A stretch of DNA of 64,000 nt from Candidatus Spongiisociaceae bacterium (GCA_965262915.1 OZ253564.1:3872001-3936000); one strand, 5' to 3'. Positions 1-64,000 are shown, numbered from the stretch's first letter. The notes: generated by a model from the sequence alone, not told the origin. Translations and numbers: made by a program.

Positions 1-1341
1 CGATACGCCTCGTATCGCCTGGCTCATGTTGGTGTTGGCCAGTCGGTGGATCCCGTAGGCCGCCTCCAGCCGGGACATTCCCAGAGGTCCCGCTACTTGG
101 ATATCCACCGCTTTCTCCGCCGCGGTCCGGTCGAGCTTCTGGCTGCCCCCGGCTATGGCATGGGGGTTCAGGTAGCCGAGCACGAGGTTAACATCGGTGA
201 CGGTCACCTTCGTCCCGCCGGCGCCGTAGCAGACGGGACCCGGTATGGCGCCCGCGCTCTGCGGCCCCACGTGCGGCGCCCCGCCCTGGTCGAGCCAGAA
301 GATGCTCCCACCGCCCGCGCCGACCTCGGCGATGTCCAGTGACGGGATCCGGACCGTGAACCCGCCGCCCTGTATGAACAGGCGGCTCTGATTCATGCCG
401 CCGCCGACCTCGTGCTCGGCGGCTTCGAACGCCTGCCCGTTCTCGATCAGGGAAGCCTTGGCGGTGGTGCCTCCCATATCGAACGCGATCACATTCGGTT
501 CGCCCAGCTCGGCCGCCAGGGACCGGGCGGCTATCACCCCGGCGGCCGGGCCTGACTCGATCAGCCGTACCGGCTGGGCCCGCGCGGTACGCGAACCGAA
601 CAATGACCCGTTCGACTGCATGACCTGGACTTCGCAGTCGAACCCGATCTCGGACAGGCCCTTCTCGAGACTCTCGAGATACTGCCCGACCGTCGGCTGT
701 ATGTAGGAGTTCACCACCGTCGTACTCGTCCGCTCGTACTCCTTGAGTTCGGGAAGCAGTTCGTGTGAAGCCGTTATATGGACATGGGGGAGGAGATCCC
801 GCAGGCGTCCGGCCACCGTGATCTCGTTGATCGAGTTTCTATACGAGTGCAGGAAGCAGATGGCAACCGATTCCACATCGCCGGCAGCCAGCGTATGGGC
901 AAGCGCATCGATGTCGCGATCAGGGGGTCGTCGCACCACCTCGCCTTGTGCGTTCATCCGCTCATCAAGCTCGAACCGAAGATTCCTGGGCGCCAGAGGA
1001 ACCGGTTTCTCGAAACCGGTGTCGAAGAGCGCCGGACGACGCATGCGGGCTATTTCGAGTACGTCCCTGAAGCCTTTCGTGGTGACGAGAGCTGTCCGGG
1101 CGCCTCGTCGCTCCAGGAGAGAGTTCGTCGCCACGGTGGTGCCATGGGCCAGGCGTGTGACACCCCGGCGATCCAGGTCGGCTGGGAACAGTTCGTCCAA
1201 GCCTTGGAGGATGGCTTGCTCGAAGTCGGGCGGCGTCGACGATATCTTGAGGCGACCTCCGACTCCGTCGTCTCCCAGAAGGACGATGTCGGTGAACGTC
1301 CCGCCGATATCAACCGCCAGCACATACCGACTCTGCGACAT
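1..1341 (-). CDS. Hydantoinase A / 5-oxoprolinase subunit (N-methylhydantoinase A family), 3' end runs off the window
   Basis: Not in the ORF track because it has no stop in the window. Manual minus-strand translation from ATG at 1341 gives MSQSRYVLAVDIGGTFTDIV, and later IAFDMGGTTAKAS; both are hallmark motifs. Confidence 0.9.
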   Translation of the reverse strand, partial: MSQSRYVLAVDIGGTFTDIVLLGDDGVGGRLKISSTPPDFEQAILQGLDELFPADLDRRGVTRLAHGTTVATNSLLERRGARTALVTTKGFRDVLEIARMRRPALFDTGFEKPVPLAPRNLRFELDERMNAQGEVVRRPPDRDIDALAHTLAAGDVESVAICFLHSYRNSINEITVAGRLRDLLPHVHITASHELLPELKEYERTSTTVVNSYIQPTVGQYLESLEKGLSEIGFDCEVQVMQSNGSLFGSRTARAQPVRLIESGPAAGVIAARSLAAELGEPNVIAFDMGGTTAKASLIENGQAFEAAEHEVGGGMNQSRLFIQGGGFTVRIPSLDIAEVGAGGGSIFWLDQGGAPHVGPQSAGAIPGPVCYGAGGTKVTVTDVNLVLGYLNPHAIAGGSQKLDRTAAEKAVDIQVAGPLGMSRLEAAYGIHRLANTNMSQAIRGVS

Positions 1342-1587
1342 ACCACTCCGTTCGGGACCATCCTCTTGCGTCGGCCATGCTACCAATCAACGCCGGAACA
1401 TAGTCATGCATGCGCCCTCGGCGCTTGTGCCCTTGTGCCCTTGTGCGCTCCACCGAACTGCTAGCCTCTATCCGGGCTCAGCGACTGGGGAAAAGCCGTC
1501 GAACACCTCCGGATATCGGTCTGCCAAGCAGATAGCGACATCGATGAACGAGACCCGACCGGGTCCGTTCGTCGGAACTTCGACCGG

Positions 1588-2343
1588 ATGCGCGACGCCC
1601 TGGGGAAAGCTTCTGCGGACGGCACAAGGCTCGTCATCTTCGGCGAGGGGTTCCTCAACGGTTACCAGTCCGGCGCGCTGCTACCTGAGATAGCTCTGGA
1701 GGTCGGCGGGGAACCGGGCCAACTCGGAGACCTGATGGCCGCCGTCGACGAAACCGGCGTATCGCTCGTTTTCGGGGCTACGACTTCGAGAGGTTCCTAC
1801 CCGGGATCCCTGTTCAACTCTGCTGTGGTGCTCCGCCCCGGCCACCAGCCCCTAGTCGTCGACAAGACCCACCTCTCCGAGTTCAGGTACGAGGGAGAAC
1901 CGGTCGTCGCCGAACGGATGGACTGGGCTGTCGGCAGCCAACTCGGTCCGGTGTTCGACGTGGACGGATTCAACATCGGAGTCGAGATCTGCCACGACAT
2001 CGTCTTTCCGGAGGTGGCCAGGTCCCACAGCATGAGGGGCGCCGAAGTGGTGATCAACGTCTCCGCCGCGGTCGGGGGCTTCGACTGGTTCTGGAATGCG
2101 ATTCCGGCTACGAGGGCCTTCGAGAACTGCGTCTGGTACGTGCATGCCACGGTGGTGTCGGCGAAAGGCCAACCTCCGTTGCTCGGGCACAGCCGAGTGA
2201 TAAGCCCCGTCGGCGCGGTGGTGTGTGAGGTACCGGACGGCGCCGAATGCACCATGGCCTACACGCTCGACCGCACGTCGGTGTTGCGAGCCCGCGCTTC
2301 GCTCAAACCATTCACGGAGCGCCGCCCCGACATCTACGAGTGA
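1588..2343 (+). CDS. Carbon-nitrogen hydrolase (nitrilase/amidase superfamily); true start probably about 90 nt upstream
   Basis: E-K-C triad motifs IFGEGFLNGY, DKTHL and EICHDIVFPE; also RAFEN and GHSRVISPVG. Confidence 0.88.
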   Translation: MRDALGKASADGTRLVIFGEGFLNGYQSGALLPEIALEVGGEPGQLGDLMAAVDETGVSLVFGATTSRGSYPGSLFNSAVVLRPGHQPLVVDKTHLSEFRYEGEPVVAERMDWAVGSQLGPVFDVDGFNIGVEICHDIVFPEVARSHSMRGAEVVINVSAAVGGFDWFWNAIPATRAFENCVWYVHATVVSAKGQPPLLGHSRVISPVGAVVCEVPDGAECTMAYTLDRTSVLRARASLKPFTERRPDIYE

Positions 2344-2387
2344 TGTCTCCCCTGCCGGCCCCTAGCCCTGATTCTTCAATGGTTGGT

Positions 2388-2435
2388 CAGGTGCCAGGTG
2401 CCAGGTGCCAGGTGCCAGGTGCCAGGTGCCAGGTG
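2388..2435. repeat. Heptamer tandem repeat (CAGGTGC)x6 plus a partial copy
   Basis: Read directly, 44 nt after the nitrilase stop. Confidence 0.95.
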
Positions 2436-2589
2436 AATCGACAAGTGCGTTCTGTCGGCGCTCACCCTGTGGGTGAGACTCCTGTGCGGGGCACCCGGGT
2501 TCGTCAACACTCACAAATCCCAGGTCAGAGGTTCCTGCCCCACCAGCTTCAAGGGAGCTGGCCCTCCAAATCCTGAAGAATTGGAGCTA

Positions 2590-2734
2590 GAGGGTGCGCG
2601 GATAGGTGCTCACCCGGGGGAAACACGGAGTACGACCGTTGACGGGTACACAGCGATGACCAGGAGTTCTTCGATCTGGAGCCGGGTAGGTCCATTGACA
2701 GGGGCGGTTACGGTCCGCCTCTCCGCGCACCCTC
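2590..2734. mobile_element. MITE-like element, family A, copy 1 (145 bp)
   Basis: Ends GAGGGTGCGCGGATAGG...CCTCTCCGCGCACCCTC; highly similar to the copy at 32968-33111; flanks CTA/TTG are imperfect. Confidence 0.85.
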
Positions 2735-2767
2735 TTGCTCTCCAGCGGCGACGGCTGCAGGCGCTGA

Positions 2768-3601
2768 TCAATCGTTAGGCGATGCCGGTTCAGCCGTTCG
2801 GAGGTGGCGACGTCTCGGCACGCTGGACAGGAGAGTCCGGGTGTAGTGGTGCACCGGTTCGCGGAACACCTGCTCGGCCTGCCCTATCTCGACGATCTCT
2901 CCTCTTTGCATCACCGCAATCCGGTCGCTCATCGTGTACACGATCGACAGATCGTGGGAAATGAACAGGTAGGAAAGGCCCAGTTCGTCCTGCAGATCCT
3001 TGAGTAGGTTGATGATCTGTGCCTGTACCGACACGTCCACCGAGGAGGTCGGTTCGTCGCAGATGACCAGTTTCGGGTTCAGGGCGAGGGCGCGGGCGAT
3101 CGCCATCCTCTGGCGTTGTCCTCCCGAGAATTCGCCCGGAGATCTGTGCCCGATGTCGGAGGGCATGCCGACCAGATCGAGCAGTTCGAGAACGCGTTGG
3201 CGTCTGGAGTGCCGGTCACCCACCCGGTGCACGACCAGCGGCTCGGCAATGATCGAGGCGATGCTCATCCGCGGATCGAGCGACGAGTAGGGATCCTGGA
3301 ACACGATCTGCATTTCCCGTCGGACGTCCTTCAACTCGGATCGCTCGCAGTTCACCAGGTCGACCCCCATGAACGTGATCGAGCCTTCGGTCGGAGGGAC
3401 CAGCTGCAGGACACAGTAGGCCGTGGTGGACTTTCCGGATCCCGACTCTCCTACCAGCCCCAAGGTCTCCCCGCCGGCGAGCGAGAAACTCACGTTGTCC
3501 ACGGCCCTGATGAAACCTGGTTCGGCGTTGGTTCCCCTACGCATGCTGCGCGGCGCCGAGAAGACCTTCGAAAGACCCTCGACGACCAGGATGTCGGTCA
3601 T
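2768..3601 (-). CDS. Peptide/nickel ABC transporter ATP-binding subunit (OppF/DppF-like)
   Basis: GESGSGKS, FQDPYSSLDPR, FSGGQRQR, ICDEPT; start MTDILVV at 3601. Confidence 0.93.
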   Translation of the reverse strand: MTDILVVEGLSKVFSAPRSMRRGTNAEPGFIRAVDNVSFSLAGGETLGLVGESGSGKSTTAYCVLQLVPPTEGSITFMGVDLVNCERSELKDVRREMQIVFQDPYSSLDPRMSIASIIAEPLVVHRVGDRHSRRQRVLELLDLVGMPSDIGHRSPGEFSGGQRQRMAIARALALNPKLVICDEPTSSVDVSVQAQIINLLKDLQDELGLSYLFISHDLSIVYTMSDRIAVMQRGEIVEIGQAEQVFREPVHHYTRTLLSSVPRRRHLRTAEPASPND

Positions 3602-3656
3602 GCCAACCCCCTGCCCCGGCCCAGGACCGCGGTAGTGGCGACCGAGGGTCTCCGGT

Positions 3657-4691
3657 TCATAGGTCCGGCCCTCCTGCAGGTTCGCAAGCTGCTGATGAGC
3701 GTTCGCTGGCCGGGTGGGTGGTCCGTACCCAGTGGTCAGGCCTGATCTCCCGCAGATCCGGCATGGTCGACAGGCAGCCGCTCTCGGGGGTCGCATACCT
3801 GCATCGTTCGGCGAACCGGCATGTAGCAGGCAGGGACGCGGCATTCGGAGGAGATCCGGGAATGGTGGTGAGTCGCTCGTTGCGGACGACGGTGTGGCTT
3901 CTGTCGATCGACGGTATCGATCCGAGCAGTCCCTCGGTGTACGGATGCTCCGGCCTTTTGAAGAGTTCCTCGGCAGACGCGTATTCGACAATCTGTCCTG
4001 CATACATGACGGCAACGGTGTCCGCGACGTTCGAGACCACGTTGAGATCATGGCTGACCAGTATCAGTGCCATACCGTGGTTGGATTGAAGGTTCTTCAG
4101 CAACGCGAGGATCTCTGCTTCGACGGTGACGTCCAGAGCTGTGGTGGGCTCGTCGGCGATGAGCAGTCTCGGGCGGCACGCGGTTGCCGCGGCGATCAGC
4201 GCCCGCTGCCGCATGCCGCCGGAGAACTCGTGCGGGTAGGAGTTCACCCGTTGGGAGGCGTCGGGAATGCGCACTTCTTCCAGCAGTTCCACGGCTCTGG
4301 CACGAGCGTCCGACCTGGACATCCCGAGATGCCGGCGAAGAGGCTCGGCTACCTGGTTTCCCACCCTCAGTACCGGATTCAGCGAACTCATCGGGTCCTG
4401 GAAGACCATCCCGATGTGGCGACCTCTTATCGCGGTGAGACGTTTCTCCGAGGCCGTCAACATGTCCTCACCCAGGAAGTGGACCTCTCCGGACCGGCGG
4501 TGGACCATCCGTTGCGGAAACAGACCGACTATGGACCGAGCAGTCACCGACTTTCCACTTCCGGATTCTCCGACGATGGCCAGAGTTTCGCGCTCTCCCA
4601 CACTGAAGCTGACATTGTCGACCGCGTGTACCAGCCCGCGTCTGGTCCTCAGGTGAACACTGAGGCCGGCAACCTCGAGGACGGGCGCCAT
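3657..4691 (-). CDS. Peptide ABC transporter ATP-binding subunit (OppD/DppD-like)
   Basis: GESGSGKS, YPHEFSGGMRQR, IADEPTTALDVT, C-terminal CRFAERC. Confidence 0.94.
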   Translation of the reverse strand: MAPVLEVAGLSVHLRTRRGLVHAVDNVSFSVGERETLAIVGESGSGKSVTARSIVGLFPQRMVHRRSGEVHFLGEDMLTASEKRLTAIRGRHIGMVFQDPMSSLNPVLRVGNQVAEPLRRHLGMSRSDARARAVELLEEVRIPDASQRVNSYPHEFSGGMRQRALIAAATACRPRLLIADEPTTALDVTVEAEILALLKNLQSNHGMALILVSHDLNVVSNVADTVAVMYAGQIVEYASAEELFKRPEHPYTEGLLGSIPSIDRSHTVVRNERLTTIPGSPPNAASLPATCRFAERCRYATPESGCLSTMPDLREIRPDHWVRTTHPASERSSAACEPAGGPDL

Positions 4692-5522
4692 CTATCCCCG
4701 CCTCGCCAGCAGTCGTTGTATCCAATCGCCGACCAGGATGAAGCCCATACCAACTACGAAGATGGCCAGACCGGGCAGGGTAGAGACGTGGGGTGCCGTG
4801 GCGAGGATCACTCGACCCTCGTTCACCATTCGACCCCAGTCGGCCGTAGGCGGTTGGACACCCAGGCCTACGAAGCTCAGACCGGCGCCGAACACGACCA
4901 TGATCCCGACCAGCGGGAAGGCATATGCCAAGGTAGGGCCGAGGGCATTCGGCACGATGTGGCGCATCAGGATGAACCAGCGCGGTGCTCCGAGCGATCG
5001 AGCCGCCCTAACGTAGTCGCGCTCCTTGAGCGACTGCACGGTGCCGCGGGAGACGCGTGCTATGGGTGCTATGAGAACGGCTGTCATGGCGATGACCAGG
5101 TTGCGAAGGCCGGGCCCCAGAGCTGCCGCCACTGCGATGCCCATCAGGACGGGTGGTATGGCCAGGAAGATGTCGACCACCCGCATCGTGATCGTGTCCC
5201 CGACCGTCCCGCCGAACCCACTGACGATCCCTAGGACGTAACCGACCAGCGTCGCGACCAGAACGGGTAGGACGCCCTGGAGCAACCCGGGGCGTGCTCC
5301 CCATATCAGCCGGCTCCATAGGTCCCTGCCCAGCTCGTCGGTCCCCAGGAAGTGACCCGTCGTTCCCGGCGGTTGGAATGCGTTTCCGAGGTTCCCTTGG
5401 TTCGGGTCGTAGGGCGCCAGCAGGGGCGCGGCTACCGCGAACACCAGGGCGACCAGGACGAGGACGACGCCGACAATGTCTGCGGGGCGCAGGCCGGCGC
5501 GAACTCGTGTGGCTATCGCCAT
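4692..5522 (-). CDS. Peptide ABC transporter permease (DppC-like)
   Basis: HFLGTDELGRDLWSR, YVRAARSLGA, LSFVGLGVQPPTADWG; start MAIATR overlaps the upstream stop. Confidence 0.92.
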   Translation of the reverse strand: MAIATRVRAGLRPADIVGVVLVLVALVFAVAAPLLAPYDPNQGNLGNAFQPPGTTGHFLGTDELGRDLWSRLIWGARPGLLQGVLPVLVATLVGYVLGIVSGFGGTVGDTITMRVVDIFLAIPPVLMGIAVAAALGPGLRNLVIAMTAVLIAPIARVSRGTVQSLKERDYVRAARSLGAPRWFILMRHIVPNALGPTLAYAFPLVGIMVVFGAGLSFVGLGVQPPTADWGRMVNEGRVILATAPHVSTLPGLAIFVVGMGFILVGDWIQRLLARRG

Positions 5523-6490
5523 GCCGCAACCGAGGACTCTCGTCCGAGACTCGTGCGTGGGTCGACGTAGCGATGGATCACATCTACGACCAGGTTGATG
5601 ATGACGGTCGCGACCGCAGCCAGCAGGACAACGCCCTGGATCATCGGGAAGTCCCGGGATGAGACCGCGTGGATCGTTTGTAGTCCGATCCCCGGCCAGT
5701 TGAACACGACCTCGGCAAACACGATGGTGCCGCCGATCAGGTAGGCGAACTGCAGGCCTACGAGGTGCAGGACCATTGGCAGCACCGGTTTGATGATGTG
5801 TCGCGAGAGGAGGGCCGGGGATCGAACCCCTCGCCCTTTGGCAGCCCATACGAAGTCCTCGTCGAGGATCTCACGGACCGCGCTCCTCGAGCTGCGAGCG
5901 ATGATCGCAGCCGGAATCGCGGCGGTTGTCACCACCGGGAGGACCAGATAGCGGACCGTTTCCAAGAGGGTCGCGTCCCGTCCGATCGGGCCCATACCCC
6001 CGCCCGGAAACCAGCCAAGCTCCAGTGCGAACACCCAGACCAGGATCAGTCCGAGCCAGAAGATCGGCATCGTGCCCAGGAACACCACCAGAACCTGGAG
6101 AGTCCGGTCCAGGAACCCGTCCGTCCGGAGGGCTGCCAAGGCTCCTGATACCAACCCCACGATCAGAGCCAGGACAAAGCTCGGAACACCCAGACGAAGG
6201 GTGTTGTTGAAGCGCTCGAAGAGCACGTCGGTTACCGGAGACCGCAGCTGTATCGACCTGCCGAGGTCCCCGGTCACCGTTCGTCCTAGCCATCGGCCGT
6301 ACTGAACCGGCAGCGGCTGATCCAGTGCCAGGGCAGATCGCATCGCGTCCCGGTCCTCCTCGGCGGCATACGGACCCAGCAAGACGTTGACCGGGTCTCC
6401 AGGGGCCAGGTGGACAAGCCCGAACGAGAACATCGAAGCTCCGACGAGGACAGGAACGATCACCGCGATGCGAAGGGCTAGGAACCGCAT
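5513..6490 (-). CDS. Peptide ABC transporter permease (DppB-like)
   Basis: APGDPV, GDLGRS, AAKGRG, EVVFNWPGIG, RDFPMIQG. Confidence 0.93.
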   Translation of the reverse strand: MRFLALRIAVIVPVLVGASMFSFGLVHLAPGDPVNVLLGPYAAEEDRDAMRSALALDQPLPVQYGRWLGRTVTGDLGRSIQLRSPVTDVLFERFNNTLRLGVPSFVLALIVGLVSGALAALRTDGFLDRTLQVLVVFLGTMPIFWLGLILVWVFALELGWFPGGGMGPIGRDATLLETVRYLVLPVVTTAAIPAAIIARSSRSAVREILDEDFVWAAKGRGVRSPALLSRHIIKPVLPMVLHLVGLQFAYLIGGTIVFAEVVFNWPGIGLQTIHAVSSRDFPMIQGVVLLAAVATVIINLVVDVIHRYVDPRTSLGRESSVAAWR

Positions 6491-6594
6491 CCGAACCTAC
6501 GCTCCCCGACTGGTGGCCACTTCACACACAGACCACTTGATCCTTCCGGCTGCCGAACCCCCGATCCGGCAACCTCATCGGTCCAGGCAACTAA

Positions 6595-6738
6595 GAGGGT
6601 GCGCGGATAGGCGGACGCGACCGCCCCTACCTGTAAACTCTACGCGGTTCCACGCGGAGGAACCGCCGCTCATAGCCACAGGGTCGTCAAACGTCGCAGT
6701 CACTGTTTCCCCAGGTGAGCACCTATCCGCGCACCCTC
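6595..6738. mobile_element. MITE-like element, family A, copy 2 (144 bp, opposite orientation)
   Basis: Perfect 17-bp terminal inverted repeat (TIR) GAGGGTGCGCGGATAGG/CCTATCCGCGCACCCTC; flanks cTAA and TAAg. Confidence 0.88.
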
Positions 6739-6863
6739 TAAGACCAACGGCTCGCCCTGGTTGCAGCTGGTACGGCAGCAGGTTACGGGGCCCCGGTCCG
6801 GTCGTCAGGCGCTCGGCTATCCGCCGAAAACCGACGACGACCGGACCGGATAAGGCCCTCGAA

Positions 6864-8588
6864 TCACGCGCCGCGGGCCAGCTTGAGGTTCTGGGCCCAG
6901 GCGGCGGCCGGTGCCCATTCGAGATCGTTGCTTATGCCATAGGGTGACAGCCCGTGGAAGATGTAGATGTAGGGCCTGTCGGCCAGCATCGCCCGTTGAG
7001 CGGCCCTCAAATGACCGATCAGTTCTTCCTCGCTGGTCGCCCCACCGGTAGCGGCGAGGTGGTTGTCGACCTCCTCGTTGGAGTACCAGGCGTAGTTGAC
7101 GCCGCCTTCGGTCGGGAAGCTGCCCGTGCCTATGTAGGCACCCAGGAGCATGTTGGTGTCCCATCCCATGGCCATCGACAGCAGCGGGATCGGTTCTCCG
7201 GGTACCGGCTCGGGAACGCCGGCGAACCACTCACCGAGATATGACGTCCATTCGAGGATCTGGATCTGCATCTCGATACCCACGGCGAGCATATCGGACT
7301 GGACCTGCTCGAGTATGCGACCCGGAGTGGGAACCCCCATCGCCGAGGTGGATGTCTTGATGTTCACGACGAGGTCGGACACCCCCGCCTCGGAGAGCAG
7401 CGCGGCGGCCCGGTCCGGATCGTAGGGGAAGGGCGTGAGATCCGGGTCGTACGCCGAGTTGCCGAGCCCGTAGAACTGGCTGGCCGGTACCCCGGCACCT
7501 CGCAGAAGCCCATCGGTGATGGCCTCCCGGTTGATGGCGAGGCTGAAGGCCTCCCGGACTCTCGGGTCGCTCCACGGTTCGTGGCCGATGTGCCCTGCGA
7601 AGCCGAAGGTCACCGGCTTGCCGGCGAACTCGATGCGGAGGTCCGGGGAGGCCTCGATCTGCGGGATGCTGTCGGGAGTCAGTTCCTGTGCGATGTGGAA
7701 GCTGCCGGTGACCAGACCCGACACCTTGGTCGGTTCGTCGGCCACCGGAACGAAGATGAGCCGCTCGATGTCGGGAGCGCCGCCCCAGTAGTCGGCGTTC
7801 CGTACGAGAACCAGCTCGCTGCCCCTCTCGTAGGACTCGACCGCGAACGGTCCGGTACCGACACCGATATTGGCGAACGCGTCGTTCCCCGATTCCTGGA
7901 CTGCGGTAGGGCTGACCATATAGAAAGTGGGCGCCCGTCCCAGGTAGTCGAACCAACCGGCGTTCGGCTCCGCCAGCTGCACGGTGAACTCATATTCGCT
8001 TGCTGCCTCGTAGCTCTCCACGCCGCCGATGAACCCTGCAACGGTTGCGTTCGCCATCTCGAAGTAGTGCTCGAATCCCTCGTCGAACCACCGCCGGAAA
8101 TTGAACACCGCGGCTTCGCTGTTCCATGGAGTCCCGTCGTGGAAGGTGACCCCCTGCCTGAGGTTGAAGCTGTACGTCGTCCCGTCGGGTGAGATATCCC
8201 ACGATTCGGCCAGACCGGCGATCAGCGGAACCGGGGCCTCCAGGCTCGAGTAGTCGAGCATGGTCAGACCGTCGAAGATGTTGCAGAGAGCAATCCAGGC
8301 ATTGCCGGCAATGGTCGTATGGGGATCGAGCGTATCGGGGTCACCACTGAGTCCGAAGACAACTTCGCTGAGGGCAGGCGCAGCAGTTGTGGTGCTCGCC
8401 GGTTGCGCTGCGGTCGTAGCCGGGGCTGCCGTAGTCGTCGTCTCACTGGTCCCGGCACAGGCCGCCAGCAACAGGTATCCGACGCTGCCGCCAGCAGTCA
8501 TGAGGAACCGTCGCCGTGTCAGGCCGTTGCTTGGAAGCTCCTGCAATCCCCTAATGCTCGACAGGCTCTGGTCGACGTCTCTGTCCAT
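6864..8588 (-). CDS. Peptide ABC transporter substrate-binding lipoprotein (family 5) with Tat-type signal
   Basis: TRRRFL twin-arginine motif, lipobox LAAC, Thr/Ala linker, LAESWDISPDG, LRQGVTFHDGTP, GTGPF; RBS GGAG before ATG 8588. Confidence 0.92.
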   Translation of the reverse strand: MDRDVDQSLSSIRGLQELPSNGLTRRRFLMTAGGSVGYLLLAACAGTSETTTTAAPATTAAQPASTTTAAPALSEVVFGLSGDPDTLDPHTTIAGNAWIALCNIFDGLTMLDYSSLEAPVPLIAGLAESWDISPDGTTYSFNLRQGVTFHDGTPWNSEAAVFNFRRWFDEGFEHYFEMANATVAGFIGGVESYEAASEYEFTVQLAEPNAGWFDYLGRAPTFYMVSPTAVQESGNDAFANIGVGTGPFAVESYERGSELVLVRNADYWGGAPDIERLIFVPVADEPTKVSGLVTGSFHIAQELTPDSIPQIEASPDLRIEFAGKPVTFGFAGHIGHEPWSDPRVREAFSLAINREAITDGLLRGAGVPASQFYGLGNSAYDPDLTPFPYDPDRAAALLSEAGVSDLVVNIKTSTSAMGVPTPGRILEQVQSDMLAVGIEMQIQILEWTSYLGEWFAGVPEPVPGEPIPLLSMAMGWDTNMLLGAYIGTGSFPTEGGVNYAWYSNEEVDNHLAATGGATSEEELIGHLRAAQRAMLADRPYIYIFHGLSPYGISNDLEWAPAAAWAQNLKLARGA

Positions 8589-9090
8589 GCTCTCCGCCCT
8601 TCCCGGGACCATCCACATCGCCCTGCACCCTCCGCCCGATAGCCGTGCCGTGGCATCCCGGTCCGGCGCAACCGTCTCTTCAAACCCGAGGGCAGCATTC
8701 TGGGATGTCTAACCAGCCATAGTCCTGCTGTCAACTCGTATTGCCGGGGTCCGGACAAGGTCGGGGGCTGAAGACATGCGATACAGGCTGATGCCGTAGT
8801 GGAGTCTCTGGATTTGCCACGATACCGATCCAAGGGTGGCCAAGATGGTGACGCTGCAGTGTCTCACAGATCGGCTGTTCGAGCGCTATCGACGAGCCGA
8901 TCTGAAACGTGCCCGCTCGAAGATGTGGGTCGAAGCGGATCTCGGGAAGTCGGACCTCGCCGGGAGGTGCCTCGCCAAGATCCTCTCGGGCATCGTCAGT
9001 CACCGCATGGGGGCTTCTACCCGTCCCGGCGAGTCGTCAACGCTTACCCGGCAACCGGCCTTGAGAGCGAGCAGGCAGATCCGGCCTGCC

Positions 9091-10014
9091 TCATCCGGCG
9101 CTCCTCGGCTGCCGGTGCCCGTTGAGGCCCTTCATGGTGGCGAAGGAATGCATGGCGAGGACAACGATGAGAATCAACCCTCCTGCAAGTGTGGCCGTAT
9201 GCGGTGCCTCGCCTACAGCTATCCAGACCCAGTAGGCCCCGAGCACCGTCTGCAGCAGCAACAGCAACGCGACCTCGGCCGCCGGAATGTATCGGGGTCC
9301 GGTGGCGATCAGGCCGAACGCCAATGGCATCACGAGGAGACCGAGAAGAAGCAGCAGGATCCAATCTCGCAGGTCGGCCGAGGCCGGGCTTGCAGCCGGC
9401 AGGCCGACAAGGCCGCTCAAACCCCCTCCAATCGCCACTGCGGGCACCAGGTTCAGGGATGGTTTGGACCTCAGGACCACCAGCGTCCCACCGATTGCGA
9501 TCGCGGCTACGAGACCGGCGAGAGTGCCCGGCAGATCCCCTGCGACCAGCGAGCCGAGCATGATCACCAGCGTCGCCACGGCCCCTCCCCCGATGGCGAG
9601 CCATGTCCGTCGAGGAACCTGCCGCCGTAACACGATACGGGTCAGCAGCCCGGCGAACAGAGGGCTCAGGCTGATCATCAGCAGGGTGTTGGCCACCGAT
9701 GTGCGGGTGATCGAAATGATGAACATCACGTTGTCCAGGGCGAACAGCAGCGCCGCCGTCAGGCCGGCGAGTCCCATCGCTGCCCGGAGTTCATCCCTCC
9801 ACCTGGTCCGCTCCACTATCAGAAAAAAAGCGAACAGGCCCGGCGCCGACAGCACTCCCCGCACGAACAGGAGCGTCCAGGCGTCCACCTCGACCAGCCG
9901 GATAGGGATGCCCTGGAAGCTCAGGACGACAACGCCCACAGAAGTAATCAAGAACCCTTTGGCTTGTCGGGAGAGGGACGAGAACCTACCTAGGACCGTA
10001 AACCTCCTGGCCAC
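9091..10014 (-). CDS. DMT/EamA family transporter
   Basis: About 10 hydrophobic segments; TSVANTL, GPRYIPAAEVALLLLL; paralog of 13988-14890. Confidence 0.85.
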   Translation of the reverse strand: MARRFTVLGRFSSLSRQAKGFLITSVGVVVLSFQGIPIRLVEVDAWTLLFVRGVLSAPGLFAFFLIVERTRWRDELRAAMGLAGLTAALLFALDNVMFIISITRTSVANTLLMISLSPLFAGLLTRIVLRRQVPRRTWLAIGGGAVATLVIMLGSLVAGDLPGTLAGLVAAIAIGGTLVVLRSKPSLNLVPAVAIGGGLSGLVGLPAASPASADLRDWILLLLLGLLVMPLAFGLIATGPRYIPAAEVALLLLLQTVLGAYWVWIAVGEAPHTATLAGGLILIVVLAMHSFATMKGLNGHRQPRSAG

Positions 10015-10140
10015 TCGGATGCCACGAGCAGGATCGCAGGGTCGGCCCTGCCTTGTCGATTCCGGGATCGTGGGGCTGTCGATCCCTCCAAAGACCGGTG
10101 TCGGATGTTCAACCCGGGTTTCCCCGAAGACGATACGTAT

Positions 10141-10202
10141 CCAGATTTGGTAGATCGTGAGAACCGGATTTAGTAGATCGGATCTATCCGATCTGGTAGA
10201 TC
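10141..10202. repeat. Three imperfect 15-16 bp direct repeats (CCRGATTTRGTAGATC-like) with an internal hairpin
   Basis: ccagatttggtagatc (10141), ccggatttagtagatc (10164), ccgatctggtagatc (10188); agatcggat-ct-atccgatct palindrome at 10175-10194. Confidence 0.75.
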
Positions 10203-10232
10203 ATCCAATAGCGCGGCTCTTTCAACTTCGTG

Positions 10233-12593
10233 CTAAGCACCTCCACTCGCCGCTCGATCGATGAAACCCAGTACTCTCTCCGGCGTGAGCGGGAGTTCGT
10301 TGACGAACACTTTGCCGATAGGGCGGATGGCGTCCTGAACCGCCGCGGCCATGATGGCGTAGGGAGCGACCGCGCCGCCTTCTCCTACCCCTTTGATGCC
10401 GTTGGGACTGGTCGGTGAGAGAGTCTTGAGGTGGCTTATCTCGAATTTGGGCAACTCGGTCGGCCCGGGAATCAAGTAATCCATGAATGAGGTGGTCAGC
10501 AACTGGCCCTCCTCGTCGTAGATGAGCTCCTCGTATAACGCACCGCCGATACCTTGGGCGACGCCTCCGTGGATCTGGCCCTCGACAATGGTCGGGTTGA
10601 TCATCTGACCGCAGTCCTCGACGATGTGGTATTCGAGGATCTCCACCGCTCCGGTCTCGGCGTCGACCTCCACGAGGACGATCTGGGACGCATTGGCGTA
10701 CGTGCCGTGGCCCGAATCGAACGTCCCGGCCGCTTCCAGCAACGGACTCCATCCGAACGGGAACCGCTCGGGGTGGTAATAGGTGGCCCTCGCCACCTCC
10801 CCCACAGACAGCCCCCGGGTCCCGGACCCTCGAACGGTCACACGGCCGGCTACGAACTCGACATCCTCCGCCGCGGCTTCCATCAGGTGGGCGCCTCGTT
10901 CGAGCACCATCTCCTTGACCTCGCCCGACGCTATGTGCGCGGCTCCCCCGGCCACCACCGCCGAGCGGCTGGCGAAGGTACCGATACCCTGGGCCGTCTG
11001 CTGGGTGTCTCCGTAGAGGATCCGGATGTGCTCCATGGGGATCGTCAGCTGGTCGGCCACGATCTGGGCGATGGTTGTCTCGTGCCCCTGTCCATGGGAG
11101 TGGGTTCCGAGCTGCACGGTCGCCGAGCCGGACGGGTCAAGGCGGACGATGGCCGAGTCGTACCTGAAGTTGATCGGCACACCCTCGTCCACGGCCGGTG
11201 CGGTCTGCTCGATGAAGGTGACCACCCCGATGCCGAGGAGGCGTCCCTCCTCGCGGGCGAGGCGCTGGCGTTCCCGCATCCCTTCGTAATCGGCCTCGGT
11301 ACGCACCTTGTCCAGCGACTCGATGAGGCTCGCATTGTCATATACGAAACCCGTCGCGGACGTGTACGGGAACTCCTCGTCCCGGATCAGGTTACGTCGC
11401 CGCACCTCGACGGGGTCCATGCCGAGAGCATCCGCCACCGCGTCCATCGCCCGTTCGACCGTCAGGCAGTTCGCAGAACGGGCTACCCCCCGGTAGGCGC
11501 CGTACGGGCACTTGTTGGTGGCGACTCCGGCTGCCTCGCATCGGAAGTTCCTTATCCGGTACGGCCCGGGCATGATGAACAGCGACATCCCCGGATCCAG
11601 GGCGGCCGTCCACGGATACACCGAGTAGGCGCCACAATCGACCGTCACCCGCGCGCTCAGGGCCAGAACCTCCCCCTCCTCGGAATAGGCCACCCTGGCG
11701 TTGTGGTAATGCTCCCGGGAGTGGAAACACGCGAGCATGTGCTCCCGCCGGTCCTCGATCCACCGGACCGGACACCTTGCCTCCATGGCAAGCACGCATA
11801 CGGCGACCACTTCGGGGTCCAGGTGTGACTTAGGCCCGAAGCCGCCGCCCACGTCGGGGGCGATCACCCGTATCCGATTCTCCGGCATGTCGAAGCAGAC
11901 GGCGAGTTCACTTCTGATCATGTGAGGGATCTGGGTTGCGTTCCACAAGGTGAGCACCCGTTCGATGGGGTCGTAGCTGGCAATGCAGCCCCGGCCTTCC
12001 ATCGGGATGCCGCCGTGACGCCGGGTCGCGACTTCGAACTCCACCACCCCGTACGCATCGGCAAACGCCTGATCGGGATCGCCCGACACGAGCCGGTCCT
12101 TGTAGAAGTAATTGTCCTTCCATCCCTCATGGAGAGGCGCGGCCGTAGGCTGCTGAGCCGCCTCCACCGACGGGAGCGGGGTGAGCGGCTCGTAGTCAAC
12201 GTCGACCAAGGCTGCACCATCCTCGGCGAGGTACCGGTCGTCGGCCGCAACCACCGCCACCGCCTCACCGACGTACCGAACCCGGTCAATGGCCAGGGCG
12301 GGGTATTCCGAGCTTTGCCAGCCTTCGGCGATCGCGTCGCAGACCGTGGGTTTGACCCGACCCACCAAGTCCTGCCCGTGCAAGGCGGCCACCACTCCCG
12401 GAACCGCCAAAGCCTCCGAGACATCGACCGAGGTGATCTCGGCATGGGCGAAAGGGCTCCGTACGAAAGCGGCGTCGATCATCCCCGGCAGCTCGATGTC
12501 CTCGATGTAGCGGGCCTTGCCCATCAGAAAACGGGGGTCTTCGACCCGCCGGACCCGGGCACCGAGCAGGGTCGGCTGCTTGGCGTATGTCAT
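10233..12593 (-). CDS. Xanthine dehydrogenase family molybdopterin-binding subunit (L1)
   Basis: RRVEDPRFL, VGGGFGPK, active-site loop AYRGVAR, HGQGHET, GTFASRS, KGVGEGG. Confidence 0.93.
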   Translation of the reverse strand: MTYAKQPTLLGARVRRVEDPRFLMGKARYIEDIELPGMIDAAFVRSPFAHAEITSVDVSEALAVPGVVAALHGQDLVGRVKPTVCDAIAEGWQSSEYPALAIDRVRYVGEAVAVVAADDRYLAEDGAALVDVDYEPLTPLPSVEAAQQPTAAPLHEGWKDNYFYKDRLVSGDPDQAFADAYGVVEFEVATRRHGGIPMEGRGCIASYDPIERVLTLWNATQIPHMIRSELAVCFDMPENRIRVIAPDVGGGFGPKSHLDPEVVAVCVLAMEARCPVRWIEDRREHMLACFHSREHYHNARVAYSEEGEVLALSARVTVDCGAYSVYPWTAALDPGMSLFIMPGPYRIRNFRCEAAGVATNKCPYGAYRGVARSANCLTVERAMDAVADALGMDPVEVRRRNLIRDEEFPYTSATGFVYDNASLIESLDKVRTEADYEGMRERQRLAREEGRLLGIGVVTFIEQTAPAVDEGVPINFRYDSAIVRLDPSGSATVQLGTHSHGQGHETTIAQIVADQLTIPMEHIRILYGDTQQTAQGIGTFASRSAVVAGGAAHIASGEVKEMVLERGAHLMEAAAEDVEFVAGRVTVRGSGTRGLSVGEVARATYYHPERFPFGWSPLLEAAGTFDSGHGTYANASQIVLVEVDAETGAVEILEYHIVEDCGQMINPTIVEGQIHGGVAQGIGGALYEELIYDEEGQLLTTSFMDYLIPGPTELPKFEISHLKTLSPTSPNGIKGVGEGGAVAPYAIMAAAVQDAIRPIGKVFVNELPLTPERVLGFIDRAASGGA

Positions 12594-13105
12594 GCGGTCC
12601 CCCCCGCCGGGGAGGGTCTCGCCATCCGTTCAGCCGCCGCCTTCACCGAGTCGACGATGAATACGTACCCGGTGCACCGGCAGAGGTTGCCCGCAAGAGC
12701 TTCCCTTATCTCGGCCTCCGAAGGGTCCGGGTTCTCCTCCAGGAGGGCCTTGGCGGTGAGCACCATGCCGGGCGTGCAGAAGCCGCACTGCAAACCGTGG
12801 TGGTCCCAGAAGGCCTGCTGAACGGGATGCAGATGATCGGGATCGCTAGCCAACCCTTCGATCGTTTGGATTTCGGCCCCGTCAGCCTGCACGGCGAACG
12901 TCAGGCAGGATCGTACCGTCTCGCCGTCGATCACCACCGTGCAGCTCCCGCAAACACCGTGCTCGCATCCGAGATGTGTCCCGGTCAGGCCCAGGTTCCG
13001 GCGCAGGAAGTCGGCAAGCAGCAGGCGTGGTTCGACAATGGCCCGGTGCATGCGTCCGTTCACGGTGAGGCTGATGGCCACATCCTGTTGGACCGGATCA
13101 ACCAT
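12590..13105 (-). CDS. (2Fe-2S)-binding small subunit (CoxS-like)
   Basis: GCEHGVCGSCTV, QCGFCTPG, NLCRCTGY. Confidence 0.95.
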   Translation of the reverse strand: MVDPVQQDVAISLTVNGRMHRAIVEPRLLLADFLRRNLGLTGTHLGCEHGVCGSCTVVIDGETVRSCLTFAVQADGAEIQTIEGLASDPDHLHPVQQAFWDHHGLQCGFCTPGMVLTAKALLEENPDPSEAEIREALAGNLCRCTGYVFIVDSVKAAAERMARPSPAGGTA

Positions 13106-13973
13106 GCTTCAACTCCGGTCGGCCCACCGCCTCTTGAAGCGCTCTGCGGGTCAGGGTCAGAACCAGCCGACGCCGGTAGTCGGCTGATCCGTGGATATCC
13201 GACATCGGGTCGACGGTCTCCCCCGCGGCGACCGCGGCGGACTCGATGGTCTCATCGTCGGGGGAGGAACCGACGAGCACTCGCTCCGCTGCGAGAGCGC
13301 GCCTGGGAGTGGCTTCCACTCCCCCCAACCCGATCCTGGCCGAGGTCACCCGACCGGCACCGATCCTCAGGACGGCCGCCACCATCACCACGGCGAAGTC
13401 TCCCACCTTCCGAGCGAACTCCTTGAAGCCCCACCGCTCATCGGGACGGATCCGGGGGACCTGCACGGATGACACTATCTCGTCGGGAGCAAGCGTCGTG
13501 GTCATGTGATCCAGAAAGAACTCATCCGCACCAATGGTCCGCCCTCCGTTGGCCCCCACCGCGTGGATATCCGCTCCCAGAGTGACGGCTACACAGGGGA
13601 GTTCGGAGGCCGGGTCGGCATGGGCCAGGCTCCCGCCCATCGTTCCCCGGTATCGGATCGCCCGGTAACCGATATGGCCCGCCGCGTGGCTGAGCAGGGG
13701 CGCTCCACTCATGATCCGAGGCGAAGTCGCCACCGTGTGGTGTCGCGTCATGGCCCCGATTGTCAGATGGTCGTCGTCAGACTTCACGAAGGCGAGCTCG
13801 TCCACCCGGTTGAGGTCCACCAGCACCGCAGGCCGGGCCAGCCGCAGGTTCATGAGCGGGACCAGGCTCTGCCCGCCGGCGAGCAACTTGGCCTCGTATC
13901 CGTGCTCATCGAGCAGGAAGATCGCCTCCTCCAAGGTTCGGGGAGCAAAATATGCGAACTCGGCCGGTTTCAT
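13098..13973 (-). CDS. FAD-binding medium subunit (CoxM-like)
   Basis: MKPAEFAY, AGGQSLVPLMNLRLARP, RGTMGGSLAHADP. Confidence 0.95.
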   Translation of the reverse strand: MKPAEFAYFAPRTLEEAIFLLDEHGYEAKLLAGGQSLVPLMNLRLARPAVLVDLNRVDELAFVKSDDDHLTIGAMTRHHTVATSPRIMSGAPLLSHAAGHIGYRAIRYRGTMGGSLAHADPASELPCVAVTLGADIHAVGANGGRTIGADEFFLDHMTTTLAPDEIVSSVQVPRIRPDERWGFKEFARKVGDFAVVMVAAVLRIGAGRVTSARIGLGGVEATPRRALAAERVLVGSSPDDETIESAAVAAGETVDPMSDIHGSADYRRRLVLTLTRRALQEAVGRPELKHG

Positions 13974-13987
13974 ATGGAGATCTCCGC

Positions 13988-14890
13988 CTAGGAGTGTCTG
14001 TCGAGGCTTCGCAGGGTGGCGACGGAATGGGCCGCCAGCACCGCGACGAGGATGAGCCCGCCCACGACCGTAGGGAGGGCCGGTACCTCATCGACGACCA
14101 TCCAGACCCACAAGGCCCCGAGCACTGTCTCGAGCAGGAGGAACAGGGCCACTTCGGCAGCAGGGATGAACCTCGGTCCGGTGGCTATGAGGCCGAAAGC
14201 TATCGGTACGACAAAGAGGCCGAGGGCGATGAGATACATCCAGTCCTGGGAACCGGCGGACGCCGGATGGGAGGCCGGCAAGCCCACGAGAGCCGCCAAC
14301 CCTGCTCCTAAGGCCACCGCCGGGACCATATTCAGCGTAGGATTGGCCCTCAGCACCACCAGCGTCCCGCCGATGGCTGCTGACGCGATCAGACCGGCAA
14401 TAGTGCCCGAGAGGTCACCCTCTACCAGCGATCCGAGCATGATGATCAACGTAGCCACCGCTCCCCCTGCGATAGCCAGCCAAGTGCGTCTCGGAACCGC
14501 CTCCCGCAGCACGATGCGGGTGAACAGGCCGGCGAACAGCGGGCTGAGGCTGATAAGGAGAAGGGTGTTCGCCACCGAAGTGTGGGTGATCGAATAGATG
14601 AACCCGACGTTGTCGATCGCAAACAGCACTGCTGCGAGGACCCCGGCCAGGCCCATCGAGCGCAGTTGGCCCCTCCACTTTCCCCGCTCCACCACCAGAA
14701 AGAACACGAAGAGGCCCGGGGACGCGAGCAGGCCTCGCAAGAAGAGCAGCGTCCACGGATCGACCTCGATCAACCGGATCAGAACGCCTTCGACGCTGAG
14801 AACCAGAACCCCGATGAACGTGATCAGCAACCCGAACCCCGCAGGTGACAGACCCCGGTACGGCTGCCGTTGGGAGGGCTTAGCCGTCAT
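13988..14890 (-). CDS. DMT/EamA family transporter
   Basis: Hydrophobic; TSVANTLLLISLSPLFAG, GPRFIPAAEVALFLLLE; start uncertain (14890 or 15019). Confidence 0.85.
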   Translation of the reverse strand: MTAKPSQRQPYRGLSPAGFGLLITFIGVLVLSVEGVLIRLIEVDPWTLLFLRGLLASPGLFVFFLVVERGKWRGQLRSMGLAGVLAAVLFAIDNVGFIYSITHTSVANTLLLISLSPLFAGLFTRIVLREAVPRRTWLAIAGGAVATLIIMLGSLVEGDLSGTIAGLIASAAIGGTLVVLRANPTLNMVPAVALGAGLAALVGLPASHPASAGSQDWMYLIALGLFVVPIAFGLIATGPRFIPAAEVALFLLLETVLGALWVWMVVDEVPALPTVVGGLILVAVLAAHSVATLRSLDRHS

Positions 14891-15252
14891 GCAGGCTCCG
14901 GAGGGAACGTGGTTCGGGTTGCCGAGACCCGAACCCGATGGTTGTGTGGGTGGGGTATCCGGCTCGGGCCGGACCGAACCGGTCGGGATGGTTCCGGTAC
15001 ATGGCTCGGGTTGGTTCAAGTCCTGCTCGACACCGAGCAGCAGACAGTTTGTGGGTCATCTGGGCAGCCGTTCGACTAGACCATCCGGAGGATAACCCTT
15101 CGCCGGCGAGCCGAGTGCCCGGTGGGCACCTTCCTTGGAACCATCAACCGGGTCTGGAGATCCATTGCGAACCACCTCGGCCCGCTTGTGCAGATCGCGA
15201 AACTCGCCGCGACCGACCGCGCGCCCACGGACGATTCGGGACGCGACTAGGC

Positions 15253-15588
15253 CTACAGCAGAGCGCGGACGGCTCCGCGCAGCCCGGCCAGAGCGAGGAA
15301 GAGGGCAGTCTGCTGGCCGCTCGCCGTCGTGTGGTCACGTATTTTGAGGCTGTGGGTGTATTCGGACAGGGCGAACCGGAGATACTGGACCTCACCCGAA
15401 ACAGGATCGGGCCATTCGGTGACCTCTTCCAGCGTCAAGCGTGCCTCTTCCAGGGCGGGAAGAGCCATGTCGAGCCCCACGCCAGGTGAGTCCCACCGGA
15501 GCTTGTAGACGCTCGCCTTGTAGATCTGAAGGTCGATGTCGGTCACGGCCGCCCACAGCAGCGCCTTGTATCCTTTGCCGATCGTCAT
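15253..15588 (-). CDS. Hypothetical protein (111 aa) immediately downstream of ubiD-like gene 1
   Basis: RBS GGGAGG before ATG 15588; 34 nt after the UbiD stop; helical-looking sequence. Confidence 0.6.
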   Translation of the reverse strand: MTIGKGYKALLWAAVTDIDLQIYKASVYKLRWDSPGVGLDMALPALEEARLTLEEVTEWPDPVSGEVQYLRFALSEYTHSLKIRDHTTASGQQTALFLALAGLRGAVRALL

Positions 15589-15622
15589 GCCAACCCTCCC
15601 GGTGTGATCGCGTTGCCCGCAG

Positions 15623-17029
15623 TCATGTTCCGTCCACGGACCGCCACTCGGTGAGGTAGTCCGAGAGATCCATATCCTCCCAGACATCCCTCGGGACATC
15701 CGCACGTTCCTCGAACGGAGCCTCGACCGGTTTCGTGGCGTCGATGGCCCACTTGGTGTTCATGGTGTCCTTCTCCCAGCGGCTCCAGATCGAGTACGAG
15801 GCAGGATCGAGCCGCGAGGTCGCGGACTCGGGAACGAAGAACGTGGAGCGATCCGGCTGGGTCCTGGTGGCGATGGCCCACAGAACCTCGGCGTCGTTGT
15901 GGATGTCGACATCCTCGTCGACGACAACCGCGAGCTTCACGAAGGGATCCGACGAGAGCGCCGCCAAGGCAGCGAGCTTGCCCGCTCCGTCGTACTCCTT
16001 GCATATCCGGACGTACGCGTGGAACCGGCATATACCGGACATCGGCATCGCCACGTCGATGACCGACGGGACGGCGGCCTTGACCCTCTTGTAGAGAACC
16101 GACTCCCTCCCGAGCCGCCCGGTGAGGTTGTGCTCCGGGTGCGCCGCGAAGAGATGGTGGAAGATCGCATCCTTGCGATGGGTGATGGCGGTCACCTCCA
16201 TCACGGGGCTCGGGCGCTCCAGCCCGTAGTACCAGGTGAACTCGCCGTAGGGACCCTCACCGATGCGCTCGTGGGGAAGGATCCGACCCTCTATCACCAC
16301 CTCGGCGTGGGCGGGAACCAGCACGTCCACCGTCTTGGCCATGGTGACCGCCAAAGGCTCTTTGAGCAGCCCGCCCATGACCTCGTACTCGTCCTCGCCG
16401 AAGGGGATCTTCGACTGGCAGCCCAGCAGGCAGGCCGGGTGATGACCGATCCAGGTCACCACCTCCAGCGGCTCGCCCCGTGCCTCGAAGGGCCGATGCA
16501 CCTGGCCGATGTGGGTGTGCTTCTCGTAGCTCATGCCCAGCGTATTGCGGGAGTGGACCATCATCCGGTAGATGCCGGAGTTGAAATTGTCGGTTCCGGG
16601 ATGCCGGACGGTGGTGATACCCGCGCTGATGAAGGGCCCGGAGTCCTTCCCGCAGTTGGTCACTATGGGGACCTCATGGAGGTTCACGTCCTCGGCCGGG
16701 ATGACAACGTCGTGGACCGGTCCCGTGTCGACCACCTCATAGGGAATGCGGGCGTCCTCCCGGTCGATATAAGCCTTCGTCATCTCGGTGGGCGTAGTCT
16801 CGAGCGCCTCGGCCAGCAAGGCGGCACTGCCCAAGACGTTGGAGATCGTTCGTAGCTTCGATCCCTCCACAGATTCGAAGAGCACCGCCGGGTAGCGGCC
16901 CTCCGACTGCAGTTTCCGCAGCACCCCGGGGAGTTCGAATAGCGGACTGACCGGCCGTGAGACACGAACCAACTCGGATGGAGCGTTCGTCTCGACACGC
17001 TTGAGGAAACTCCTCAGGTCCTTGGCCAC
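15623..17029 (-). CDS. UbiD family prFMN-dependent (de)carboxylase 1
   Basis: KDLRSFL, NSGIYRM, EGPYGEFTWYY, VVVDEDVD, VLWAIATR, IDATKP; GTG start after GGAGGGAG. Confidence 0.93.
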   Translation of the reverse strand: MAKDLRSFLKRVETNAPSELVRVSRPVSPLFELPGVLRKLQSEGRYPAVLFESVEGSKLRTISNVLGSAALLAEALETTPTEMTKAYIDREDARIPYEVVDTGPVHDVVIPAEDVNLHEVPIVTNCGKDSGPFISAGITTVRHPGTDNFNSGIYRMMVHSRNTLGMSYEKHTHIGQVHRPFEARGEPLEVVTWIGHHPACLLGCQSKIPFGEDEYEVMGGLLKEPLAVTMAKTVDVLVPAHAEVVIEGRILPHERIGEGPYGEFTWYYGLERPSPVMEVTAITHRKDAIFHHLFAAHPEHNLTGRLGRESVLYKRVKAAVPSVIDVAMPMSGICRFHAYVRICKEYDGAGKLAALAALSSDPFVKLAVVVDEDVDIHNDAEVLWAIATRTQPDRSTFFVPESATSRLDPASYSIWSRWEKDTMNTKWAIDATKPVEAPFEERADVPRDVWEDMDLSDYLTEWRSVDGT

Positions 17030-17405
17030 GAAACACTCCCTCCCTCGTATGCGGGTTGCCGGACGGATGCTAGCCCACGGAAGTCGGCCCCGTTGCGCGC
17101 CTCCGAACTCCTGCCGGAGCAGCACCGAACATCAATGATCCTCATTACCTACCTATCAATCGCCCTCCGACTGATCCGACAACAGGATGGCCCGAGACAA
17201 CCACCCGACCGCCTGCTACCCCGACATGGCGAGAATCACCCGGACAAGGCACCCGGCGAGGAGCCAATCCGTCAACGGAGACACCCGCGCGCGGCTGCCC
17301 GCTCTTGTGAGGGTCCCCGAATGGGTGCTCACCTTGGGGGAACAGAGCATGCGACGATTCATGAGTTGACATCGATTACCAGGTGTTTCCCGATCTGCGG
17401 CCGGA

Positions 17406-17557
17406 TAGGGCTAACGACAGGAGCGATCGACCTCCGCCTATCGCCCGTGTAGTCATTTCGAGGCGGCTGCTGGTCGAGAAACCCCAGGTCATCGCGGGCG
17501 GCTCTTGAAATGTCGCAACCCGTGTCTCCCCAGGTGAGCACCTATCCGCTAGCCCTC
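17406..17557. mobile_element. Degenerate MITE-like element, family A, copy 4
   Basis: Right end CCCCAGGTGAGCACCTATCCGCTAGCCCTC-TAAG matches copy 2; left end AGGGCTAACGACAGG is eroded. Confidence 0.65.
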
Positions 17558-17628
17558 TAAGATGCTTGATCACCGAACATCGCACCACGACATCTCGAGT
17601 CCTTCCGCCCATCGAGGGGAGCAAATAG

Positions 17629-18723
17629 GTGACCATCATCGAGAACCGCAAGCGCGAACACATCGAGCTGGCGCTCTCGGAAGGTTCTCAGAGTCGTTGC
17701 TCCGCACTCTGGGAGGATGTTCGCCTCGTACCCGAGTCCGTACCGGATATCGGCCCGACCGACGTGGATCTCTCCGTCGAGTTCCTCGGCCATCGGCTGT
17801 CCACCCCGCTCGTGATCAGCGGGATGACGGGAGGACACGCGCGAGCGCTCGAGATCAACCGGAATCTGGCGGTGGCAGCCGAGGAGTTGGGGCTCGCGAT
17901 CGGGGTCGGCAGCCAGCGGGCTGCCTTGGCGAACCCGAACCTTATCGACACCTACTCGGTCATACGCACTCGGGCTCGCGGAGCGTTTGTCATCGGCAAC
18001 ATCGGCATGAGCCAACTGGTAGGCCAGAACGGCGATCCGCCGCTGGGCAGGGCAGAGATCGAACAGGCGGTGTCCATGATCGATGCCGACGCACTAGCCG
18101 TCCATCTGAATGCGGTCGAAGAACTCATACAGCCTGAAGGCGACCGGAACATGAGAGGGCTAACCGCCGGGATCGGCAACGCCGTGCGGTGGTCACCCGT
18201 TCCTGTCATCGGCAAGGAAACGGGTGCCGGCATGGCGAGAGAGTCGGCCACCAAGCTTGCCGCAACGGGTGTGGCAGCCCTCGATGTCGGAGGCGCAGGA
18301 GGTACGAGCTTCGCCCGGATCGAGGCCCTCCGTGCGCAGGCGGTGGACGACACGACCGGTGTAAGGATCGGACGGACCTTCGCCGACTGGGGGCTTCCCA
18401 CCGTGCTTTCGCTCCTCGAGGCGGGATCGGCGGGACTGCCGTTGATCGGTACGGGCGGGGTACGCAACGGACTCCATGCCGCCAAGGCCATGGCCCTGGG
18501 TGCATCTCTCGTCGGAATGGGCGGCCCCTTCATTCGAGCTGCGCTCACGGGCCCCGAAGCTGTCATCGCAGAGGGGCGGCTGGTGCTCGAAGAACTCAGA
18601 GTGGCGATGGTCCTGACGGGTGCGAGGGACATCGCTTCGCTTCGTGGGATGCAACCCGTGCTGGTGGGGAGGGTGGCGGAATGGCTCGCCTCGAGGCGCA
18701 GGACCGGCTCATCAGGATCATGA
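17629..18723 (+). CDS. fni: Type 2 isopentenyl-diphosphate delta-isomerase (FMN-dependent)
   Basis: RKREHI, ISGMTGG, GVGSQR, GNIG, HLNAVEELIQPEGDRN, KETGAG, GAGGTSF, GGVRNG. Confidence 0.93.
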   Translation: MTIIENRKREHIELALSEGSQSRCSALWEDVRLVPESVPDIGPTDVDLSVEFLGHRLSTPLVISGMTGGHARALEINRNLAVAAEELGLAIGVGSQRAALANPNLIDTYSVIRTRARGAFVIGNIGMSQLVGQNGDPPLGRAEIEQAVSMIDADALAVHLNAVEELIQPEGDRNMRGLTAGIGNAVRWSPVPVIGKETGAGMARESATKLAATGVAALDVGGAGGTSFARIEALRAQAVDDTTGVRIGRTFADWGLPTVLSLLEAGSAGLPLIGTGGVRNGLHAAKAMALGASLVGMGGPFIRAALTGPEAVIAEGRLVLEELRVAMVLTGARDIASLRGMQPVLVGRVAEWLASRRRTGSSGS

Positions 18724-18747
18724 CCGAGGGGAAACGAGGGAGGCCGG

Positions 18748-19221
18748 ATGTCACGGATTGAAGACAGCGAGCTCAGCCCCGACCTGATGGATCTGCTCGA
18801 CGGAACCGACCTTGACAGCAAAGTGGGCGAGACCGTTCTCCTCCTGACCGTCAGCGAGACCGGCTGGCCCCACCTTGCCATGCTGAGCGTCGGCGAGTTG
18901 CTCGCTGTGCAGCCCGACGAGGTGCGGATCGCTCTGTGGTCCGGCACCCGAACCGGCAACAACCTGCGCCGCACCTCCAAGGGAACTCTGGCCCTCGTAC
19001 ACGGCGGCGCCGGCCACTACATCGAACTGCAGGTAACCGATGCGGGAACTCTCGAAGTCGGCAGCAAGGCCCTGGACTCCTTCTCCTGCAGCGTGACGAA
19101 GGTCCTCTCCGACGTCGTGGGCTACGCGAAGCTGACCACCGGCATCCGTTTCGAGCTTCCCCGACGGGAAGCTGTGGTACCTCGTTGGGAACGCACCGTG
19201 GCGGCAATGCGGACCGCCTGA
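18748..19221 (+). CDS. Pyridoxamine-5'-phosphate-oxidase-like FMN split-barrel protein, PhdC/YclD-like (candidate prFMN maturase)
   Basis: LLTVSETGWPHLAMLSVGE, RIALWSGTRTGNNLRR, YAKLTTGIRF; resemblance to YclD/PhdC recognised by eye. Confidence 0.72.
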   Translation: MSRIEDSELSPDLMDLLDGTDLDSKVGETVLLLTVSETGWPHLAMLSVGELLAVQPDEVRIALWSGTRTGNNLRRTSKGTLALVHGGAGHYIELQVTDAGTLEVGSKALDSFSCSVTKVLSDVVGYAKLTTGIRFELPRREAVVPRWERTVAAMRTA

Positions 19222-19442
19222 CGATTGACCTTCCCACCCGCCCGTGAGGTAGAAACAGAAAGAGGGCCGGCCCCGGACGCCGCACTTCGATACCTCCTCT
19301 TGCCGGTGGTCGGAGTTCGTCGGGGCTGGTCGACGACGTGTACAACATCGGACCCATCTATCCGTCGGACAGCCCACGCTCAATCCGGACAGATCGCGAA
19401 AACCGCCGCGCTAGTCCTCGACCTCAGGCCCACAGCCCCGGC

Positions 19443-20222
19443 CTACTCCCGGAGTCCGGCCCGAATCTCGTTGACCAGACGGAAGAAGCGGTCGTCTTCG
19501 CGCGTCCGCTCATCCCTCGGATGCGGCAGATCGATGTGTCTGTCGAGAACTATCTTGCCGGGCCTCGGACTCATCACCAGGACGCGGTTGGAGAGGAACA
19601 CGGCCTCGGGAATCGAATGCGTGATGAAGAGGATTGTGGTGTGGGTGGTTTCCCAGATCCGTTGCAGTTCGGCATTCATACGTTCTCTCGTGATCTCGTC
19701 CAGAGCACCGAAGGGCTCGTCCATCAGCAAGATGTCGGGGTTGAACGAGAGGGCACGGGCGATCGACACCCGCTGCTGCATACCACCCGAGAGCTGCCAG
19801 GGGCTCTTGCGAGCAAAGTCGTCGAGGGCGACCAACTCCAGCATCTCCGTAGCGCGGCGACGACGCTCGGCCCGGCTGAGGCTCATCACCTCCAGGGGAA
19901 GCTCGACGTTTCGTCGAACCGAACGCCATGCATACAGCACGGGGTTCTGGAAGACCACGCCGATGGCCCGGCTCTGCCTGGCTTCCCGAGCGCTCTGGCC
20001 TGCCACCCTGATCGACCCGGACGACGGAGGCAACAGGTCGGCTATCAGTCTGAGCATGGTCGACTTGCCACATCCCGAAGGTCCGACGATCGAGACGAAC
20101 TCGTTCTGCCCGACTGAGAACGAGATGTCCTCCACCGCGACGACAGCATCGTAGGTTTTACCGAAGCGCTTGGTGACATCGCGCACCTCTATGGCGTGAG
20201 CAACATTGTCAACTGTGGCCAT
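19443..20222 (-). CDS. NitT/TauT family ABC transporter ATP-binding protein
   Basis: GPSGCGKST, LSGGMQQRVSIARAL, MDEPFGALD, ITHSIPEAVFLS. Confidence 0.93.
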   Translation of the reverse strand: MATVDNVAHAIEVRDVTKRFGKTYDAVVAVEDISFSVGQNEFVSIVGPSGCGKSTMLRLIADLLPPSSGSIRVAGQSAREARQSRAIGVVFQNPVLYAWRSVRRNVELPLEVMSLSRAERRRRATEMLELVALDDFARKSPWQLSGGMQQRVSIARALSFNPDILLMDEPFGALDEITRERMNAELQRIWETTHTTILFITHSIPEAVFLSNRVLVMSPRPGKIVLDRHIDLPHPRDERTREDDRFFRLVNEIRAGLRE

Positions 20223-20378
20223 CAGCCCATCCTCCGGCTATGCCCGGCTTCTCGACCGAGGTGGTTGCCGGCCACCTCGCAACCCGGATCGGTAACAATG
20301 TAGCCGCGGTCCGCTCCCCGGTCGTGTCGCCTCATCTGGAAGCTGCTGCGGTAGCCACGCCGGCGCCATTGCGATCTA

Positions 20379-20479
20379 GGAGGGTGGTGCGAAACCCCTT
20401 CACGGCCCGTCGACCGATGACATAGTGTCTGTTCAGAGGAAGACGGGCCCTTGCTCCCCACCGTTTTAGACCACCCTCC
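20379..20479. mobile_element. MITE-like element, family B, copy 1 (101 bp)
   Basis: TA-GGAGGGTGGT...ACCACCCTCC-TA; internal GGCCCGTC/GACGGGCC inverted repeat; near-identical reverse copy at 53940-54041. Confidence 0.85.
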
Positions 20480-20493
20480 TAAGCGCGGCACCT

Positions 20494-21861
20494 TCACCGC
20501 ATTCCCAACCACTGCGACCAATCCGGGACCTGGTCGACACCTGGGATCTCCACCACCTCGGCGAACTCTGCGCCATACGGAATCGTCGCATCGATGCCCA
20601 TCAGCGACGACCCGAACTTGCTCGGCGCGGAGGGGTCGAGCTGGCCTCCGGCCGCGCGCGGGATGATGATCACGTCTTCCGCAGGCTGAGCACGCGTGAG
20701 CACCGCCCACCAGACCTTGGCGGTGTCATAGATATCGATGTCGTCGTCCACCACTATCACCACCTTCGGATGTGCAACGCTTCCCAGGGCTGCCAGCAGC
20801 ACGTTCTTCGCCTGGTTCACGTACCGCTGCTTCATACCGATGACCGCCAGGAACTCCGCCCCGCCCTCCGGCGCGTAGCGGACCCCGGTGATATCGGGAT
20901 ATACCTGCCTCATGGCCTTCAGCAGGTTGGCTTCCATCGGAAGCAGCTTGAGGACGTGGTTCTCCGTTACCGGGATGCCGGTCAGCCCGGCCTGGTAGAT
21001 GGGGTCGATGCGGGAGGTGATCGCGGTGCACGTGAACACCGGCTCGGGCCCTCCGGGCCCTACGTAGCCGGTCATCTCCCCGAACGGTCCTTCTTCACGC
21101 CGAACGTGAGGTTCGAGGTATCCCTCGATGACCAACTCGGACGTAGCCGGCACCTCCAAGTCTATTGTCCGGCATTTTACGAGCTCGACGGGCGATCCGT
21201 GCAGCCCTCCCGCTATGGCAAGCTCGTCAACACCGAAGGGCACCCGGGCCTGCGTCGCCAGTTGGATTACCGGGTCCACACCGATGGCCACGGCTACCTC
21301 CAGGCGCTGTCCGAGCTCTTCGGCGTGGGTACGGATTGCATCGAAGTCCGAGTATGGGCTGACGGCCAACCCCATTTCGGTGGGACCGTAGAGCTGCATC
21401 CGGTAGATGCCGGCATTCCGCTCGCCGCTGATCGGGTCTCTGGCTATCTCGACCCCCACTGTGATGAACGGGCCGGGGTCCTGTTTCGAGTACGTGGGGA
21501 TGGGAAGGGTGGTGAGATCGACGTCATCGCCGGTGATGACGATCTCCTGGCACGGCCCGTCGTCCACGAGCACCGGCGGGATGGGATTGTCCAGGCCGTT
21601 GATGAACACCTCGAGCGCGTCGCCCGGTCCGGCCGCCCGTAGCGCATGCTCGGCCTTGGACGGTGAGCAGAAGACGCCTGCCGCCACCCTCATCTCGCTC
21701 CCCTTTGCTTCATCGAAGAGGAAGGCCGGCCCCAGCATGTCGGAGCTCTTCCGTATGTACGCCGCTACCTCGTAGAGAGGGTCGACAGGTCCCGGGATAT
21801 GGGCAAGCTCGCCCTTGTCGGACAGGTAGCTCAGAAACCCGCGCAGATCCTTGTGCAGCAT
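20494..21861 (-). CDS. UbiD family prFMN-dependent (de)carboxylase 2
   Basis: KDLRGFL, NAGIYRMQ, EGPFGEMTGY, IVVDDDID, LDPSAP, GIDAT. Confidence 0.93.
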   Translation of the reverse strand: MLHKDLRGFLSYLSDKGELAHIPGPVDPLYEVAAYIRKSSDMLGPAFLFDEAKGSEMRVAAGVFCSPSKAEHALRAAGPGDALEVFINGLDNPIPPVLVDDGPCQEIVITGDDVDLTTLPIPTYSKQDPGPFITVGVEIARDPISGERNAGIYRMQLYGPTEMGLAVSPYSDFDAIRTHAEELGQRLEVAVAIGVDPVIQLATQARVPFGVDELAIAGGLHGSPVELVKCRTIDLEVPATSELVIEGYLEPHVRREEGPFGEMTGYVGPGGPEPVFTCTAITSRIDPIYQAGLTGIPVTENHVLKLLPMEANLLKAMRQVYPDITGVRYAPEGGAEFLAVIGMKQRYVNQAKNVLLAALGSVAHPKVVIVVDDDIDIYDTAKVWWAVLTRAQPAEDVIIIPRAAGGQLDPSAPSKFGSSLMGIDATIPYGAEFAEVVEIPGVDQVPDWSQWLGMR

Positions 21862-21873
21862 GATTCTCTCCTA

Positions 21874-21974
21874 GGAGGGTGGTCAAGACCTCCGGTTGGC
21901 CCGGCGGTCGATGAGAAAATACCTGGTCAGTGGACGACGGGCCAACCATCTACCGGTTTTTTTGAGCACCCTCC
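21874..21974. mobile_element. MITE-like element, family B, copy 2 (101 bp, divergent interior), inside the TAG stop of the upstream gene
   Basis: TA-GGAGGGTGGTCAAGA...TTTTGAGCACCCTCC-TA; internal GGTTGGCCCG/CGGGCCAACC stem. Confidence 0.8.
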
Positions 21975-24397
21975 TATTGTCGAAGTCGATCGGCCGGCGA
22001 ACCCGTCGCCGTAGCGGCCCGAATGGCTTCCCAGACTCTTGAGGGCGTCATCGGGATCTCGTTGATGCGAGCGTCATAGTCGCGGAGCGCGTCCTCGACG
22101 GCGCTGACCACCGAGCTCAGCGCGCATCCGAGCCCGGACTCCCCCGCACCCTTCGTACCCAGCGGCGTGAATGGTGACGGGTAGACCTGGTGGGCGACCT
22201 CTACGCGTGGCATCTCGACCGCGGTCGGGATCGTGTAGTCCATGAGGGTGGCGGTCTGGATCTGGCCGGACTCGTCGTATCTGATCTCCTCGTACAGGGC
22301 ACCGCCCAGCGCCTGGGCGGTCGCCCCGTGCAGGTTCGCATCGACGAGCAACGGGTTAACGATGTTCCCCGCGTCCTCGACCAGGTAGTAGTCGAGCACC
22401 TCGACCATGCCCGTCTCCGGATCCACAGCCACGACGCACGCAGCCGCAGCGCTCGGCCAGGTCGGGTAGGCGTTGAACCGTCCCTGGGTGGCCGGCTGGT
22501 GGTAGATGTTCTCGGCCCGGTAGTAACGGGTCACCTCCAGCCCGGGCTCGACGTTCTCGGTGGCCGGGCCGTAGGGCCGCCTGTACATCTCGTCCGCGAC
22601 ATCCGAGATACGGACCGAACGCTGCTGAGCACCGATCACGCTGATGCGGCCGTCCGAAGCTTCCAGATCCTCCGGCGAAACCTCCAGCATGTTGGCGGCC
22701 ACCTTCATGAGCCGGGCCTTCAGCTCGGCCGCAGCCTTGCCGACCGCCGACCCCCCGATGATCACGCCTCGCGAGCTGTAGTTCCCGAGACCCCAGGGAC
22801 AGATGACGGTGTCCCCCTGCACAACTCGCACGTCGTCGAACCGGCAGCCCAGACTGTCGGCCGCGATCTGTGCCAGGGCCGTCTCGTTCCCGTTGCCCGG
22901 AGAGGTGACGCCGCTCAACACGGTGACCTCCCCGGTAGGACCTACCCGCACGGTCGCTCCGTCGTACGCGGATATCATCACCGAGCCCGGCATGGCGCAT
23001 CCCTCGGGTGTGAGTTCATAGCCGATCCCGATGCCGATATGGCGGCCCCGCTCGCGCTCGCCCCGGCGGCGCTCCTCGAACCCTTCGTAGTTGACCAACT
23101 CCATCGCGGCCCGCAGGGTTGCGTGGTAGTCACCGCTCCCTATGATGCCGCCCCCCTCCCGAGCGAAGGGGAACTCCTCGGACCGCAGGAAGTTACGCAT
23201 CCGTACCTCTCCTCGGTCGAGGCCGGTTGCTCGCGCCACTTCATCCATCACCCGTTCGAGCCAGAGATTGGCGATGTCCTTGCCGAAGCCTCGGTAGGAG
23301 TTCCAGGGCGTCTTGTTGGTGACGACCGTGGTCAACCGGACGCGGGTGTTGGGAATGCGGTACGGGCCGGGAATGAGGCCGCTGGCGGCGAAGGTCATGC
23401 CCCATCCGACCAGGCTGGTCGGAGCACCCACGTCGGCGAGGATCCGAACATCGATACCGGTTACCACACCTTGGTCGTCATAACCGGCCTTGACCCTGGC
23501 CGTCATCTCGCGAGCGTGACCTATGGATGCGAAGTTCTCGTCGCGCGACTCGATCCACTTGATGGTCCGGCGAAGCTTGAAGGCCAGGTAGGCGATGAGC
23601 GGCTCTTCTTGGAAGGTCGGCTGTTTGAGCCCGAACGCTCCACCCACCTGCGGCTGTATCACCCTGATACGGGATTCCCGGATGCCCAGAGTCTGGGCAA
23701 GATAGACGCGTAGGGGATGCGGGTTCTGGGTGGAGTCCCAAAGCGTGAGGGTCTCCCGTTTGCGATCGAAGGAAGCGAGCAAGCCCCGCGGCTCGATGGG
23801 AACACCCGTTCCACGATTGCTCGTGACCTCGGTTTCGACGATTCCCTTCGCTTCGGCGAACGCATCGGCAACGTCGCCCACCTTGAGGTCGCGTCTCACC
23901 AGGACGTTGGTGCCCCAGTCGGGCTCGACAAGCGCCGCACCCGGTTCGAGAGCAGCCCCCACATCGGCGACGGCCGTGAGAGGCTCGTAGTCCACATCGA
24001 TGTGACCGAGAGCAAGATTCGCAGCGTGCTTCGTCTCCGCGACGACCGCCGCCACCGCCTCGCCGACGTAGCGAGCCCGATCAACGCACAACGCGTACCA
24101 CCGGACCTGGTGGGCGCCGATGGCAGCCGTGTCCCAACCCTGAGGTATCGGGTTGGTGTGAGCCGCGATCTCGGCGCCGGTGACAACGGCCACAACGCCG
24201 GGGAGTGCCTCAGCACGCGACGTGTCGATAGAGCAGATCAGGGCATGGGCGTGCGGGCTGCGGAGGACCGCCATGAAGTTCATGACGCCGGGAGGCCGGA
24301 CATCGTCCACGTAGATGCCCCGGCCTGCGACCAGAGTCCTGTTGGTGCGACCCGGGTAGCGCTTCCCTACGTGGGTGTCGGCAGCAGGAGAACTCAT
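21974..24397 (-). CDS. Xanthine dehydrogenase family molybdopterin-binding subunit (L2)
   Basis: VGGAFGLK, SYRGFGK, GNGNETALAQ, GNYSSR, KGAGESG. Confidence 0.93.
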   Translation of the reverse strand: MSSPAADTHVGKRYPGRTNRTLVAGRGIYVDDVRPPGVMNFMAVLRSPHAHALICSIDTSRAEALPGVVAVVTGAEIAAHTNPIPQGWDTAAIGAHQVRWYALCVDRARYVGEAVAAVVAETKHAANLALGHIDVDYEPLTAVADVGAALEPGAALVEPDWGTNVLVRRDLKVGDVADAFAEAKGIVETEVTSNRGTGVPIEPRGLLASFDRKRETLTLWDSTQNPHPLRVYLAQTLGIRESRIRVIQPQVGGAFGLKQPTFQEEPLIAYLAFKLRRTIKWIESRDENFASIGHAREMTARVKAGYDDQGVVTGIDVRILADVGAPTSLVGWGMTFAASGLIPGPYRIPNTRVRLTTVVTNKTPWNSYRGFGKDIANLWLERVMDEVARATGLDRGEVRMRNFLRSEEFPFAREGGGIIGSGDYHATLRAAMELVNYEGFEERRRGERERGRHIGIGIGYELTPEGCAMPGSVMISAYDGATVRVGPTGEVTVLSGVTSPGNGNETALAQIAADSLGCRFDDVRVVQGDTVICPWGLGNYSSRGVIIGGSAVGKAAAELKARLMKVAANMLEVSPEDLEASDGRISVIGAQQRSVRISDVADEMYRRPYGPATENVEPGLEVTRYYRAENIYHQPATQGRFNAYPTWPSAAAACVVAVDPETGMVEVLDYYLVEDAGNIVNPLLVDANLHGATAQALGGALYEEIRYDESGQIQTATLMDYTIPTAVEMPRVEVAHQVYPSPFTPLGTKGAGESGLGCALSSVVSAVEDALRDYDARINEIPMTPSRVWEAIRAATATGSPADRLRQ

Positions 24398-26868
24398 CGT
24401 CGTTCCTCCTCTTCCGATCGAGCCCGCGCCGCCCTGATGGCGTTCCAGACCCGCGCAGGGGAAAGCGGCAGTTCCTCGAACCAGACCTCAAGATGGGGAA
24501 ACGCATCTTCGATCGCGTTGCACACCGCTCCAAGCGCCGCGCCGAGCCCCGACTCTCCCACCCCCTTGGCGCCCAGCGGTGTGAAGGGGGACGGGGTGTG
24601 TTGATGCCGGACATCGAAGCGGGGAAGCTCCACCGCCGTGGGAATCGTATAATCCATGAGCGTGGCTGTGATCAACTGCCCGTTGTCGTCGTAACTCACC
24701 TGCTCGTAGAGCACGCTTCCGAGACCCTGAGCGATACCCCCGTGCATGGTGGCATCGGCTAGTAGCGGATTGATAACGGTGCCCGCATCCTCGACCATGC
24801 AGTACCGGAGGATCCTCACCCCGCCCGTATCCGGATCGACCTCGACTATGCACGCGGCCATACCGTTGGGCCAGGTCGGATAGACAGAGAAGCGGCCATC
24901 TCGCTCAGGCTGGTGGTAGATGTTGGATATCCGGAAATAGCGGGTTGCCTCCAGCCCGGGCTCCACCAGATCGGCATGTTCCTCGAAGGCATGCCAGTAG
25001 ACACGCTCCACCACCTCGGAGAACTCGACGGAGCGCGCCGGCTCTTCCACGATCCAGATGCGCCCATCCGCGGCGGCCAGGTTCTCCGGCTCGGTGGCCA
25101 GCATGGACGCCGCTACCTTGTGCATCCGCTGCCGCAGCTCCCGGCCGGCCTCGAAAACAGCCGACCCTCCGATGATGATGCTGCGCGAGCTGTAGTTTCC
25201 CAGGCCCCACGGGCAAGACTCCGTGTCTCCCTGTACGACGGTGACAAGGTCGATATCGCATGCAAGGGTGTCGGCGGCAATCTGGGCCAGCGCTGTCTCG
25301 TTACCGTTGCCCGGGGAGGTGACCCCGGTCAGCACCATCACCTCCCCGGTGGGCATGACCCTTACGGTCGCCCCGTCATACCCGTTGTTGGTGATGCTCC
25401 CCGGCATGGCCACCCCTTCGGGTGTGAGTTCCTGCCCGATACCGAGCCCGATGTACCGTCCCTCGGCCCGGGCGGCCGCCTGCATCCGGCGAAACTCCGA
25501 GTATCCGATCGACTCCAGGGCCGTATCGAGTACCTGCTCGTACGCCCCGCTGTCGAGCATGGCTCCGGACGCCTGGGAGTAGGGGAAGGCATCGCTAGGA
25601 ATGAAGTTACGGCGCCGCACATCGGCGCTCGGTATTCCGAGACTGCGGGCCACCTTCTCTACGACCCGGTCCATGAGGAAGGACGCTATGTCCTTCCCGA
25701 ACCCCCGATACGGGGTCCAGGGGCACTTGTTGGTCACGACGCTGGTGAGGTGGACGCGGACGTTGTCGATCTCGTACACGGTGGGAAGGGAGTACATGGT
25801 CACGTACGACATTCCCCAACCCAGATAGGACGTGGGCGCTCCGACATCGGCGACGATCTCGACCGAGAGCGCGGTGATGTTCCCATCCGACTCGAACCCC
25901 ACCCGGTACCGGCACTCGGTCTCCCTGGCGTGGCCCCCGACCATGAAGCTCTCGGACCGGCTCTCCAACCACCGAAGGGGCTTCTGCAGGCGGCGAGCCG
26001 CGAACGCAACGATCACCTCCTCCTGGGAGGTCGGTTGCTTCAGGCCGAACGCACCGCCCACATCGGTCTGGATGACCCTTATGGAAGCCTCCCGCACCCC
26101 CAGGGAAGCAGCCAGGAAGGTCTGCACCTGATGAGGTTGCTGGGTTGATTCCCAGAATGTGAGCAGATCCGCGATCGGGTCGTACTCGGCCACGATGCCG
26201 CGCGGCTCGATCGGGACGCCGGTCAGGCGCTGGGACTTGACCCGTCCCGCGGCCGTGTGCTCCGCCGACGCGATGGCGACTTCGAAGTCCCCGGTTTCGA
26301 AGCCGTCGGACACGAGGATGTTGTCCTCCCACGACGGTTCGACCTTGACGGCTCCCGGACGGAGGGCCTCTTCGGCGGAGCTGATGGCGTCAAGGATCTC
26401 GTACTCGGCGTTCACATGCCCGGCAGCGGCCCTGGCGGTGTACGGGTCGGTTGCGACGACCGCTGCTACCGCTTCGCCCAGATACCGCACCCGTCCCTGG
26501 GCTAGCGCGTACCAGTCCACCCCCCTCGCTCCCGCTTCGGCCGTGTCCCAACCTTCCGGGATCGGTCGTGTTCCCTCCGCGACGTCGGTCGGGAGGATCA
26601 CGTCGACGACGCCTTCGATAGCCAGCGCTTCCGATGCGTCCACGGACAGGATCCGCGCATGGGCATGAGGGCTCCGCACCACCGTCAGGTAATGCATGTC
26701 GGCACGGTCGAGATCGCCCACGTATTCGCCGTCGCCACGCGCCAGCCGCCGGTTGTTGGCACCTACCCGAGGAGTTCCCACCGCCCTCAGCACGAGGTGT
26801 TCGACACCCGGACCTGGCCGGGTCATGGAAGACGGTCGGGTGAGCGGCATGGGCCGGTCCCATGGCAT
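24394..26868 (-). CDS. Xanthine dehydrogenase family molybdopterin-binding subunit (L3), paralog of L2
   Basis: VGGAFGLK, PYRGFGK, GNGNETALAQ, GNYSSR, KGVGESG; 4-nt overlap with L2; exact start uncertain. Confidence 0.92.
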   Translation of the reverse strand: MPWDRPMPLTRPSSMTRPGPGVEHLVLRAVGTPRVGANNRRLARGDGEYVGDLDRADMHYLTVVRSPHAHARILSVDASEALAIEGVVDVILPTDVAEGTRPIPEGWDTAEAGARGVDWYALAQGRVRYLGEAVAAVVATDPYTARAAAGHVNAEYEILDAISSAEEALRPGAVKVEPSWEDNILVSDGFETGDFEVAIASAEHTAAGRVKSQRLTGVPIEPRGIVAEYDPIADLLTFWESTQQPHQVQTFLAASLGVREASIRVIQTDVGGAFGLKQPTSQEEVIVAFAARRLQKPLRWLESRSESFMVGGHARETECRYRVGFESDGNITALSVEIVADVGAPTSYLGWGMSYVTMYSLPTVYEIDNVRVHLTSVVTNKCPWTPYRGFGKDIASFLMDRVVEKVARSLGIPSADVRRRNFIPSDAFPYSQASGAMLDSGAYEQVLDTALESIGYSEFRRMQAAARAEGRYIGLGIGQELTPEGVAMPGSITNNGYDGATVRVMPTGEVMVLTGVTSPGNGNETALAQIAADTLACDIDLVTVVQGDTESCPWGLGNYSSRSIIIGGSAVFEAGRELRQRMHKVAASMLATEPENLAAADGRIWIVEEPARSVEFSEVVERVYWHAFEEHADLVEPGLEATRYFRISNIYHQPERDGRFSVYPTWPNGMAACIVEVDPDTGGVRILRYCMVEDAGTVINPLLADATMHGGIAQGLGSVLYEQVSYDDNGQLITATLMDYTIPTAVELPRFDVRHQHTPSPFTPLGAKGVGESGLGAALGAVCNAIEDAFPHLEVWFEELPLSPARVWNAIRAARARSEEEERR

Positions 26869-27275
26869 CGACCTGTTGCCGGGGACCGCAGCCCGGAGAT
26901 GGCCCGCGCCACAGAGACGGAAGCCACCGACGTCACGAGGGATACGTCAGGTAGCGAACAACAGGATCCGACGGCGTATGGCATCGTGGGCATCCTATCC
27001 GACGACCGCTCACGGATCGGAGAGGTGGCGGGTGTCGTGCGGCGAGTTGGGGTCTTAGGTTCGAGAACCACCCGAGCGGATCGTATGCGGAGGTCGCGCC
27101 GGGACTCTATATAGACCGGTCCGATCCACACATCTCCCTACAACCGTCTAACCCTTCCGGGGGCGCTGACTCCCGGAACGACCCATCGTCGTCCGGCGCC
27201 AAACCGGCGACCACCCCACTGTGATAGGTTGTGATCGGCAGACGACGCACCTTTTCAGACAGTGAGAGAGACCGG

Positions 27276-28157
27276 GTGTACCCTCCGATTTTCAAGCACC
27301 TGCCCGCGCGGTCCGTCGAAGAAGCCGTGAGAGCACTGGCCCGGTATGGCTACGAAGCCAAAGTTCTAGCGGGCGGCCAGAGCCTGATTCCGATGATGAA
27401 GCTCCGGCTGGCGTCACCGTCGGTTCTGGTCGACATCTCCCGCCTGGAGTCCCTCTCCACGATCGACGAAACAGGGAACGATCTTCGTATCGGGGCCATG
27501 GTGAACGAGTCGGATCTGGAACGCTCCCCCGCGGTGGCGCGCTGGGCGGCCGGTTTGGTCGACACGAGCCGGGTCATCGCCGATCCCTTGGTCCGGAACC
27601 TGGCGACCGTGGGTGGGAACGTAGCGCATGGCGATCCGGCCAATGACCATCCTGCCACCATGGTTGCCGTACAAGCGTCGTTCGTCCTGGTCGGCCCCGG
27701 CGGAACTCGGACCGTCCCGGCGGAGGATTTCTTCATCGACCTGTTCACCACATCTCTGGAACCGGACGAGCTCCTGACCGAGATCCGAGTACCCAAACAA
27801 CAGGCCGGAGCGGCCAGCGCCTACGTGAAGTACGAGCGACAAGTAGGCGACTACGCCATAGCCGGGGCTGCCATCTGTCTCAGTTCGAGGGACGGATCGT
27901 CGATCGACGATGCGCGGATCGTCCTCACCAACCTGGGACCGACGCCGGTTCGGGCCGTCGAGGCGGAGGCCCACCTCCGAGGACAGGTTGGATCCCGGCA
28001 GCTATTCACCGAGGGGGCGGATGCGGCTGCTACGGCGGCGGAACCGTGGTCGGACATGCGGGGATCAGCCGAATACCGGCGGCGCGTGGCAGCAATGGTG
28101 ACCCGCCAGGCTCTCGCCAAAGCCTGGAACAGAGCCAGGAGCGATCGCGGTGAGTGA
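27276..28157 (+). CDS. FAD-binding medium subunit (CoxM-like)
   Basis: AGGQSLIPMMKLRLASP, VRNLATVGGNVAHGDP; GTG start at 27276. Confidence 0.93.
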   Translation: MYPPIFKHLPARSVEEAVRALARYGYEAKVLAGGQSLIPMMKLRLASPSVLVDISRLESLSTIDETGNDLRIGAMVNESDLERSPAVARWAAGLVDTSRVIADPLVRNLATVGGNVAHGDPANDHPATMVAVQASFVLVGPGGTRTVPAEDFFIDLFTTSLEPDELLTEIRVPKQQAGAASAYVKYERQVGDYAIAGAAICLSSRDGSSIDDARIVLTNLGPTPVRAVEAEAHLRGQVGSRQLFTEGADAAATAAEPWSDMRGSAEYRRRVAAMVTRQALAKAWNRARSDRGE

Positions 28158-28662
28158 GATGGTGAGCGACGGGGTCGGCCAGCACATCTCGATGATCGTC
28201 AACGGCGAGTCGCTGGAAGCCGCTGCTGAGACCCGCATGCTCCTCGCCCATTTCCTCCGCGAGGAAGCGAACCTGGCCGGAGTACGGATCGGATGCGACA
28301 CGACCAGCTGCGGAGCGTGCGCCGTGCTGCTCGACGGGCGGGCTATCAAGTCCTGCACCCTCTTCGCGGTGCAGGCTGCCGGCCGGACCGTCACGACCGT
28401 AGAAGGTCTCGGCAACGGGGAAGACCTTCATCCCGTGCAAGCGGCGTTCCGCCAGTGCCACGCCCTCCAGTGCGGTTTCTGCACCTCGGGTTTCGTCATG
28501 GCCGCCCTCGAGTTGCTGAGAAACGTTCCGGACCCGACGGAGATGGAAGTTCGAGAAGGTATCTCGGGCAACCTCTGCCGGTGTACGGGCTACGCCAACA
28601 TCGTGACTGCCATCCTCACAGCGGCTGAGGTCATGCAGCAGGGGGGGACGGACCAGGCTTGA
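28150..28662 (+). CDS. (2Fe-2S)-binding small subunit (CoxS-like)
   Basis: GCDTTSCGACAV, QCGFCTSG, NLCRCTGY. Confidence 0.95.
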   Translation: MSEMVSDGVGQHISMIVNGESLEAAAETRMLLAHFLREEANLAGVRIGCDTTSCGACAVLLDGRAIKSCTLFAVQAAGRTVTTVEGLGNGEDLHPVQAAFRQCHALQCGFCTSGFVMAALELLRNVPDPTEMEVREGISGNLCRCTGYANIVTAILTAAEVMQQGGTDQA

Positions 28663-30968
28663 AGCTCACAGGCACGTCGGTTCGAAGGGTCGAAGACCGA
28701 GCCATCCTGACGGGACGCACCAGGTATCTCGATGATATTCGGATTCCCGGAGCGCTCCACTGTTCGATCGTCCGCAGCCACTTAGCCCGCGCCGATCTGA
28801 CGTCGATAGATGTCTCGGCCGCGGAAGCGACCCCCGGCGTCGTAGCGGTGTTCACCGCCACCGACCTGGGTCCTGCCAACGGTCCGATCCTCCAGGCAAC
28901 CTGGTTCCCTCCCCCCGAGGGGTTGCAGCGACACATCGAGGTGATGTCCCGACCCGAGTACACGCACCTGCTGGCGCCGGGACGCGTGCGCTACGTCGGG
29001 GAACCGGTGGCGGTGGTTATCGCCACCGGTCCGTACGCGGCTGCGGACGGGGCCCGTGGCGTATATGTTGACTATGAGCCTCGAGAGCCGGTCACCGATG
29101 TCCAACAATCTCAGGCCCTGGTAGGCGGGCCGCTCAACGACGGCTGGCCCGACAACATCGCAGCCAGCTTCGTAGTCCGGAAGGGAGACGTGGATCTTGC
29201 GTTCTCCCGGGCCGATCATGTGGTCAGCGGAACCTTCCGGACCGGCCGCCAGACCGGCACACCGATCGAACCGAGGGGCGTGCTCGCCGACCCGACCGAA
29301 CCTGTATTCACGGTCTGGTCGTCCAACCAGGCACCGCACTGGCTCCGCGATGCTCTGGCGGACTACTTCGGGCTCGACGCGAGCGAGATACGGGTCGTGG
29401 CGCCCGACGTGGGGGGTGGTTTCGGCATAAAGTCGATGGTTTATCCCGAAGAGTTGCTGGTCCCGGAACTGGCCCGGCGGTTAGGATCACCGGTCAAGTG
29501 GGTGGAGACCCGCACGGAGAACTTCCTGGCGGCCGTTCACGCAAGGGATCAGTGCCACCACATGGAACTCGCCCTGACGAGCGACGGTGAGTTCCTCGCT
29601 CTACGCGACCGGTACACCACCGACGCCGGAGCCGCGAACCTCGAAAGCCTCGTGGTGCCATACAACACCGCTGCGCACCTGCAGGGAAGCTACCGTATCC
29701 CCGCGGCGCTGATCGTTTCGGAGTCGTATCTCACCAACAAGTCACCCCTCTCGGCCTATCGGGGCGCGGGCCGGCCCGAAGCAGTCTTCGCGATGGAGCG
29801 GATCATCGACACCGCCGCTCGGGAACTAGGAATCGACACAGCGATCATCAGGCAGAGGAACCTGATCACTGCGGACGAGATGCCTTACAGCGCGGGCATC
29901 AGATACAGGGACGGGACCCCCCTCAGCCTGGACGGGGGCGACTACCGAGCCGTGTTCGATGCGGCTCTCCGGCACGCCGACATCGCCGGATGGCGTCGGG
30001 AACAGACCCGGGCCAGAGCTCGAGGCCGCCTCCTGGGCATCGGATTCGCCAACTACATCGAGGGTACGGGGATCGGACCGACCGAAACGGCCACGGCGAC
30101 CTTGGAGCACGACGGACAGGTTTCGGTTCTGGTTGCCATCCCCTCACAGGGACAAGGCCACGCCACGATCCTCGGCCAAGTGGCCGCCGATGCGTTGGGT
30201 GTGCCACTCGGTAGCGTGCATGTCCAGCAGGGGGACACAGCCCTGATGCAGTCCGGCGCCGGAACGATCGCCAGCCGCACTGCGGTGGTGGTAGGAAACG
30301 CGGTCGCCGCAGCGGGTACCGAACTCCGAGCCCAGGTGTTGGCTCGCGCCTCGGAACTACTCGAGGTAGACCCCGAAGACCTGACCATCGAAGAAGGACG
30401 GGTGTCGGTAATCGGAGCCCCCGGTCTCTCGATGTCGCTGGCCGAATGTGCTGACCCGCGGGTTGGCCCCGCTCTCACAGCTACAGCCGGATTCGATCCT
30501 GGGCGGGCGACTTTCGGCTACGGAACCCACATAGCCGTGGCCGAAGTGCATCCGGTTACCGGACACGTATCCGTCTTGTGCTACGTCGTCGTCCATGACT
30601 GCGGAAAGCTCATCAATCCGCTCATAGTTGATGGTCAAGTGGTGGGGGGAGTCGCGCAAGGAATAGGGGCGGCCCTGTCCGAGGAACTCGTCTACGACGA
30701 GGCCGGGCAGTTGATCACTGCCAGTTTCCTGGACTATCAGATACCGCGTGCCACCGACATTCCGAGTCCGGAGACTCACCACGTGGAAACGCCTTCGGAA
30801 CTCAACCCTCTCGGTATACGCGGCGTGGGAGAGGCCGGAACGATCGGGCCTCCCGCTGCGCTGGCCGGCGCGATCGAGGATGCGATCGGGAGAACCGATG
30901 TCGTCATCGACCGCTGCCCGATGCCACCCTCATACATCGCCGGACTTATCGACCCCGGCGTCGCGTAA
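28659..30968 (+). CDS. Xanthine dehydrogenase family molybdopterin-binding subunit (L4), form-II-CoxL-like motif
   Basis: RRVEDRAIL, VGGGFGIK, AYRGAGRPEA, QGQGHAT, RGVGEAG. Confidence 0.93.
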   Translation: MKLTGTSVRRVEDRAILTGRTRYLDDIRIPGALHCSIVRSHLARADLTSIDVSAAEATPGVVAVFTATDLGPANGPILQATWFPPPEGLQRHIEVMSRPEYTHLLAPGRVRYVGEPVAVVIATGPYAAADGARGVYVDYEPREPVTDVQQSQALVGGPLNDGWPDNIAASFVVRKGDVDLAFSRADHVVSGTFRTGRQTGTPIEPRGVLADPTEPVFTVWSSNQAPHWLRDALADYFGLDASEIRVVAPDVGGGFGIKSMVYPEELLVPELARRLGSPVKWVETRTENFLAAVHARDQCHHMELALTSDGEFLALRDRYTTDAGAANLESLVVPYNTAAHLQGSYRIPAALIVSESYLTNKSPLSAYRGAGRPEAVFAMERIIDTAARELGIDTAIIRQRNLITADEMPYSAGIRYRDGTPLSLDGGDYRAVFDAALRHADIAGWRREQTRARARGRLLGIGFANYIEGTGIGPTETATATLEHDGQVSVLVAIPSQGQGHATILGQVAADALGVPLGSVHVQQGDTALMQSGAGTIASRTAVVVGNAVAAAGTELRAQVLARASELLEVDPEDLTIEEGRVSVIGAPGLSMSLAECADPRVGPALTATAGFDPGRATFGYGTHIAVAEVHPVTGHVSVLCYVVVHDCGKLINPLIVDGQVVGGVAQGIGAALSEELVYDEAGQLITASFLDYQIPRATDIPSPETHHVETPSELNPLGIRGVGEAGTIGPPAALAGAIEDAIGRTDVVIDRCPMPPSYIAGLIDPGVA

Positions 30969-31046
30969 AACGGCTACCAGTCACAAGTTGTCCGTCGCCG
31001 GCCTCCGGTCAGCGAAGACGCCGACCCGTACTCCGGACACTATCGG

Positions 31047-31307
31047 TCAACGACCTATCGTGTCGTATACCTCCCGCCGGTGTCCGATCAGTTCGATGTC
31101 GCCGGTGCTGATGTTGAAGATGATCCGGTAGGCCCCGCATCGCAGCGACCACAAGGCTGGGTTGGTACCGCTGAGTTTCTTGATCCGTACGCCGGTCGGA
31201 TCGGCATTGTATCGGTCGATACATCCTATTATCTGGTCACTTACATTCTCCGGCAGGCCTTTCAGGCTGCGGCGGGCGCGCCGGGTGTGTGATAGGCGTT
31301 GTGGCAC
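31047..31307 (-). CDS. RelE/StbE family type II toxin
   Basis: 86 aa, basic; IKKLSG, WSLRCGAYRIIF, IGHRREVY. Confidence 0.85.
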   Translation of the reverse strand: MPQRLSHTRRARRSLKGLPENVSDQIIGCIDRYNADPTGVRIKKLSGTNPALWSLRCGAYRIIFNISTGDIELIGHRREVYDTIGR

Positions 31308-31329
31308 CGATCAGTCAGTCGTCGCCTAA

Positions 31330-31349
31330 GCCTGGATCCACCGATGGGG
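31330..31349. mobile_element. Solo left end of a family C inverted-repeat element
   Basis: cTAA-GCCTGGATCCACCGATGGGG, one mismatch to cTAA-GCCTGAATCCACCGATGGGG at 32775. Confidence 0.7.
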
Positions 31350-31520
31350 TTTGGTTGTTGGGGGAGTAGGACCACCCGATCACTTCCGGACGGTCCGGTG
31401 CTTCGGCGACACCCCTGATCGGGACCGGTTGGCTTCCCACGGTCAGTAGCGTATTCACCCAGGTCAACGTCAACATACCCGCGCATGTACGAGGCGATGG
31501 CATTCGGGGAGCTACACTGC

Positions 31521-31685
31521 ATGGCTATGCCAACCAAGAAAGGCTCGGGAAACCGACCGCCGCCCTCTAAGAAGAACCCACGGGGCAGACGTATCCGTCT
31601 GGGTGACCAGGGTCAACAGCGGCCACCGAACGCACCGGCAGCGTCGACAAGCTCTTCGCTTCCAAAGCCGCCACCCAAGGGCTGA
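31521..31685 (+). CDS. Small Pro/Lys-rich hypothetical peptide (about 54 aa)
   Basis: GGGGAG upstream; MAMPTKKGSG...LPKPPPKG; ends 34 nt before the next gene. Confidence 0.5.
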   Translation: MAMPTKKGSGNRPPPSKKNPRGRRIRLGDQGQQRPPNAPAASTSSSLPKPPPKG

Positions 31686-31719
31686 CTCGTCCCCCGCTGA
31701 CCTCTGAGGAAACGGGACC

Positions 31720-32451
31720 ATGCCGACGACTATCAGTAGCCTGTTCGTTTTCGTCGCGATCCTGACCCCGGGGTTCGTCTACCTGACACGAACCGAGACG
31801 AGGCTCCCTGGCCGTCGGTACAGTGCGCTCCGCGAGACTGCTTCGATCGTGTCGGTCAGCGTTGCCACCAACGCTGTCGTCCTCGTGGGCTTCTGGATCG
31901 TCCGATCCGTGCTGTCGAGTATCACCCCGGACGTGGGGGCGCTTCTACGCGATCCACAGACTTACCTCGCGAACCACCCCGCGCAGGTGACGATGTGGTT
32001 TGCGGGGCTACTCGGCGCTGCTGTCGGCCTAGGCGCACTAGCCGCTGTTCCGCCGGAGTGGAGCGAGAAGCTATTTTCTCGGGTCGGGCGCTGGCCCGGT
32101 CCCACGATTGCGGAGTATATAGAGAACAGACGAGCGCGTGGTCCCATCGCACCGGAGTCAGGATGGGGGGTCGCATTCCATGAGAAGCCAGACCGGATGG
32201 TGTATGTCGGCCTCCGCTTAAGGGACGAGACCTATCTCGACGGCCCGCTTCTGTCCTTCAGTTCCCAGATCGAGGAGAACGACCAGCGCAGCATCAAACT
32301 CGGGAGACCCGTCCGGATAAGCTTTCCCTCGGCCACCGAAGCGGAGCTGCTCCCCTGGGACGTGGATGCAGTTATCGTCTCGGCGAGCGAGATCAAGATG
32401 ATCTCTGTCAACTATTTGCCGAAGGGCTTCATCAAGCGGGTAGATGGCTGA
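31720..32451 (+). CDS. Membrane protein, DUF6338-like
   Basis: MPTTISSLFVFVAILTPGFVY...SALRET, three hydrophobic segments, SGWGVAF, C-terminal beta-rich domain; family recognised by eye. Confidence 0.65.
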   Translation: MPTTISSLFVFVAILTPGFVYLTRTETRLPGRRYSALRETASIVSVSVATNAVVLVGFWIVRSVLSSITPDVGALLRDPQTYLANHPAQVTMWFAGLLGAAVGLGALAAVPPEWSEKLFSRVGRWPGPTIAEYIENRRARGPIAPESGWGVAFHEKPDRMVYVGLRLRDETYLDGPLLSFSSQIEENDQRSIKLGRPVRISFPSATEAELLPWDVDAVIVSASEIKMISVNYLPKGFIKRVDG

Positions 32452-32659
32452 GGGAACGCTCGGGCCAGGGAGATAGGGAACTCCTGAAGAGGGCGAACAC
32501 CCGCCGGCTGATATCGGGTGCTCCCCCGCCCACAGGGTGGCACTAAAAGTGGGACTTGGCTCTGATGTGCAAACTTTGTATCTCGTAATGTGCACACGGC
32601 GTATCTACAGGTGCGCATATCTTGTAGTTTGATTCGTGCAGGATTGGTAGTGTTAGGCT

Positions 32660-32812
32660 ATGAATCGTTACCTCGAGCGTCTGGTGGACCCGTGGATCGC
32701 CGAGGTGCTCGCGTCGGTGCCTGCGGTGATGATCACCGGCGGCCGGGCCGTCGGTAAGACCACCACCGCGCTAAGCCTGAATCCACCGATGGGGAGGGCG
32801 CAGCGGACATAG
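32660..32812 (+). pseudogene. Truncated AAA+ ATPase (AAA_14/DUF4143-like) N-terminal fragment
   Basis: MNRYLERLVDPWIAEVLASVPAVMITGGRAVGKTTTAL; breaks right after Walker A at the family C element; TAGTGT-N6-ATG suggests a leaderless start. Confidence 0.8.
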
Positions 32813-32964
32813 AGATATGGTGGAAATGCCTCCTGATCTGCGGCGATAGCTATTGGTAAGGATGGTTCGGTCCTGGGAAGAGGAGCAACTTCCTGTGAGT
32901 GGTGGATCCCGGAGATCGCCCTGGTCAGGATTGGTTTTCGGAATATGAATCGGTGGATTCAGGC
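32775..32964. mobile_element. MITE-like element, family C (190 bp)
   Basis: Perfect 16-bp TIR GCCTGAATCCACCGAT/ATCGGTGGATTCAGGC flanked by TAA (equivalently CTAAG) on both sides. Confidence 0.85.
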
Positions 32965-32967
32965 TAA

Positions 32968-33111
32968 GAGGGTGCGCTGGTAGGTGCTCACCGGGGGAAA
33001 CAGCGAGTACGACCGTTGACGAGTACACACCGATGACCAGGGGTTCTTCGATCTGGAGCCGGGTAGGTCCATTGACAGGGGCGGTTACGGTCCGCCTACC
33101 CGCGCACCCTC
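32968..33111. mobile_element. MITE-like element, family A, copy 3 (144 bp)
   Basis: TAA-GAGGGTGCGCTGGTAGG...CCTACCCGCGCACCCTC-TAA; highly similar to 2590-2734. Confidence 0.88.
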
Positions 33112-33477
33112 TAAGAACCAAGAACGGCCGGCTTCTTCAAAAGTGGTGCACCCGGGGGGTAGCTCGAGACGGCGGGGCGGGTTCTCTACGGCCCAGCGCC
33201 AGTTGGCGCACACCCGGGCGAACCGCGTCGGGTCGGCGGTGATCTCGATCAGCAGTTCCAGATCTTCGGTGTCCTCGGCATAATAGGGCAGGATCCCGGC
33301 GGCATGGAAGCGGCGCAGTTGCTCCAACTGCACTAGGCGTGCCTCTTCAACCCGGTCCGGCGGGATCTCCGCCCAGCCCAACTCGACCAAGGGGTGCTCG
33401 TCGATCTGCTGGTCCGTCCAGTCGGCGGGGTCCCGCTCGAAGGGTGACAAGACGTCTCCGGTGGTTCGGGTAGCCAT
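33085..33477 (-). CDS. Hypothetical protein (about 130 aa) whose C-terminus reads into the family A element
   Basis: TGtTACAGT-N6-ATG leaderless-type promoter; acidic globular-looking sequence; stop lies inside the element. Confidence 0.55.
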   Translation of the reverse strand: MATRTTGDVLSPFERDPADWTDQQIDEHPLVELGWAEIPPDRVEEARLVQLEQLRRFHAAGILPYYAEDTEDLELLIEITADPTRFARVCANWRWAVENPPRRLELPPGCTTFEEAGRSWFLEGARVGGP

Positions 33478-33532
33478 ACCGGGACTGTAACAGCCCCTCG
33501 CGCGCAACGCGCAGGTTAACAACCACTAACTA

Positions 33533-34885
33533 TCAATTACTTTCGATAGTGAAATCGTCGGCGCCCGGGACCCGCACCACCTCCGGATAGGTAACACCGA
33601 ACGGTCGGGTCGCGTCGATACCCCACACCGAGATGACCTCCTTCTCCGGGGCCGAGGGATCCAGGGGGCCACCCGCCACGCGTGGAACGATGATCACGTC
33701 CTCGGCCGGTTGGCTCCGGGTCATGATCGCCCAGTTGACCGCTTCGGTGTCGTACACGTCTATGTCCTCGTCCACCATGACCACCAGCTTCGGCCGCGAC
33801 GAGTCCCCGAGAGCGGTGAGGATCACATGTCGCGCCTGTGCCTTGTAGCGCTGCTCCAGGGCGATGACCGCCGCGTACTGGACACCGCCCCAGTTCGGGT
33901 AGGAGACGGCAGTGACCTCCGGGAAGGTCTCCCGTAGCTTCTCGTAGAGGGCGCTCTCGTACGCGAACGACTTGAGGACGTGGTTGTCGGTGGGAGGTAT
34001 GCCGGTCATCCCCGCCAGGAAGATCGGATCGCGACGGTGGGTGATCGCAGTCACCTCGATGACATGGTTCTCCTCCGCAGGTCCGTAGTAGCCGGTGAAC
34101 TCACCGAACGGTCCCTCCATCACCCGCTCGCCCGGCAGCACCCGCCCTTCGATCACGATCTCGGCCGATGCAGGGACCTCGAGATCCACCGAGACACACT
34201 TGACAACGTCCACCGGCTCCCCCCTGATGCCTCCGGCCACCGTCATCTCGTTCACACCTTGGGGAACCTTGGCCTGAGACGCATACAGGAGAACCGGATC
34301 GCAACCGTTAACGATCGCTATGTCCAACGGCTCGTCACGCCGCTCAGCCCGTGCCATGTGCGTTCCGAGACCTTGAAAGGCGTGTGACATGACCGACATA
34401 CGGTCCTTTCCGGTGCGCATCACCCGATACACCGACGCGTTGACCGACCGGTCGATCGGGTCCTTGCTCACTTCGAGCGCCACGGTCACGTACGGACCGC
34501 CGTCCTTTTCGGAATAGACCGGCATAGGTAACGAGTTCAGGTCGATGTCGTTCCCGGTATGAACCACCTCCTGGCACTCCCCTGAGGGGACCAGCCGAGG
34601 CTCGACAGGGTTTCTCAGTCCGTGGGAGAACCGGGCGTTGCCTTCCGCCGCGGAGTCCACCTCCAGAGCCAGCAGGGCCTTGAACCTGTTGGTGAACACG
34701 GCGCCGGCCACCGGCATGTCATGGCCGGTGACGTTCTCGAACATCAGAGCCGGACCACTCGTGTCCGCCATCTTCCGGATGCCCGCGGCAATCTCGAATC
34801 GTGTGTCCACCGGGCGGCTGACGCGCGCCAGGTCCCCTGCTGCTTCCAGTGCCGAGAGAAACTCACGGAGATCATGAAAAGGCAT
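33533..34885 (-). CDS. UbiD family prFMN-dependent (de)carboxylase 3
   Basis: HDLREFL, NASVYRV, EGPFGEFTGYY, VMVDEDID, LDPSAP, GIDATRP; GGAGG before ATG 34885. Confidence 0.93.
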   Translation of the reverse strand: MPFHDLREFLSALEAAGDLARVSRPVDTRFEIAAGIRKMADTSGPALMFENVTGHDMPVAGAVFTNRFKALLALEVDSAAEGNARFSHGLRNPVEPRLVPSGECQEVVHTGNDIDLNSLPMPVYSEKDGGPYVTVALEVSKDPIDRSVNASVYRVMRTGKDRMSVMSHAFQGLGTHMARAERRDEPLDIAIVNGCDPVLLYASQAKVPQGVNEMTVAGGIRGEPVDVVKCVSVDLEVPASAEIVIEGRVLPGERVMEGPFGEFTGYYGPAEENHVIEVTAITHRRDPIFLAGMTGIPPTDNHVLKSFAYESALYEKLRETFPEVTAVSYPNWGGVQYAAVIALEQRYKAQARHVILTALGDSSRPKLVVMVDEDIDVYDTEAVNWAIMTRSQPAEDVIIVPRVAGGPLDPSAPEKEVISVWGIDATRPFGVTYPEVVRVPGADDFTIESN

Positions 34886-35167
34886 CGAAACGACCTCCAT
34901 ATCGTGTCGCCGCACCGACTGTACGCATGTGGGCGACCCGGAGCAACAAGCTCTTTGGGGGTGCCGGCCGGCCACGACCCGATCGTCGGACGCCAAGCGG
35001 GCACCTGACGGGCCACCGACCGGCCGTCGCAGCATCGTCATGCTCCTGCCTATCCCGGGGGATATCCGGACAAGAGAAGTCCGAAGCCATGCAGAACCGT
35101 CCCGAGAACTCTTTGCCGCTTCAAGCCGTCGATGGGACGACGGGAATCAGTGGTTCTTCTGCGTGAT

Positions 35168-35635
35168 CTACGAGGAGCCGGCTCGGCGTTCTTCCAGAAG
35201 CCGGGACACGTTCGCAAGCGACCCGATCACGACCTGCTCCGCCTTGATGCCGACTATCCGTTGGCCGAACGTCGCCACACGGCCGACCATCCGGACATCG
35301 GCGGTGATGGCGATCTCGGTCGCCGCTCCGTCGTCCGCCTCGGTGAAGGCGAAGACCTGCTCGGAGTGGACGGAGCTTCCAAGACCCGTGTCCGTGCCAT
35401 CAACCACGGCAGTGACGCTCTTGAGTGGATCGAGATCCGTGAGTTTCGTAGTCAGCTTGAACCGGGCCGTCACGGGCCCGACCCGCTGCGTGAGCAGGGC
35501 ACTGAACGCCTTGGGTCCTGTCGCCTTGTAGTTGCTGATTCCCGGAATGCACAGAGCCACTGCTTCGATGTCGTCCATCAGACCCCAGATCTCGGCGGGC
35601 GGGGCTCCGATTCTCACCGTCTTTTCGAATTTCAT
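35168..35635 (-). CDS. coxG: CoxG / SRPBCC family protein
   Basis: EIWGLMDDIEAVALCIPG, RVGPVTARF, GRVATFGQR; GGAGG upstream. Confidence 0.85.
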   Translation of the reverse strand: MKFEKTVRIGAPPAEIWGLMDDIEAVALCIPGISNYKATGPKAFSALLTQRVGPVTARFKLTTKLTDLDPLKSVTAVVDGTDTGLGSSVHSEQVFAFTEADDGAATEIAITADVRMVGRVATFGQRIVGIKAEQVVIGSLANVSRLLEERRAGSS

Positions 35636-35895
35636 CCCATATACCTCCGTCGTCGGAAACGCCCCGCTGCCCGCCCTGACCGGTTCGCCGGTGAGCGGGG
35701 TGTTGCGAAGCTTCGTGGCCCGCAGCTGGATCGCCAGGCGGCATGCTTCGGGAACAAGCGGGAACTTAACAGCCGCCCCGGTTCGGCAGGAACCCCGGTT
35801 CGCAGAATGAGAACAGCCGGCGAAGCCGACCTTCCGCAACCGCCGGATGGCTCCGAGGACCGCATCGACGGTCACTTCCACCGTACGAAGGACGG

Positions 35896-35924
35896 TTGAA
35901 TGAGCACTGCTCACTCTGTAGCAT
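35896..35924 (+). promoter_or_regulatory. Putative sigmaA promoter with palindromic operator in the spacer
   Basis: TTGAAT-17 bp-TAGCAT; palindrome TGAGCA-C-TGCTCA at 35901-35913. Confidence 0.55.
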
Positions 35925-36012
35925 CCCGTCCAGTGTCGGGACGCCCTTCGATTCCCGCAAACACTGCCCCGGCTCCTAGCGGGGATGGAACACACAACGG
36001 GGGAGGCCCATC

Positions 36013-36894
36013 GTGCGACGTGATATGGAACTACTACGCGGAGCAATCGACATGCATGCGCACACCGCGCCCGCTCTGTTTCCCCGTCCTATTACCGACC
36101 AGGATCTCGGCAGCTACGCGCTCGACTACGGCATGCGCGGGTTCGTGTTGAAGGACCATGACAGCGCCACTTTTCACCGCGCCGCCCAGCTGAAGCGTTC
36201 CATGCCCGGCATCGACCCCGTCGGCGCGATCGTGTTGAATCGCTCGGTCGGAGGAATCAACCCCTACGTCGTCGAAGCAGCCCTCCATTACGGCGCCAGA
36301 GTGATCTGGATGCCCAGCAACCACTCGCAGCACCACGACGACTACTTCGGGATACCGGACTACCCGCAGTTGGGTCGCATGCGGCGACAACTTCCCGGCC
36401 CGGGCGTCACCGTCCTTGACGAGAACGGTCGCCTGACCGACGACGCCAAGATGGTCATCAAGCTGGTGGCGGACGCGGGTGCATGCCTTTGCACAGGCCA
36501 CCTGAACCTCGATGAGACCCGCCTTGTCATCAAGGAGGCGAACAGGGTGGGGCTCGAGAGGCTCGTGGTTACCCACGTCAACTGGGCCCTGACCAAGTAC
36601 GACCTGGAAATCCAGCGGGAATTGGTGGCTGCGGGTGCGTACCTAGAGATCGTTGCGATCTCCTGCGTGTCGCCCACCTTCTACGAGCAGGCACCGTCCG
36701 AGCTCGCGCCGATAATCGACGCGCACGCCGGAGAGCGACTGATCCTCACTTCCGACCTCGGCCAGGGTTCGGGACCACCTCATCCCGAGGGGTTGCGCAT
36801 GATCCTCCACTCGCTCCTCGACGAAGGTGTCGACTACAGCGCTCTCGAGAAGATGACCAAGGAAAACCCCGCATTCCTTACGGGTCTGGGTTGA
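36013..36894 (+). CDS. Amidohydrolase-superfamily metalloprotein (DUF6282-like)
   Basis: AIDMHAHTAP, LKDH, TGHL, VTHV, TSDLGQ. Confidence 0.8.
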   Translation: MRRDMELLRGAIDMHAHTAPALFPRPITDQDLGSYALDYGMRGFVLKDHDSATFHRAAQLKRSMPGIDPVGAIVLNRSVGGINPYVVEAALHYGARVIWMPSNHSQHHDDYFGIPDYPQLGRMRRQLPGPGVTVLDENGRLTDDAKMVIKLVADAGACLCTGHLNLDETRLVIKEANRVGLERLVVTHVNWALTKYDLEIQRELVAAGAYLEIVAISCVSPTFYEQAPSELAPIIDAHAGERLILTSDLGQGSGPPHPEGLRMILHSLLDEGVDYSALEKMTKENPAFLTGLG

Positions 36895-37001
36895 TCGGGA
36901 TTCTCACGGTCGAGCCCGCGATACCCGCCGTGTCGCTAACCGGCTCTCGGAGGACCGGCGCCGGTTACCGAGGGATCCGACCGTTCCCTGATCGGACCTG
37001 A

Positions 37002-38597
37002 TTGCCACGGACGTTGCGCCCACAAGTCCGCAAGTCCGCCCAACTGGATGCGGCGGAGGATCTGACTCCGCCGCAGGAGCGGCATCCGTCTGACGGTCCG
37101 GTGCTGAGGATGCGCGGCATCCGGAAGACCTACCCGGGAGTGATCGCGAACGACAATGTCGATCTCGATGTCTATCCCGGGGAGATCCACGGGCTTCTCG
37201 GCGAGAACGGGGCCGGGAAGACCACGCTGATGAAAATCCTCTACGGTCTCTCTCAGCCCGACGCGGGGTCGATCGAGATAAAGGGACGCCCGCTCGTGGT
37301 GCGCTCGCCGAGGGACGCGGTCGATGCCGGCATCGGCATGGTTCACCAGCATTTCATGCTCGTACCGGACATGACGGTGGCCGAGAACGTGGCGCTCGGG
37401 TTCCGGACCGAACGGTATCCGCTGACGGACCTGGCCAGGATCTCCGCCGATGTGACCGAGCTGTCGCGTGTCCACGGCCTCGAAGTGGATCCCGGGGCCG
37501 TCATCGAAGATCTCTCGGTCGGAACCAGGCAGCGGGTGGAGATCCTCAAGCTGCTTCATCGTTCAGCCGAGATCCTGATCCTCGACGAGCCCACATCGGT
37601 CCTGACACCCCAGGAATGGGAGGACCTCGCCGCGGTGCTCCGGTCCCTCGTAGCCGAAGGTCGCGCCGCGGTGTTCATCACCCACAAACTCGACGAGGTG
37701 ATGGCCGTGGCGGATCGGTGCACGGTCCTGCGCGACGGAGCGGTCGTCGGAACGGTAGACGTGGAGGACACCGACAAAGCCTCACTGGCGAGGATGATGG
37801 TCGGCCGGCCAGTTGTCTTCCGCGCTACCCGAGAAGAGGTAGAACCGGGCGAACCGGTGCTCGAAGTGGAGGACCTCTCTCTCACCGACAGCACCGGCAA
37901 GGTAGTCCTCGAGAGGATCACCTTCGAGGTTCGAGCCGGGGAGGTGTTGGGCGTGGCGGGGGTAGACGGAAACGGTCAGACCCAGTTGGTGGACGTCCTC
38001 ACCGGCATGCGGCGGCCGGCCACCGGACGGATCCTCATCGGCGGCGAGGAGATCGACCGCCTCACTCCCGGCGGATTCCGGCGCCGTTCCGGTGGTGTGA
38101 TCACCGAAGACCGGCACGAGAAGGGCCTCGCCCTCGACCTGTCCCTCCGGGACAACCTCATAATGCGTGACTACCGAGATCGTCCTCTTTCGTCCCGGGG
38201 CGTACTCGACCTGGCTTCGATCAGGAAGCACTGCGTCAACCTGATACGCCGCTTCGATGTTCGAACCCCGAGCCAGACGATCCGGATGCGCCAGCTCTCA
38301 GGGGGTAACCAGCAGAAGTCAATCCTGGCGCGGGAGCTCTTCGCTGCCCCGAACCTGCTCATCGCCTCCCAACCGACGCGAGGGCTCGATGTGGGCGCAA
38401 TGGAGTTCGTGTATGCGTCCCTCCTCGAACGGAAGCGGGAAGGAGCCGCCCTGTTGCTCATATCCACCGAACTGGACGAGATCCTCTCTCTCAGCGACCG
38501 GATAGCGGTAATAGCCAATGGGCGATTCCTGCGTATCCTCGACGCACATGACGCGGACGCCGAGACCCTGGGTTTGTTGATGGGAGGTGAGGGGTAG
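37002..38597 (+). CDS. Nucleoside/simple-sugar ABC transporter ATP-binding protein (two NBDs)
   Basis: GENGAGKTT, MVHQHFML, LDEPT, LSGGNQQK, PTRGLDVG; start uncertain. Confidence 0.93.
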   Translation: MPRTLRPQVRKSAQLDAAEDLTPPQERHPSDGPVLRMRGIRKTYPGVIANDNVDLDVYPGEIHGLLGENGAGKTTLMKILYGLSQPDAGSIEIKGRPLVVRSPRDAVDAGIGMVHQHFMLVPDMTVAENVALGFRTERYPLTDLARISADVTELSRVHGLEVDPGAVIEDLSVGTRQRVEILKLLHRSAEILILDEPTSVLTPQEWEDLAAVLRSLVAEGRAAVFITHKLDEVMAVADRCTVLRDGAVVGTVDVEDTDKASLARMMVGRPVVFRATREEVEPGEPVLEVEDLSLTDSTGKVVLERITFEVRAGEVLGVAGVDGNGQTQLVDVLTGMRRPATGRILIGGEEIDRLTPGGFRRRSGGVITEDRHEKGLALDLSLRDNLIMRDYRDRPLSSRGVLDLASIRKHCVNLIRRFDVRTPSQTIRMRQLSGGNQQKSILARELFAAPNLLIASQPTRGLDVGAMEFVYASLLERKREGAALLLISTELDEILSLSDRIAVIANGRFLRILDAHDADAETLGLLMGGEG

Positions 38598-38601
38598 AGC
38601 C

Positions 38602-39705
38602 ATGCACCCGCTAGTGCGCAAGGTGATGTTGAACGGGGCCATTGCCATCGGCCCGGTCATGGCCGCCCTGCTCGTGGCTGCCGTCGTGCTCGCGCTGGCG
38701 GGCGCCCCACCCGTTGATGCGCTCAAGGCGCTTCTGAGCGGGTCGGTCGGCGGGCGCATCCAACTCGCCCGTACTCTTAGCTTCCTGTTACCGCTCGTTC
38801 TGATCGCGCTGGCGTGGATCCTCGCCTTCACCACCAAGCGGATAAACCTCGGGCTCGAAGGGCAGATCATCGTCGGTGGGATCGTCGCCACCGTGATCGG
38901 GCTCCACCTCACCGGGCTCCCGACCGGCGTCCATATCCCGCTGGCGATGGTCGGAGGCGCCTCGGCGGGTGCTCTCTACGCGGGGATCGCGGCCTGGTTC
39001 TGGGCGAAGAGGGACGTCAACGAGATCATCTCGACCCTCATGCTGACGCTCATCGCGGCGGAGGCGCTCAGCTGGCTCGTGAGGGGGCCCATGCAGGAAC
39101 CGGGCGTCGTGTTCCCCAGAAGCAGCGAGGTGGCGCAAACCGCGCAATGGGGGACGATCGTGGCCAACAGCGCCCTGACGTGGGACATTCTCCTGGTTCC
39201 GGTTGCGGTGATCGCCGTCGCGTTCCTGCAGAACCGGACCACGTTCGGGCTGACGCTGCGGATCACCGGCGCCAATCCGACGGCAGCCCGCCACGTGGGT
39301 ATAAGGACCGTACGTATCAACGCTGCGGCCCTGATCCTGTCGGGCGCGTTGGCGGGAACTGTCGGCGCATCGCTGATCCTCGGCGGGGAAACCGGCCGCA
39401 TGGGCGATGGGTTCTCGGCCGGCTTCGGCTTCGAGGGAATCGTCGTGGCTCTCGTCGCCCGCAACAACCCGTTCGGCGCCGTTCCCGCCGCGCTGCTCTT
39501 CGCCGTGCTCGACTCGGGCAGTGGCCTGATGGAGACCCGCGTCGGGGTCGCTTCCGAACTCGTATACGTGACCCAGGGTCTGGTGATCCTCTTCGTCGCG
39601 GGTACCGCGTACCTGTACAACCGGGCGAGACGAACCCGGGTCGACGCCTCCCAGAACAGCCCAATTCGCCCGTCGACCGGGACGGACATGGTAGGTACGG
39701 GCTGA
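38602..39705 (+). CDS. Nucleoside-type ABC transporter permease
   Basis: NLGLEGQ, VNEIISTLML, GFGFEGIVVALVARNNP. Confidence 0.9.
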   Translation: MHPLVRKVMLNGAIAIGPVMAALLVAAVVLALAGAPPVDALKALLSGSVGGRIQLARTLSFLLPLVLIALAWILAFTTKRINLGLEGQIIVGGIVATVIGLHLTGLPTGVHIPLAMVGGASAGALYAGIAAWFWAKRDVNEIISTLMLTLIAAEALSWLVRGPMQEPGVVFPRSSEVAQTAQWGTIVANSALTWDILLVPVAVIAVAFLQNRTTFGLTLRITGANPTAARHVGIRTVRINAAALILSGALAGTVGASLILGGETGRMGDGFSAGFGFEGIVVALVARNNPFGAVPAALLFAVLDSGSGLMETRVGVASELVYVTQGLVILFVAGTAYLYNRARRTRVDASQNSPIRPSTGTDMVGTG

Positions 39706-40781
39706 TGGGAGTGTTCGACGTCTTCTGGCTGGCCACCACACTGCGTCTCGCAACGCCCTTGATCTTTGCGTCAAGCGGTGAACTGCTTGCCGAACGTACG
39801 GGCGTTCTGAATATCGGCCTCGAGGGTTTCATGCTGTCCGGCGCTTTCTTCGGGTTCCTGGGTACGTACCTGACCGGTAGCTTCGTGGTGGGCGTCGCAT
39901 TGGCGATAGTGGCCGGGATCATCTTCGCCGCCGCGATGGCGTTCCTCTCCATCCGCCTCCGCGCCGACCAGATAGTGGTAGGCATCGGGATCAACATCCT
40001 GGCCCTCGGGGTGACATCCTTCGCCTTCCGCGAGATATTCAGCGGCCCGCAGGTCCTCCTGGATCGGCCCGAGCCATGGGAATGGCCGCTCCTGTCCCGT
40101 ATCCCGGGTGTGGGTCAGGCGCTGTTCGCCCAACCCGGGTGGGTCTACTTTGCGCTGGTAGTCGTGGCGGCCGTCTGGTTCGTGCTGCAACGCACCACTT
40201 GGGGACTGTCGATGCGGGCCACCGGCGAGCTACCCGAGGCGGCCGACACGGCCGGATCGAGCGTCTTTCGCAACCGCTGGATCGCCACGTTGGTAGCGGG
40301 GGGACTCGCCGCCGGAGGAGGCTCATTCCTGTCGATCGAGCTCGGAGTATTCATCGAGGGAATGACCAACGGGCGAGGCTACCTGGCGCTTGCTGCGGTC
40401 ATCTTCGGTCGCTGGCGGGCAACCGGCGTCCTCTTCGCATGCCTCCTCTTCGGCGGGGCGGACGCCCTGCAGCTTCGACTCCAAGCGGAGGCGGCTGTCC
40501 CCTTCGAGGTCTGGTTGGTCCTGGCTCTCCTCGGTCCTGCGTATCTGGTGGCCGCAAGGCGATCTCTCAAGTCCCGTCACCCACTCACTCTGGCCACCAT
40601 CGGTTGCCTGACGCTGATCGGGTTGGTGCTGGCAGTGATCCAGCCGCAGTTCACGCTGCCCGCACAGCTCTGGCGGACGCTCCCGTTCGTGCTCACGATC
40701 ATCGTTCTGGCCGGGTTCATCGGACGCTCATGGATGCCCTCCACCTTGGCTATCCCGTACAGCCGGGAGGCTGAAACGTGA
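39705..40781 (+). CDS. Nucleoside-type ABC transporter permease
   Basis: TGATG coupling; ERTGVLNIGLEG, GRGYLALAAVIFGRW. Confidence 0.9.
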   Translation: MGVFDVFWLATTLRLATPLIFASSGELLAERTGVLNIGLEGFMLSGAFFGFLGTYLTGSFVVGVALAIVAGIIFAAAMAFLSIRLRADQIVVGIGINILALGVTSFAFREIFSGPQVLLDRPEPWEWPLLSRIPGVGQALFAQPGWVYFALVVVAAVWFVLQRTTWGLSMRATGELPEAADTAGSSVFRNRWIATLVAGGLAAGGGSFLSIELGVFIEGMTNGRGYLALAAVIFGRWRATGVLFACLLFGGADALQLRLQAEAAVPFEVWLVLALLGPAYLVAARRSLKSRHPLTLATIGCLTLIGLVLAVIQPQFTLPAQLWRTLPFVLTIIVLAGFIGRSWMPSTLAIPYSREAET

Positions 40782-40897
40782 GCACTACCGCTTCGGTTAG
40801 AGTGCATATCTCACGAGACGAGAACCGGCTGTCGCGGGGTGGAGACGCTCCTTAGAATCGGTCGGTATATCGCACCTCGAGTTGAAGGATTCGCCAC

Positions 40898-41959
40898 ATG
40901 GGAGGGATCGTGCGGGCAAGAACATCGGCTTATCGGATACGGATACTCACAGTCTTGCTGGCTCTGGGAGTGGTCGCCGCGGCATGCGGTGGAGACGACG
41001 CGGAAGAAACGACCACCACCGCCGCACCCGCCACCACAACAACCGCGGCCCCGGCGGAGCCAGAACCGCTCACCGTGGGCATGGCACTGCCCGGTCCGAA
41101 GAACGATAAGGGCTTCTCCCAGGCTCACTACAACGGGCTCCTGCTGGTGGAGAGCGAGATGGGGGTGAAGGTCTCCGTACGGGAGAACGTTCTGGATCCA
41201 CAGGCCCGGGTCGAGGCGCTACGCGACCTCGCGCAGGACAACGAACTGGTCATCGGAGTCGGCGCCGAGTACGCAGAGCCAGGCGTGACCGTCGCCCCGC
41301 AGTTCCCCGACACCACCTTCATGGTGATCAACGGGCAGACCTCCGACGCGCCGAACCTGTTCGTCTACGGCGTGAGAGAAGGCGTTCCCGCCTACATCGC
41401 CGGCGTCGTGGCGGCTCATCTGACGACATCGAACCAGGCCGGGTTCGTCGGCGGTGAAGAGATACCGCCCCTGTACATGGCCGACGACGGTTTCTCCGCC
41501 GGTCTGAAGTCGGTGAACCCCGACATCGAGATCACGTCGACGATCGTCGGTTCGTTCATCGATCCGCAGGGTGCTTTCGCGGCCGCCTCCGCCCAGCTAG
41601 CGGTCGGTGCGGACGTTATATACAGCTACGTGGATTCGGGCATCGCCGGGGTAATCGAGGCAATCGGCGACGCGGGAGGCAACGCCCTCACCTTCGGGAT
41701 CATCTTCCCCCGCTGCGGTGACTTCCCCGAGATCGTCGGTACGTCGATTCTCAATGCGTCGGGACTCGTTCTGACCATGACCAACGACTACGTCAACGGC
41801 ACGGTTCCTGACGTGCCCCAGTTCTTCGGCGTCGAGAACCCGGATGTCCAGCGGTTCGAACTCTGCCCGGACCACGTCACCGACGAGTTGCGCAAGATCG
41901 TCGACGACACCACGGCGGGGATCAACGACGGCTCGATCACCCTTCCGGAAGGAATCTGA
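40898..41959 (+). CDS. BMP family ABC substrate-binding lipoprotein
   Basis: Lipobox AAAC, Thr-rich linker, NDKGFSQ, GFVGG, GADVI. Confidence 0.9.
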   Translation: MGGIVRARTSAYRIRILTVLLALGVVAAACGGDDAEETTTTAAPATTTTAAPAEPEPLTVGMALPGPKNDKGFSQAHYNGLLLVESEMGVKVSVRENVLDPQARVEALRDLAQDNELVIGVGAEYAEPGVTVAPQFPDTTFMVINGQTSDAPNLFVYGVREGVPAYIAGVVAAHLTTSNQAGFVGGEEIPPLYMADDGFSAGLKSVNPDIEITSTIVGSFIDPQGAFAAASAQLAVGADVIYSYVDSGIAGVIEAIGDAGGNALTFGIIFPRCGDFPEIVGTSILNASGLVLTMTNDYVNGTVPDVPQFFGVENPDVQRFELCPDHVTDELRKIVDDTTAGINDGSITLPEGI

Positions 41960-42067
41960 ACCCGAACAGCAGCCCGACAGCTGCGACAACCGGATGACAC
42001 ACTTGGCGGCTGGACCTCCCAGCCGCCAAGACCGTTTGCGGAGAGTCGATCGCGGCAACGACCTTGA

Positions 42068-43660
42068 CTACCAGTCCTCGAAGAAACCGTACCCCTCCAG
42101 GAACGCCGGCTTGGGCCACCAACGCTTGATCTTCAGATCCTCGGCTATCACGTTGACCGCGTTGTAGCCGGGGGCAAAGGTGATCGAGCCACCCGGGTGG
42201 CAGCAGGATCCGCACATGTACAGAGCCTCGACGGGCGTACGGTAGGGCTGCCGGCCGATCCCCACCTGCCCGCTGCTGTAACTCCCCATGTGGTCATCGC
42301 CCTGGACCATGTTGATGATGGCGTTGGCGTTGTCAACCGGGGTGTAGGTGAAGCGGTGAACGACGTTGTCCGGGGTCATGTTGGGCGCGTACTCCCGCCA
42401 GCGGGCCAGGATCCGGTCGAAGTACGCTTCCTTTATCTCTTCCCAGTACTCGGGCCCACGTCCCTCAACATCGTAAGGAACGAACTGCCAGAATCCGGCC
42501 GTGTGGAAACCGCCGGGACCTTGGGACGGATCGAACAGGGTCGGCACCCACGCTTCCCCGCCCGGTTTGGAGGGAGGTTTGCCTTCTTCTATCTCGCGGA
42601 AGTGTTGGTGTATCTCCTCGGGTACGTCGTAGCCGAAAGTCTGGTGGAACGTCTCGTTCATGTCGGGATATCTCTCGGCGACCGCGTAGTCCGGAGGGTT
42701 CCGCAGCACCATGTGGGCTCCGAACAGGGCGGATTCGTTCATCTGCCAGCCCTCCACGCGGGCAAGCTCTTCCGGGGGGAGGTGTTCGGCGCCCACCATT
42801 CGCAGGAACGTCTGGGCGGGATCGACGTTGCTGACGACGGCTTGGCGGGCCCGGTACACCGTTCCGTCACGGAGCCTCACCCCGACCGCTCTCCCCTGCT
42901 CCACCAGGATCTTCTCCACATGCGCCTGCTGCCGTATCTGGCCGCCGTGGGCGGTCAGGAAGTTGACCAGGGCTTTGGCGATCATGTTGCTACCTCCCCG
43001 GGCGAGCCCGTACCGGCCGAGACGCAGCAGCATGCGAAGCGTGCCGAATCCCGTTCCCGGCAGGGCCTCTCTCATCCGCACCGCGCTGGTGCTGAAGAAC
43101 AGACTCGACCGGACGGTCGGATGTTCAAAGAGACCTTCCACGACCTCAGACGGGCTCTGCTGGGAGAGGTCGAAGAACTCCGTACCCACCGCACCGAAAC
43201 GGCGCTCCAGACGATCCCGCCACTCCCCTGCCGGCAGGGGAGGCGCGTAGTGGTAGGCGCGCATCGCCTCGTAGTACCTCTGCATGTCCAGAAGAGTCTC
43301 CGCGTCGGTCTTCGAGAACTGCGAGAGGGCTTGGCGGGTACGCTCCCGATCGCTGTATATCAGCAGGCATCGCCCGTCCCGTAGCGGTATGCCGAAGTTC
43401 TTGTCGGGAACGATGTAGACACCGCCGTACCTGTCGAGTTCGAAGTCCTGATAGGCGGGTGGTTCCGAAGCGAAGATGTGGAACACCGAATGGAAGTTGA
43501 AGTAGTAACCGGGGAAGATGTGCTCCGTTGACAGGCCCCCGCCTTCTTCGAGCCGGCGCTCGAGCACCATCACGGAGAGTCCGGCCTTGGCCAGGTAGTT
43601 CGCCACGGTCAAACCGTTGTTTCCTGAACCGATTACAACGATGTCGAACGTATCCACCAC
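42068..43660 (-). CDS. Phytoene-desaturase-like NAD(P)/FAD-dependent oxidoreductase
   Basis: IGSGNNGL...LERR...GGG, GGSNMIAKAL, YRTPVEALYMCGSCCHPGG. Confidence 0.88.
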   Translation of the reverse strand: MVDTFDIVVIGSGNNGLTVANYLAKAGLSVMVLERRLEEGGGLSTEHIFPGYYFNFHSVFHIFASEPPAYQDFELDRYGGVYIVPDKNFGIPLRDGRCLLIYSDRERTRQALSQFSKTDAETLLDMQRYYEAMRAYHYAPPLPAGEWRDRLERRFGAVGTEFFDLSQQSPSEVVEGLFEHPTVRSSLFFSTSAVRMREALPGTGFGTLRMLLRLGRYGLARGGSNMIAKALVNFLTAHGGQIRQQAHVEKILVEQGRAVGVRLRDGTVYRARQAVVSNVDPAQTFLRMVGAEHLPPEELARVEGWQMNESALFGAHMVLRNPPDYAVAERYPDMNETFHQTFGYDVPEEIHQHFREIEEGKPPSKPGGEAWVPTLFDPSQGPGGFHTAGFWQFVPYDVEGRGPEYWEEIKEAYFDRILARWREYAPNMTPDNVVHRFTYTPVDNANAIINMVQGDDHMGSYSSGQVGIGRQPYRTPVEALYMCGSCCHPGGSITFAPGYNAVNVIAEDLKIKRWWPKPAFLEGYGFFEDW

Positions 43661-44342
43661 ATTCCCCTTTCAACACACCGGGCTACTTCGTACCCGGCGG
43701 GATACCCGTTGTGAGCCGGCATCAGCCGTCCACGCCACAGGCTCGCGAGCTAACTCGGACGCTCGTTCTCAAGCCGTCGCCTGCCCGCTCAAACGGGACC
43801 GACGGCCCTATCAACGAGGGTGGCAGCACTTGAACGCGGTGTCAACGGTTGTATCGGGCAGACCTTTCCGGTTTGCCCGGCGTCGACCGGATGGCACCGT
43901 GTTTCTCGATGGCGGGATGGGACGGGACACGAACGCCAGGAGGAATCGGCGCCAGGGGGAAGCGGAGCCTCGGGGAATCGCTATCGAGACTCATCCTCGG
44001 ATGGCTGGTCTCCATGTCGTTGTACACCGACTCGGCCTCGACCCTCTCGAACAGGCCTGCAAGCCCGCCGTAGACGATCCCCGGCGGCCGTCTGGGGCAT
44101 CACTCCGACGCCGGCATCGCACCGGCGGCCGTGTCTGTGGCGATTCCCACAACAACGCGGCCTCCGTCGAATCGGTCCTGTGAACACTTCACGGTCGCTG
44201 GAAACCATCCACCGATGGCAGTTCCACAGTATGAACAATCCCCGAACGGTGACAGGGCGTTCTGATAGGCTCTGGCGGCTAAACTCGACCGGCGTCGTGT
44301 CCAAACTCGGCGCAGGATAGTCCTTGAACCATTGGAGGGACC

Positions 44343-45428
44343 GTGAACCTTATTCGAGGCAGGATTCTGGTTGGATTCGTCGCTCTCGCGCTCGTTGCTA
44401 TGGCGTGCGGCGACGGCGATGAACCGGCACCCACGACCGCTGCACCAACCACCGCCGCCGCGCCGACCACCGCAGCCGCGCCGACCACGACCGCGCCGGA
44501 GAGGGTGAGCCTGGTGATGCAGCTCACTTGGGTGCCGCAGTCGCAGTTCGCCGGCTACATCATGGCCGACCGCAAGGGCTTCTACGATGACGAGAACCTC
44601 GACGTTGAGGTACTCCCCGGCGGACCGGATGTCAGTCCTGACCAGCAGATCATCACCGGCGCCGCCGACCTGACGCTCGGTAAGGCGGCAGCTATCTTCG
44701 TCGCCCGCAGCCGCGGAGTCCCGCTGATTGCGGTCGCCCAGTTCCACCGCAAGTCCGGGTTCCCCATCGTGGCGATGGCAGACAGCGGGATCCAGGGTCC
44801 CGAGGATCTGGCCGGCAAGACCGTGGCGGCCTTCCAGGGAGGAGGCGACGAGGTCGAGTTGCTTGCGCTTGCCGCCCAGATCGGCCTTGAGCCCGGTGTC
44901 GACTTCGAGCTGGTCGAGCAGGGTTTCAGCCTCGATCCTTTCCTGAACGGGGACTTCGACACGATCACCCCCACCTACTGGAACGAACTCCAGTCGCTCT
45001 ACGAGGAGGGCTTCACCCCCGATGATCTCGTCATAATCGACTTCGATGACTACGGCGTAGGCAGCCCTCACGGGGTGCTGCACACCACCGAGGAGATCCT
45101 CGCCGAGAAGGGCGAAGCCATCTCGCGGTTCGTCAAGGCAACCATCCGGGGATGGAAGTACGCCTTCGACAATCCGGAGGAGACCGTCAGCGTGATCCTC
45201 GAGCAGGCGATCCAGGCGTCGGAACTGCACCAAGCCAACATGCTCACCGCGCTCGAGGACCTGCACTTCCCAGCGGGCTTCCCCGAGGCGGACTACGGAA
45301 GCATCGATGTTGCGGCGTTCGAGCGGCTCTCCACAGACCTCTTCGGGTTCGGACTCCTCGATGAGGAAGTCCCCGCTGGGGACGCCTACGACCCATCGAT
45401 CTGGGCGATGGCGTCTCACGGGATGTAG
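44343..45428 (+). CDS. NitT/TauT (NMT1/THI5-like) ABC substrate-binding lipoprotein
   Basis: Lipobox AMAC; QLTWVPQSQFAGY...KGFY...PGGP; FVKATIRGW. Confidence 0.88.
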   Translation: MNLIRGRILVGFVALALVAMACGDGDEPAPTTAAPTTAAAPTTAAAPTTTAPERVSLVMQLTWVPQSQFAGYIMADRKGFYDDENLDVEVLPGGPDVSPDQQIITGAADLTLGKAAAIFVARSRGVPLIAVAQFHRKSGFPIVAMADSGIQGPEDLAGKTVAAFQGGGDEVELLALAAQIGLEPGVDFELVEQGFSLDPFLNGDFDTITPTYWNELQSLYEEGFTPDDLVIIDFDDYGVGSPHGVLHTTEEILAEKGEAISRFVKATIRGWKYAFDNPEETVSVILEQAIQASELHQANMLTALEDLHFPAGFPEADYGSIDVAAFERLSTDLFGFGLLDEEVPAGDAYDPSIWAMASHGM

Positions 45429-45452
45429 CAACCAAGGCGTCGAACTCCCGAG

Positions 45453-46307
45453 ATGGACGTGAGCGAACCAGATGTGATCGACCGGAGAAGCGGTAAACCG
45501 GCTTCCCCGGTCGATTCGCGATCGATGTGGCCCAAGCTGCGGACTTGGGGCATCGGCACCCTGCTGGTGCTCGTCGTGGGTAGTCTCTGGCAACTCAACG
45601 CTTGGCGGGTGGCAGCGAGCGAGACGCCGCTGGCCAGCAAGAAGTTCCCCTACCTGCACGACGTGGCAATAGCCATATTCCAGAACTGGCCGGATCTGTG
45701 GTCGGCTGTACGTACCACCGCCACCGGCGCCCTGGTCGGGTTGGGGATCGGGACGACGATAGGCGTGGTCCTCGCCCTCATCGCGGGTCGCTCCCGAATC
45801 TGGGAGAGCGCGTTCTACCCCTACGTAGTGTTCGGCCAGATGGTTCCGACCATCGCCCTGGCGCCCATCCTGCTGGCGATCCTGCGGGACTTCACCATCA
45901 CCCGTATCGTGGTGGCGAGCTACATTACGTTCTTCCCCATGTCTCTCAACGTACTGAAGGGACTCAAGAGCGTGCCCGATGACGAGGCAGAGTTGATGGC
46001 CAGCTACAACTCCTCCCGACGGCAGACACTGACGAAGCTGCGGATCCCGGCTGCGGCGCCTTTCTTCTTCACCGGGTTCAAGATCGCTGCTCCGTTGGCC
46101 GTCGTCGCCGAAATAGTCGTGGAGCTCTCCGGCGCCACCGACGGGGTCGGGTACCTGATCCTCATCACCCAGTACTACGGGCCCCAGTTCGCGAGCCTGT
46201 TCTGGGCGGCCGTGATCCTGACCCTCCTGCTGGGAGTCCTCTTCTACCGGGGGGCCGCCCTCCTCGAACGGTTGATCACCCCGTGGCAACCCGAGTTCAG
46301 GACATAG
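45453..46307 (+). CDS. NitT/TauT ABC permease
   Basis: QMVPTIALAP, FFP, KLRIPAAAPFFFTG, AEIVVE. Confidence 0.9.
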   Translation: MDVSEPDVIDRRSGKPASPVDSRSMWPKLRTWGIGTLLVLVVGSLWQLNAWRVAASETPLASKKFPYLHDVAIAIFQNWPDLWSAVRTTATGALVGLGIGTTIGVVLALIAGRSRIWESAFYPYVVFGQMVPTIALAPILLAILRDFTITRIVVASYITFFPMSLNVLKGLKSVPDDEAELMASYNSSRRQTLTKLRIPAAAPFFFTGFKIAAPLAVVAEIVVELSGATDGVGYLILITQYYGPQFASLFWAAVILTLLLGVLFYRGAALLERLITPWQPEFRT

Positions 46308-46314
46308 GGGCCGC

Positions 46315-47106
46315 ATGATCCGGGACCGGGTCCGCCTTATCGCCTTCCGGACCGTCCCCCCGTTGGCCATTCTGGTAGCGCTGCTCGTGACGTGGGAGAT
46401 GGGCGTTTACCACGACCTGTTCGACCTGAAGATCTTCACGGTCCCCTACCCGACCGCCGTGGTGGAGGCCTTCTTCGAGGGATGGTGGTTCTTCCGCAAG
46501 AACGCCTACGACACCTTCTACGCAGCCGGGATCGGATACGTGCTCGGATCGATCGCCGGTATCAGCCTCGCCATCATCCTCTCCGAGATCGACCCGCTGC
46601 GCCGCTACCTCCTCCCGGTCGTCAGCGGTTTCGCCGCCATGCCGATTCTCGCCACCGCCCCGCTGATGGCCCTCTACTTCGGACTCGGCCCGAATTCGGC
46701 GATCGCGGTAGTGGTCCTGATGTCAGTGCCGCCTACCGTGATCTCCGTGTACAAGGGTCTGATCTCCATCGAACGCGAGTCCGAGGAATTGCTCGAATCC
46801 CTCGCGGTCGGCCGTCTGGGCGGGTTGACCAAGTTGAAGCTCCCGAGCGCTCTCCCCTGGATCTTCACATCGCTCAAACTCAACGTCACGCTGGCCCTCG
46901 TGGGGGTGATCGTCACCGAGTTCGTGATCGTGCAAAGGGGCCTGGGAACGCTGCTGACGAGGAGCCTGGAAACATTCGACACACCGGATGCCTACGCGTC
47001 CATGCTCATCGTCGCGATCCTGGGCGTGGTCTGGTTCCAGATCGTCCAACTCATCGAGACTCTCGCGATTCCCTGGCATTCGTCCGTCCGGTCGACGGGA
47101 GGCTGA
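46315..47106 (+). CDS. NitT/TauT ABC permease
   Basis: MPILATAPL, KLKLPSALPWIFTSLK, GVIVTEF, GLG. Confidence 0.9.
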   Translation: MIRDRVRLIAFRTVPPLAILVALLVTWEMGVYHDLFDLKIFTVPYPTAVVEAFFEGWWFFRKNAYDTFYAAGIGYVLGSIAGISLAIILSEIDPLRRYLLPVVSGFAAMPILATAPLMALYFGLGPNSAIAVVVLMSVPPTVISVYKGLISIERESEELLESLAVGRLGGLTKLKLPSALPWIFTSLKLNVTLALVGVIVTEFVIVQRGLGTLLTRSLETFDTPDAYASMLIVAILGVVWFQIVQLIETLAIPWHSSVRSTGG

Positions 47107-47112
47107 TCGCGC

Positions 47113-48480
47113 ATGGGCAGGATTCCGATAGAGCCGAACGCCACGGATCTCACTCTCAGCGGAGGAAGGATCATCGATGGTTCCGGCCGGGAGCCGATCG
47201 AGGACGCCGTCGTCGAGGTAGCGGGCGGGCGTATCGCGAACATCTACCGTCGGGGCGAGGTCTCCCCGCCGGAAGGATCGACAACCGTCGATGTCACGGG
47301 CAAGACCATCCTCCCGGGGCTGATCGACAGCCATGTCCACTTGGGGCTGCTTCCCTACAACCGGTTCGGCGTCGACGATCCGATGCCTCTATTCGACCGG
47401 TTCATGAACGATTTCGTCGAGTACGGGGTAACAACGGTCAGATGTACGGGTAGTCCGGAACTCGACTGGTCCTTCCGGCTTCTCAAAGGAGGCAACCCCC
47501 GGTGGCCGCGCTTCTACGGCTCGGGACCCAACCTGGACGGGCCGCCAGGAGGGACCCATCCGGGCCTCCGGGTGGTCAGCGACCCCGCGGAAGCCCGGGC
47601 CCAGACACTAGACCTCCTCGCCAACGGCGCCGACTTCATCAAGGTATACGTATGGATGACCGAGGAGCCCCTACGAGCGATCGTCTCGGTGGCCCATTCG
47701 CACGGCAAGATGGTGGCTGCCCATGTGGGCAACTCCTTAACGGCCGAGGCGGCCGTACTGCTCGGGGTCGATGCATTGGAACACATCCGCATCGGCTCCG
47801 AGTTGCTCACCGACCGCCAGCGCGCCGAGGTCGCCCGGCTCCCACGCCGCGCCCACGATCACCTCCTGTCGTTCCGACCGTGGCGCTACATCGATGTCGA
47901 GTCCGACCGCACGGGCGCTCTGCTCGATCTCCTAGTGGAGCGAGGCGTCTACCTAACACCGACTCTGACCCTGTCCCGGAGCGCGTTGCTCAACTCGGAG
48001 GAGGCGGTACGCAAACCGGCGGGCATAGAACGGATGCCGCAAGCGGTCATAGATCATTGGGAACAGAAGGGCTGGATAGACGACTTCTCCACCGGGGACT
48101 GGGAAGCGGCGCCTGTCGAGTGGCGACGTCAACTGGAGTTCGTTGGTCGAGCACATCGGCACGGGGTCAAGATCGCGGCGGGCACCGACATGCCGAACCC
48201 GTTCATACTCCCCGGGTCGGGGCTGCACGACGAGCTGGGGCTGCTCCATTCGACCGGCATGTCACGCCACGCCGTCCTGCGGGCCGCCACCCGCACCGGC
48301 GCCGAACTCCTAGGCCTGGGCCAGGATCTGGGCACCGTGGAGAAGGGGAAAGTAGCGGACCTGTTGATCGTAGATGGGGACCCGCTCCAGGACCTGGGCC
48401 ACCTCCGCCGCCCGCGGGCGGTTCTCAAAGCCGGGAAGAAGGTCGCTGGGTACGGTGGCGAATCCTTCGTCGCTGCTTGA
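47113..48480 (+). CDS. Amidohydrolase family protein
   Basis: PGLIDSHVH, IKVY, AAH, EH, AGTD, GKVADLLIVDGDPL. Confidence 0.9.
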   Translation: MGRIPIEPNATDLTLSGGRIIDGSGREPIEDAVVEVAGGRIANIYRRGEVSPPEGSTTVDVTGKTILPGLIDSHVHLGLLPYNRFGVDDPMPLFDRFMNDFVEYGVTTVRCTGSPELDWSFRLLKGGNPRWPRFYGSGPNLDGPPGGTHPGLRVVSDPAEARAQTLDLLANGADFIKVYVWMTEEPLRAIVSVAHSHGKMVAAHVGNSLTAEAAVLLGVDALEHIRIGSELLTDRQRAEVARLPRRAHDHLLSFRPWRYIDVESDRTGALLDLLVERGVYLTPTLTLSRSALLNSEEAVRKPAGIERMPQAVIDHWEQKGWIDDFSTGDWEAAPVEWRRQLEFVGRAHRHGVKIAAGTDMPNPFILPGSGLHDELGLLHSTGMSRHAVLRAATRTGAELLGLGQDLGTVEKGKVADLLIVDGDPLQDLGHLRRPRAVLKAGKKVAGYGGESFVAA

Positions 48481-48517
48481 TCAACTCATCGACTCGAGTC
48501 GGGTCTTCGATCCCGGC

Positions 48518-49081
48518 TCAGATACCGGCCCACCGCGTGATCAGATTCGCCTCGATACCGAACTGATCAAGGATCTTGGTCACGGTGTGGTCGACGATAT
48601 CCCTTACCGATCTCGGGCGGGTGTAGAACCCGGGCACCGGTGGGAGGACCACCCCTCCGGACTCGGTGACCCGGCACATCAACCTGAGATGGCCGAGATG
48701 CAGAGGAGTCTCCCGCGTTACCAGGACCAGCTTGCGCCGTTCTTTCAGGCAAACATCCGCGGCTCTGGCAATGAGCGTGCTGCCGTAGCTGTTGGCGATA
48801 GAGCTGAGCGTCTTCATCGAGCAGGGGGCCACGATCATGCCATCCGTGACGAAGGTGCCCGACGCGAGCGCAGCGCCCACTTTGGAGTTGTGATAGACCT
48901 CGTCCGCCATGGCGAAGACACGGGCGGGCTCGTGGTCGGTCTCGTACGAGATGGTGGCCTCTGCCCCGGAGGACACGATCAGATGGGTCTCGACCTCGGG
49001 AACCGTGGATAGCACCTCAACGAGCCTGACGCCGTATATCGCGCCGCTCGACCCGGAAATGCCCACGATCAGCCGTCGCAC
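48518..49081 (-). CDS. ubiX: Flavin prenyltransferase UbiX
   Basis: IVGISGSSGAIYG, ASGT, PCSMKTL, RAADVCLKERRKLVL, RETPL, PGFY; GTG start at 49081. Confidence 0.95.
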   Translation of the reverse strand: MRRLIVGISGSSGAIYGVRLVEVLSTVPEVETHLIVSSGAEATISYETDHEPARVFAMADEVYHNSKVGAALASGTFVTDGMIVAPCSMKTLSSIANSYGSTLIARAADVCLKERRKLVLVTRETPLHLGHLRLMCRVTESGGVVLPPVPGFYTRPRSVRDIVDHTVTKILDQFGIEANLITRWAGI

Positions 49082-49133
49082 GGATCCCCTTTCCGTGCCG
49101 CTCTCGGCCGGCGGAGGTCCACGTCCGTCGTTG

Positions 49134-50108
49134 TCAGTGATGCCATGCGACGCCGCGATCGCGCAGCATCCGGCGGTAGGCCAAGGCACCGGCATCCGTC
49201 CCGCGCAGATGGAGTTCAGCGGTCAGATCCAGCGGTAGTTCCTCGGGACGCTGGTTCTCGACCACCATCTGATCCTGGGACATGACGACCGCGTCGAAGG
49301 CATACCAGTCCTCATCCGGCTTGGTGAGGCTCCAGTCACGCGATGTGAAGAAGTATTGGATGGTCTCTCCGGATGAGACCGGGCAGCACGTGAACATCAT
49401 GGAGTAGTTCCGGCCCTTGGGGCTCATCGGGTTGGTTTGCCGTTCGTGCTCAGGGATGCGGGTGGTAACTGTCAGCCTGACTGTGAACGGCAGGAACAGC
49501 CTGTACGAGCGGGTGGTGTTGTTGCGGTCGTCGGGTACGTCGTAACTGAACCCGACGTCGGAGGTTTGCGGTCTCACGTGGGGGTAAGTGGGCTCGCTAC
49601 GCTGGCCGAGCAGGCCGTCGTGAACCCACGGGAAATGCGTGTAGTCCAAGACGTTCTCGATGACCCGGGCGGCGTTGGCCTTCCAACGGAAGTCGTCGTA
49701 GAGGACCGTCGTCATCGACTCGCTCTCGTACGCGGGATAATCGGGAATGGGGTACTTCGGTTCGTCGAGCGCCACCCATACCAACCCGTAGCGCTGCTCG
49801 GTTCGGAACCGTGGAACCCTGGCTGCCGATGGTATGCGGCCACCGGGGGGAAGGGTCGGTATGAGGGTGCAGACCCCGGTCCTGTCGTATCGCCAACCGT
49901 GGTAGTGGCAGACTATCTGGTCACCCTCCATCCACCCCAGAGACAATGGTGTACCGCGGTGGATGCAGAGATCCCTCAGAGCAACGATCTCGTCGCCGAC
50001 CCGGAACAGGACCATCTGCTCTCCAAGAAGGGTGGCGGCCACCGGGTTGGCTCCTACAGATGCCACCCTCTCCACCGGATGCCAGTAGTTGCGAAGTTCA
50101 TCTCCCAT
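49134..50108 (-). CDS. Rieske non-heme iron oxygenase alpha subunit (VanA/NdmA-like) 1
   Basis: DLCIHRG...CHYHGW, ENVLDYTHFPWVH, QRPEELPLDL. Confidence 0.9.
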   Translation of the reverse strand: MGDELRNYWHPVERVASVGANPVAATLLGEQMVLFRVGDEIVALRDLCIHRGTPLSLGWMEGDQIVCHYHGWRYDRTGVCTLIPTLPPGGRIPSAARVPRFRTEQRYGLVWVALDEPKYPIPDYPAYESESMTTVLYDDFRWKANAARVIENVLDYTHFPWVHDGLLGQRSEPTYPHVRPQTSDVGFSYDVPDDRNNTTRSYRLFLPFTVRLTVTTRIPEHERQTNPMSPKGRNYSMMFTCCPVSSGETIQYFFTSRDWSLTKPDEDWYAFDAVVMSQDQMVVENQRPEELPLDLTAELHLRGTDAGALAYRRMLRDRGVAWHH

Positions 50109-50300
50109 CGCATGATCCCTTCAACTGGGCTTCCGTTCGGCCGAGAGTATCACGTGGCTTGATCGCTACGTCTACGGGTACCGCCAGTACCAACCGTTCC
50201 CACCATGTGGAACCGGGTACCGGCCGCTATCGTCGCAACTTACGATCGAACGTCGCGCATCGGGGCAAGGACCGAAGGACAGTTCGGGAAGGATAGGAAC

Positions 50301-51392
50301 GTGGGGTCTAGAGTCGGAAAGGGTGTCATATCCGCAGTCAGGGGTGGGCCCGTCTCCGTCGAGGAACTTACGGTCGGGGATCCGGGTCCCGGGGAAGTGC
50401 TCGTTCGGGTCGCCGCTAGTGGAGTCTGCCACAGCGACATGCACTACGTGGATGGTCACCTCGGAGAAGACTTTCCCTTCCTACTGGGTCACGAAGGTTC
50501 CGGGTACATCGAGGCAGTCGGCGACGGGGTCGATGTGGCAAGAGTCGGCCAGTTCGTCGTGCTCACATACCGCGCGCCTTGCCATGAGTGCCCTTGCTGC
50601 CTGGCAGGTCGGAGCGACCACTGTCGTCAACCTCTCGAAGCCGCGACGCGACCCGAGACGCGCGACGGTCGGCAACTCACACCCGCCCTCAGCCTCGGTA
50701 CGTTCTCCGAATACCTCATCGTTGCAGCACCGCAAGCAATCCCGGTCTCGACCGACTGCCCGCCGGAGCAGGCCTCACTCCTGGGATGCGCCGTTTCGAC
50801 GGGTGTGGGCTCGGTCCTGCGGACCGCCGGAGTCGAGCCCGGCCGGACCGTCGCAGTATTCGGAGCCGGGGGAGTCGGAGTCAACGTGATCCAGGGAGCA
50901 CGTTTGGCGCGAGCCGGCCGCATCATCGCCGTGGATCTGGTATCCAAGAAGCTCGATTGGGCGACATCCTTCGGCGCTACGGACGTGGTCGACGCCTCAC
51001 GAACGGATCCCGTCGAGGAAGTCCGGGAACTCACCGGAGGGTACGGCGTGGACTATTCGTTCGATGCAGTAGGCCTATCAACCACACTCCGGCAGTGCGT
51101 GGAGGTCCTTGACTACAGGGGTACCGCCGTGCTGATCGGATTCCCTTCCGCAGATCAGGTCTTGACACTTCCGATGCAGAGGTTCTTCTTCCCTGGGACC
51201 ACACTGAGGGTCTCGCTGAACGGCGACTCGCTGGCTTCCCGGGATTTCCCTCAACTCATCCGTTGGTACCTCGATGGTCAGCTCGATCTGGACAGCCTGG
51301 TCACAGAGAGAATCGGTCTGGCTGATGTGGGAGCCGCTTTCGAGGGGATACATCGGGGCGACACCATCCGGAGCGTGATCAGCCTCCCTTGA
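50301..51392 (+). CDS. Zn-dependent dehydrogenase, S-(hydroxymethyl)mycothiol dehydrogenase (MscR)-like
   Basis: GVCHSD, FPFLLGHEG, CxxCxxC...C, LTPALSLG, GAGGVG, GDSLASRDFP; short loop typical of the MscR group (by eye). Confidence 0.78.
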   Translation: MGSRVGKGVISAVRGGPVSVEELTVGDPGPGEVLVRVAASGVCHSDMHYVDGHLGEDFPFLLGHEGSGYIEAVGDGVDVARVGQFVVLTYRAPCHECPCCLAGRSDHCRQPLEAATRPETRDGRQLTPALSLGTFSEYLIVAAPQAIPVSTDCPPEQASLLGCAVSTGVGSVLRTAGVEPGRTVAVFGAGGVGVNVIQGARLARAGRIIAVDLVSKKLDWATSFGATDVVDASRTDPVEEVRELTGGYGVDYSFDAVGLSTTLRQCVEVLDYRGTAVLIGFPSADQVLTLPMQRFFFPGTTLRVSLNGDSLASRDFPQLIRWYLDGQLDLDSLVTERIGLADVGAAFEGIHRGDTIRSVISLP

Positions 51393-51477
51393 CGACCCGG
51401 GCACTCTCTGCGACTCGACCCCAGGAGCCGAACTCGGTCGGGCGAGGTGTGTGGTCCTTGGTCAGATGTCCGGACTC

Positions 51478-52425
51478 TCAGCGACTTTCCCGTCGATATG
51501 GAATCGCAAGCGCAGCCGGTGCGCCCAGTTTCCTGGCGAGTCTCGTACTACTCGTAAACAGGACAAGGAAGACGAGAGTAAAGACGAACGGCATCATGAG
51601 CAAGAAATCGGACGGAATCGGGATGTCCAGAAGCTGAAAGGTAAGGCCGAGATTGGCAAGCCCTCCGAAAGCGTACGACGCGAACAGTGCTCTCCAGGGC
51701 CGCCAGCCGGAGAACGCCACCATCGCGAACGCGATCCAGCCCAGTCCGCCCGAGAACCCTTGCTGCCACGCTCCGATGAGCACCACCGAGAGATAGCCAC
51801 CTGCCAGCCCCGTGAAAGCGCCACCCACCAGAACATGCATGTACCGCGTCAGGGTCACCGGTACGCCGGCCGCGTCCGCTGTGGCGGGATCCTCACCGAC
51901 CGCCCTCGCTGCGAGACCGCGACGTGTTCTGAAGAGGTAGAAACTGGCCGATCCGACGAGCAACCAAGATATGTAAACGAGCGCGTCATGGCCTAGGAGT
52001 ATCGGCCCCAAGATAGGCAGGTCGGAGAGGGCCTCGGGAAATACGGGGCCCAGGTCTCGAGGTGGTGACCTGCGTATCAGTGGCGGGCTGCCGATCTCAC
52101 CCAGATACGCGGAGAGCCCACTTCCCAGGATGAACAGCCCCAGACCGGAGACGATCTGGTTGACGCGGAAACTCACCGCCAGGACCGCATGGATCAGGGA
52201 GAACACCATCCCCATCAACATGGCCACGAATAGACCCAGCCAAGGGTTGTCTGTCCCCGATGCAGCCCAGAACCCGGTGACCGCGCCGATCAGCAGCATC
52301 CCCTCGATACCCAGATTCATCACACCCGAACGCTCGGTGAGGATCTCACCGACCGAAACAAGCACAAGGGTGGTTCCAGAAGCGATCGCGGCGACGATCG
52401 AGAGAATGAAGACCGTATCGTTCAT
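51478..52425 (-). CDS. Nucleoside-type ABC permease
   Basis: ERSGVMNLGIEG, GLGWIAFAMVAFSGWRP, APAALAIPY. Confidence 0.9.
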   Translation of the reverse strand: MNDTVFILSIVAAIASGTTLVLVSVGEILTERSGVMNLGIEGMLLIGAVTGFWAASGTDNPWLGLFVAMLMGMVFSLIHAVLAVSFRVNQIVSGLGLFILGSGLSAYLGEIGSPPLIRRSPPRDLGPVFPEALSDLPILGPILLGHDALVYISWLLVGSASFYLFRTRRGLAARAVGEDPATADAAGVPVTLTRYMHVLVGGAFTGLAGGYLSVVLIGAWQQGFSGGLGWIAFAMVAFSGWRPWRALFASYAFGGLANLGLTFQLLDIPIPSDFLLMMPFVFTLVFLVLFTSSTRLARKLGAPAALAIPYRRESR

Positions 52426-53561
52426 AGAGGCACCCCTTCGAGCGCTACCAGCGGCTCGGTTCGATCAACTACTCGAAGCCGGTAGAGGGCGAAGAACTGG
52501 CCGGCCGCGGCAGCCAGCAGGAGAATACCGTGAAATGCGATGACGACGGAGTTAGGAATCCCGAGGGTCTGCAACGCTTGGCCGGAGTTCGTGATCGCCG
52601 CGACAACAACCCCAACGGGTATCACCGCGGCCAGATTGAAACGCGCCAGCGCCGCGACAACGATGCCCGTGTAGCCCAGGCCAATCGACAACGCGCCCGG
52701 TTCGAGAGCACGGAGCACTCCTGATACCTCTATCCCGCCTGCCAAGCCGGCAAGGCCTCCAGAAAGAACGAGCACCGAGATGATCTTCCGTGTCACGTTC
52801 ATGCCCGCATAACGTGCGGCTTTCCGGGAGTCCCCGATCGCCCTCACCTCGAACCCCCACGGGGTGTACCTGATGGCAGCCCACAGCCCGACGGCAAGCA
52901 TCACCGCGATCAGGACGCCTATGTGCAGTCCGCGACGTCCTCCTCCCCAGAGAAGGGCGAGTTCGGCGACTTGGGGAATCGGTTCCCCGGTGGGGAAGTT
53001 CGCCCGGTCGAGATCCCGCCATAGGCTCCTGCTACCCAGCACGAGGTAGTTCATGACGAAGAGCGCGATGAAGTTCAACATGAGCGTCGATGTGACCTCG
53101 TCCGTGCCGAAGTATGCACGTGGCAGAGCAGCGATCAAGGCGAGCAGGCATCCACCGAGGACGCCGGCAGCGAGCACCACCGGGACAGCAATCCAGGGAG
53201 ACCAACCGTCCACGAAGAGGATCGCGACCCCGGATGCGCCGATCGCACCGAAGTACAACTGCCCCTCTGCGCCGATGTTCCAGATGACCATCTTGAAGGA
53301 GAGCGCGGCGGCGAGCCCGGTCAGTATGAGCGGAGTCGCCAGTATCAGCGTCCGTCTCAAAGCCAACTCGGAGCGGATACCGCCCGTGATCATCAGTTGT
53401 AGCGACGGTATCGGTTCGAAGCCGGTGACCAGAAGCAGTAACGCTCCCGCGAGGATGGCCCCGCATAGGACTCCCAACACCAGGGCCAGCTTGAATCGAG
53501 CCGACTGGCGTGGCCGAGGCTCCACCCGCAACGTACCCACGAACGCGAGGAGGCCACTCAT
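52422..53561 (-). CDS. Nucleoside-type ABC permease
   Basis: WNIGAEGQ, DEVTSTLMLNF, GYTGIVVAALAR. Confidence 0.9.
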   Translation of the reverse strand: MSGLLAFVGTLRVEPRPRQSARFKLALVLGVLCGAILAGALLLLVTGFEPIPSLQLMITGGIRSELALRRTLILATPLILTGLAAALSFKMVIWNIGAEGQLYFGAIGASGVAILFVDGWSPWIAVPVVLAAGVLGGCLLALIAALPRAYFGTDEVTSTLMLNFIALFVMNYLVLGSRSLWRDLDRANFPTGEPIPQVAELALLWGGGRRGLHIGVLIAVMLAVGLWAAIRYTPWGFEVRAIGDSRKAARYAGMNVTRKIISVLVLSGGLAGLAGGIEVSGVLRALEPGALSIGLGYTGIVVAALARFNLAAVIPVGVVVAAITNSGQALQTLGIPNSVVIAFHGILLLAAAAGQFFALYRLRVVDRTEPLVALEGVPL

Positions 53562-53939
53562 GAGCTCAGCGGATACACCGCTTCAATCGACCGGGTGCCG
53601 GACGACGGGTAATGGGCCCGCATCCGTGAGACAACGTATCTCGCGCCAAGCCGGCCGGGTCCCGATCAGGGACACTGGACAACGTGGGGGTGCGATGGTC
53701 CTCGTCGTCTCTCGACTCATCCCGAGCAGATCCGGCGAGACCCGGACGAGTGCCCGTTCATCAACCCGGGCCTGCCCGGCCCGTGGTCTGTCTGTGAAGG
53801 GCCGGTGCGGCGTGCGCCGGCAGCGGCCTCGCGATGCCCACCGACCAAGGCGAACCGCAGGGGTACGTTTAGCGTCGGAGTGGCGAAGGGCGCCGCCGGC
53901 AAGCAGGACATGGCGAGTCAAATTGCAGCCAGACCACTA

Positions 53940-54041
53940 GGCGGGTGGTCTAAAACGGTGGGGAGCAACGGCCCGTCTTCCTCTGAACAGGCACTATGTT
54001 ATCGCTCGACGGGCCGTGAAGGGAGTTTCACACCACCCTCC
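53940..54041. mobile_element. MITE-like element, family B, copy 3 (102 bp), inside the TAG stop of the BMP gene
   Basis: TA-GGCGGGTGGTCTAAAAC...GTTTCACACCACCCTCC-TA; reverse copy of 20379-20479. Confidence 0.85.
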
Positions 54042-55225
54042 TAGGTTGGAATGCTCGCTCCCTCGAGGAATGACACCAGCCAGTCGCAGCATGCCTGGAC
54101 TTCCACGAGGCCCAGAGATGCTCCGGCCGGTACCCGTTCGGTACCCTCGTTGTCGACGAGCGGTCCCCCGAAGACCTCGAAACTGCCGCTGACCAACTCC
54201 GCCTTCTTCGCCTCGATTGCCTCGAGGATGGCCGGAGTAACGGCGGGCCCGTACGTAGCCTCGATCAACATGCCTTCGGCAATACCGCCGTAATAGAGTT
54301 CAGGCTGCCAAACACCTGCGATCATGTCCTCGACGGCCTTCTGGTAGTACGCGTCCCACCGGATATGGAAACCGCCGGCCCAGGACTGCGGGTTGACATC
54401 TGACAAGTCCTGGTCGTAACTGCTGAACAGTATCCCCTCGCGATCGGCAAAGGACGGGATCCCCGGCGAACTCATGTCGCTGACGATCACATCCGCGCCG
54501 GCTTCGAAAAGCGTGCGCGCCGCTTCCCGTTCGAGGTCAGGGTCGTACCACGAGTTCACCCACAAGATCTCCATCCTGGCGTCCGGATTCACGGACTCCA
54601 CTCCCAAAGCAACTGCGTTGAGGGTCCGGACCTCGATCGGAACAGGGAAGCCGGAGATGAAGCCGACCACTCCGGTTTCGGTCAGCAGTCCCGCCATCAT
54701 CCCGTGGAGGTATCGGACTTGCTCGATTGAGGTGAAGTATTGAGCGAGGTTGTCGGCAAGCATCGTTCCGCCCACAGTTGCAAACTTCGAGTCGGTATAG
54801 TCCTCGTTGATCGTGAGAATGTCCTCGGTATGACTCGAACCGGTGGCCAGGATCAGCTGGTGGCCTTGCGACGCCAGTTCCTCTAGGGCAAGCTGAGCCC
54901 GCTGGCCCGGGTTGGCACCCTCGATCCTCGTGATCTCGATTCCCGGATACTTCTCTTTCACACGGTCGATAGCTGCGTTGTGCGATTCGTTCCAACCACC
55001 GTCCAGTAGTGGCCCATCGAAGATCACGCCGACTTTCAGACCGGAGCCGTCGGCACCTAATTCACTGCCCGACGCGGCTGTCGTAGCTACCGTGGTCGTA
55101 GCGGCTTGAGTAGTCGCCGGAGCCTGTGTGGCCACCGTTGTCTCGGCGATGTCGTCATCGTCGCCACACGCTCCGGCCAGGAGGGCGAGAGCCAGTGTCA
55201 GAGCTAGTAGTCGCCTCCAGGTCAT
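54041..55225 (-). CDS. BMP family ABC substrate-binding lipoprotein
   Basis: Lipobox AGAC, DGGWNESH, WVNSWYDP, GADVI; GAGGAG before ATG 55225. Confidence 0.9.
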   Translation of the reverse strand: MTWRRLLALTLALALLAGACGDDDDIAETTVATQAPATTQAATTTVATTAASGSELGADGSGLKVGVIFDGPLLDGGWNESHNAAIDRVKEKYPGIEITRIEGANPGQRAQLALEELASQGHQLILATGSSHTEDILTINEDYTDSKFATVGGTMLADNLAQYFTSIEQVRYLHGMMAGLLTETGVVGFISGFPVPIEVRTLNAVALGVESVNPDARMEILWVNSWYDPDLEREAARTLFEAGADVIVSDMSSPGIPSFADREGILFSSYDQDLSDVNPQSWAGGFHIRWDAYYQKAVEDMIAGVWQPELYYGGIAEGMLIEATYGPAVTPAILEAIEAKKAELVSGSFEVFGGPLVDNEGTERVPAGASLGLVEVQACCDWLVSFLEGASIPT

Positions 55226-55261
55226 AGTGCTTCTCCTCAACTCGCACGGTACGTTGGAGCT

Positions 55262-55290
55262 TTGATAACCGGTTGTCATATCCGTGTCAA
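55262..55290 (-). promoter_or_regulatory. Putative promoter of the BMP gene with overlapping LacI-like operator
   Basis: Minus strand TTGACA-17 bp-TATCAA; near-palindrome TGATAACCGGTTGTCA at 55263-55278. Confidence 0.55.
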
Positions 55291-55514
55291 GCTATAGCCC
55301 GAATCTCCAAGGTTGGCTGGTGTGGTGAGGGTCCACTACAAGGGTCACAGGATCTCGCTTCGGCGACTGCCAGAAGTGGCGCGGTCCGCAGACTGCTTGG
55401 GCGCCGCCACGGAGATGGCGGTGCTGGGTGGGTCATGTCATAATGGTTATGAATTCTGTCTTCTGAGACCGGTCGTGTGTCCGAGAAACGATTCGACGTG
55501 TCACGCCAAGCCCG

Positions 55515-57110
55515 ATGGGCTTGACTAAGCGGGCGCGGCGTTCCCACGGTCCCGGCGAACCGGGGCCGAGTCGGGAGGAGTCGGCGACTCTCGATGCCGG
55601 GAGTGGATTCGCCGCCGAACTCCGTTCGATCCGCAAGTCCTTCTTCGGTGTGCCCGCCAATCACAACATCGATTTCACTGTCAGGTGGGGTGAGGTTCAT
55701 GCGCTACTCGGCGAGAACGGTGCCGGCAAGTCGACTCTGTGTTCGGTCCTCGCCGGGCTCTACCGACCTGACGCCGGCGAGATCATCATCGATGGAGCAC
55801 CGGTAGAGTTCCGATCGCCCCATGACGCATTGGCCGCCGGTGTCGGGATGGTCTACCAGCACTTCCGCCTGGTCGACACATTCACGGTGGCCGAGAACCT
55901 CGCGCTCGGCCACGAAGCAGAAGGCCGCCTGTCCCGCAAGAAGATCGAGGCCGACGTCAGCGCGCTCAGCAAGGCTTACGAGCTGCCGGTGTCTCCAAGG
56001 GCCCGGATCTGGCAGCTCTCTGTGGGTGAGCAGCAGCGCGTCGAGATCCTGAAGCTATTGCACCGCGGCGTCCGTATCCTCATTCTGGACGAGCCGACCG
56101 CAGTCCTGACGCTGCAGGAGTCAGAGGCGCTGTTCCGAACGGTTCGGCTCATGGCCGATGAGGGCAAAGCCGTCATCTTCGTATCTCACAAGCTCGACGA
56201 GGTCCTCGCCGTGTCGGACCGCATAACGGTCCTGCGGGACACCGAGAAGGTCGTAGAGATGCCGGCGGCATCTGCCGATGCCGCCGGCTTGGCGCGCATG
56301 ATGGTCGGACGCGATGTGAAACTGCCTCAACGGGGGAGTTCCGAGGCGCCAGGCGCACCGGTACTGACCGTACGGGGAATGACGGTGGTAGGCGATCGCG
56401 GTGTCAAAGCCGTCCGCGGTGTCGATCTGAACCTACGCAGGGGCGAGATCGTGGGGATCGCCGGTGTTGCCGGAAACGGTCAGCGCGAACTCGCCGAAGC
56501 CCTCGTGGGTCTCCGACGTACCGAAAATGGAACGGTGACTCTCGATGACACCGACATAACCAAGGCATCTCCTCTGGACCGTATCCGGCTGGGTCTGGGT
56601 TTCGTACCCGAGGATCGCCTCGGCATGGGTCTCGCAGGCGGCCTGTCGCTCGAGGACAATCTGATCCTGAAGTCGTACCGGTGGCCCCCCTATCGACGCG
56701 GCCTCCGACTGTCATCCCGGGTGATTCGGAAGAGTGCGCGGCATCTGACCGAACGATTCGACATCCGAGGGGCCCTCACGGATTTGCCGGTTCGCTTTCT
56801 CTCGGGAGGGAATCTTCAACGGGCGATACTTGCCCGGGAGATATCCCAACAACCCAAGGTGCTGATCGCCGGCTCACCCACGAGGGGCCTGGACATCGCC
56901 GCCATCGCAGCCGTCCGCGAGATGCTGCTCGAACAGCGCGAGAACGGCAAGGCCATTCTTCTGTTGTCCGAAGACCTCGACGAGCTGCATTCCCTGGCGG
57001 ATGCCATCCTCGTCATGTACGAGGGCCGAATCGTCGGGCAGATTGCGCCTGACCGATTCGACCCCGAAGAGGTCGGACTGATGATGTCGGGGCTCAGCGA
57101 CACCCGATAG
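55515..57110 (+). CDS. Nucleoside/simple-sugar ABC ATP-binding protein (two NBDs), divergent from its BMP/permease genes
   Basis: GENGAGKST, LSVGEQQRVEI, LSGGNLQR, PTRGLD. Confidence 0.92.
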   Translation: MGLTKRARRSHGPGEPGPSREESATLDAGSGFAAELRSIRKSFFGVPANHNIDFTVRWGEVHALLGENGAGKSTLCSVLAGLYRPDAGEIIIDGAPVEFRSPHDALAAGVGMVYQHFRLVDTFTVAENLALGHEAEGRLSRKKIEADVSALSKAYELPVSPRARIWQLSVGEQQRVEILKLLHRGVRILILDEPTAVLTLQESEALFRTVRLMADEGKAVIFVSHKLDEVLAVSDRITVLRDTEKVVEMPAASADAAGLARMMVGRDVKLPQRGSSEAPGAPVLTVRGMTVVGDRGVKAVRGVDLNLRRGEIVGIAGVAGNGQRELAEALVGLRRTENGTVTLDDTDITKASPLDRIRLGLGFVPEDRLGMGLAGGLSLEDNLILKSYRWPPYRRGLRLSSRVIRKSARHLTERFDIRGALTDLPVRFLSGGNLQRAILAREISQQPKVLIAGSPTRGLDIAAIAAVREMLLEQRENGKAILLLSEDLDELHSLADAILVMYEGRIVGQIAPDRFDPEEVGLMMSGLSDTR

Positions 57111-57407
57111 GGGACCACCATCCGGGCCGTTTCGGGACTCCGGGTAGATGAACATCGAACATCGCCCCCGGATACCTCCTCGCGCGACTCCATCCCGGAC
57201 GGACCGCCGCTCGAAGTTGCCGAAACCGGAGGTAGACCCTGTGCGCGACGAGGCTGGATTGCGGATCGGATGCGCCACTCTCTAACTGAAATGCCTGGTC
57301 CGCGACGTGTTTCCGTAGGTTAGGGTCGAAGGGGCTCGGCGGGCACCGGAACCCGGGCATCAACCTTGCTCCGAACCAACATGAGCGGGCCCTACCTAGG
57401 AGGACAG

Positions 57408-58163
57408 ATGGGTACTTTCGATGACAAGGTCGTGATCGTCACCGGCGCGGCGATGGGGATCGGCCAAGCATACGCACTGGCCTTTGCGCGGGAAGGCGCC
57501 CACGTCGTCGTCGCAGACATTGCCGACAGCAGCGAAACGGTCGGCCTGATCGGGGCAGAAGGGGGTGATGTCCTACCCATCCATGTTGACGTGACGGAAC
57601 TCGAGTCGACTGCTGCGATGGCTGGCGCCGTTGGTCGCGCCTACGGGAGAATCGATGTCCTCGTCAACAACGCCGCCTACTACCGGACCCAGAAAATGCT
57701 CCCGTTCGATCAGATGTCTGTCGAGGAATGGGACAAGGCCTTTGCCGTCAATACCCGCGGGTCTTGGTTGTGTGCTCGAGCGGTGTTCCCGTACATGAAA
57801 GAGCAGCGGTCGGGAAAGGTCATCAACATCTCGTCGATGACCGCATTCAAGAAGTATGTCCTCCCTGAGGGTCAAGGATTCCTTCACTATGTTGCGTCCA
57901 AAGCCGCAGTAATCGGCCTGACCCGCGGTCTTGCCATCGAGATGGGCCCGCACAACATCTGTGTCAACACTGTTGTACCGGAATACATTCCAACAGGTAT
58001 CTGGGGGGATGAGGTCGACCATTACGTGATCGAAGAACGCATATTCAAGCGTACCCAAACCCCTGAGGACATGGTTGGGATCGTACTCTTCTTGGCCGGA
58101 TCCGGATCGGACATGATCACCGGCCAGACGATCATGGTGAACGGAGGAACCCTCCTCCATTGA
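57408..58163 (+). CDS. SDR family oxidoreductase
   Basis: TGAAMGIG, NNAA, YVASK; AGGAGG before ATG 57408. Confidence 0.93.
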   Translation: MGTFDDKVVIVTGAAMGIGQAYALAFAREGAHVVVADIADSSETVGLIGAEGGDVLPIHVDVTELESTAAMAGAVGRAYGRIDVLVNNAAYYRTQKMLPFDQMSVEEWDKAFAVNTRGSWLCARAVFPYMKEQRSGKVINISSMTAFKKYVLPEGQGFLHYVASKAAVIGLTRGLAIEMGPHNICVNTVVPEYIPTGIWGDEVDHYVIEERIFKRTQTPEDMVGIVLFLAGSGSDMITGQTIMVNGGTLLH

Positions 58164-58277
58164 GCGAGACCGACGGTTCTGTCAACATGGACCAGACTGA
58201 GCGGCTCGCCTGACGGGGGACGTCCTTTCGTAGCGCTTTTGCGAGCGTGCGATTCCGGCGGCGCTCGAGATCGGCGG

Positions 58278-59270
58278 CTACGGCAGGTATGAACCGGTGT
58301 GGTCGAGGGATCTCAAGAGACGACGGTAGGAAATAGCCCCCGCATCGGGAACCTTGAGGTGAAGCTCGTCCCTCAGATCGAGCGGGATCTCTTCAGGACG
58401 CTGTGACTCGACGATGGCTTTGTCCTGCAGGAGAACGAACCTCTGGAACTCGGCAAGCTCGTCGTCGCTCTCGTCGAAGGAGTGGTCCCGTGACCGCCAA
58501 CAGAAGACCCGCGTCCTGTTCGAGGAGATCGGCGAAGCCACCATCGAGATGTAGTCATGCTCGCCCGGTCTCTGGTCCCATCCTCCCTCGATGTGAGCGG
58601 TGAAGGGAAGATGCAACAGATAGGAGTAGTAGGAGTGGTTCCCGGCTCCTTGATCGGTTGCTCCTCGGAGATCGGTCGGCAGAGGTGGCCAGATGGTGTA
58701 CTTGATGTTCGAGCCGTCCACTTCAACCTCGTGGCGCGGGGTCACGGTGTTGTCGCGCGTACCGAGGAGCCCGTCGTGTACCCAGGCGAAGTGGGACACG
58801 TCTAGGAAGTTCTCTATCGCTCTGCCGGCCGATGTCGACCACGCTGCGTCATATACGAGGAGGGTACGGTACCGGTCTTTGTCCCAAAACCCGTCGGGGA
58901 AGGGAGGGACCGGTGACACCGGATCATCCAGGCAAACCCACACGAGGTCGTAGGCCTCCACCGCCCGAAAGGCGGGCGTGCGGGCTTTAGGGGGGATGGG
59001 GGAGCCTTCGGGCAGGGAGGGAATCCTTACGCAGCGACCGGTTGGGTCGTACTGCCATCCGTGGTAGGCGCAGGTGAGTTTGCCATCGTCGATCCAACCG
59101 AGAGACAGCGCCGTTCCCCGGTGTATGCACAGATCCTTGAGCGCGGAGATTCCGGACTCGGTCCGAAACAGCACCACCTTTTCGTCGAGCAACTGCACGG
59201 ATGCCGGCTGTCTCGATACATCGTCGGCCTTCGCTACCGGATGCCAGTAGTTACGCAGGCTCGCGCCCAA
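58278..59270 (-). CDS. Rieske non-heme iron oxygenase alpha subunit (VanA/NdmA-like) 2
   Basis: DLCIHRG...CAYHGW, ENFLDVSHFAWVH, QRPEEIPLDL. Confidence 0.9.
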   Translation of the reverse strand: MGASLRNYWHPVAKADDVSRQPASVQLLDEKVVLFRTESGISALKDLCIHRGTALSLGWIDDGKLTCAYHGWQYDPTGRCVRIPSLPEGSPIPPKARTPAFRAVEAYDLVWVCLDDPVSPVPPFPDGFWDKDRYRTLLVYDAAWSTSAGRAIENFLDVSHFAWVHDGLLGTRDNTVTPRHEVEVDGSNIKYTIWPPLPTDLRGATDQGAGNHSYYSYLLHLPFTAHIEGGWDQRPGEHDYISMVASPISSNRTRVFCWRSRDHSFDESDDELAEFQRFVLLQDKAIVESQRPEEIPLDLRDELHLKVPDAGAISYRRLLRSLDHTGSYLP

Positions 59271-59385
59271 TCAACACCCCCTCCAACTCGATCGGTAGCC
59301 AGGCCATCTATCACGACGGTACCACCGCCCGGTCTCCGGCGGTAGGCCCGCTCATTCCATGAGACAGTGCCACATGCCCGGTCCG

Positions 59386-60444
59386 TCATGGTGCCAGCGC
59401 GCTGGCACCGAGGCCTCTCTCCGCCAGTAGTTTGCGCAGGGCTATCGCAGGGGCGTCGACACCCTTGATATGTAATTCGGCGGTGATGTCGAGCGGTAAC
59501 TCTTCGGGACGCTGTGCCTCCACGATGGGCTGATCCTGCATGGCGACCGTGTACTGGGTGGAACTGTACTTCTCGTCCGACGCCGGATCGAGGTCGTAGT
59601 TTCGGGTTATCCACGTGAACCGGCGAGTCCTGGTCGGGGCCATGGGTTGCAGAACGATGTCAAACCGGTAGTGCGCGTCAGCCTCTGCTTCCCTATCGTG
59701 ATCGTCTTCGGCACCATGAACCACCTTCTCGGTCGGTCGAAAGCCCGCTTCCGTGATCACGAACCAGAAGGGCAGCGTGAATCGATAGAAGATGCCTTCG
59801 CGGACCCAACCATCCTCTGCGGTCTCGTCCCGGATGTCCGTCTCGACCACATAGCTGAACCCCTCCGGCTCCGTCGTGAGCGGACCGGTGTACACCATCG
59901 GCCGTTCCGGATCACCGAGCAGACCCGTGTGAACCCATGCGAAGTGACCGGCGTCGAGAAAGTTCTCCATCATCCGGCCTGCACTCGCCTCCCACTCGAA
60001 GGGAGGCAGGAAGATGGTTCTGCACGTGGGATCTTCCCATTCCGGCATAGAGCCCGGTCCATTGACCGGATTACCGAGGGTCGCCCAGATGACACCAAAC
60101 CGCTCGATGGTGGGATAGGTCGGAACCCTGGCCTTGGGCGGGATGGGGGCCGCCGGATCCCGCTGTGGAATACGGACACATGCTCCCGACCGGTCGTACT
60201 GCCAGCCGTGGTAACCGCAGGTAAGTTTCGATCCGTCGACCCAACCCATCGACAGCGGGCTCCCCCGGTGAATACAGAGATCCTTGTAGACCACCGGGTC
60301 TGCATCGAGCCTGACAACCGCCAGCCTTTCTCCGAACAAGCTGGTTCCGACCGGCTTGTCGGTGACTTCCGACGACATCGCCACCGGGTACCAGTAATCC
60401 CGCGGAGCCGGGTGAGCACCGGGACGTCGCTTCGTGTCAGTCAT
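59386..60444 (-). CDS. Rieske non-heme iron oxygenase alpha subunit (VanA/NdmA-like) 3
   Basis: DLCIHRG...CGYHGW, ENFLDAGHFAWVH, QRPEELPLDI; AGGAGG before ATG 60444. Confidence 0.9.
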   Translation of the reverse strand: MTDTKRRPGAHPAPRDYWYPVAMSSEVTDKPVGTSLFGERLAVVRLDADPVVYKDLCIHRGSPLSMGWVDGSKLTCGYHGWQYDRSGACVRIPQRDPAAPIPPKARVPTYPTIERFGVIWATLGNPVNGPGSMPEWEDPTCRTIFLPPFEWEASAGRMMENFLDAGHFAWVHTGLLGDPERPMVYTGPLTTEPEGFSYVVETDIRDETAEDGWVREGIFYRFTLPFWFVITEAGFRPTEKVVHGAEDDHDREAEADAHYRFDIVLQPMAPTRTRRFTWITRNYDLDPASDEKYSSTQYTVAMQDQPIVEAQRPEELPLDITAELHIKGVDAPAIALRKLLAERGLGASALAP

Positions 60445-60660
60445 AGTCGCAATGCCTCCTATCCTTAGTGGTCTGTCTGCCAAATGATTCGCCGTGTCCT
60501 GCTTGCCATCGACGCCCCTCGCTGTGTTCCGCCTCCTCGACGTACGCTACCGGTACGCCTTCGTCGGCGGGCCTTGCGAAGAACACCGCTGCCGGCGCAT
60601 GCCACACCACCCTTTGACGGGCAGACCACTAGTCGTCTCCGGACCGGCGGCACCACTCCG

Positions 60661-61608
60661 CTACCGGCTCTCTCTCGCAAATGGTCTGCCCAAGGCAGCC
60701 GGCGCTCCCAAGCGACGGGCGGCCTCAGGACGGGACGAGATGACTGCGAGCACCAAGATGGTCATGATGAACGGGAGCATGGCCAAGAAATCAGTGGGTA
60801 CACCGAATCCAACGATCTGAAACGTGAACCCCAATGTAGTGAGCGCACCGAACACATACGCGGCCAACATCGCCCGCCACGGCCTCCATCCGGAGAATAT
60901 CACGAGACAGAACGCGATCCAGCCCAGTCCGGCGGTGAGCGAGTCCTGCCAGGTACCGAGTATCTGGATTGAAAGGTATGCCCCCGCCATGCCGGCCAGC
61001 GCTCCACCCACCAGTGTTGCACTGTAGCGAACCGCAACAACTGGAATTCCCGCCGCATCGGCCGTAGCAGGATCATCACCCACCGCCCACAATGAGAGTC
61101 CCGGCCTAGTACGAAACAGGAAGTAGCTTGCAACGGCCACGATCACCCAGGACAGATAGACAACGACATCATGGTCGAAGACAAGCGGGCCTACGACCGG
61201 CAGACCGGTCATACCTTCTGGAAAGACACTGGAGAATCGAGCACCTGGGGGCCGTCCCGTGAGCTTTGGGGTGGTGGCGTCACCGAGGAAACCCGACATA
61301 CCCGTCCCGATGATCACGAGCGCCAATCCGGAGATGATCTGGTTGACACGCAGGCTGACGGCCAGTAGGGCATGCACGGTAGCGAGTAGCGTGGCTGCCA
61401 GTATGCCCACGAGCATCCCCAGCGCGAGGCTCTCCGTTTCGCTCGTAACCCAGAAGCCGCTCGCCGCCGATATCAGCATCATTCCCTCGATCCCGAGGTT
61501 CATGACCCCGGACCGCTCCGCAAGGATCTCCCCTATCGCGGCCAGCAGCATCGGGGTCCCGGCGGCGATCATGGAAGCTATCGACAGGACCAGGATCGTG
61601 TCGTTCAC
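60661..61608 (-). CDS. Nucleoside-type ABC permease
   Basis: ERSGVMNLGIEG, GLGWIAFCLVIFSGWRP; paralog of 51478-52425. Confidence 0.9.
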   Translation of the reverse strand: MNDTILVLSIASMIAAGTPMLLAAIGEILAERSGVMNLGIEGMMLISAASGFWVTSETESLALGMLVGILAATLLATVHALLAVSLRVNQIISGLALVIIGTGMSGFLGDATTPKLTGRPPGARFSSVFPEGMTGLPVVGPLVFDHDVVVYLSWVIVAVASYFLFRTRPGLSLWAVGDDPATADAAGIPVVAVRYSATLVGGALAGMAGAYLSIQILGTWQDSLTAGLGWIAFCLVIFSGWRPWRAMLAAYVFGALTTLGFTFQIVGFGVPTDFLAMLPFIMTILVLAVISSRPEAARRLGAPAALGRPFARESR

Positions 61609-62708
61609 GGGGGACCGCGCTTTGACACAAGAGTGACCCGGTAGCGGAGGAGGAACTCCCCTGCCGCCACGAATAGCAGAACGAGCCCTTGCAGGAATAG
61701 GACGATATCGATCGGAATACCCATCTGCTGGAGCGCGGTCCCCGAACTGACGAGCCCGGACAGGAAGACCGCCACCGGTACCAGCATCAAGGGATGCAGT
61801 CGCGCCATGGAGGCCGCGATTATCCCGGTGAAGCCCACTCCCGTCTCCAGCGCCGTGGGCTGGAGTGCGTGGTTGACGCCGGCCACCTCAACGGCTCCGC
61901 CGAGGCCGGCCAGCGCGCCGGACACACACAGCACGGCGATGATGTTACGCGAGACGCTCATCCCGGCATACCTGCCGGCGGTCGGCGAGTCTCCGATGAC
62001 CTTCGTCTCATAGCCCCACCGGCTCGCCTTGAGGATCCACCACATCAGAACGGCGACAACGAGCGCTATGAGGAAGCCGACATGTAAGCGCCCCCAGAAC
62101 CGCGGAAGCTCCGCCACCTCGGGAATGGGCTTCCCGGTTGCGTAAGCAACGCTCTCCGGATCTCGCCAGTAGCTGAAGCTCCCGAATATCAGGTATTCCA
62201 TGAAGTGGGTCGCTATGAAGGTGAGCATGAGCGTGGAGATGACCTCATCGGTCGAGAAAAAGACCTTGAGCACTGCACCGATTCCGGCCCACAACATCCC
62301 GCCGACGATTCCTGCAACCATGATGGCGGGCATCAGCACCCAGAATGGTGATTGCGGTAAAGAAATGGCGATACCGCTTGCCGCGATCGCTCCCATCATC
62401 AGCTGGCCGTCCCCGCCGATGTTCCAGATTCTCATCCTGAACGAGACTGCTGCAGCGAGCGCCGTGAATACCAGCGGTGTGGACAGGAGAAGCGTTCTCA
62501 CCAGTGGATTCCTGCCACCGAAGGCCGATTGAAAGAGCTCTGCATAGGCTTCCAGCGGCGAGTGGCCGTCGACCGCCAGTGCGAGTGCACCGGCCAGCGT
62601 CGCCGTCAAGACGGAGGCAATCGGAACCACAATCCGGGCCTGCCACGAGGCCCTCTCCTTTGGCTCGAGACGCAGGCGAGCCCGCGGGATCTCGAAGGTC
62701 GCGCTCAT
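61605..62708 (-). CDS. Nucleoside-type ABC permease
   Basis: WNIGGDGQ, DEVISTLML; paralog of 52422-53561. Confidence 0.9.
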   Translation of the reverse strand: MSATFEIPRARLRLEPKERASWQARIVVPIASVLTATLAGALALAVDGHSPLEAYAELFQSAFGGRNPLVRTLLLSTPLVFTALAAAVSFRMRIWNIGGDGQLMMGAIAASGIAISLPQSPFWVLMPAIMVAGIVGGMLWAGIGAVLKVFFSTDEVISTLMLTFIATHFMEYLIFGSFSYWRDPESVAYATGKPIPEVAELPRFWGRLHVGFLIALVVAVLMWWILKASRWGYETKVIGDSPTAGRYAGMSVSRNIIAVLCVSGALAGLGGAVEVAGVNHALQPTALETGVGFTGIIAASMARLHPLMLVPVAVFLSGLVSSGTALQQMGIPIDIVLFLQGLVLLFVAAGEFLLRYRVTLVSKRGPP

Positions 62709-62712
62709 CGAC

Positions 62713-64000
62713 TCACGATCTGCGTGCCCCGGCCATCATCAACCCGATCGCTTCGAGGTCGAACTCCATTGGATCCATCTCCCCGACGATTTCGCCCTCG
62801 AACATCACCAGAATGATATCGGCGAGGGCCCGGACCTCATCGAGATCCTCCGAGATGAGCAAGATGCCGAGTCCATTCCGTGCGGCGTTCACAAGGAGGC
62901 GACGGACAGAATCTGTTGCGGCAAGATCAAGCCCCCTCGTCGGAGATGCCGCTAGCAACACGTCCGGATCCTCCGAGATCTCGCGAGCCAGAATGGATCG
63001 TTGGAGGTTTCCTCCCGAGAGGAGGCGGATGGGGAGTTCGCCCCGGCCACCGCGGATATCGTATTCCGCCACCAGACGCTTCGCCCTCTTGCGGATCTCC
63101 CTTTCCGAGAGCAGTAGACCGCGCGAGATGGGATGCCGTCGGTAGGCCTTGAGAACGAGATTCTCCTTCAGGGACAGATTGGAAGCCAACCCCATCACAA
63201 GCCGGTCTTCAGGGACGAAACCGAATCCCGCCTTGATGCGCGCAAGCGGACTCCCATGGGTCACATCAACCCCATCGATCGTCACAGACCCCCCGGAAAC
63301 AGGACGCAGCCCGGCGATCGCCTCAGCGAGTTCGCGCTGCCCGTTACCGGCGACACCGGCGATCCCGACCACCCGGCCTCTGTGCACGTCGATGTTGACA
63401 CCCTTGACGGCGTCCCTCCCCCGGTCACCCAATACCGCCAGGTCTCTCAGTGCGAGAACCGGCTCCTCCGGTTCGGGTTCCCCAGCCGATGGAGCGCTGG
63501 GCTCCTTGTTTGGCCCGCGCAGGACGAAGTCTCTGCCCACCATCATCCTGGCCAGCCGGCTCGCATCGGCTTCAGCCGTGGCCACTTCGCCTGTCTTTCG
63601 ACCGTCGACCAGGACGGAGACCCGGTCGGAGACCTCCAACACCTCGTCGAGTTTGTGGGACACGAAGACGACTGCTCTTCCGTCCTCGGCGAGCTTCCGG
63701 ACCCTCGCGATGAGTAGGTGGGACTCCTGTGGCGTCAGGACGGCCGTCGGCTCGTCGAGGATCAGCACCCGCACTCCGCGATAGAGAAGCCGAAGGATCT
63801 CCACACGCTGTTGCTCACCGACAGAAAGCTGCCAGGTTCTTGCTGAAGGAGAAACGGGCAACCCCATATCTTCGATGAATTCGCCGATCTCTCTCTCGAT
63901 CTGGCTTCTGGGTAAACGTATCGGGGTTCTCGGATGTCCAAGCACCAGGTTCTCGGCCACGGTGAACCGTTCCACCAGCCTGAAGTGCTGGTACACCATG
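62713..64000 (-). CDS. Nucleoside-type ABC ATP-binding protein, 5' end outside the window
   Basis: MVYQHFRL, LSVGEQQRVEI, LSGGNLQR; Walker A of the first NBD lies beyond the edge. Confidence 0.9.
   Translation of the reverse strand, partial: MVYQHFRLVERFTVAENLVLGHPRTPIRLPRSQIEREIGEFIEDMGLPVSPSARTWQLSVGEQQRVEILRLLYRGVRVLILDEPTAVLTPQESHLLIARVRKLAEDGRAVVFVSHKLDEVLEVSDRVSVLVDGRKTGEVATAEADASRLARMMVGRDFVLRGPNKEPSAPSAGEPEPEEPVLALRDLAVLGDRGRDAVKGVNIDVHRGRVVGIAGVAGNGQRELAEAIAGLRPVSGGSVTIDGVDVTHGSPLARIKAGFGFVPEDRLVMGLASNLSLKENLVLKAYRRHPISRGLLLSEREIRKRAKRLVAEYDIRGGRGELPIRLLSGGNLQRSILAREISEDPDVLLAASPTRGLDLAATDSVRRLLVNAARNGLGILLISEDLDEVRALADIILVMFEGEIVGEMDPMEFDLEAIGLMMAGARRS

Follow-up and report, generated by a model that had tools for sequence, protein, structure and literature searches.

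A predicted Glu-type IPP isomerase encoded beside a PhdC-like prFMN maturase homologue in an actinobacterial UbiD/UbiX island

Results

Gene content of the locus

The window, a 64-kb stretch of the genome of an uncultured actinobacterium, carries a catabolic island with genes for the prenylated FMN (prFMN) system. Pfam and NCBIfam profiles find UbiD-1, fni, a small gene, two more UbiDs and UbiX where the original prediction had put them.

15623-17125, minus strand: UbiD-1 (Pfam UbiD_N, UbiD and UbiD_C; TIGR00148, 330 bits against a cut-off of 244.85)
17126-17628, no strand: divergent intergenic region, 503 nt between the starts of UbiD-1 and fni
17629-18723, plus strand: fni, type-2 IPP isomerase (IDI-2) family, Glu164 subtype (TIGR02151 IPP_isom_2 equivalog, 367 bits against a cut-off of 281.3, E=7.4e-110)
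18748-19221, plus strand: PhdC-like prFMN maturase homologue, 157 aa (PDB sequence and fold matches to PhdC)
19443-20222, minus strand: ABC-transporter ATPase, context only (Pfam ABC_tran; NitT/TauT-type by NCBIfam)
20494-21861, minus strand: UbiD-2 (Pfam UbiD domains; TIGR00148, 369 bits)
33533-35041, minus strand: UbiD-3 (Pfam UbiD domains; above the TIGR00148 cut-off in a search of its own genome)
48518-49081, minus strand: UbiX flavin prenyltransferase (NF004685, 260 bits against a cut-off of 188; TIGR00421, 243 bits against 108.9)

The fni and PhdC-like genes lie on the same strand in an operon-like arrangement, separated by a 24-nt spacer (18724-18747), and both are divergent from UbiD-1. 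The PhdC-like gene starts at an ATG with a GGGAGG-type ribosome site that is kept in relatives. The UbiD-1/fni intergenic region presumably holds the promoters of both genes; it is poorly conserved among close relatives, and a consensus scan of 17000-19600 found no sigma-70-like site or intrinsic terminator. The gene for the ABC-transporter ATPase follows UbiD-2 and converges on the PhdC-like gene, a position kept in the related loci L015-L020. UbiX is 29.8 kb from fni. As originally predicted, no other isoprenoid-pathway family occurs among the Pfam-scanned ORFs across the window, and a 145-aa ORF after UbiD-3 matched nothing.

All three UbiD proteins of the window have the three UbiD domains and score above the TIGR00148 cut-off. 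The best solved relative of UbiD-1 is 6h6v (E=1.6e-79), which we take to be HmfF, the furandicarboxylate decarboxylase of Pelotomaculum, and UbiD-1 is a predicted prFMN-dependent (de)carboxylase of the HmfF-like kind. Its orthologues, at 44-47% identity, are found in or near the fni-phdC-like-ubiX cassettes of two other loci, L033 and L034.

The host genome has single genes for UbiX, a PhdC-like protein and Fni, and five for UbiDs. Genes for Dxs and IspH indicate an MEP pathway, and no mevalonate kinase scored above cut-off. The search for a second, housekeeping idi in this genome came back empty, with neither another fni nor a type-1 idi, leaving fni as the sole IPP isomerase gene; "dedicated" is therefore indistinguishable from "sole" here.

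A PhdC-type split-barrel protein

The small protein gives a sub-threshold match to Pfam PNPOx_N (E=0.004), and its split-barrel FMN fold was confirmed by PDB sequence and fold searches. In sequence it is closest to PhdC, which is also one of the two best matches to its fold. The phmmer alignment to PhdC entry 9SRG has E=4.9e-7 over residues 12-98 (E=2.3e-8 in a family profile search). Identity to PhdC is about 26%, and a Foldseek search with an AF2 model (pLDDT 94) returned PhdC entries as its top nine matches (TM 0.72-0.75). VIA-align superposed the protein on PhdC with Z=16.4-16.8 and an rmsd of 2.5-3.0 over 141-144 residues, so that the whole protein is covered, its C-terminal helix too. 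Its top match was 2q9k, an uncharacterised Exiguobacterium protein (Z 18.2) that we would guess to be YclD-like; the next, unrelated group scored Z 12 or less, and true flavin reductases about 9. The PhdC-like assignment held in both sequence and structure comparisons, the protein grouping with PhdC and not with unrelated PNPOx families, and we regard it as a putative PhdC-type prFMN maturase homologue.

Much of the PhdC active site is recognisable. Glu50 is invariant in 28/28 family members, is kept in 18/18 sequences of three PhdC-like subfamilies, and aligns with chain position 47 of 9SRG (Glu47; Glu45 in the numbering of the 9NK entries), the FMN-bound PhdC according to PMC13040415. The equivalent position is Ala in 9NK3, an entry titled "E45A mutant". 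The column of Phe135, corresponding to the prenyl-pocket aromatic Phe126 of PhdC, holds Phe or Tyr in 18/18 sequences, with its 12-residue spacing to Trp kept, and Trp147 (PhdC Trp138) is invariant. The C-terminal ExW motif is lost: Pro145 stands in the position of PhdC Glu136, the proposed base. The residue two before the Trp varies across the subfamily, and two mycobacterial-type relatives (L082 and L083) have D-R-W at this site.

One of the closest known systems is phdABC of Mycolicibacterium fortuitum, which encodes the UbiD-type decarboxylase PhdA, the UbiX PhdB and the maturase PhdC (PDB 9SRG, 9SRJ, 9NK0-4). Both systems combine genes for UbiD, UbiX and a small split-barrel protein of the PhdC type, and in most related loci UbiX is beside the PhdC-like gene (12/21, 8/9 and 26/56 in three sets). 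Unlike in phdABC, the PhdC-like protein has Pro in place of Glu136, UbiX is remote in the window, and the cassette includes an IDI-2-family gene as well. Encoding with UbiX and/or UbiD, a mark of PhdC-type maturases, is shared by the PhdC-like gene, which in the window is divergent from UbiD-1. YclD, from the vdc (bsd) clusters of Priestia megaterium and Bacillus, and 2q9k are both distant PhdC homologues that accompany UbiD/UbiX genes. As described in PMC13040415, YclD has both Glu residues and not the Trp, whereas in the window protein the Trp and the first Glu are retained and the second Glu is not. The same paper reports that YclD activates E. coli UbiD in vivo and that PhdC and YclD raise the activity of UbiDs that mature poorly by themselves.

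A rare Glu subtype of IDI-2

The assignment of fni to the IDI-2 family is supported by 366.9 bits against TIGR02151 in the whole-genome profile search and a full-length alignment to Sulfolobus shibatae IDI-2 (2ZRU, E=1.8e-65). Like canonical IDI-2 (2ZRU; Bacillus subtilis 1P0K; Thermus thermophilus 1VCF), the window protein has the N-terminal R-K-x-x-H motif, presumably diphosphate-binding, and the H-x-N and glycine-rich motifs, which we take to be flavin/substrate motifs. Arg7, Lys8, His11, His159, Asn161, Glu165, Gly68, Gly69, Gly222, Gly224 and Thr226 are invariant in 41/41 aligned Fni. Unlike the canonical enzymes, it has Glu164 in place of the Gln of the H-x-N-x-x-Q-E motif (2ZRU chain position 160), and its genomic context is prFMN genes, not mevalonate or other isoprenoid genes.

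That Fni linked to prFMN genes carry Glu for the canonical Gln is a new finding of the present analysis. Glu occupies the site in all 21 prFMN-linked Fni whose sequence covers it. Gln occupies it in five of five solved IDI-2 and in 102/102 Fni counted as unlinked to prFMN genes, with four unlinked Glu-type Fni found in the fni-first Chloroflexota survey. The Glu state is rare: of the 150 closest cluster representatives (50% identity, from 1.84 billion proteins), 135 gave a parseable motif, and 3 of these have Glu. All 10 linked Fni placed in a tree form a clade with one unlinked Fni (support 97/95), apart from 30 Actinomycetota Fni. Members of the clade carry KETGAG, GGTSF and TGG; at these sites the remaining Actinomycetota Fni in the comparison show KEVG[FH]G, GGTSW in most cases, and SGG.

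A review (PMC3509576) names a Gln of this motif among the residues adjoining the substrate, as "Gln161", a numbering that does not fit the chain index, and reports that active-site alanine mutants of IDI-2 retain 1-35% efficiency. Lying in a conserved active-site motif, the Gln-to-Glu change could reduce or alter isomerase activity. On sequence grounds, the window fni encodes a rare IDI-2 subtype with predicted isomerase activity, not an ordinary recruited IDI-2.

Recurrence of the linkage

In the neighbourhood survey that the original prediction had called for, fni was within the flanks of 10/21 genome loci with this PhdC-like subfamily and directly adjacent in seven; an 11th locus (L026) has fni 10.2 kb away on the same contig. 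Among metagenome loci, many of them on short contigs, fni was found in 13/56 by script, or 14 counting L133. The fni-linked genome loci come from Actinomycetota, Acidobacteriota, Dormibacterota and Chloroflexota, and operon forms include ubiD-fni-phdC-ubiX and fni-phdC-ubiX. L034 has ubiD, fni, the phdC-like gene and ubiX all on one strand, and in L033 fni, the phdC-like gene and ubiX overlap stop to start.

In surveys starting from fni, none of 32 other Actinomycetota fni has UbiX, UbiD or a PhdC-like gene within ~10 kb, and in the fni-first surveys 3/7 Glu-type fni were linked versus 0/97 Gln-type (Fisher p=1.9e-4, with related genomes not independent). For four of the six Glu-type Fni in the Chloroflexota survey, no UbiD, UbiX or PhdC-like gene was found within ~9 kb; their neighbours encode NMT1-type binding proteins, an acyltransferase, a flavin reductase or a Mo-hydroxylase.

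The linkage is not absolute. UbiD-1 directly faces the PhdC-like gene in three loci that lack fni (L017, L018 and L020), and two close relatives (G001 and G002) keep UbiD-1 and the PhdC-like gene with fni nowhere in the genome. In a phylum-wide Actinomycetota sample, fni was absent from the nine other genomes with a PhdC-like gene, giving 1/10 versus 35/401 overall, that is, no co-occurrence beyond chance. The predicted conservation of the linkage therefore stands in part: it recurs in relatives and across phyla, with the linked Fni in one clade, and it is optional.

No IDI of any type was found in G001 and G002, and the data suggest that fni is dispensable for housekeeping. Three genomes (G407, G408 and G484) have a Gln-type fni away from prFMN genes and a Glu-type fni inside the module. 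The case for a dedicated role comes from these genomes, in which we infer that the Glu-type copy is the dedicated one. The original proposal that fni was recruited to supply the prenyl donor gains from them and needs qualifying at the window itself, where the gene is the sole isomerase and of a rare subtype.

The UbiX donor pocket

UbiX is the single match in the genome; no second copy was found. Its best solved relatives are Aspergillus niger PAD1 (6qlg, 1.3e-53) and the E. coli O157 enzyme (1sbz, 1.3e-51). His165 aligns with His164 of the O157 enzyme, a Gln in AnUbiX, and Phe181 of PaUbiX, the DMAP-specific Pseudomonas enzyme in which this position blocks the DMAPP beta-phosphate. A His here is compatible with direct use of DMAPP, as had been suggested for this UbiX. 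Of 45 UbiX sequences encoded next to PhdC-like genes, 39 have His at the gate, five Gln, one Ala and none Phe; His is equally common with and without fni, so the gate does not discriminate between the two situations, and the gate residue alone does not set UbiX donor specificity (PMC6541611).

Discussion

The account we favour, with moderate confidence, is of a two-gene operon, fni plus the PhdC-like gene, that serves the UbiX/UbiD system of the catabolic island as an optional accessory. The MEP pathway would deliver mostly IPP, and the Glu164-type Fni would convert it to DMAPP, raising the supply of prenyl donor for the single UbiX. With a donor pocket of the DMAPP-permissive kind, UbiX would make prFMNH2. 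The PhdC-like protein, probably as a dimer, would then produce the active iminium form by oxidising either prFMNH2 or the prFMN radical, and hand it to the HmfF-like UbiD-1 and the other four UbiDs, which may mature their own cofactor poorly. Against this account stand the status of fni as sole isomerase, which would fit a general isoprenoid role, the optional linkage, the four Glu-type Fni away from prFMN genes, Glu164, Pro145, a UbiX gate that is the same with and without fni, and the 29.8 kb to UbiX. Our literature search found no paper describing an fni-maturase operon, in agreement with the original prediction, which knew of none.

Such an arrangement bears on two unsettled questions, where bacteria obtain the dimethylallyl donor of UbiX and whether it is DMAP or DMAPP. 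It is also of practical interest: what chiefly hinders the use of UbiD (de)carboxylases as biocatalysts is their poor loading with cofactor, and a distinct isomerase subtype with a maturase and UbiX would be a natural, ready-made "cofactor kit" that can be tested. The Gln/Glu state of this one position matches the genomic context almost perfectly and gives a clean handle on both IDI-2 mechanism and donor identity.

An alternative, which we think unlikely, is that Glu-type Fni is a specialised prFMN-biogenesis enzyme with altered chemistry and not a plain IPP/DMAPP isomerase. It might interconvert the monophosphates IP and DMAP (DMAP-type UbiX takes the latter as donor), rely on the Glu carboxylate for its own acid/base catalysis, or have a flavin-prenyl species as substrate. 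The contrast with a Gln invariant in solved and unlinked Fni, the rarity of the Glu state, the retention of a second, Glu-type copy in the module of genomes with a canonical one, and the proximity of a Gln of this motif to the substrate (PMC3509576) all speak for this. Yet Fni scores above the TIGR02151 equivalog cut-off, and the residues Arg7, Lys8, His11, His159, Asn161 and Glu165 and the glycine-rich flavin motifs do not vary across the 41 Fni. The R-K-x-x-H motif, which we take to bind diphosphate, is intact, disfavouring a monophosphate substrate, and this MEP-pathway genome has no evident source of IP. Furthermore, the 1-35% efficiency of the alanine mutants (PMC3509576) implies that the motif residue need not be essential. 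A broader idea, which we hold possible if rather doubtful, is that Glu-type IDI-2 is an unrecognised third prFMN-biogenesis enzyme, spread across phyla with ubiX and the phdC-like gene and adapted by the Gln-to-Glu change. It would then be more than an isomerase co-opted for supply, and its substrate or product would set the physiological prenyl donor of UbiX, be it on-demand DMAPP or IP/DMAP.

We consider it improbable, more so than altered chemistry, that fni is a general, non-essential IPP isomerase whose adjacency to the PhdC-like gene reflects a co-inherited mobile catabolic island and not prFMN supply. This would suit the presence of only one IDI in the genome, the close relatives that keep the decarboxylase genes without fni, the chance-level co-occurrence in Actinomycetota genomes and the four Glu-type fni away from prFMN genes. 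It sits poorly with an adjacency seen again in at least four phyla and with varying gene order, the additional, separate canonical copies in three genomes, the absence of UbiX, UbiD or PhdC-like genes near any of the 97 Gln-type fni of the fni-first surveys, and the stop-start overlaps in L033. Least probable of all, and by our estimate very unlikely, is that the small protein is no oxidative maturase and instead supplies reduced FMN, as a flavin reductase or an FMNH2 carrier, to Fni and UbiX, which both need it. In favour of this, the fold is of the HpaC-like flavin-reductase/split-barrel class (fold searches; PMC13040415), the Glu136 of ExW is absent, and translation of the gene is coupled to that of fni and ubiX in L033. 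Against it, PhdC and 2q9k are the nearest solved structures, well ahead of the flavin reductases, the counterparts of Glu47, Phe126 and Trp138 are conserved in the three subfamilies compared, and PhdC itself is reported to lack the reductase SxxPP and GDH motifs and not to use NAD+ (PMC13040415).

As an accessory to the UbiX/UbiD system, the favoured role, the PhdC-like protein can be set beside other helpers of UbiD. LpdD presumably belongs to a different protein family, and we recognised no gene in the window for a protein of its kind. The likeness is that of a small accessory protein aiding UbiD cofactor loading, LpdD being a prFMNH2-binding chaperone of the Lactiplantibacillus gallate decarboxylase (PMC10865409). 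The 86 PhdC-like sequences of PMC13040415 are all from Actinomycetota; in contrast, the subfamily of the window protein is also present outside this phylum, extending PhdC-like maturases beyond Actinomycetota to a subfamily without one of the two proposed catalytic glutamates.

Gene layout of the island

UbiD-1, fni, the small gene that follows it and UbiX lie in the window (64% G+C) exactly where the original prediction had placed them, and a Pfam scan of the likely genes finds the two other UbiDs of the island. The main features are:

10233-12593: molybdenum-hydroxylase large subunit (Pfam)
15623-17125, minus strand: UbiD-1 (Pfam; TIGR00148, 330 bits)
17629-18723, plus strand: fni (TIGR02151, type-2 IPP isomerase equivalog, 367 bits against a cut-off of 281.3)
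18748-19221, plus strand: PhdC-like gene, 157 aa, start 24 nt past the fni stop
20494-21861, minus strand: UbiD-2 (Pfam)
21974-24397: molybdenum-hydroxylase large subunit (Pfam)
24394-26868: molybdenum-hydroxylase large subunit (Pfam)
28659-30968: molybdenum-hydroxylase large subunit (Pfam)
33533-35041, minus strand: UbiD-3 (Pfam)
48518-49081, minus strand: UbiX (Pfam)
49134-50108, minus strand: VanA-like Rieske oxygenase (Pfam)
58278-59270, minus strand: VanA-like Rieske oxygenase (Pfam)
59386-60483, minus strand: VanA-like Rieske oxygenase (Pfam)

The layout of fni and the PhdC-like gene is operon-like; the latter starts with ATG, and its ribosome site is kept in relatives. UbiD-1 and fni are divergent, with starts 503 nt apart, and a consensus scan of 17000-19600 returned no promoter or terminator matches. 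The same Pfam scan finds an amidohydrolase and several ABC transporters, and the island looks like one for the catabolism of carboxylated N-heteroaromatic compounds.

The molybdenum-hydroxylase genes are interspersed with the UbiDs and have two EamA transporters among them, and FAD and 2Fe-2S subunits adjoin two of the four large subunits (regions 10233-15019 and 21974-30968). The island also holds a CoxG-like gene, DUF6282 and PnrA/BMP-type ABC systems, and the longest UbiX reading frame (48518-49195) runs into the Rieske oxygenase gene at 49134-50108. Directly 3' of UbiD-3 lies a 145-aa reading frame of coding-like composition (33085-33522, minus strand), which was rejected as a second PhdC-like gene (BLASTP against the PhdC-like protein, E=0.64); Pfam and PDB searches found no relative, and a role as a further accessory subunit for UbiD is possible.

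A PhdC-like protein downstream of fni

Searches by sequence, Foldseek and VIA-align agreed with the predicted closeness of the small protein to PhdC, the prenylated FMN (prFMN) maturase of Mycolicibacterium fortuitum. In Pfam it has a sub-threshold match to PNPOx_N (E=0.004), and its only significant sequence matches in the PDB are three sequences named for a PNPOx domain (E=4.9e-7, or 2.3e-8 with the family profile). PMC13040415 identifies 9SRG and 9SRJ as M. fortuitum PhdC. An AlphaFold model built from 28 homologues (pLDDT 94) has PhdC entries as its nine best Foldseek matches in the PDB, and VIA-align gives Z 16.4-16.8 against PhdC across 141-144 residues and Z 18.2 against 2q9k, an uncharacterised protein of Exiguobacterium; the scores of generic split-barrel proteins do not exceed Z 12, and those of true flavin reductases lie near Z 9.

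Four key PhdC residues are named in PMC13040415: Glu47, Phe126, Glu136 and Trp138. The Glu47 equivalent is E50, which is invariant across the family and falls in the column that reads Ala in 9NK3, an entry titled 'E45A mutant'. Phe126 and Trp138 correspond to F135 and W147, and the Glu136 position is Pro145 and variable through the subfamily. Judged by sequence and model, the protein is a PhdC homologue, with the same fold and genomic company but without the full ExW motif of a strict member, and we therefore call it PhdC-like. D122 of the small protein is an invariant Asp in all three PhdC-like subfamilies aligned, the mycobacterial type included; the sections of PMC13040415 covered here do not discuss its equivalent.

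Recurrence of fni beside prFMN genes

The original prediction required the fni linkage to be conserved, and in surveys anchored on the PhdC-like protein (neighbours by tblastn with the window's proteins, flanks of 10 kb or less) it recurs in several phyla but is absent from three close relatives and, apart from the window's own genome, from an even sample of Actinomycetota. The genome collection yielded 21 PhdC-like loci. Of these, 12 have UbiX, 17 have UbiD and 10 have fni in the flanks, 7 of the 10 with fni directly adjacent; an eleventh locus, L026, has fni 10.2 kb off on the same contig. Gene order varies. Nocardioides endophyticus (L034) has ubiD-fni-phdC-like-ubiX; a Thermoleophilaceae MAG (L033) has fni-phdC-like-ubiX, where stops overlap starts; in L022 fni-ubiX stands 6 kb from the phdC-like gene; and in L029 fni is convergent. 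Hosts of these loci are labelled Acidimicrobiia, Thermoleophilia, Actinomycetes, Terriglobales, Dormibacterota and Chloroflexota. Among 56 metagenome loci, many on short contigs and some probably duplicates of MAG loci, UbiX is present in 26 and fni in 13 by script, or 14 with L133. In L030 (3-924), from a Chloroflexi MAG, the match to the fni next to the PhdC-like gene is split into two segments (3-398 and 418-924), which suggests a frameshift or an assembly error.

In three loci of close relatives (L017, L018 and L020), UbiD-1 lies directly opposite the PhdC-like gene with no fni, and two genomes of this set have no fni or idi anywhere. We saw no fni remnant in the intergenic DNA of the three loci, which is not alignable, so gain and loss of fni are not distinguishable there. 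The even sample of 401 Actinomycetota genomes has the PhdC-like gene in 10 and fni in 35; co-occurrence is not enriched, and no genome except the window's own has both. The other nine PhdC-like loci of the sample have UbiX in 8/9 and fni in 0/9. The core pair is thus UbiX with the PhdC-like gene, to which fni is an optional addition. Four Actinomycetota loci with a PhdC-like gene (L076, L078, L079 and L080) each carry two UbiX-like genes, one with about 52-57% and the other with about 41-47% identity to the window's UbiX.

A Glu-type isomerase associated with prFMN genes

The fni copies found near UbiX, UbiD or PhdC-like genes ("linked" copies) form a distinct group. In a maximum-likelihood tree of 41 Fni, built without L030 (split) and L074 (short alignment), all 10 linked copies group with a single unlinked one, L058 of the same class, in one clade (support 97/95), and the remaining 30 copies lie outside it. 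A clade-specific residue comparison singled out one position: residue 164 of the window's Fni is Glu, in the motif HLNAVEELIQPEG, and it aligns gap-free with the Gln at chain position 160 of Sulfolobus shibatae IDI-2 (2ZRU; HLNPAQEVFQPEG). The motif position is Gln in all five solved IDI-2 structures. It is Glu in 21/21 linked Fni that cover the site (the window, 10 genome loci and 10 metagenome loci; four more end before it), and Gln in 102/102 copies away from prFMN genes (32 from Actinomycetota, including L058 and L074; 65 from Chloroflexota; and L141, L143, L146, L219 and L220), a tally that excludes four unlinked Glu-type Chloroflexota loci described below. Three genomes, from Terriglobales (G407), Dormibacterota (G408) and the source of L026 (G484), have both types, with the Glu copy within the module and the Gln copy away from prFMN genes. 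In G406 and G409, which have a PhdC-like gene and UbiX without a nearby fni, the only fni lies elsewhere and is Gln-type. The Glu state is rare, with 3 of 135 parsable motifs among the 150 cluster representatives nearest to the Glu-type profile (1.84 billion proteins).

Surveys that start from fni give the same picture with exceptions. Of the 34 Actinomycetota genomes with fni besides the window's own, 32 were examined over about 10 kb to either side of the gene (all but G273, and G278, where a contig end truncates fni). UbiX, UbiD and PhdC-like genes are absent from all 32 neighbourhoods. Of 401 Chloroflexota genomes, 207 have fni of any kind and 73 match the Glu-type profile at E<=1e-115; 71 loci were examined (two genomes were skipped), and the 134 genomes below the threshold lie outside the count. 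All 65 Gln-type loci are unlinked, and two of the six Glu-type loci are linked (L150 and L157). The called ORFs within about 7 kb of the other four Glu-type genes contain no UbiD or UbiX Pfam family; beside these genes lie an NMT1-like binding protein plus an acyltransferase (in two cases), a flavin reductase, or a Mo-hydroxylase plus a CoA ligase. Pooling both surveys, 3/7 Glu-type against 0/97 Gln-type copies are linked (Fisher p=1.9e-4, a value that ignores kinship and overstates the case because related genomes are non-independent). Glu-type copies are strongly enriched near prFMN genes, but some occur elsewhere.

The NMT1-like gene directly adjoins the Glu-type fni in L152 (1919-4214) and L155 (8977-12489), where the acyltransferase is malonyl-CoA-ACP-transacylase-like. 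Within 5 kb, L152 further contains a Flavin_Reduct gene and a NUDIX gene, the latter 4 kb from its unlinked fni. In L150 (G484:C25, 5111-17352), which is the same locus as L026, three UbiD paralogues flank the Glu-type fni, and UbiX and the PhdC-like gene follow 10 kb on along the same contig; this prFMN island is very dense.

The Glu164 protein may have a changed substrate or chemistry, as substitution of a residue that is Gln in every solved IDI-2 could imply. The other invariant residues of the Fni family are intact, however, so a working isomerase is most likely. Our full-text search found no IDI-2 paper on the motif Gln (Gln160/Q160), and PMC4930227 does not mention it. A review (PMC3509576) labels Ser9 and Gln161 in the S. 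shibatae enzyme, which does not match the 2ZRU index (Val9, Gln160/Glu161), so its numbering is only loosely usable.

The module in its genome

The assembly is one contig of 5.06 Mb; within the genome collection, MAGs labelled Acidimicrobiia/Ca. Spongiisociaceae are closest to it. A second, housekeeping idi, sought as a companion to a dedicated fni, did not turn up: the genome has one fni as its sole IPP isomerase gene and no type-1 idi. IspH and Dxs score over cut-off and no mevalonate kinase does; the host is a MEP-pathway organism. An isomerase is not essential in such organisms. There is one UbiX and one PhdC-like gene. Besides the three UbiDs of the window two more score above the TIGR00148 cut-off, one at G000:C1:3490071-3491270 and one at G000:C1:3947840-3949135, some 12 kb beyond the right end of the window, so five UbiDs share the one UbiX and the one PhdC-like gene.

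In the proposed scheme, Fni would raise DMAPP from MEP-derived IPP, UbiX would prenylate FMNH2, and the PhdC-like protein would oxidise what UbiX makes, giving UbiD-1 and its paralogues the iminium form. The best solved relative of UbiD-1 is 6h6v, which we take to be HmfF. PtHmfF is enhanced by PhdC co-expression (PMC13040415), in line with the pairing of UbiD-1 and the PhdC-like protein. Comparative genomics largely bears out the predicted prFMN supply module and sharpens it to a rare Glu-variant isomerase, whose association with prFMN genes is preferential and not exclusive. The module reads as a variant of the UbiX/UbiD/PhdC cofactor system; a full-text search covering few subscription journals and no supplements found no paper tying an IPP isomerase to UbiX, UbiD or prFMN clusters.

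The original prediction also took the absence of a phosphatase as a hint that UbiX uses DMAPP directly, and Pfam finds no phosphatase or kinase that might produce DMAP among the neighbours in L033 and L034. The window's UbiX is closest to Aspergillus niger PAD1 and Escherichia coli O157 UbiX. According to PMC6541611, F181 blocks the DMAPP beta-phosphate in PaUbiX, the DMAPP-specific A. niger enzyme has Gln at this position, the residue is His164 in O157 UbiX, an enzyme that accepts either donor, and mutation of F181 did not switch donor specificity. The window's UbiX has His165 at the donor gate, a residue compatible with a predicted use of DMAPP. The gate residue does not discriminate loci by fni, His or Gln occurring with or without it. 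Across 45 UbiX copies beside PhdC-like genes it is His in 39, Gln in 5, Ala in 1 and Phe in none, the Ala belonging to the second UbiX-like copy of L078.
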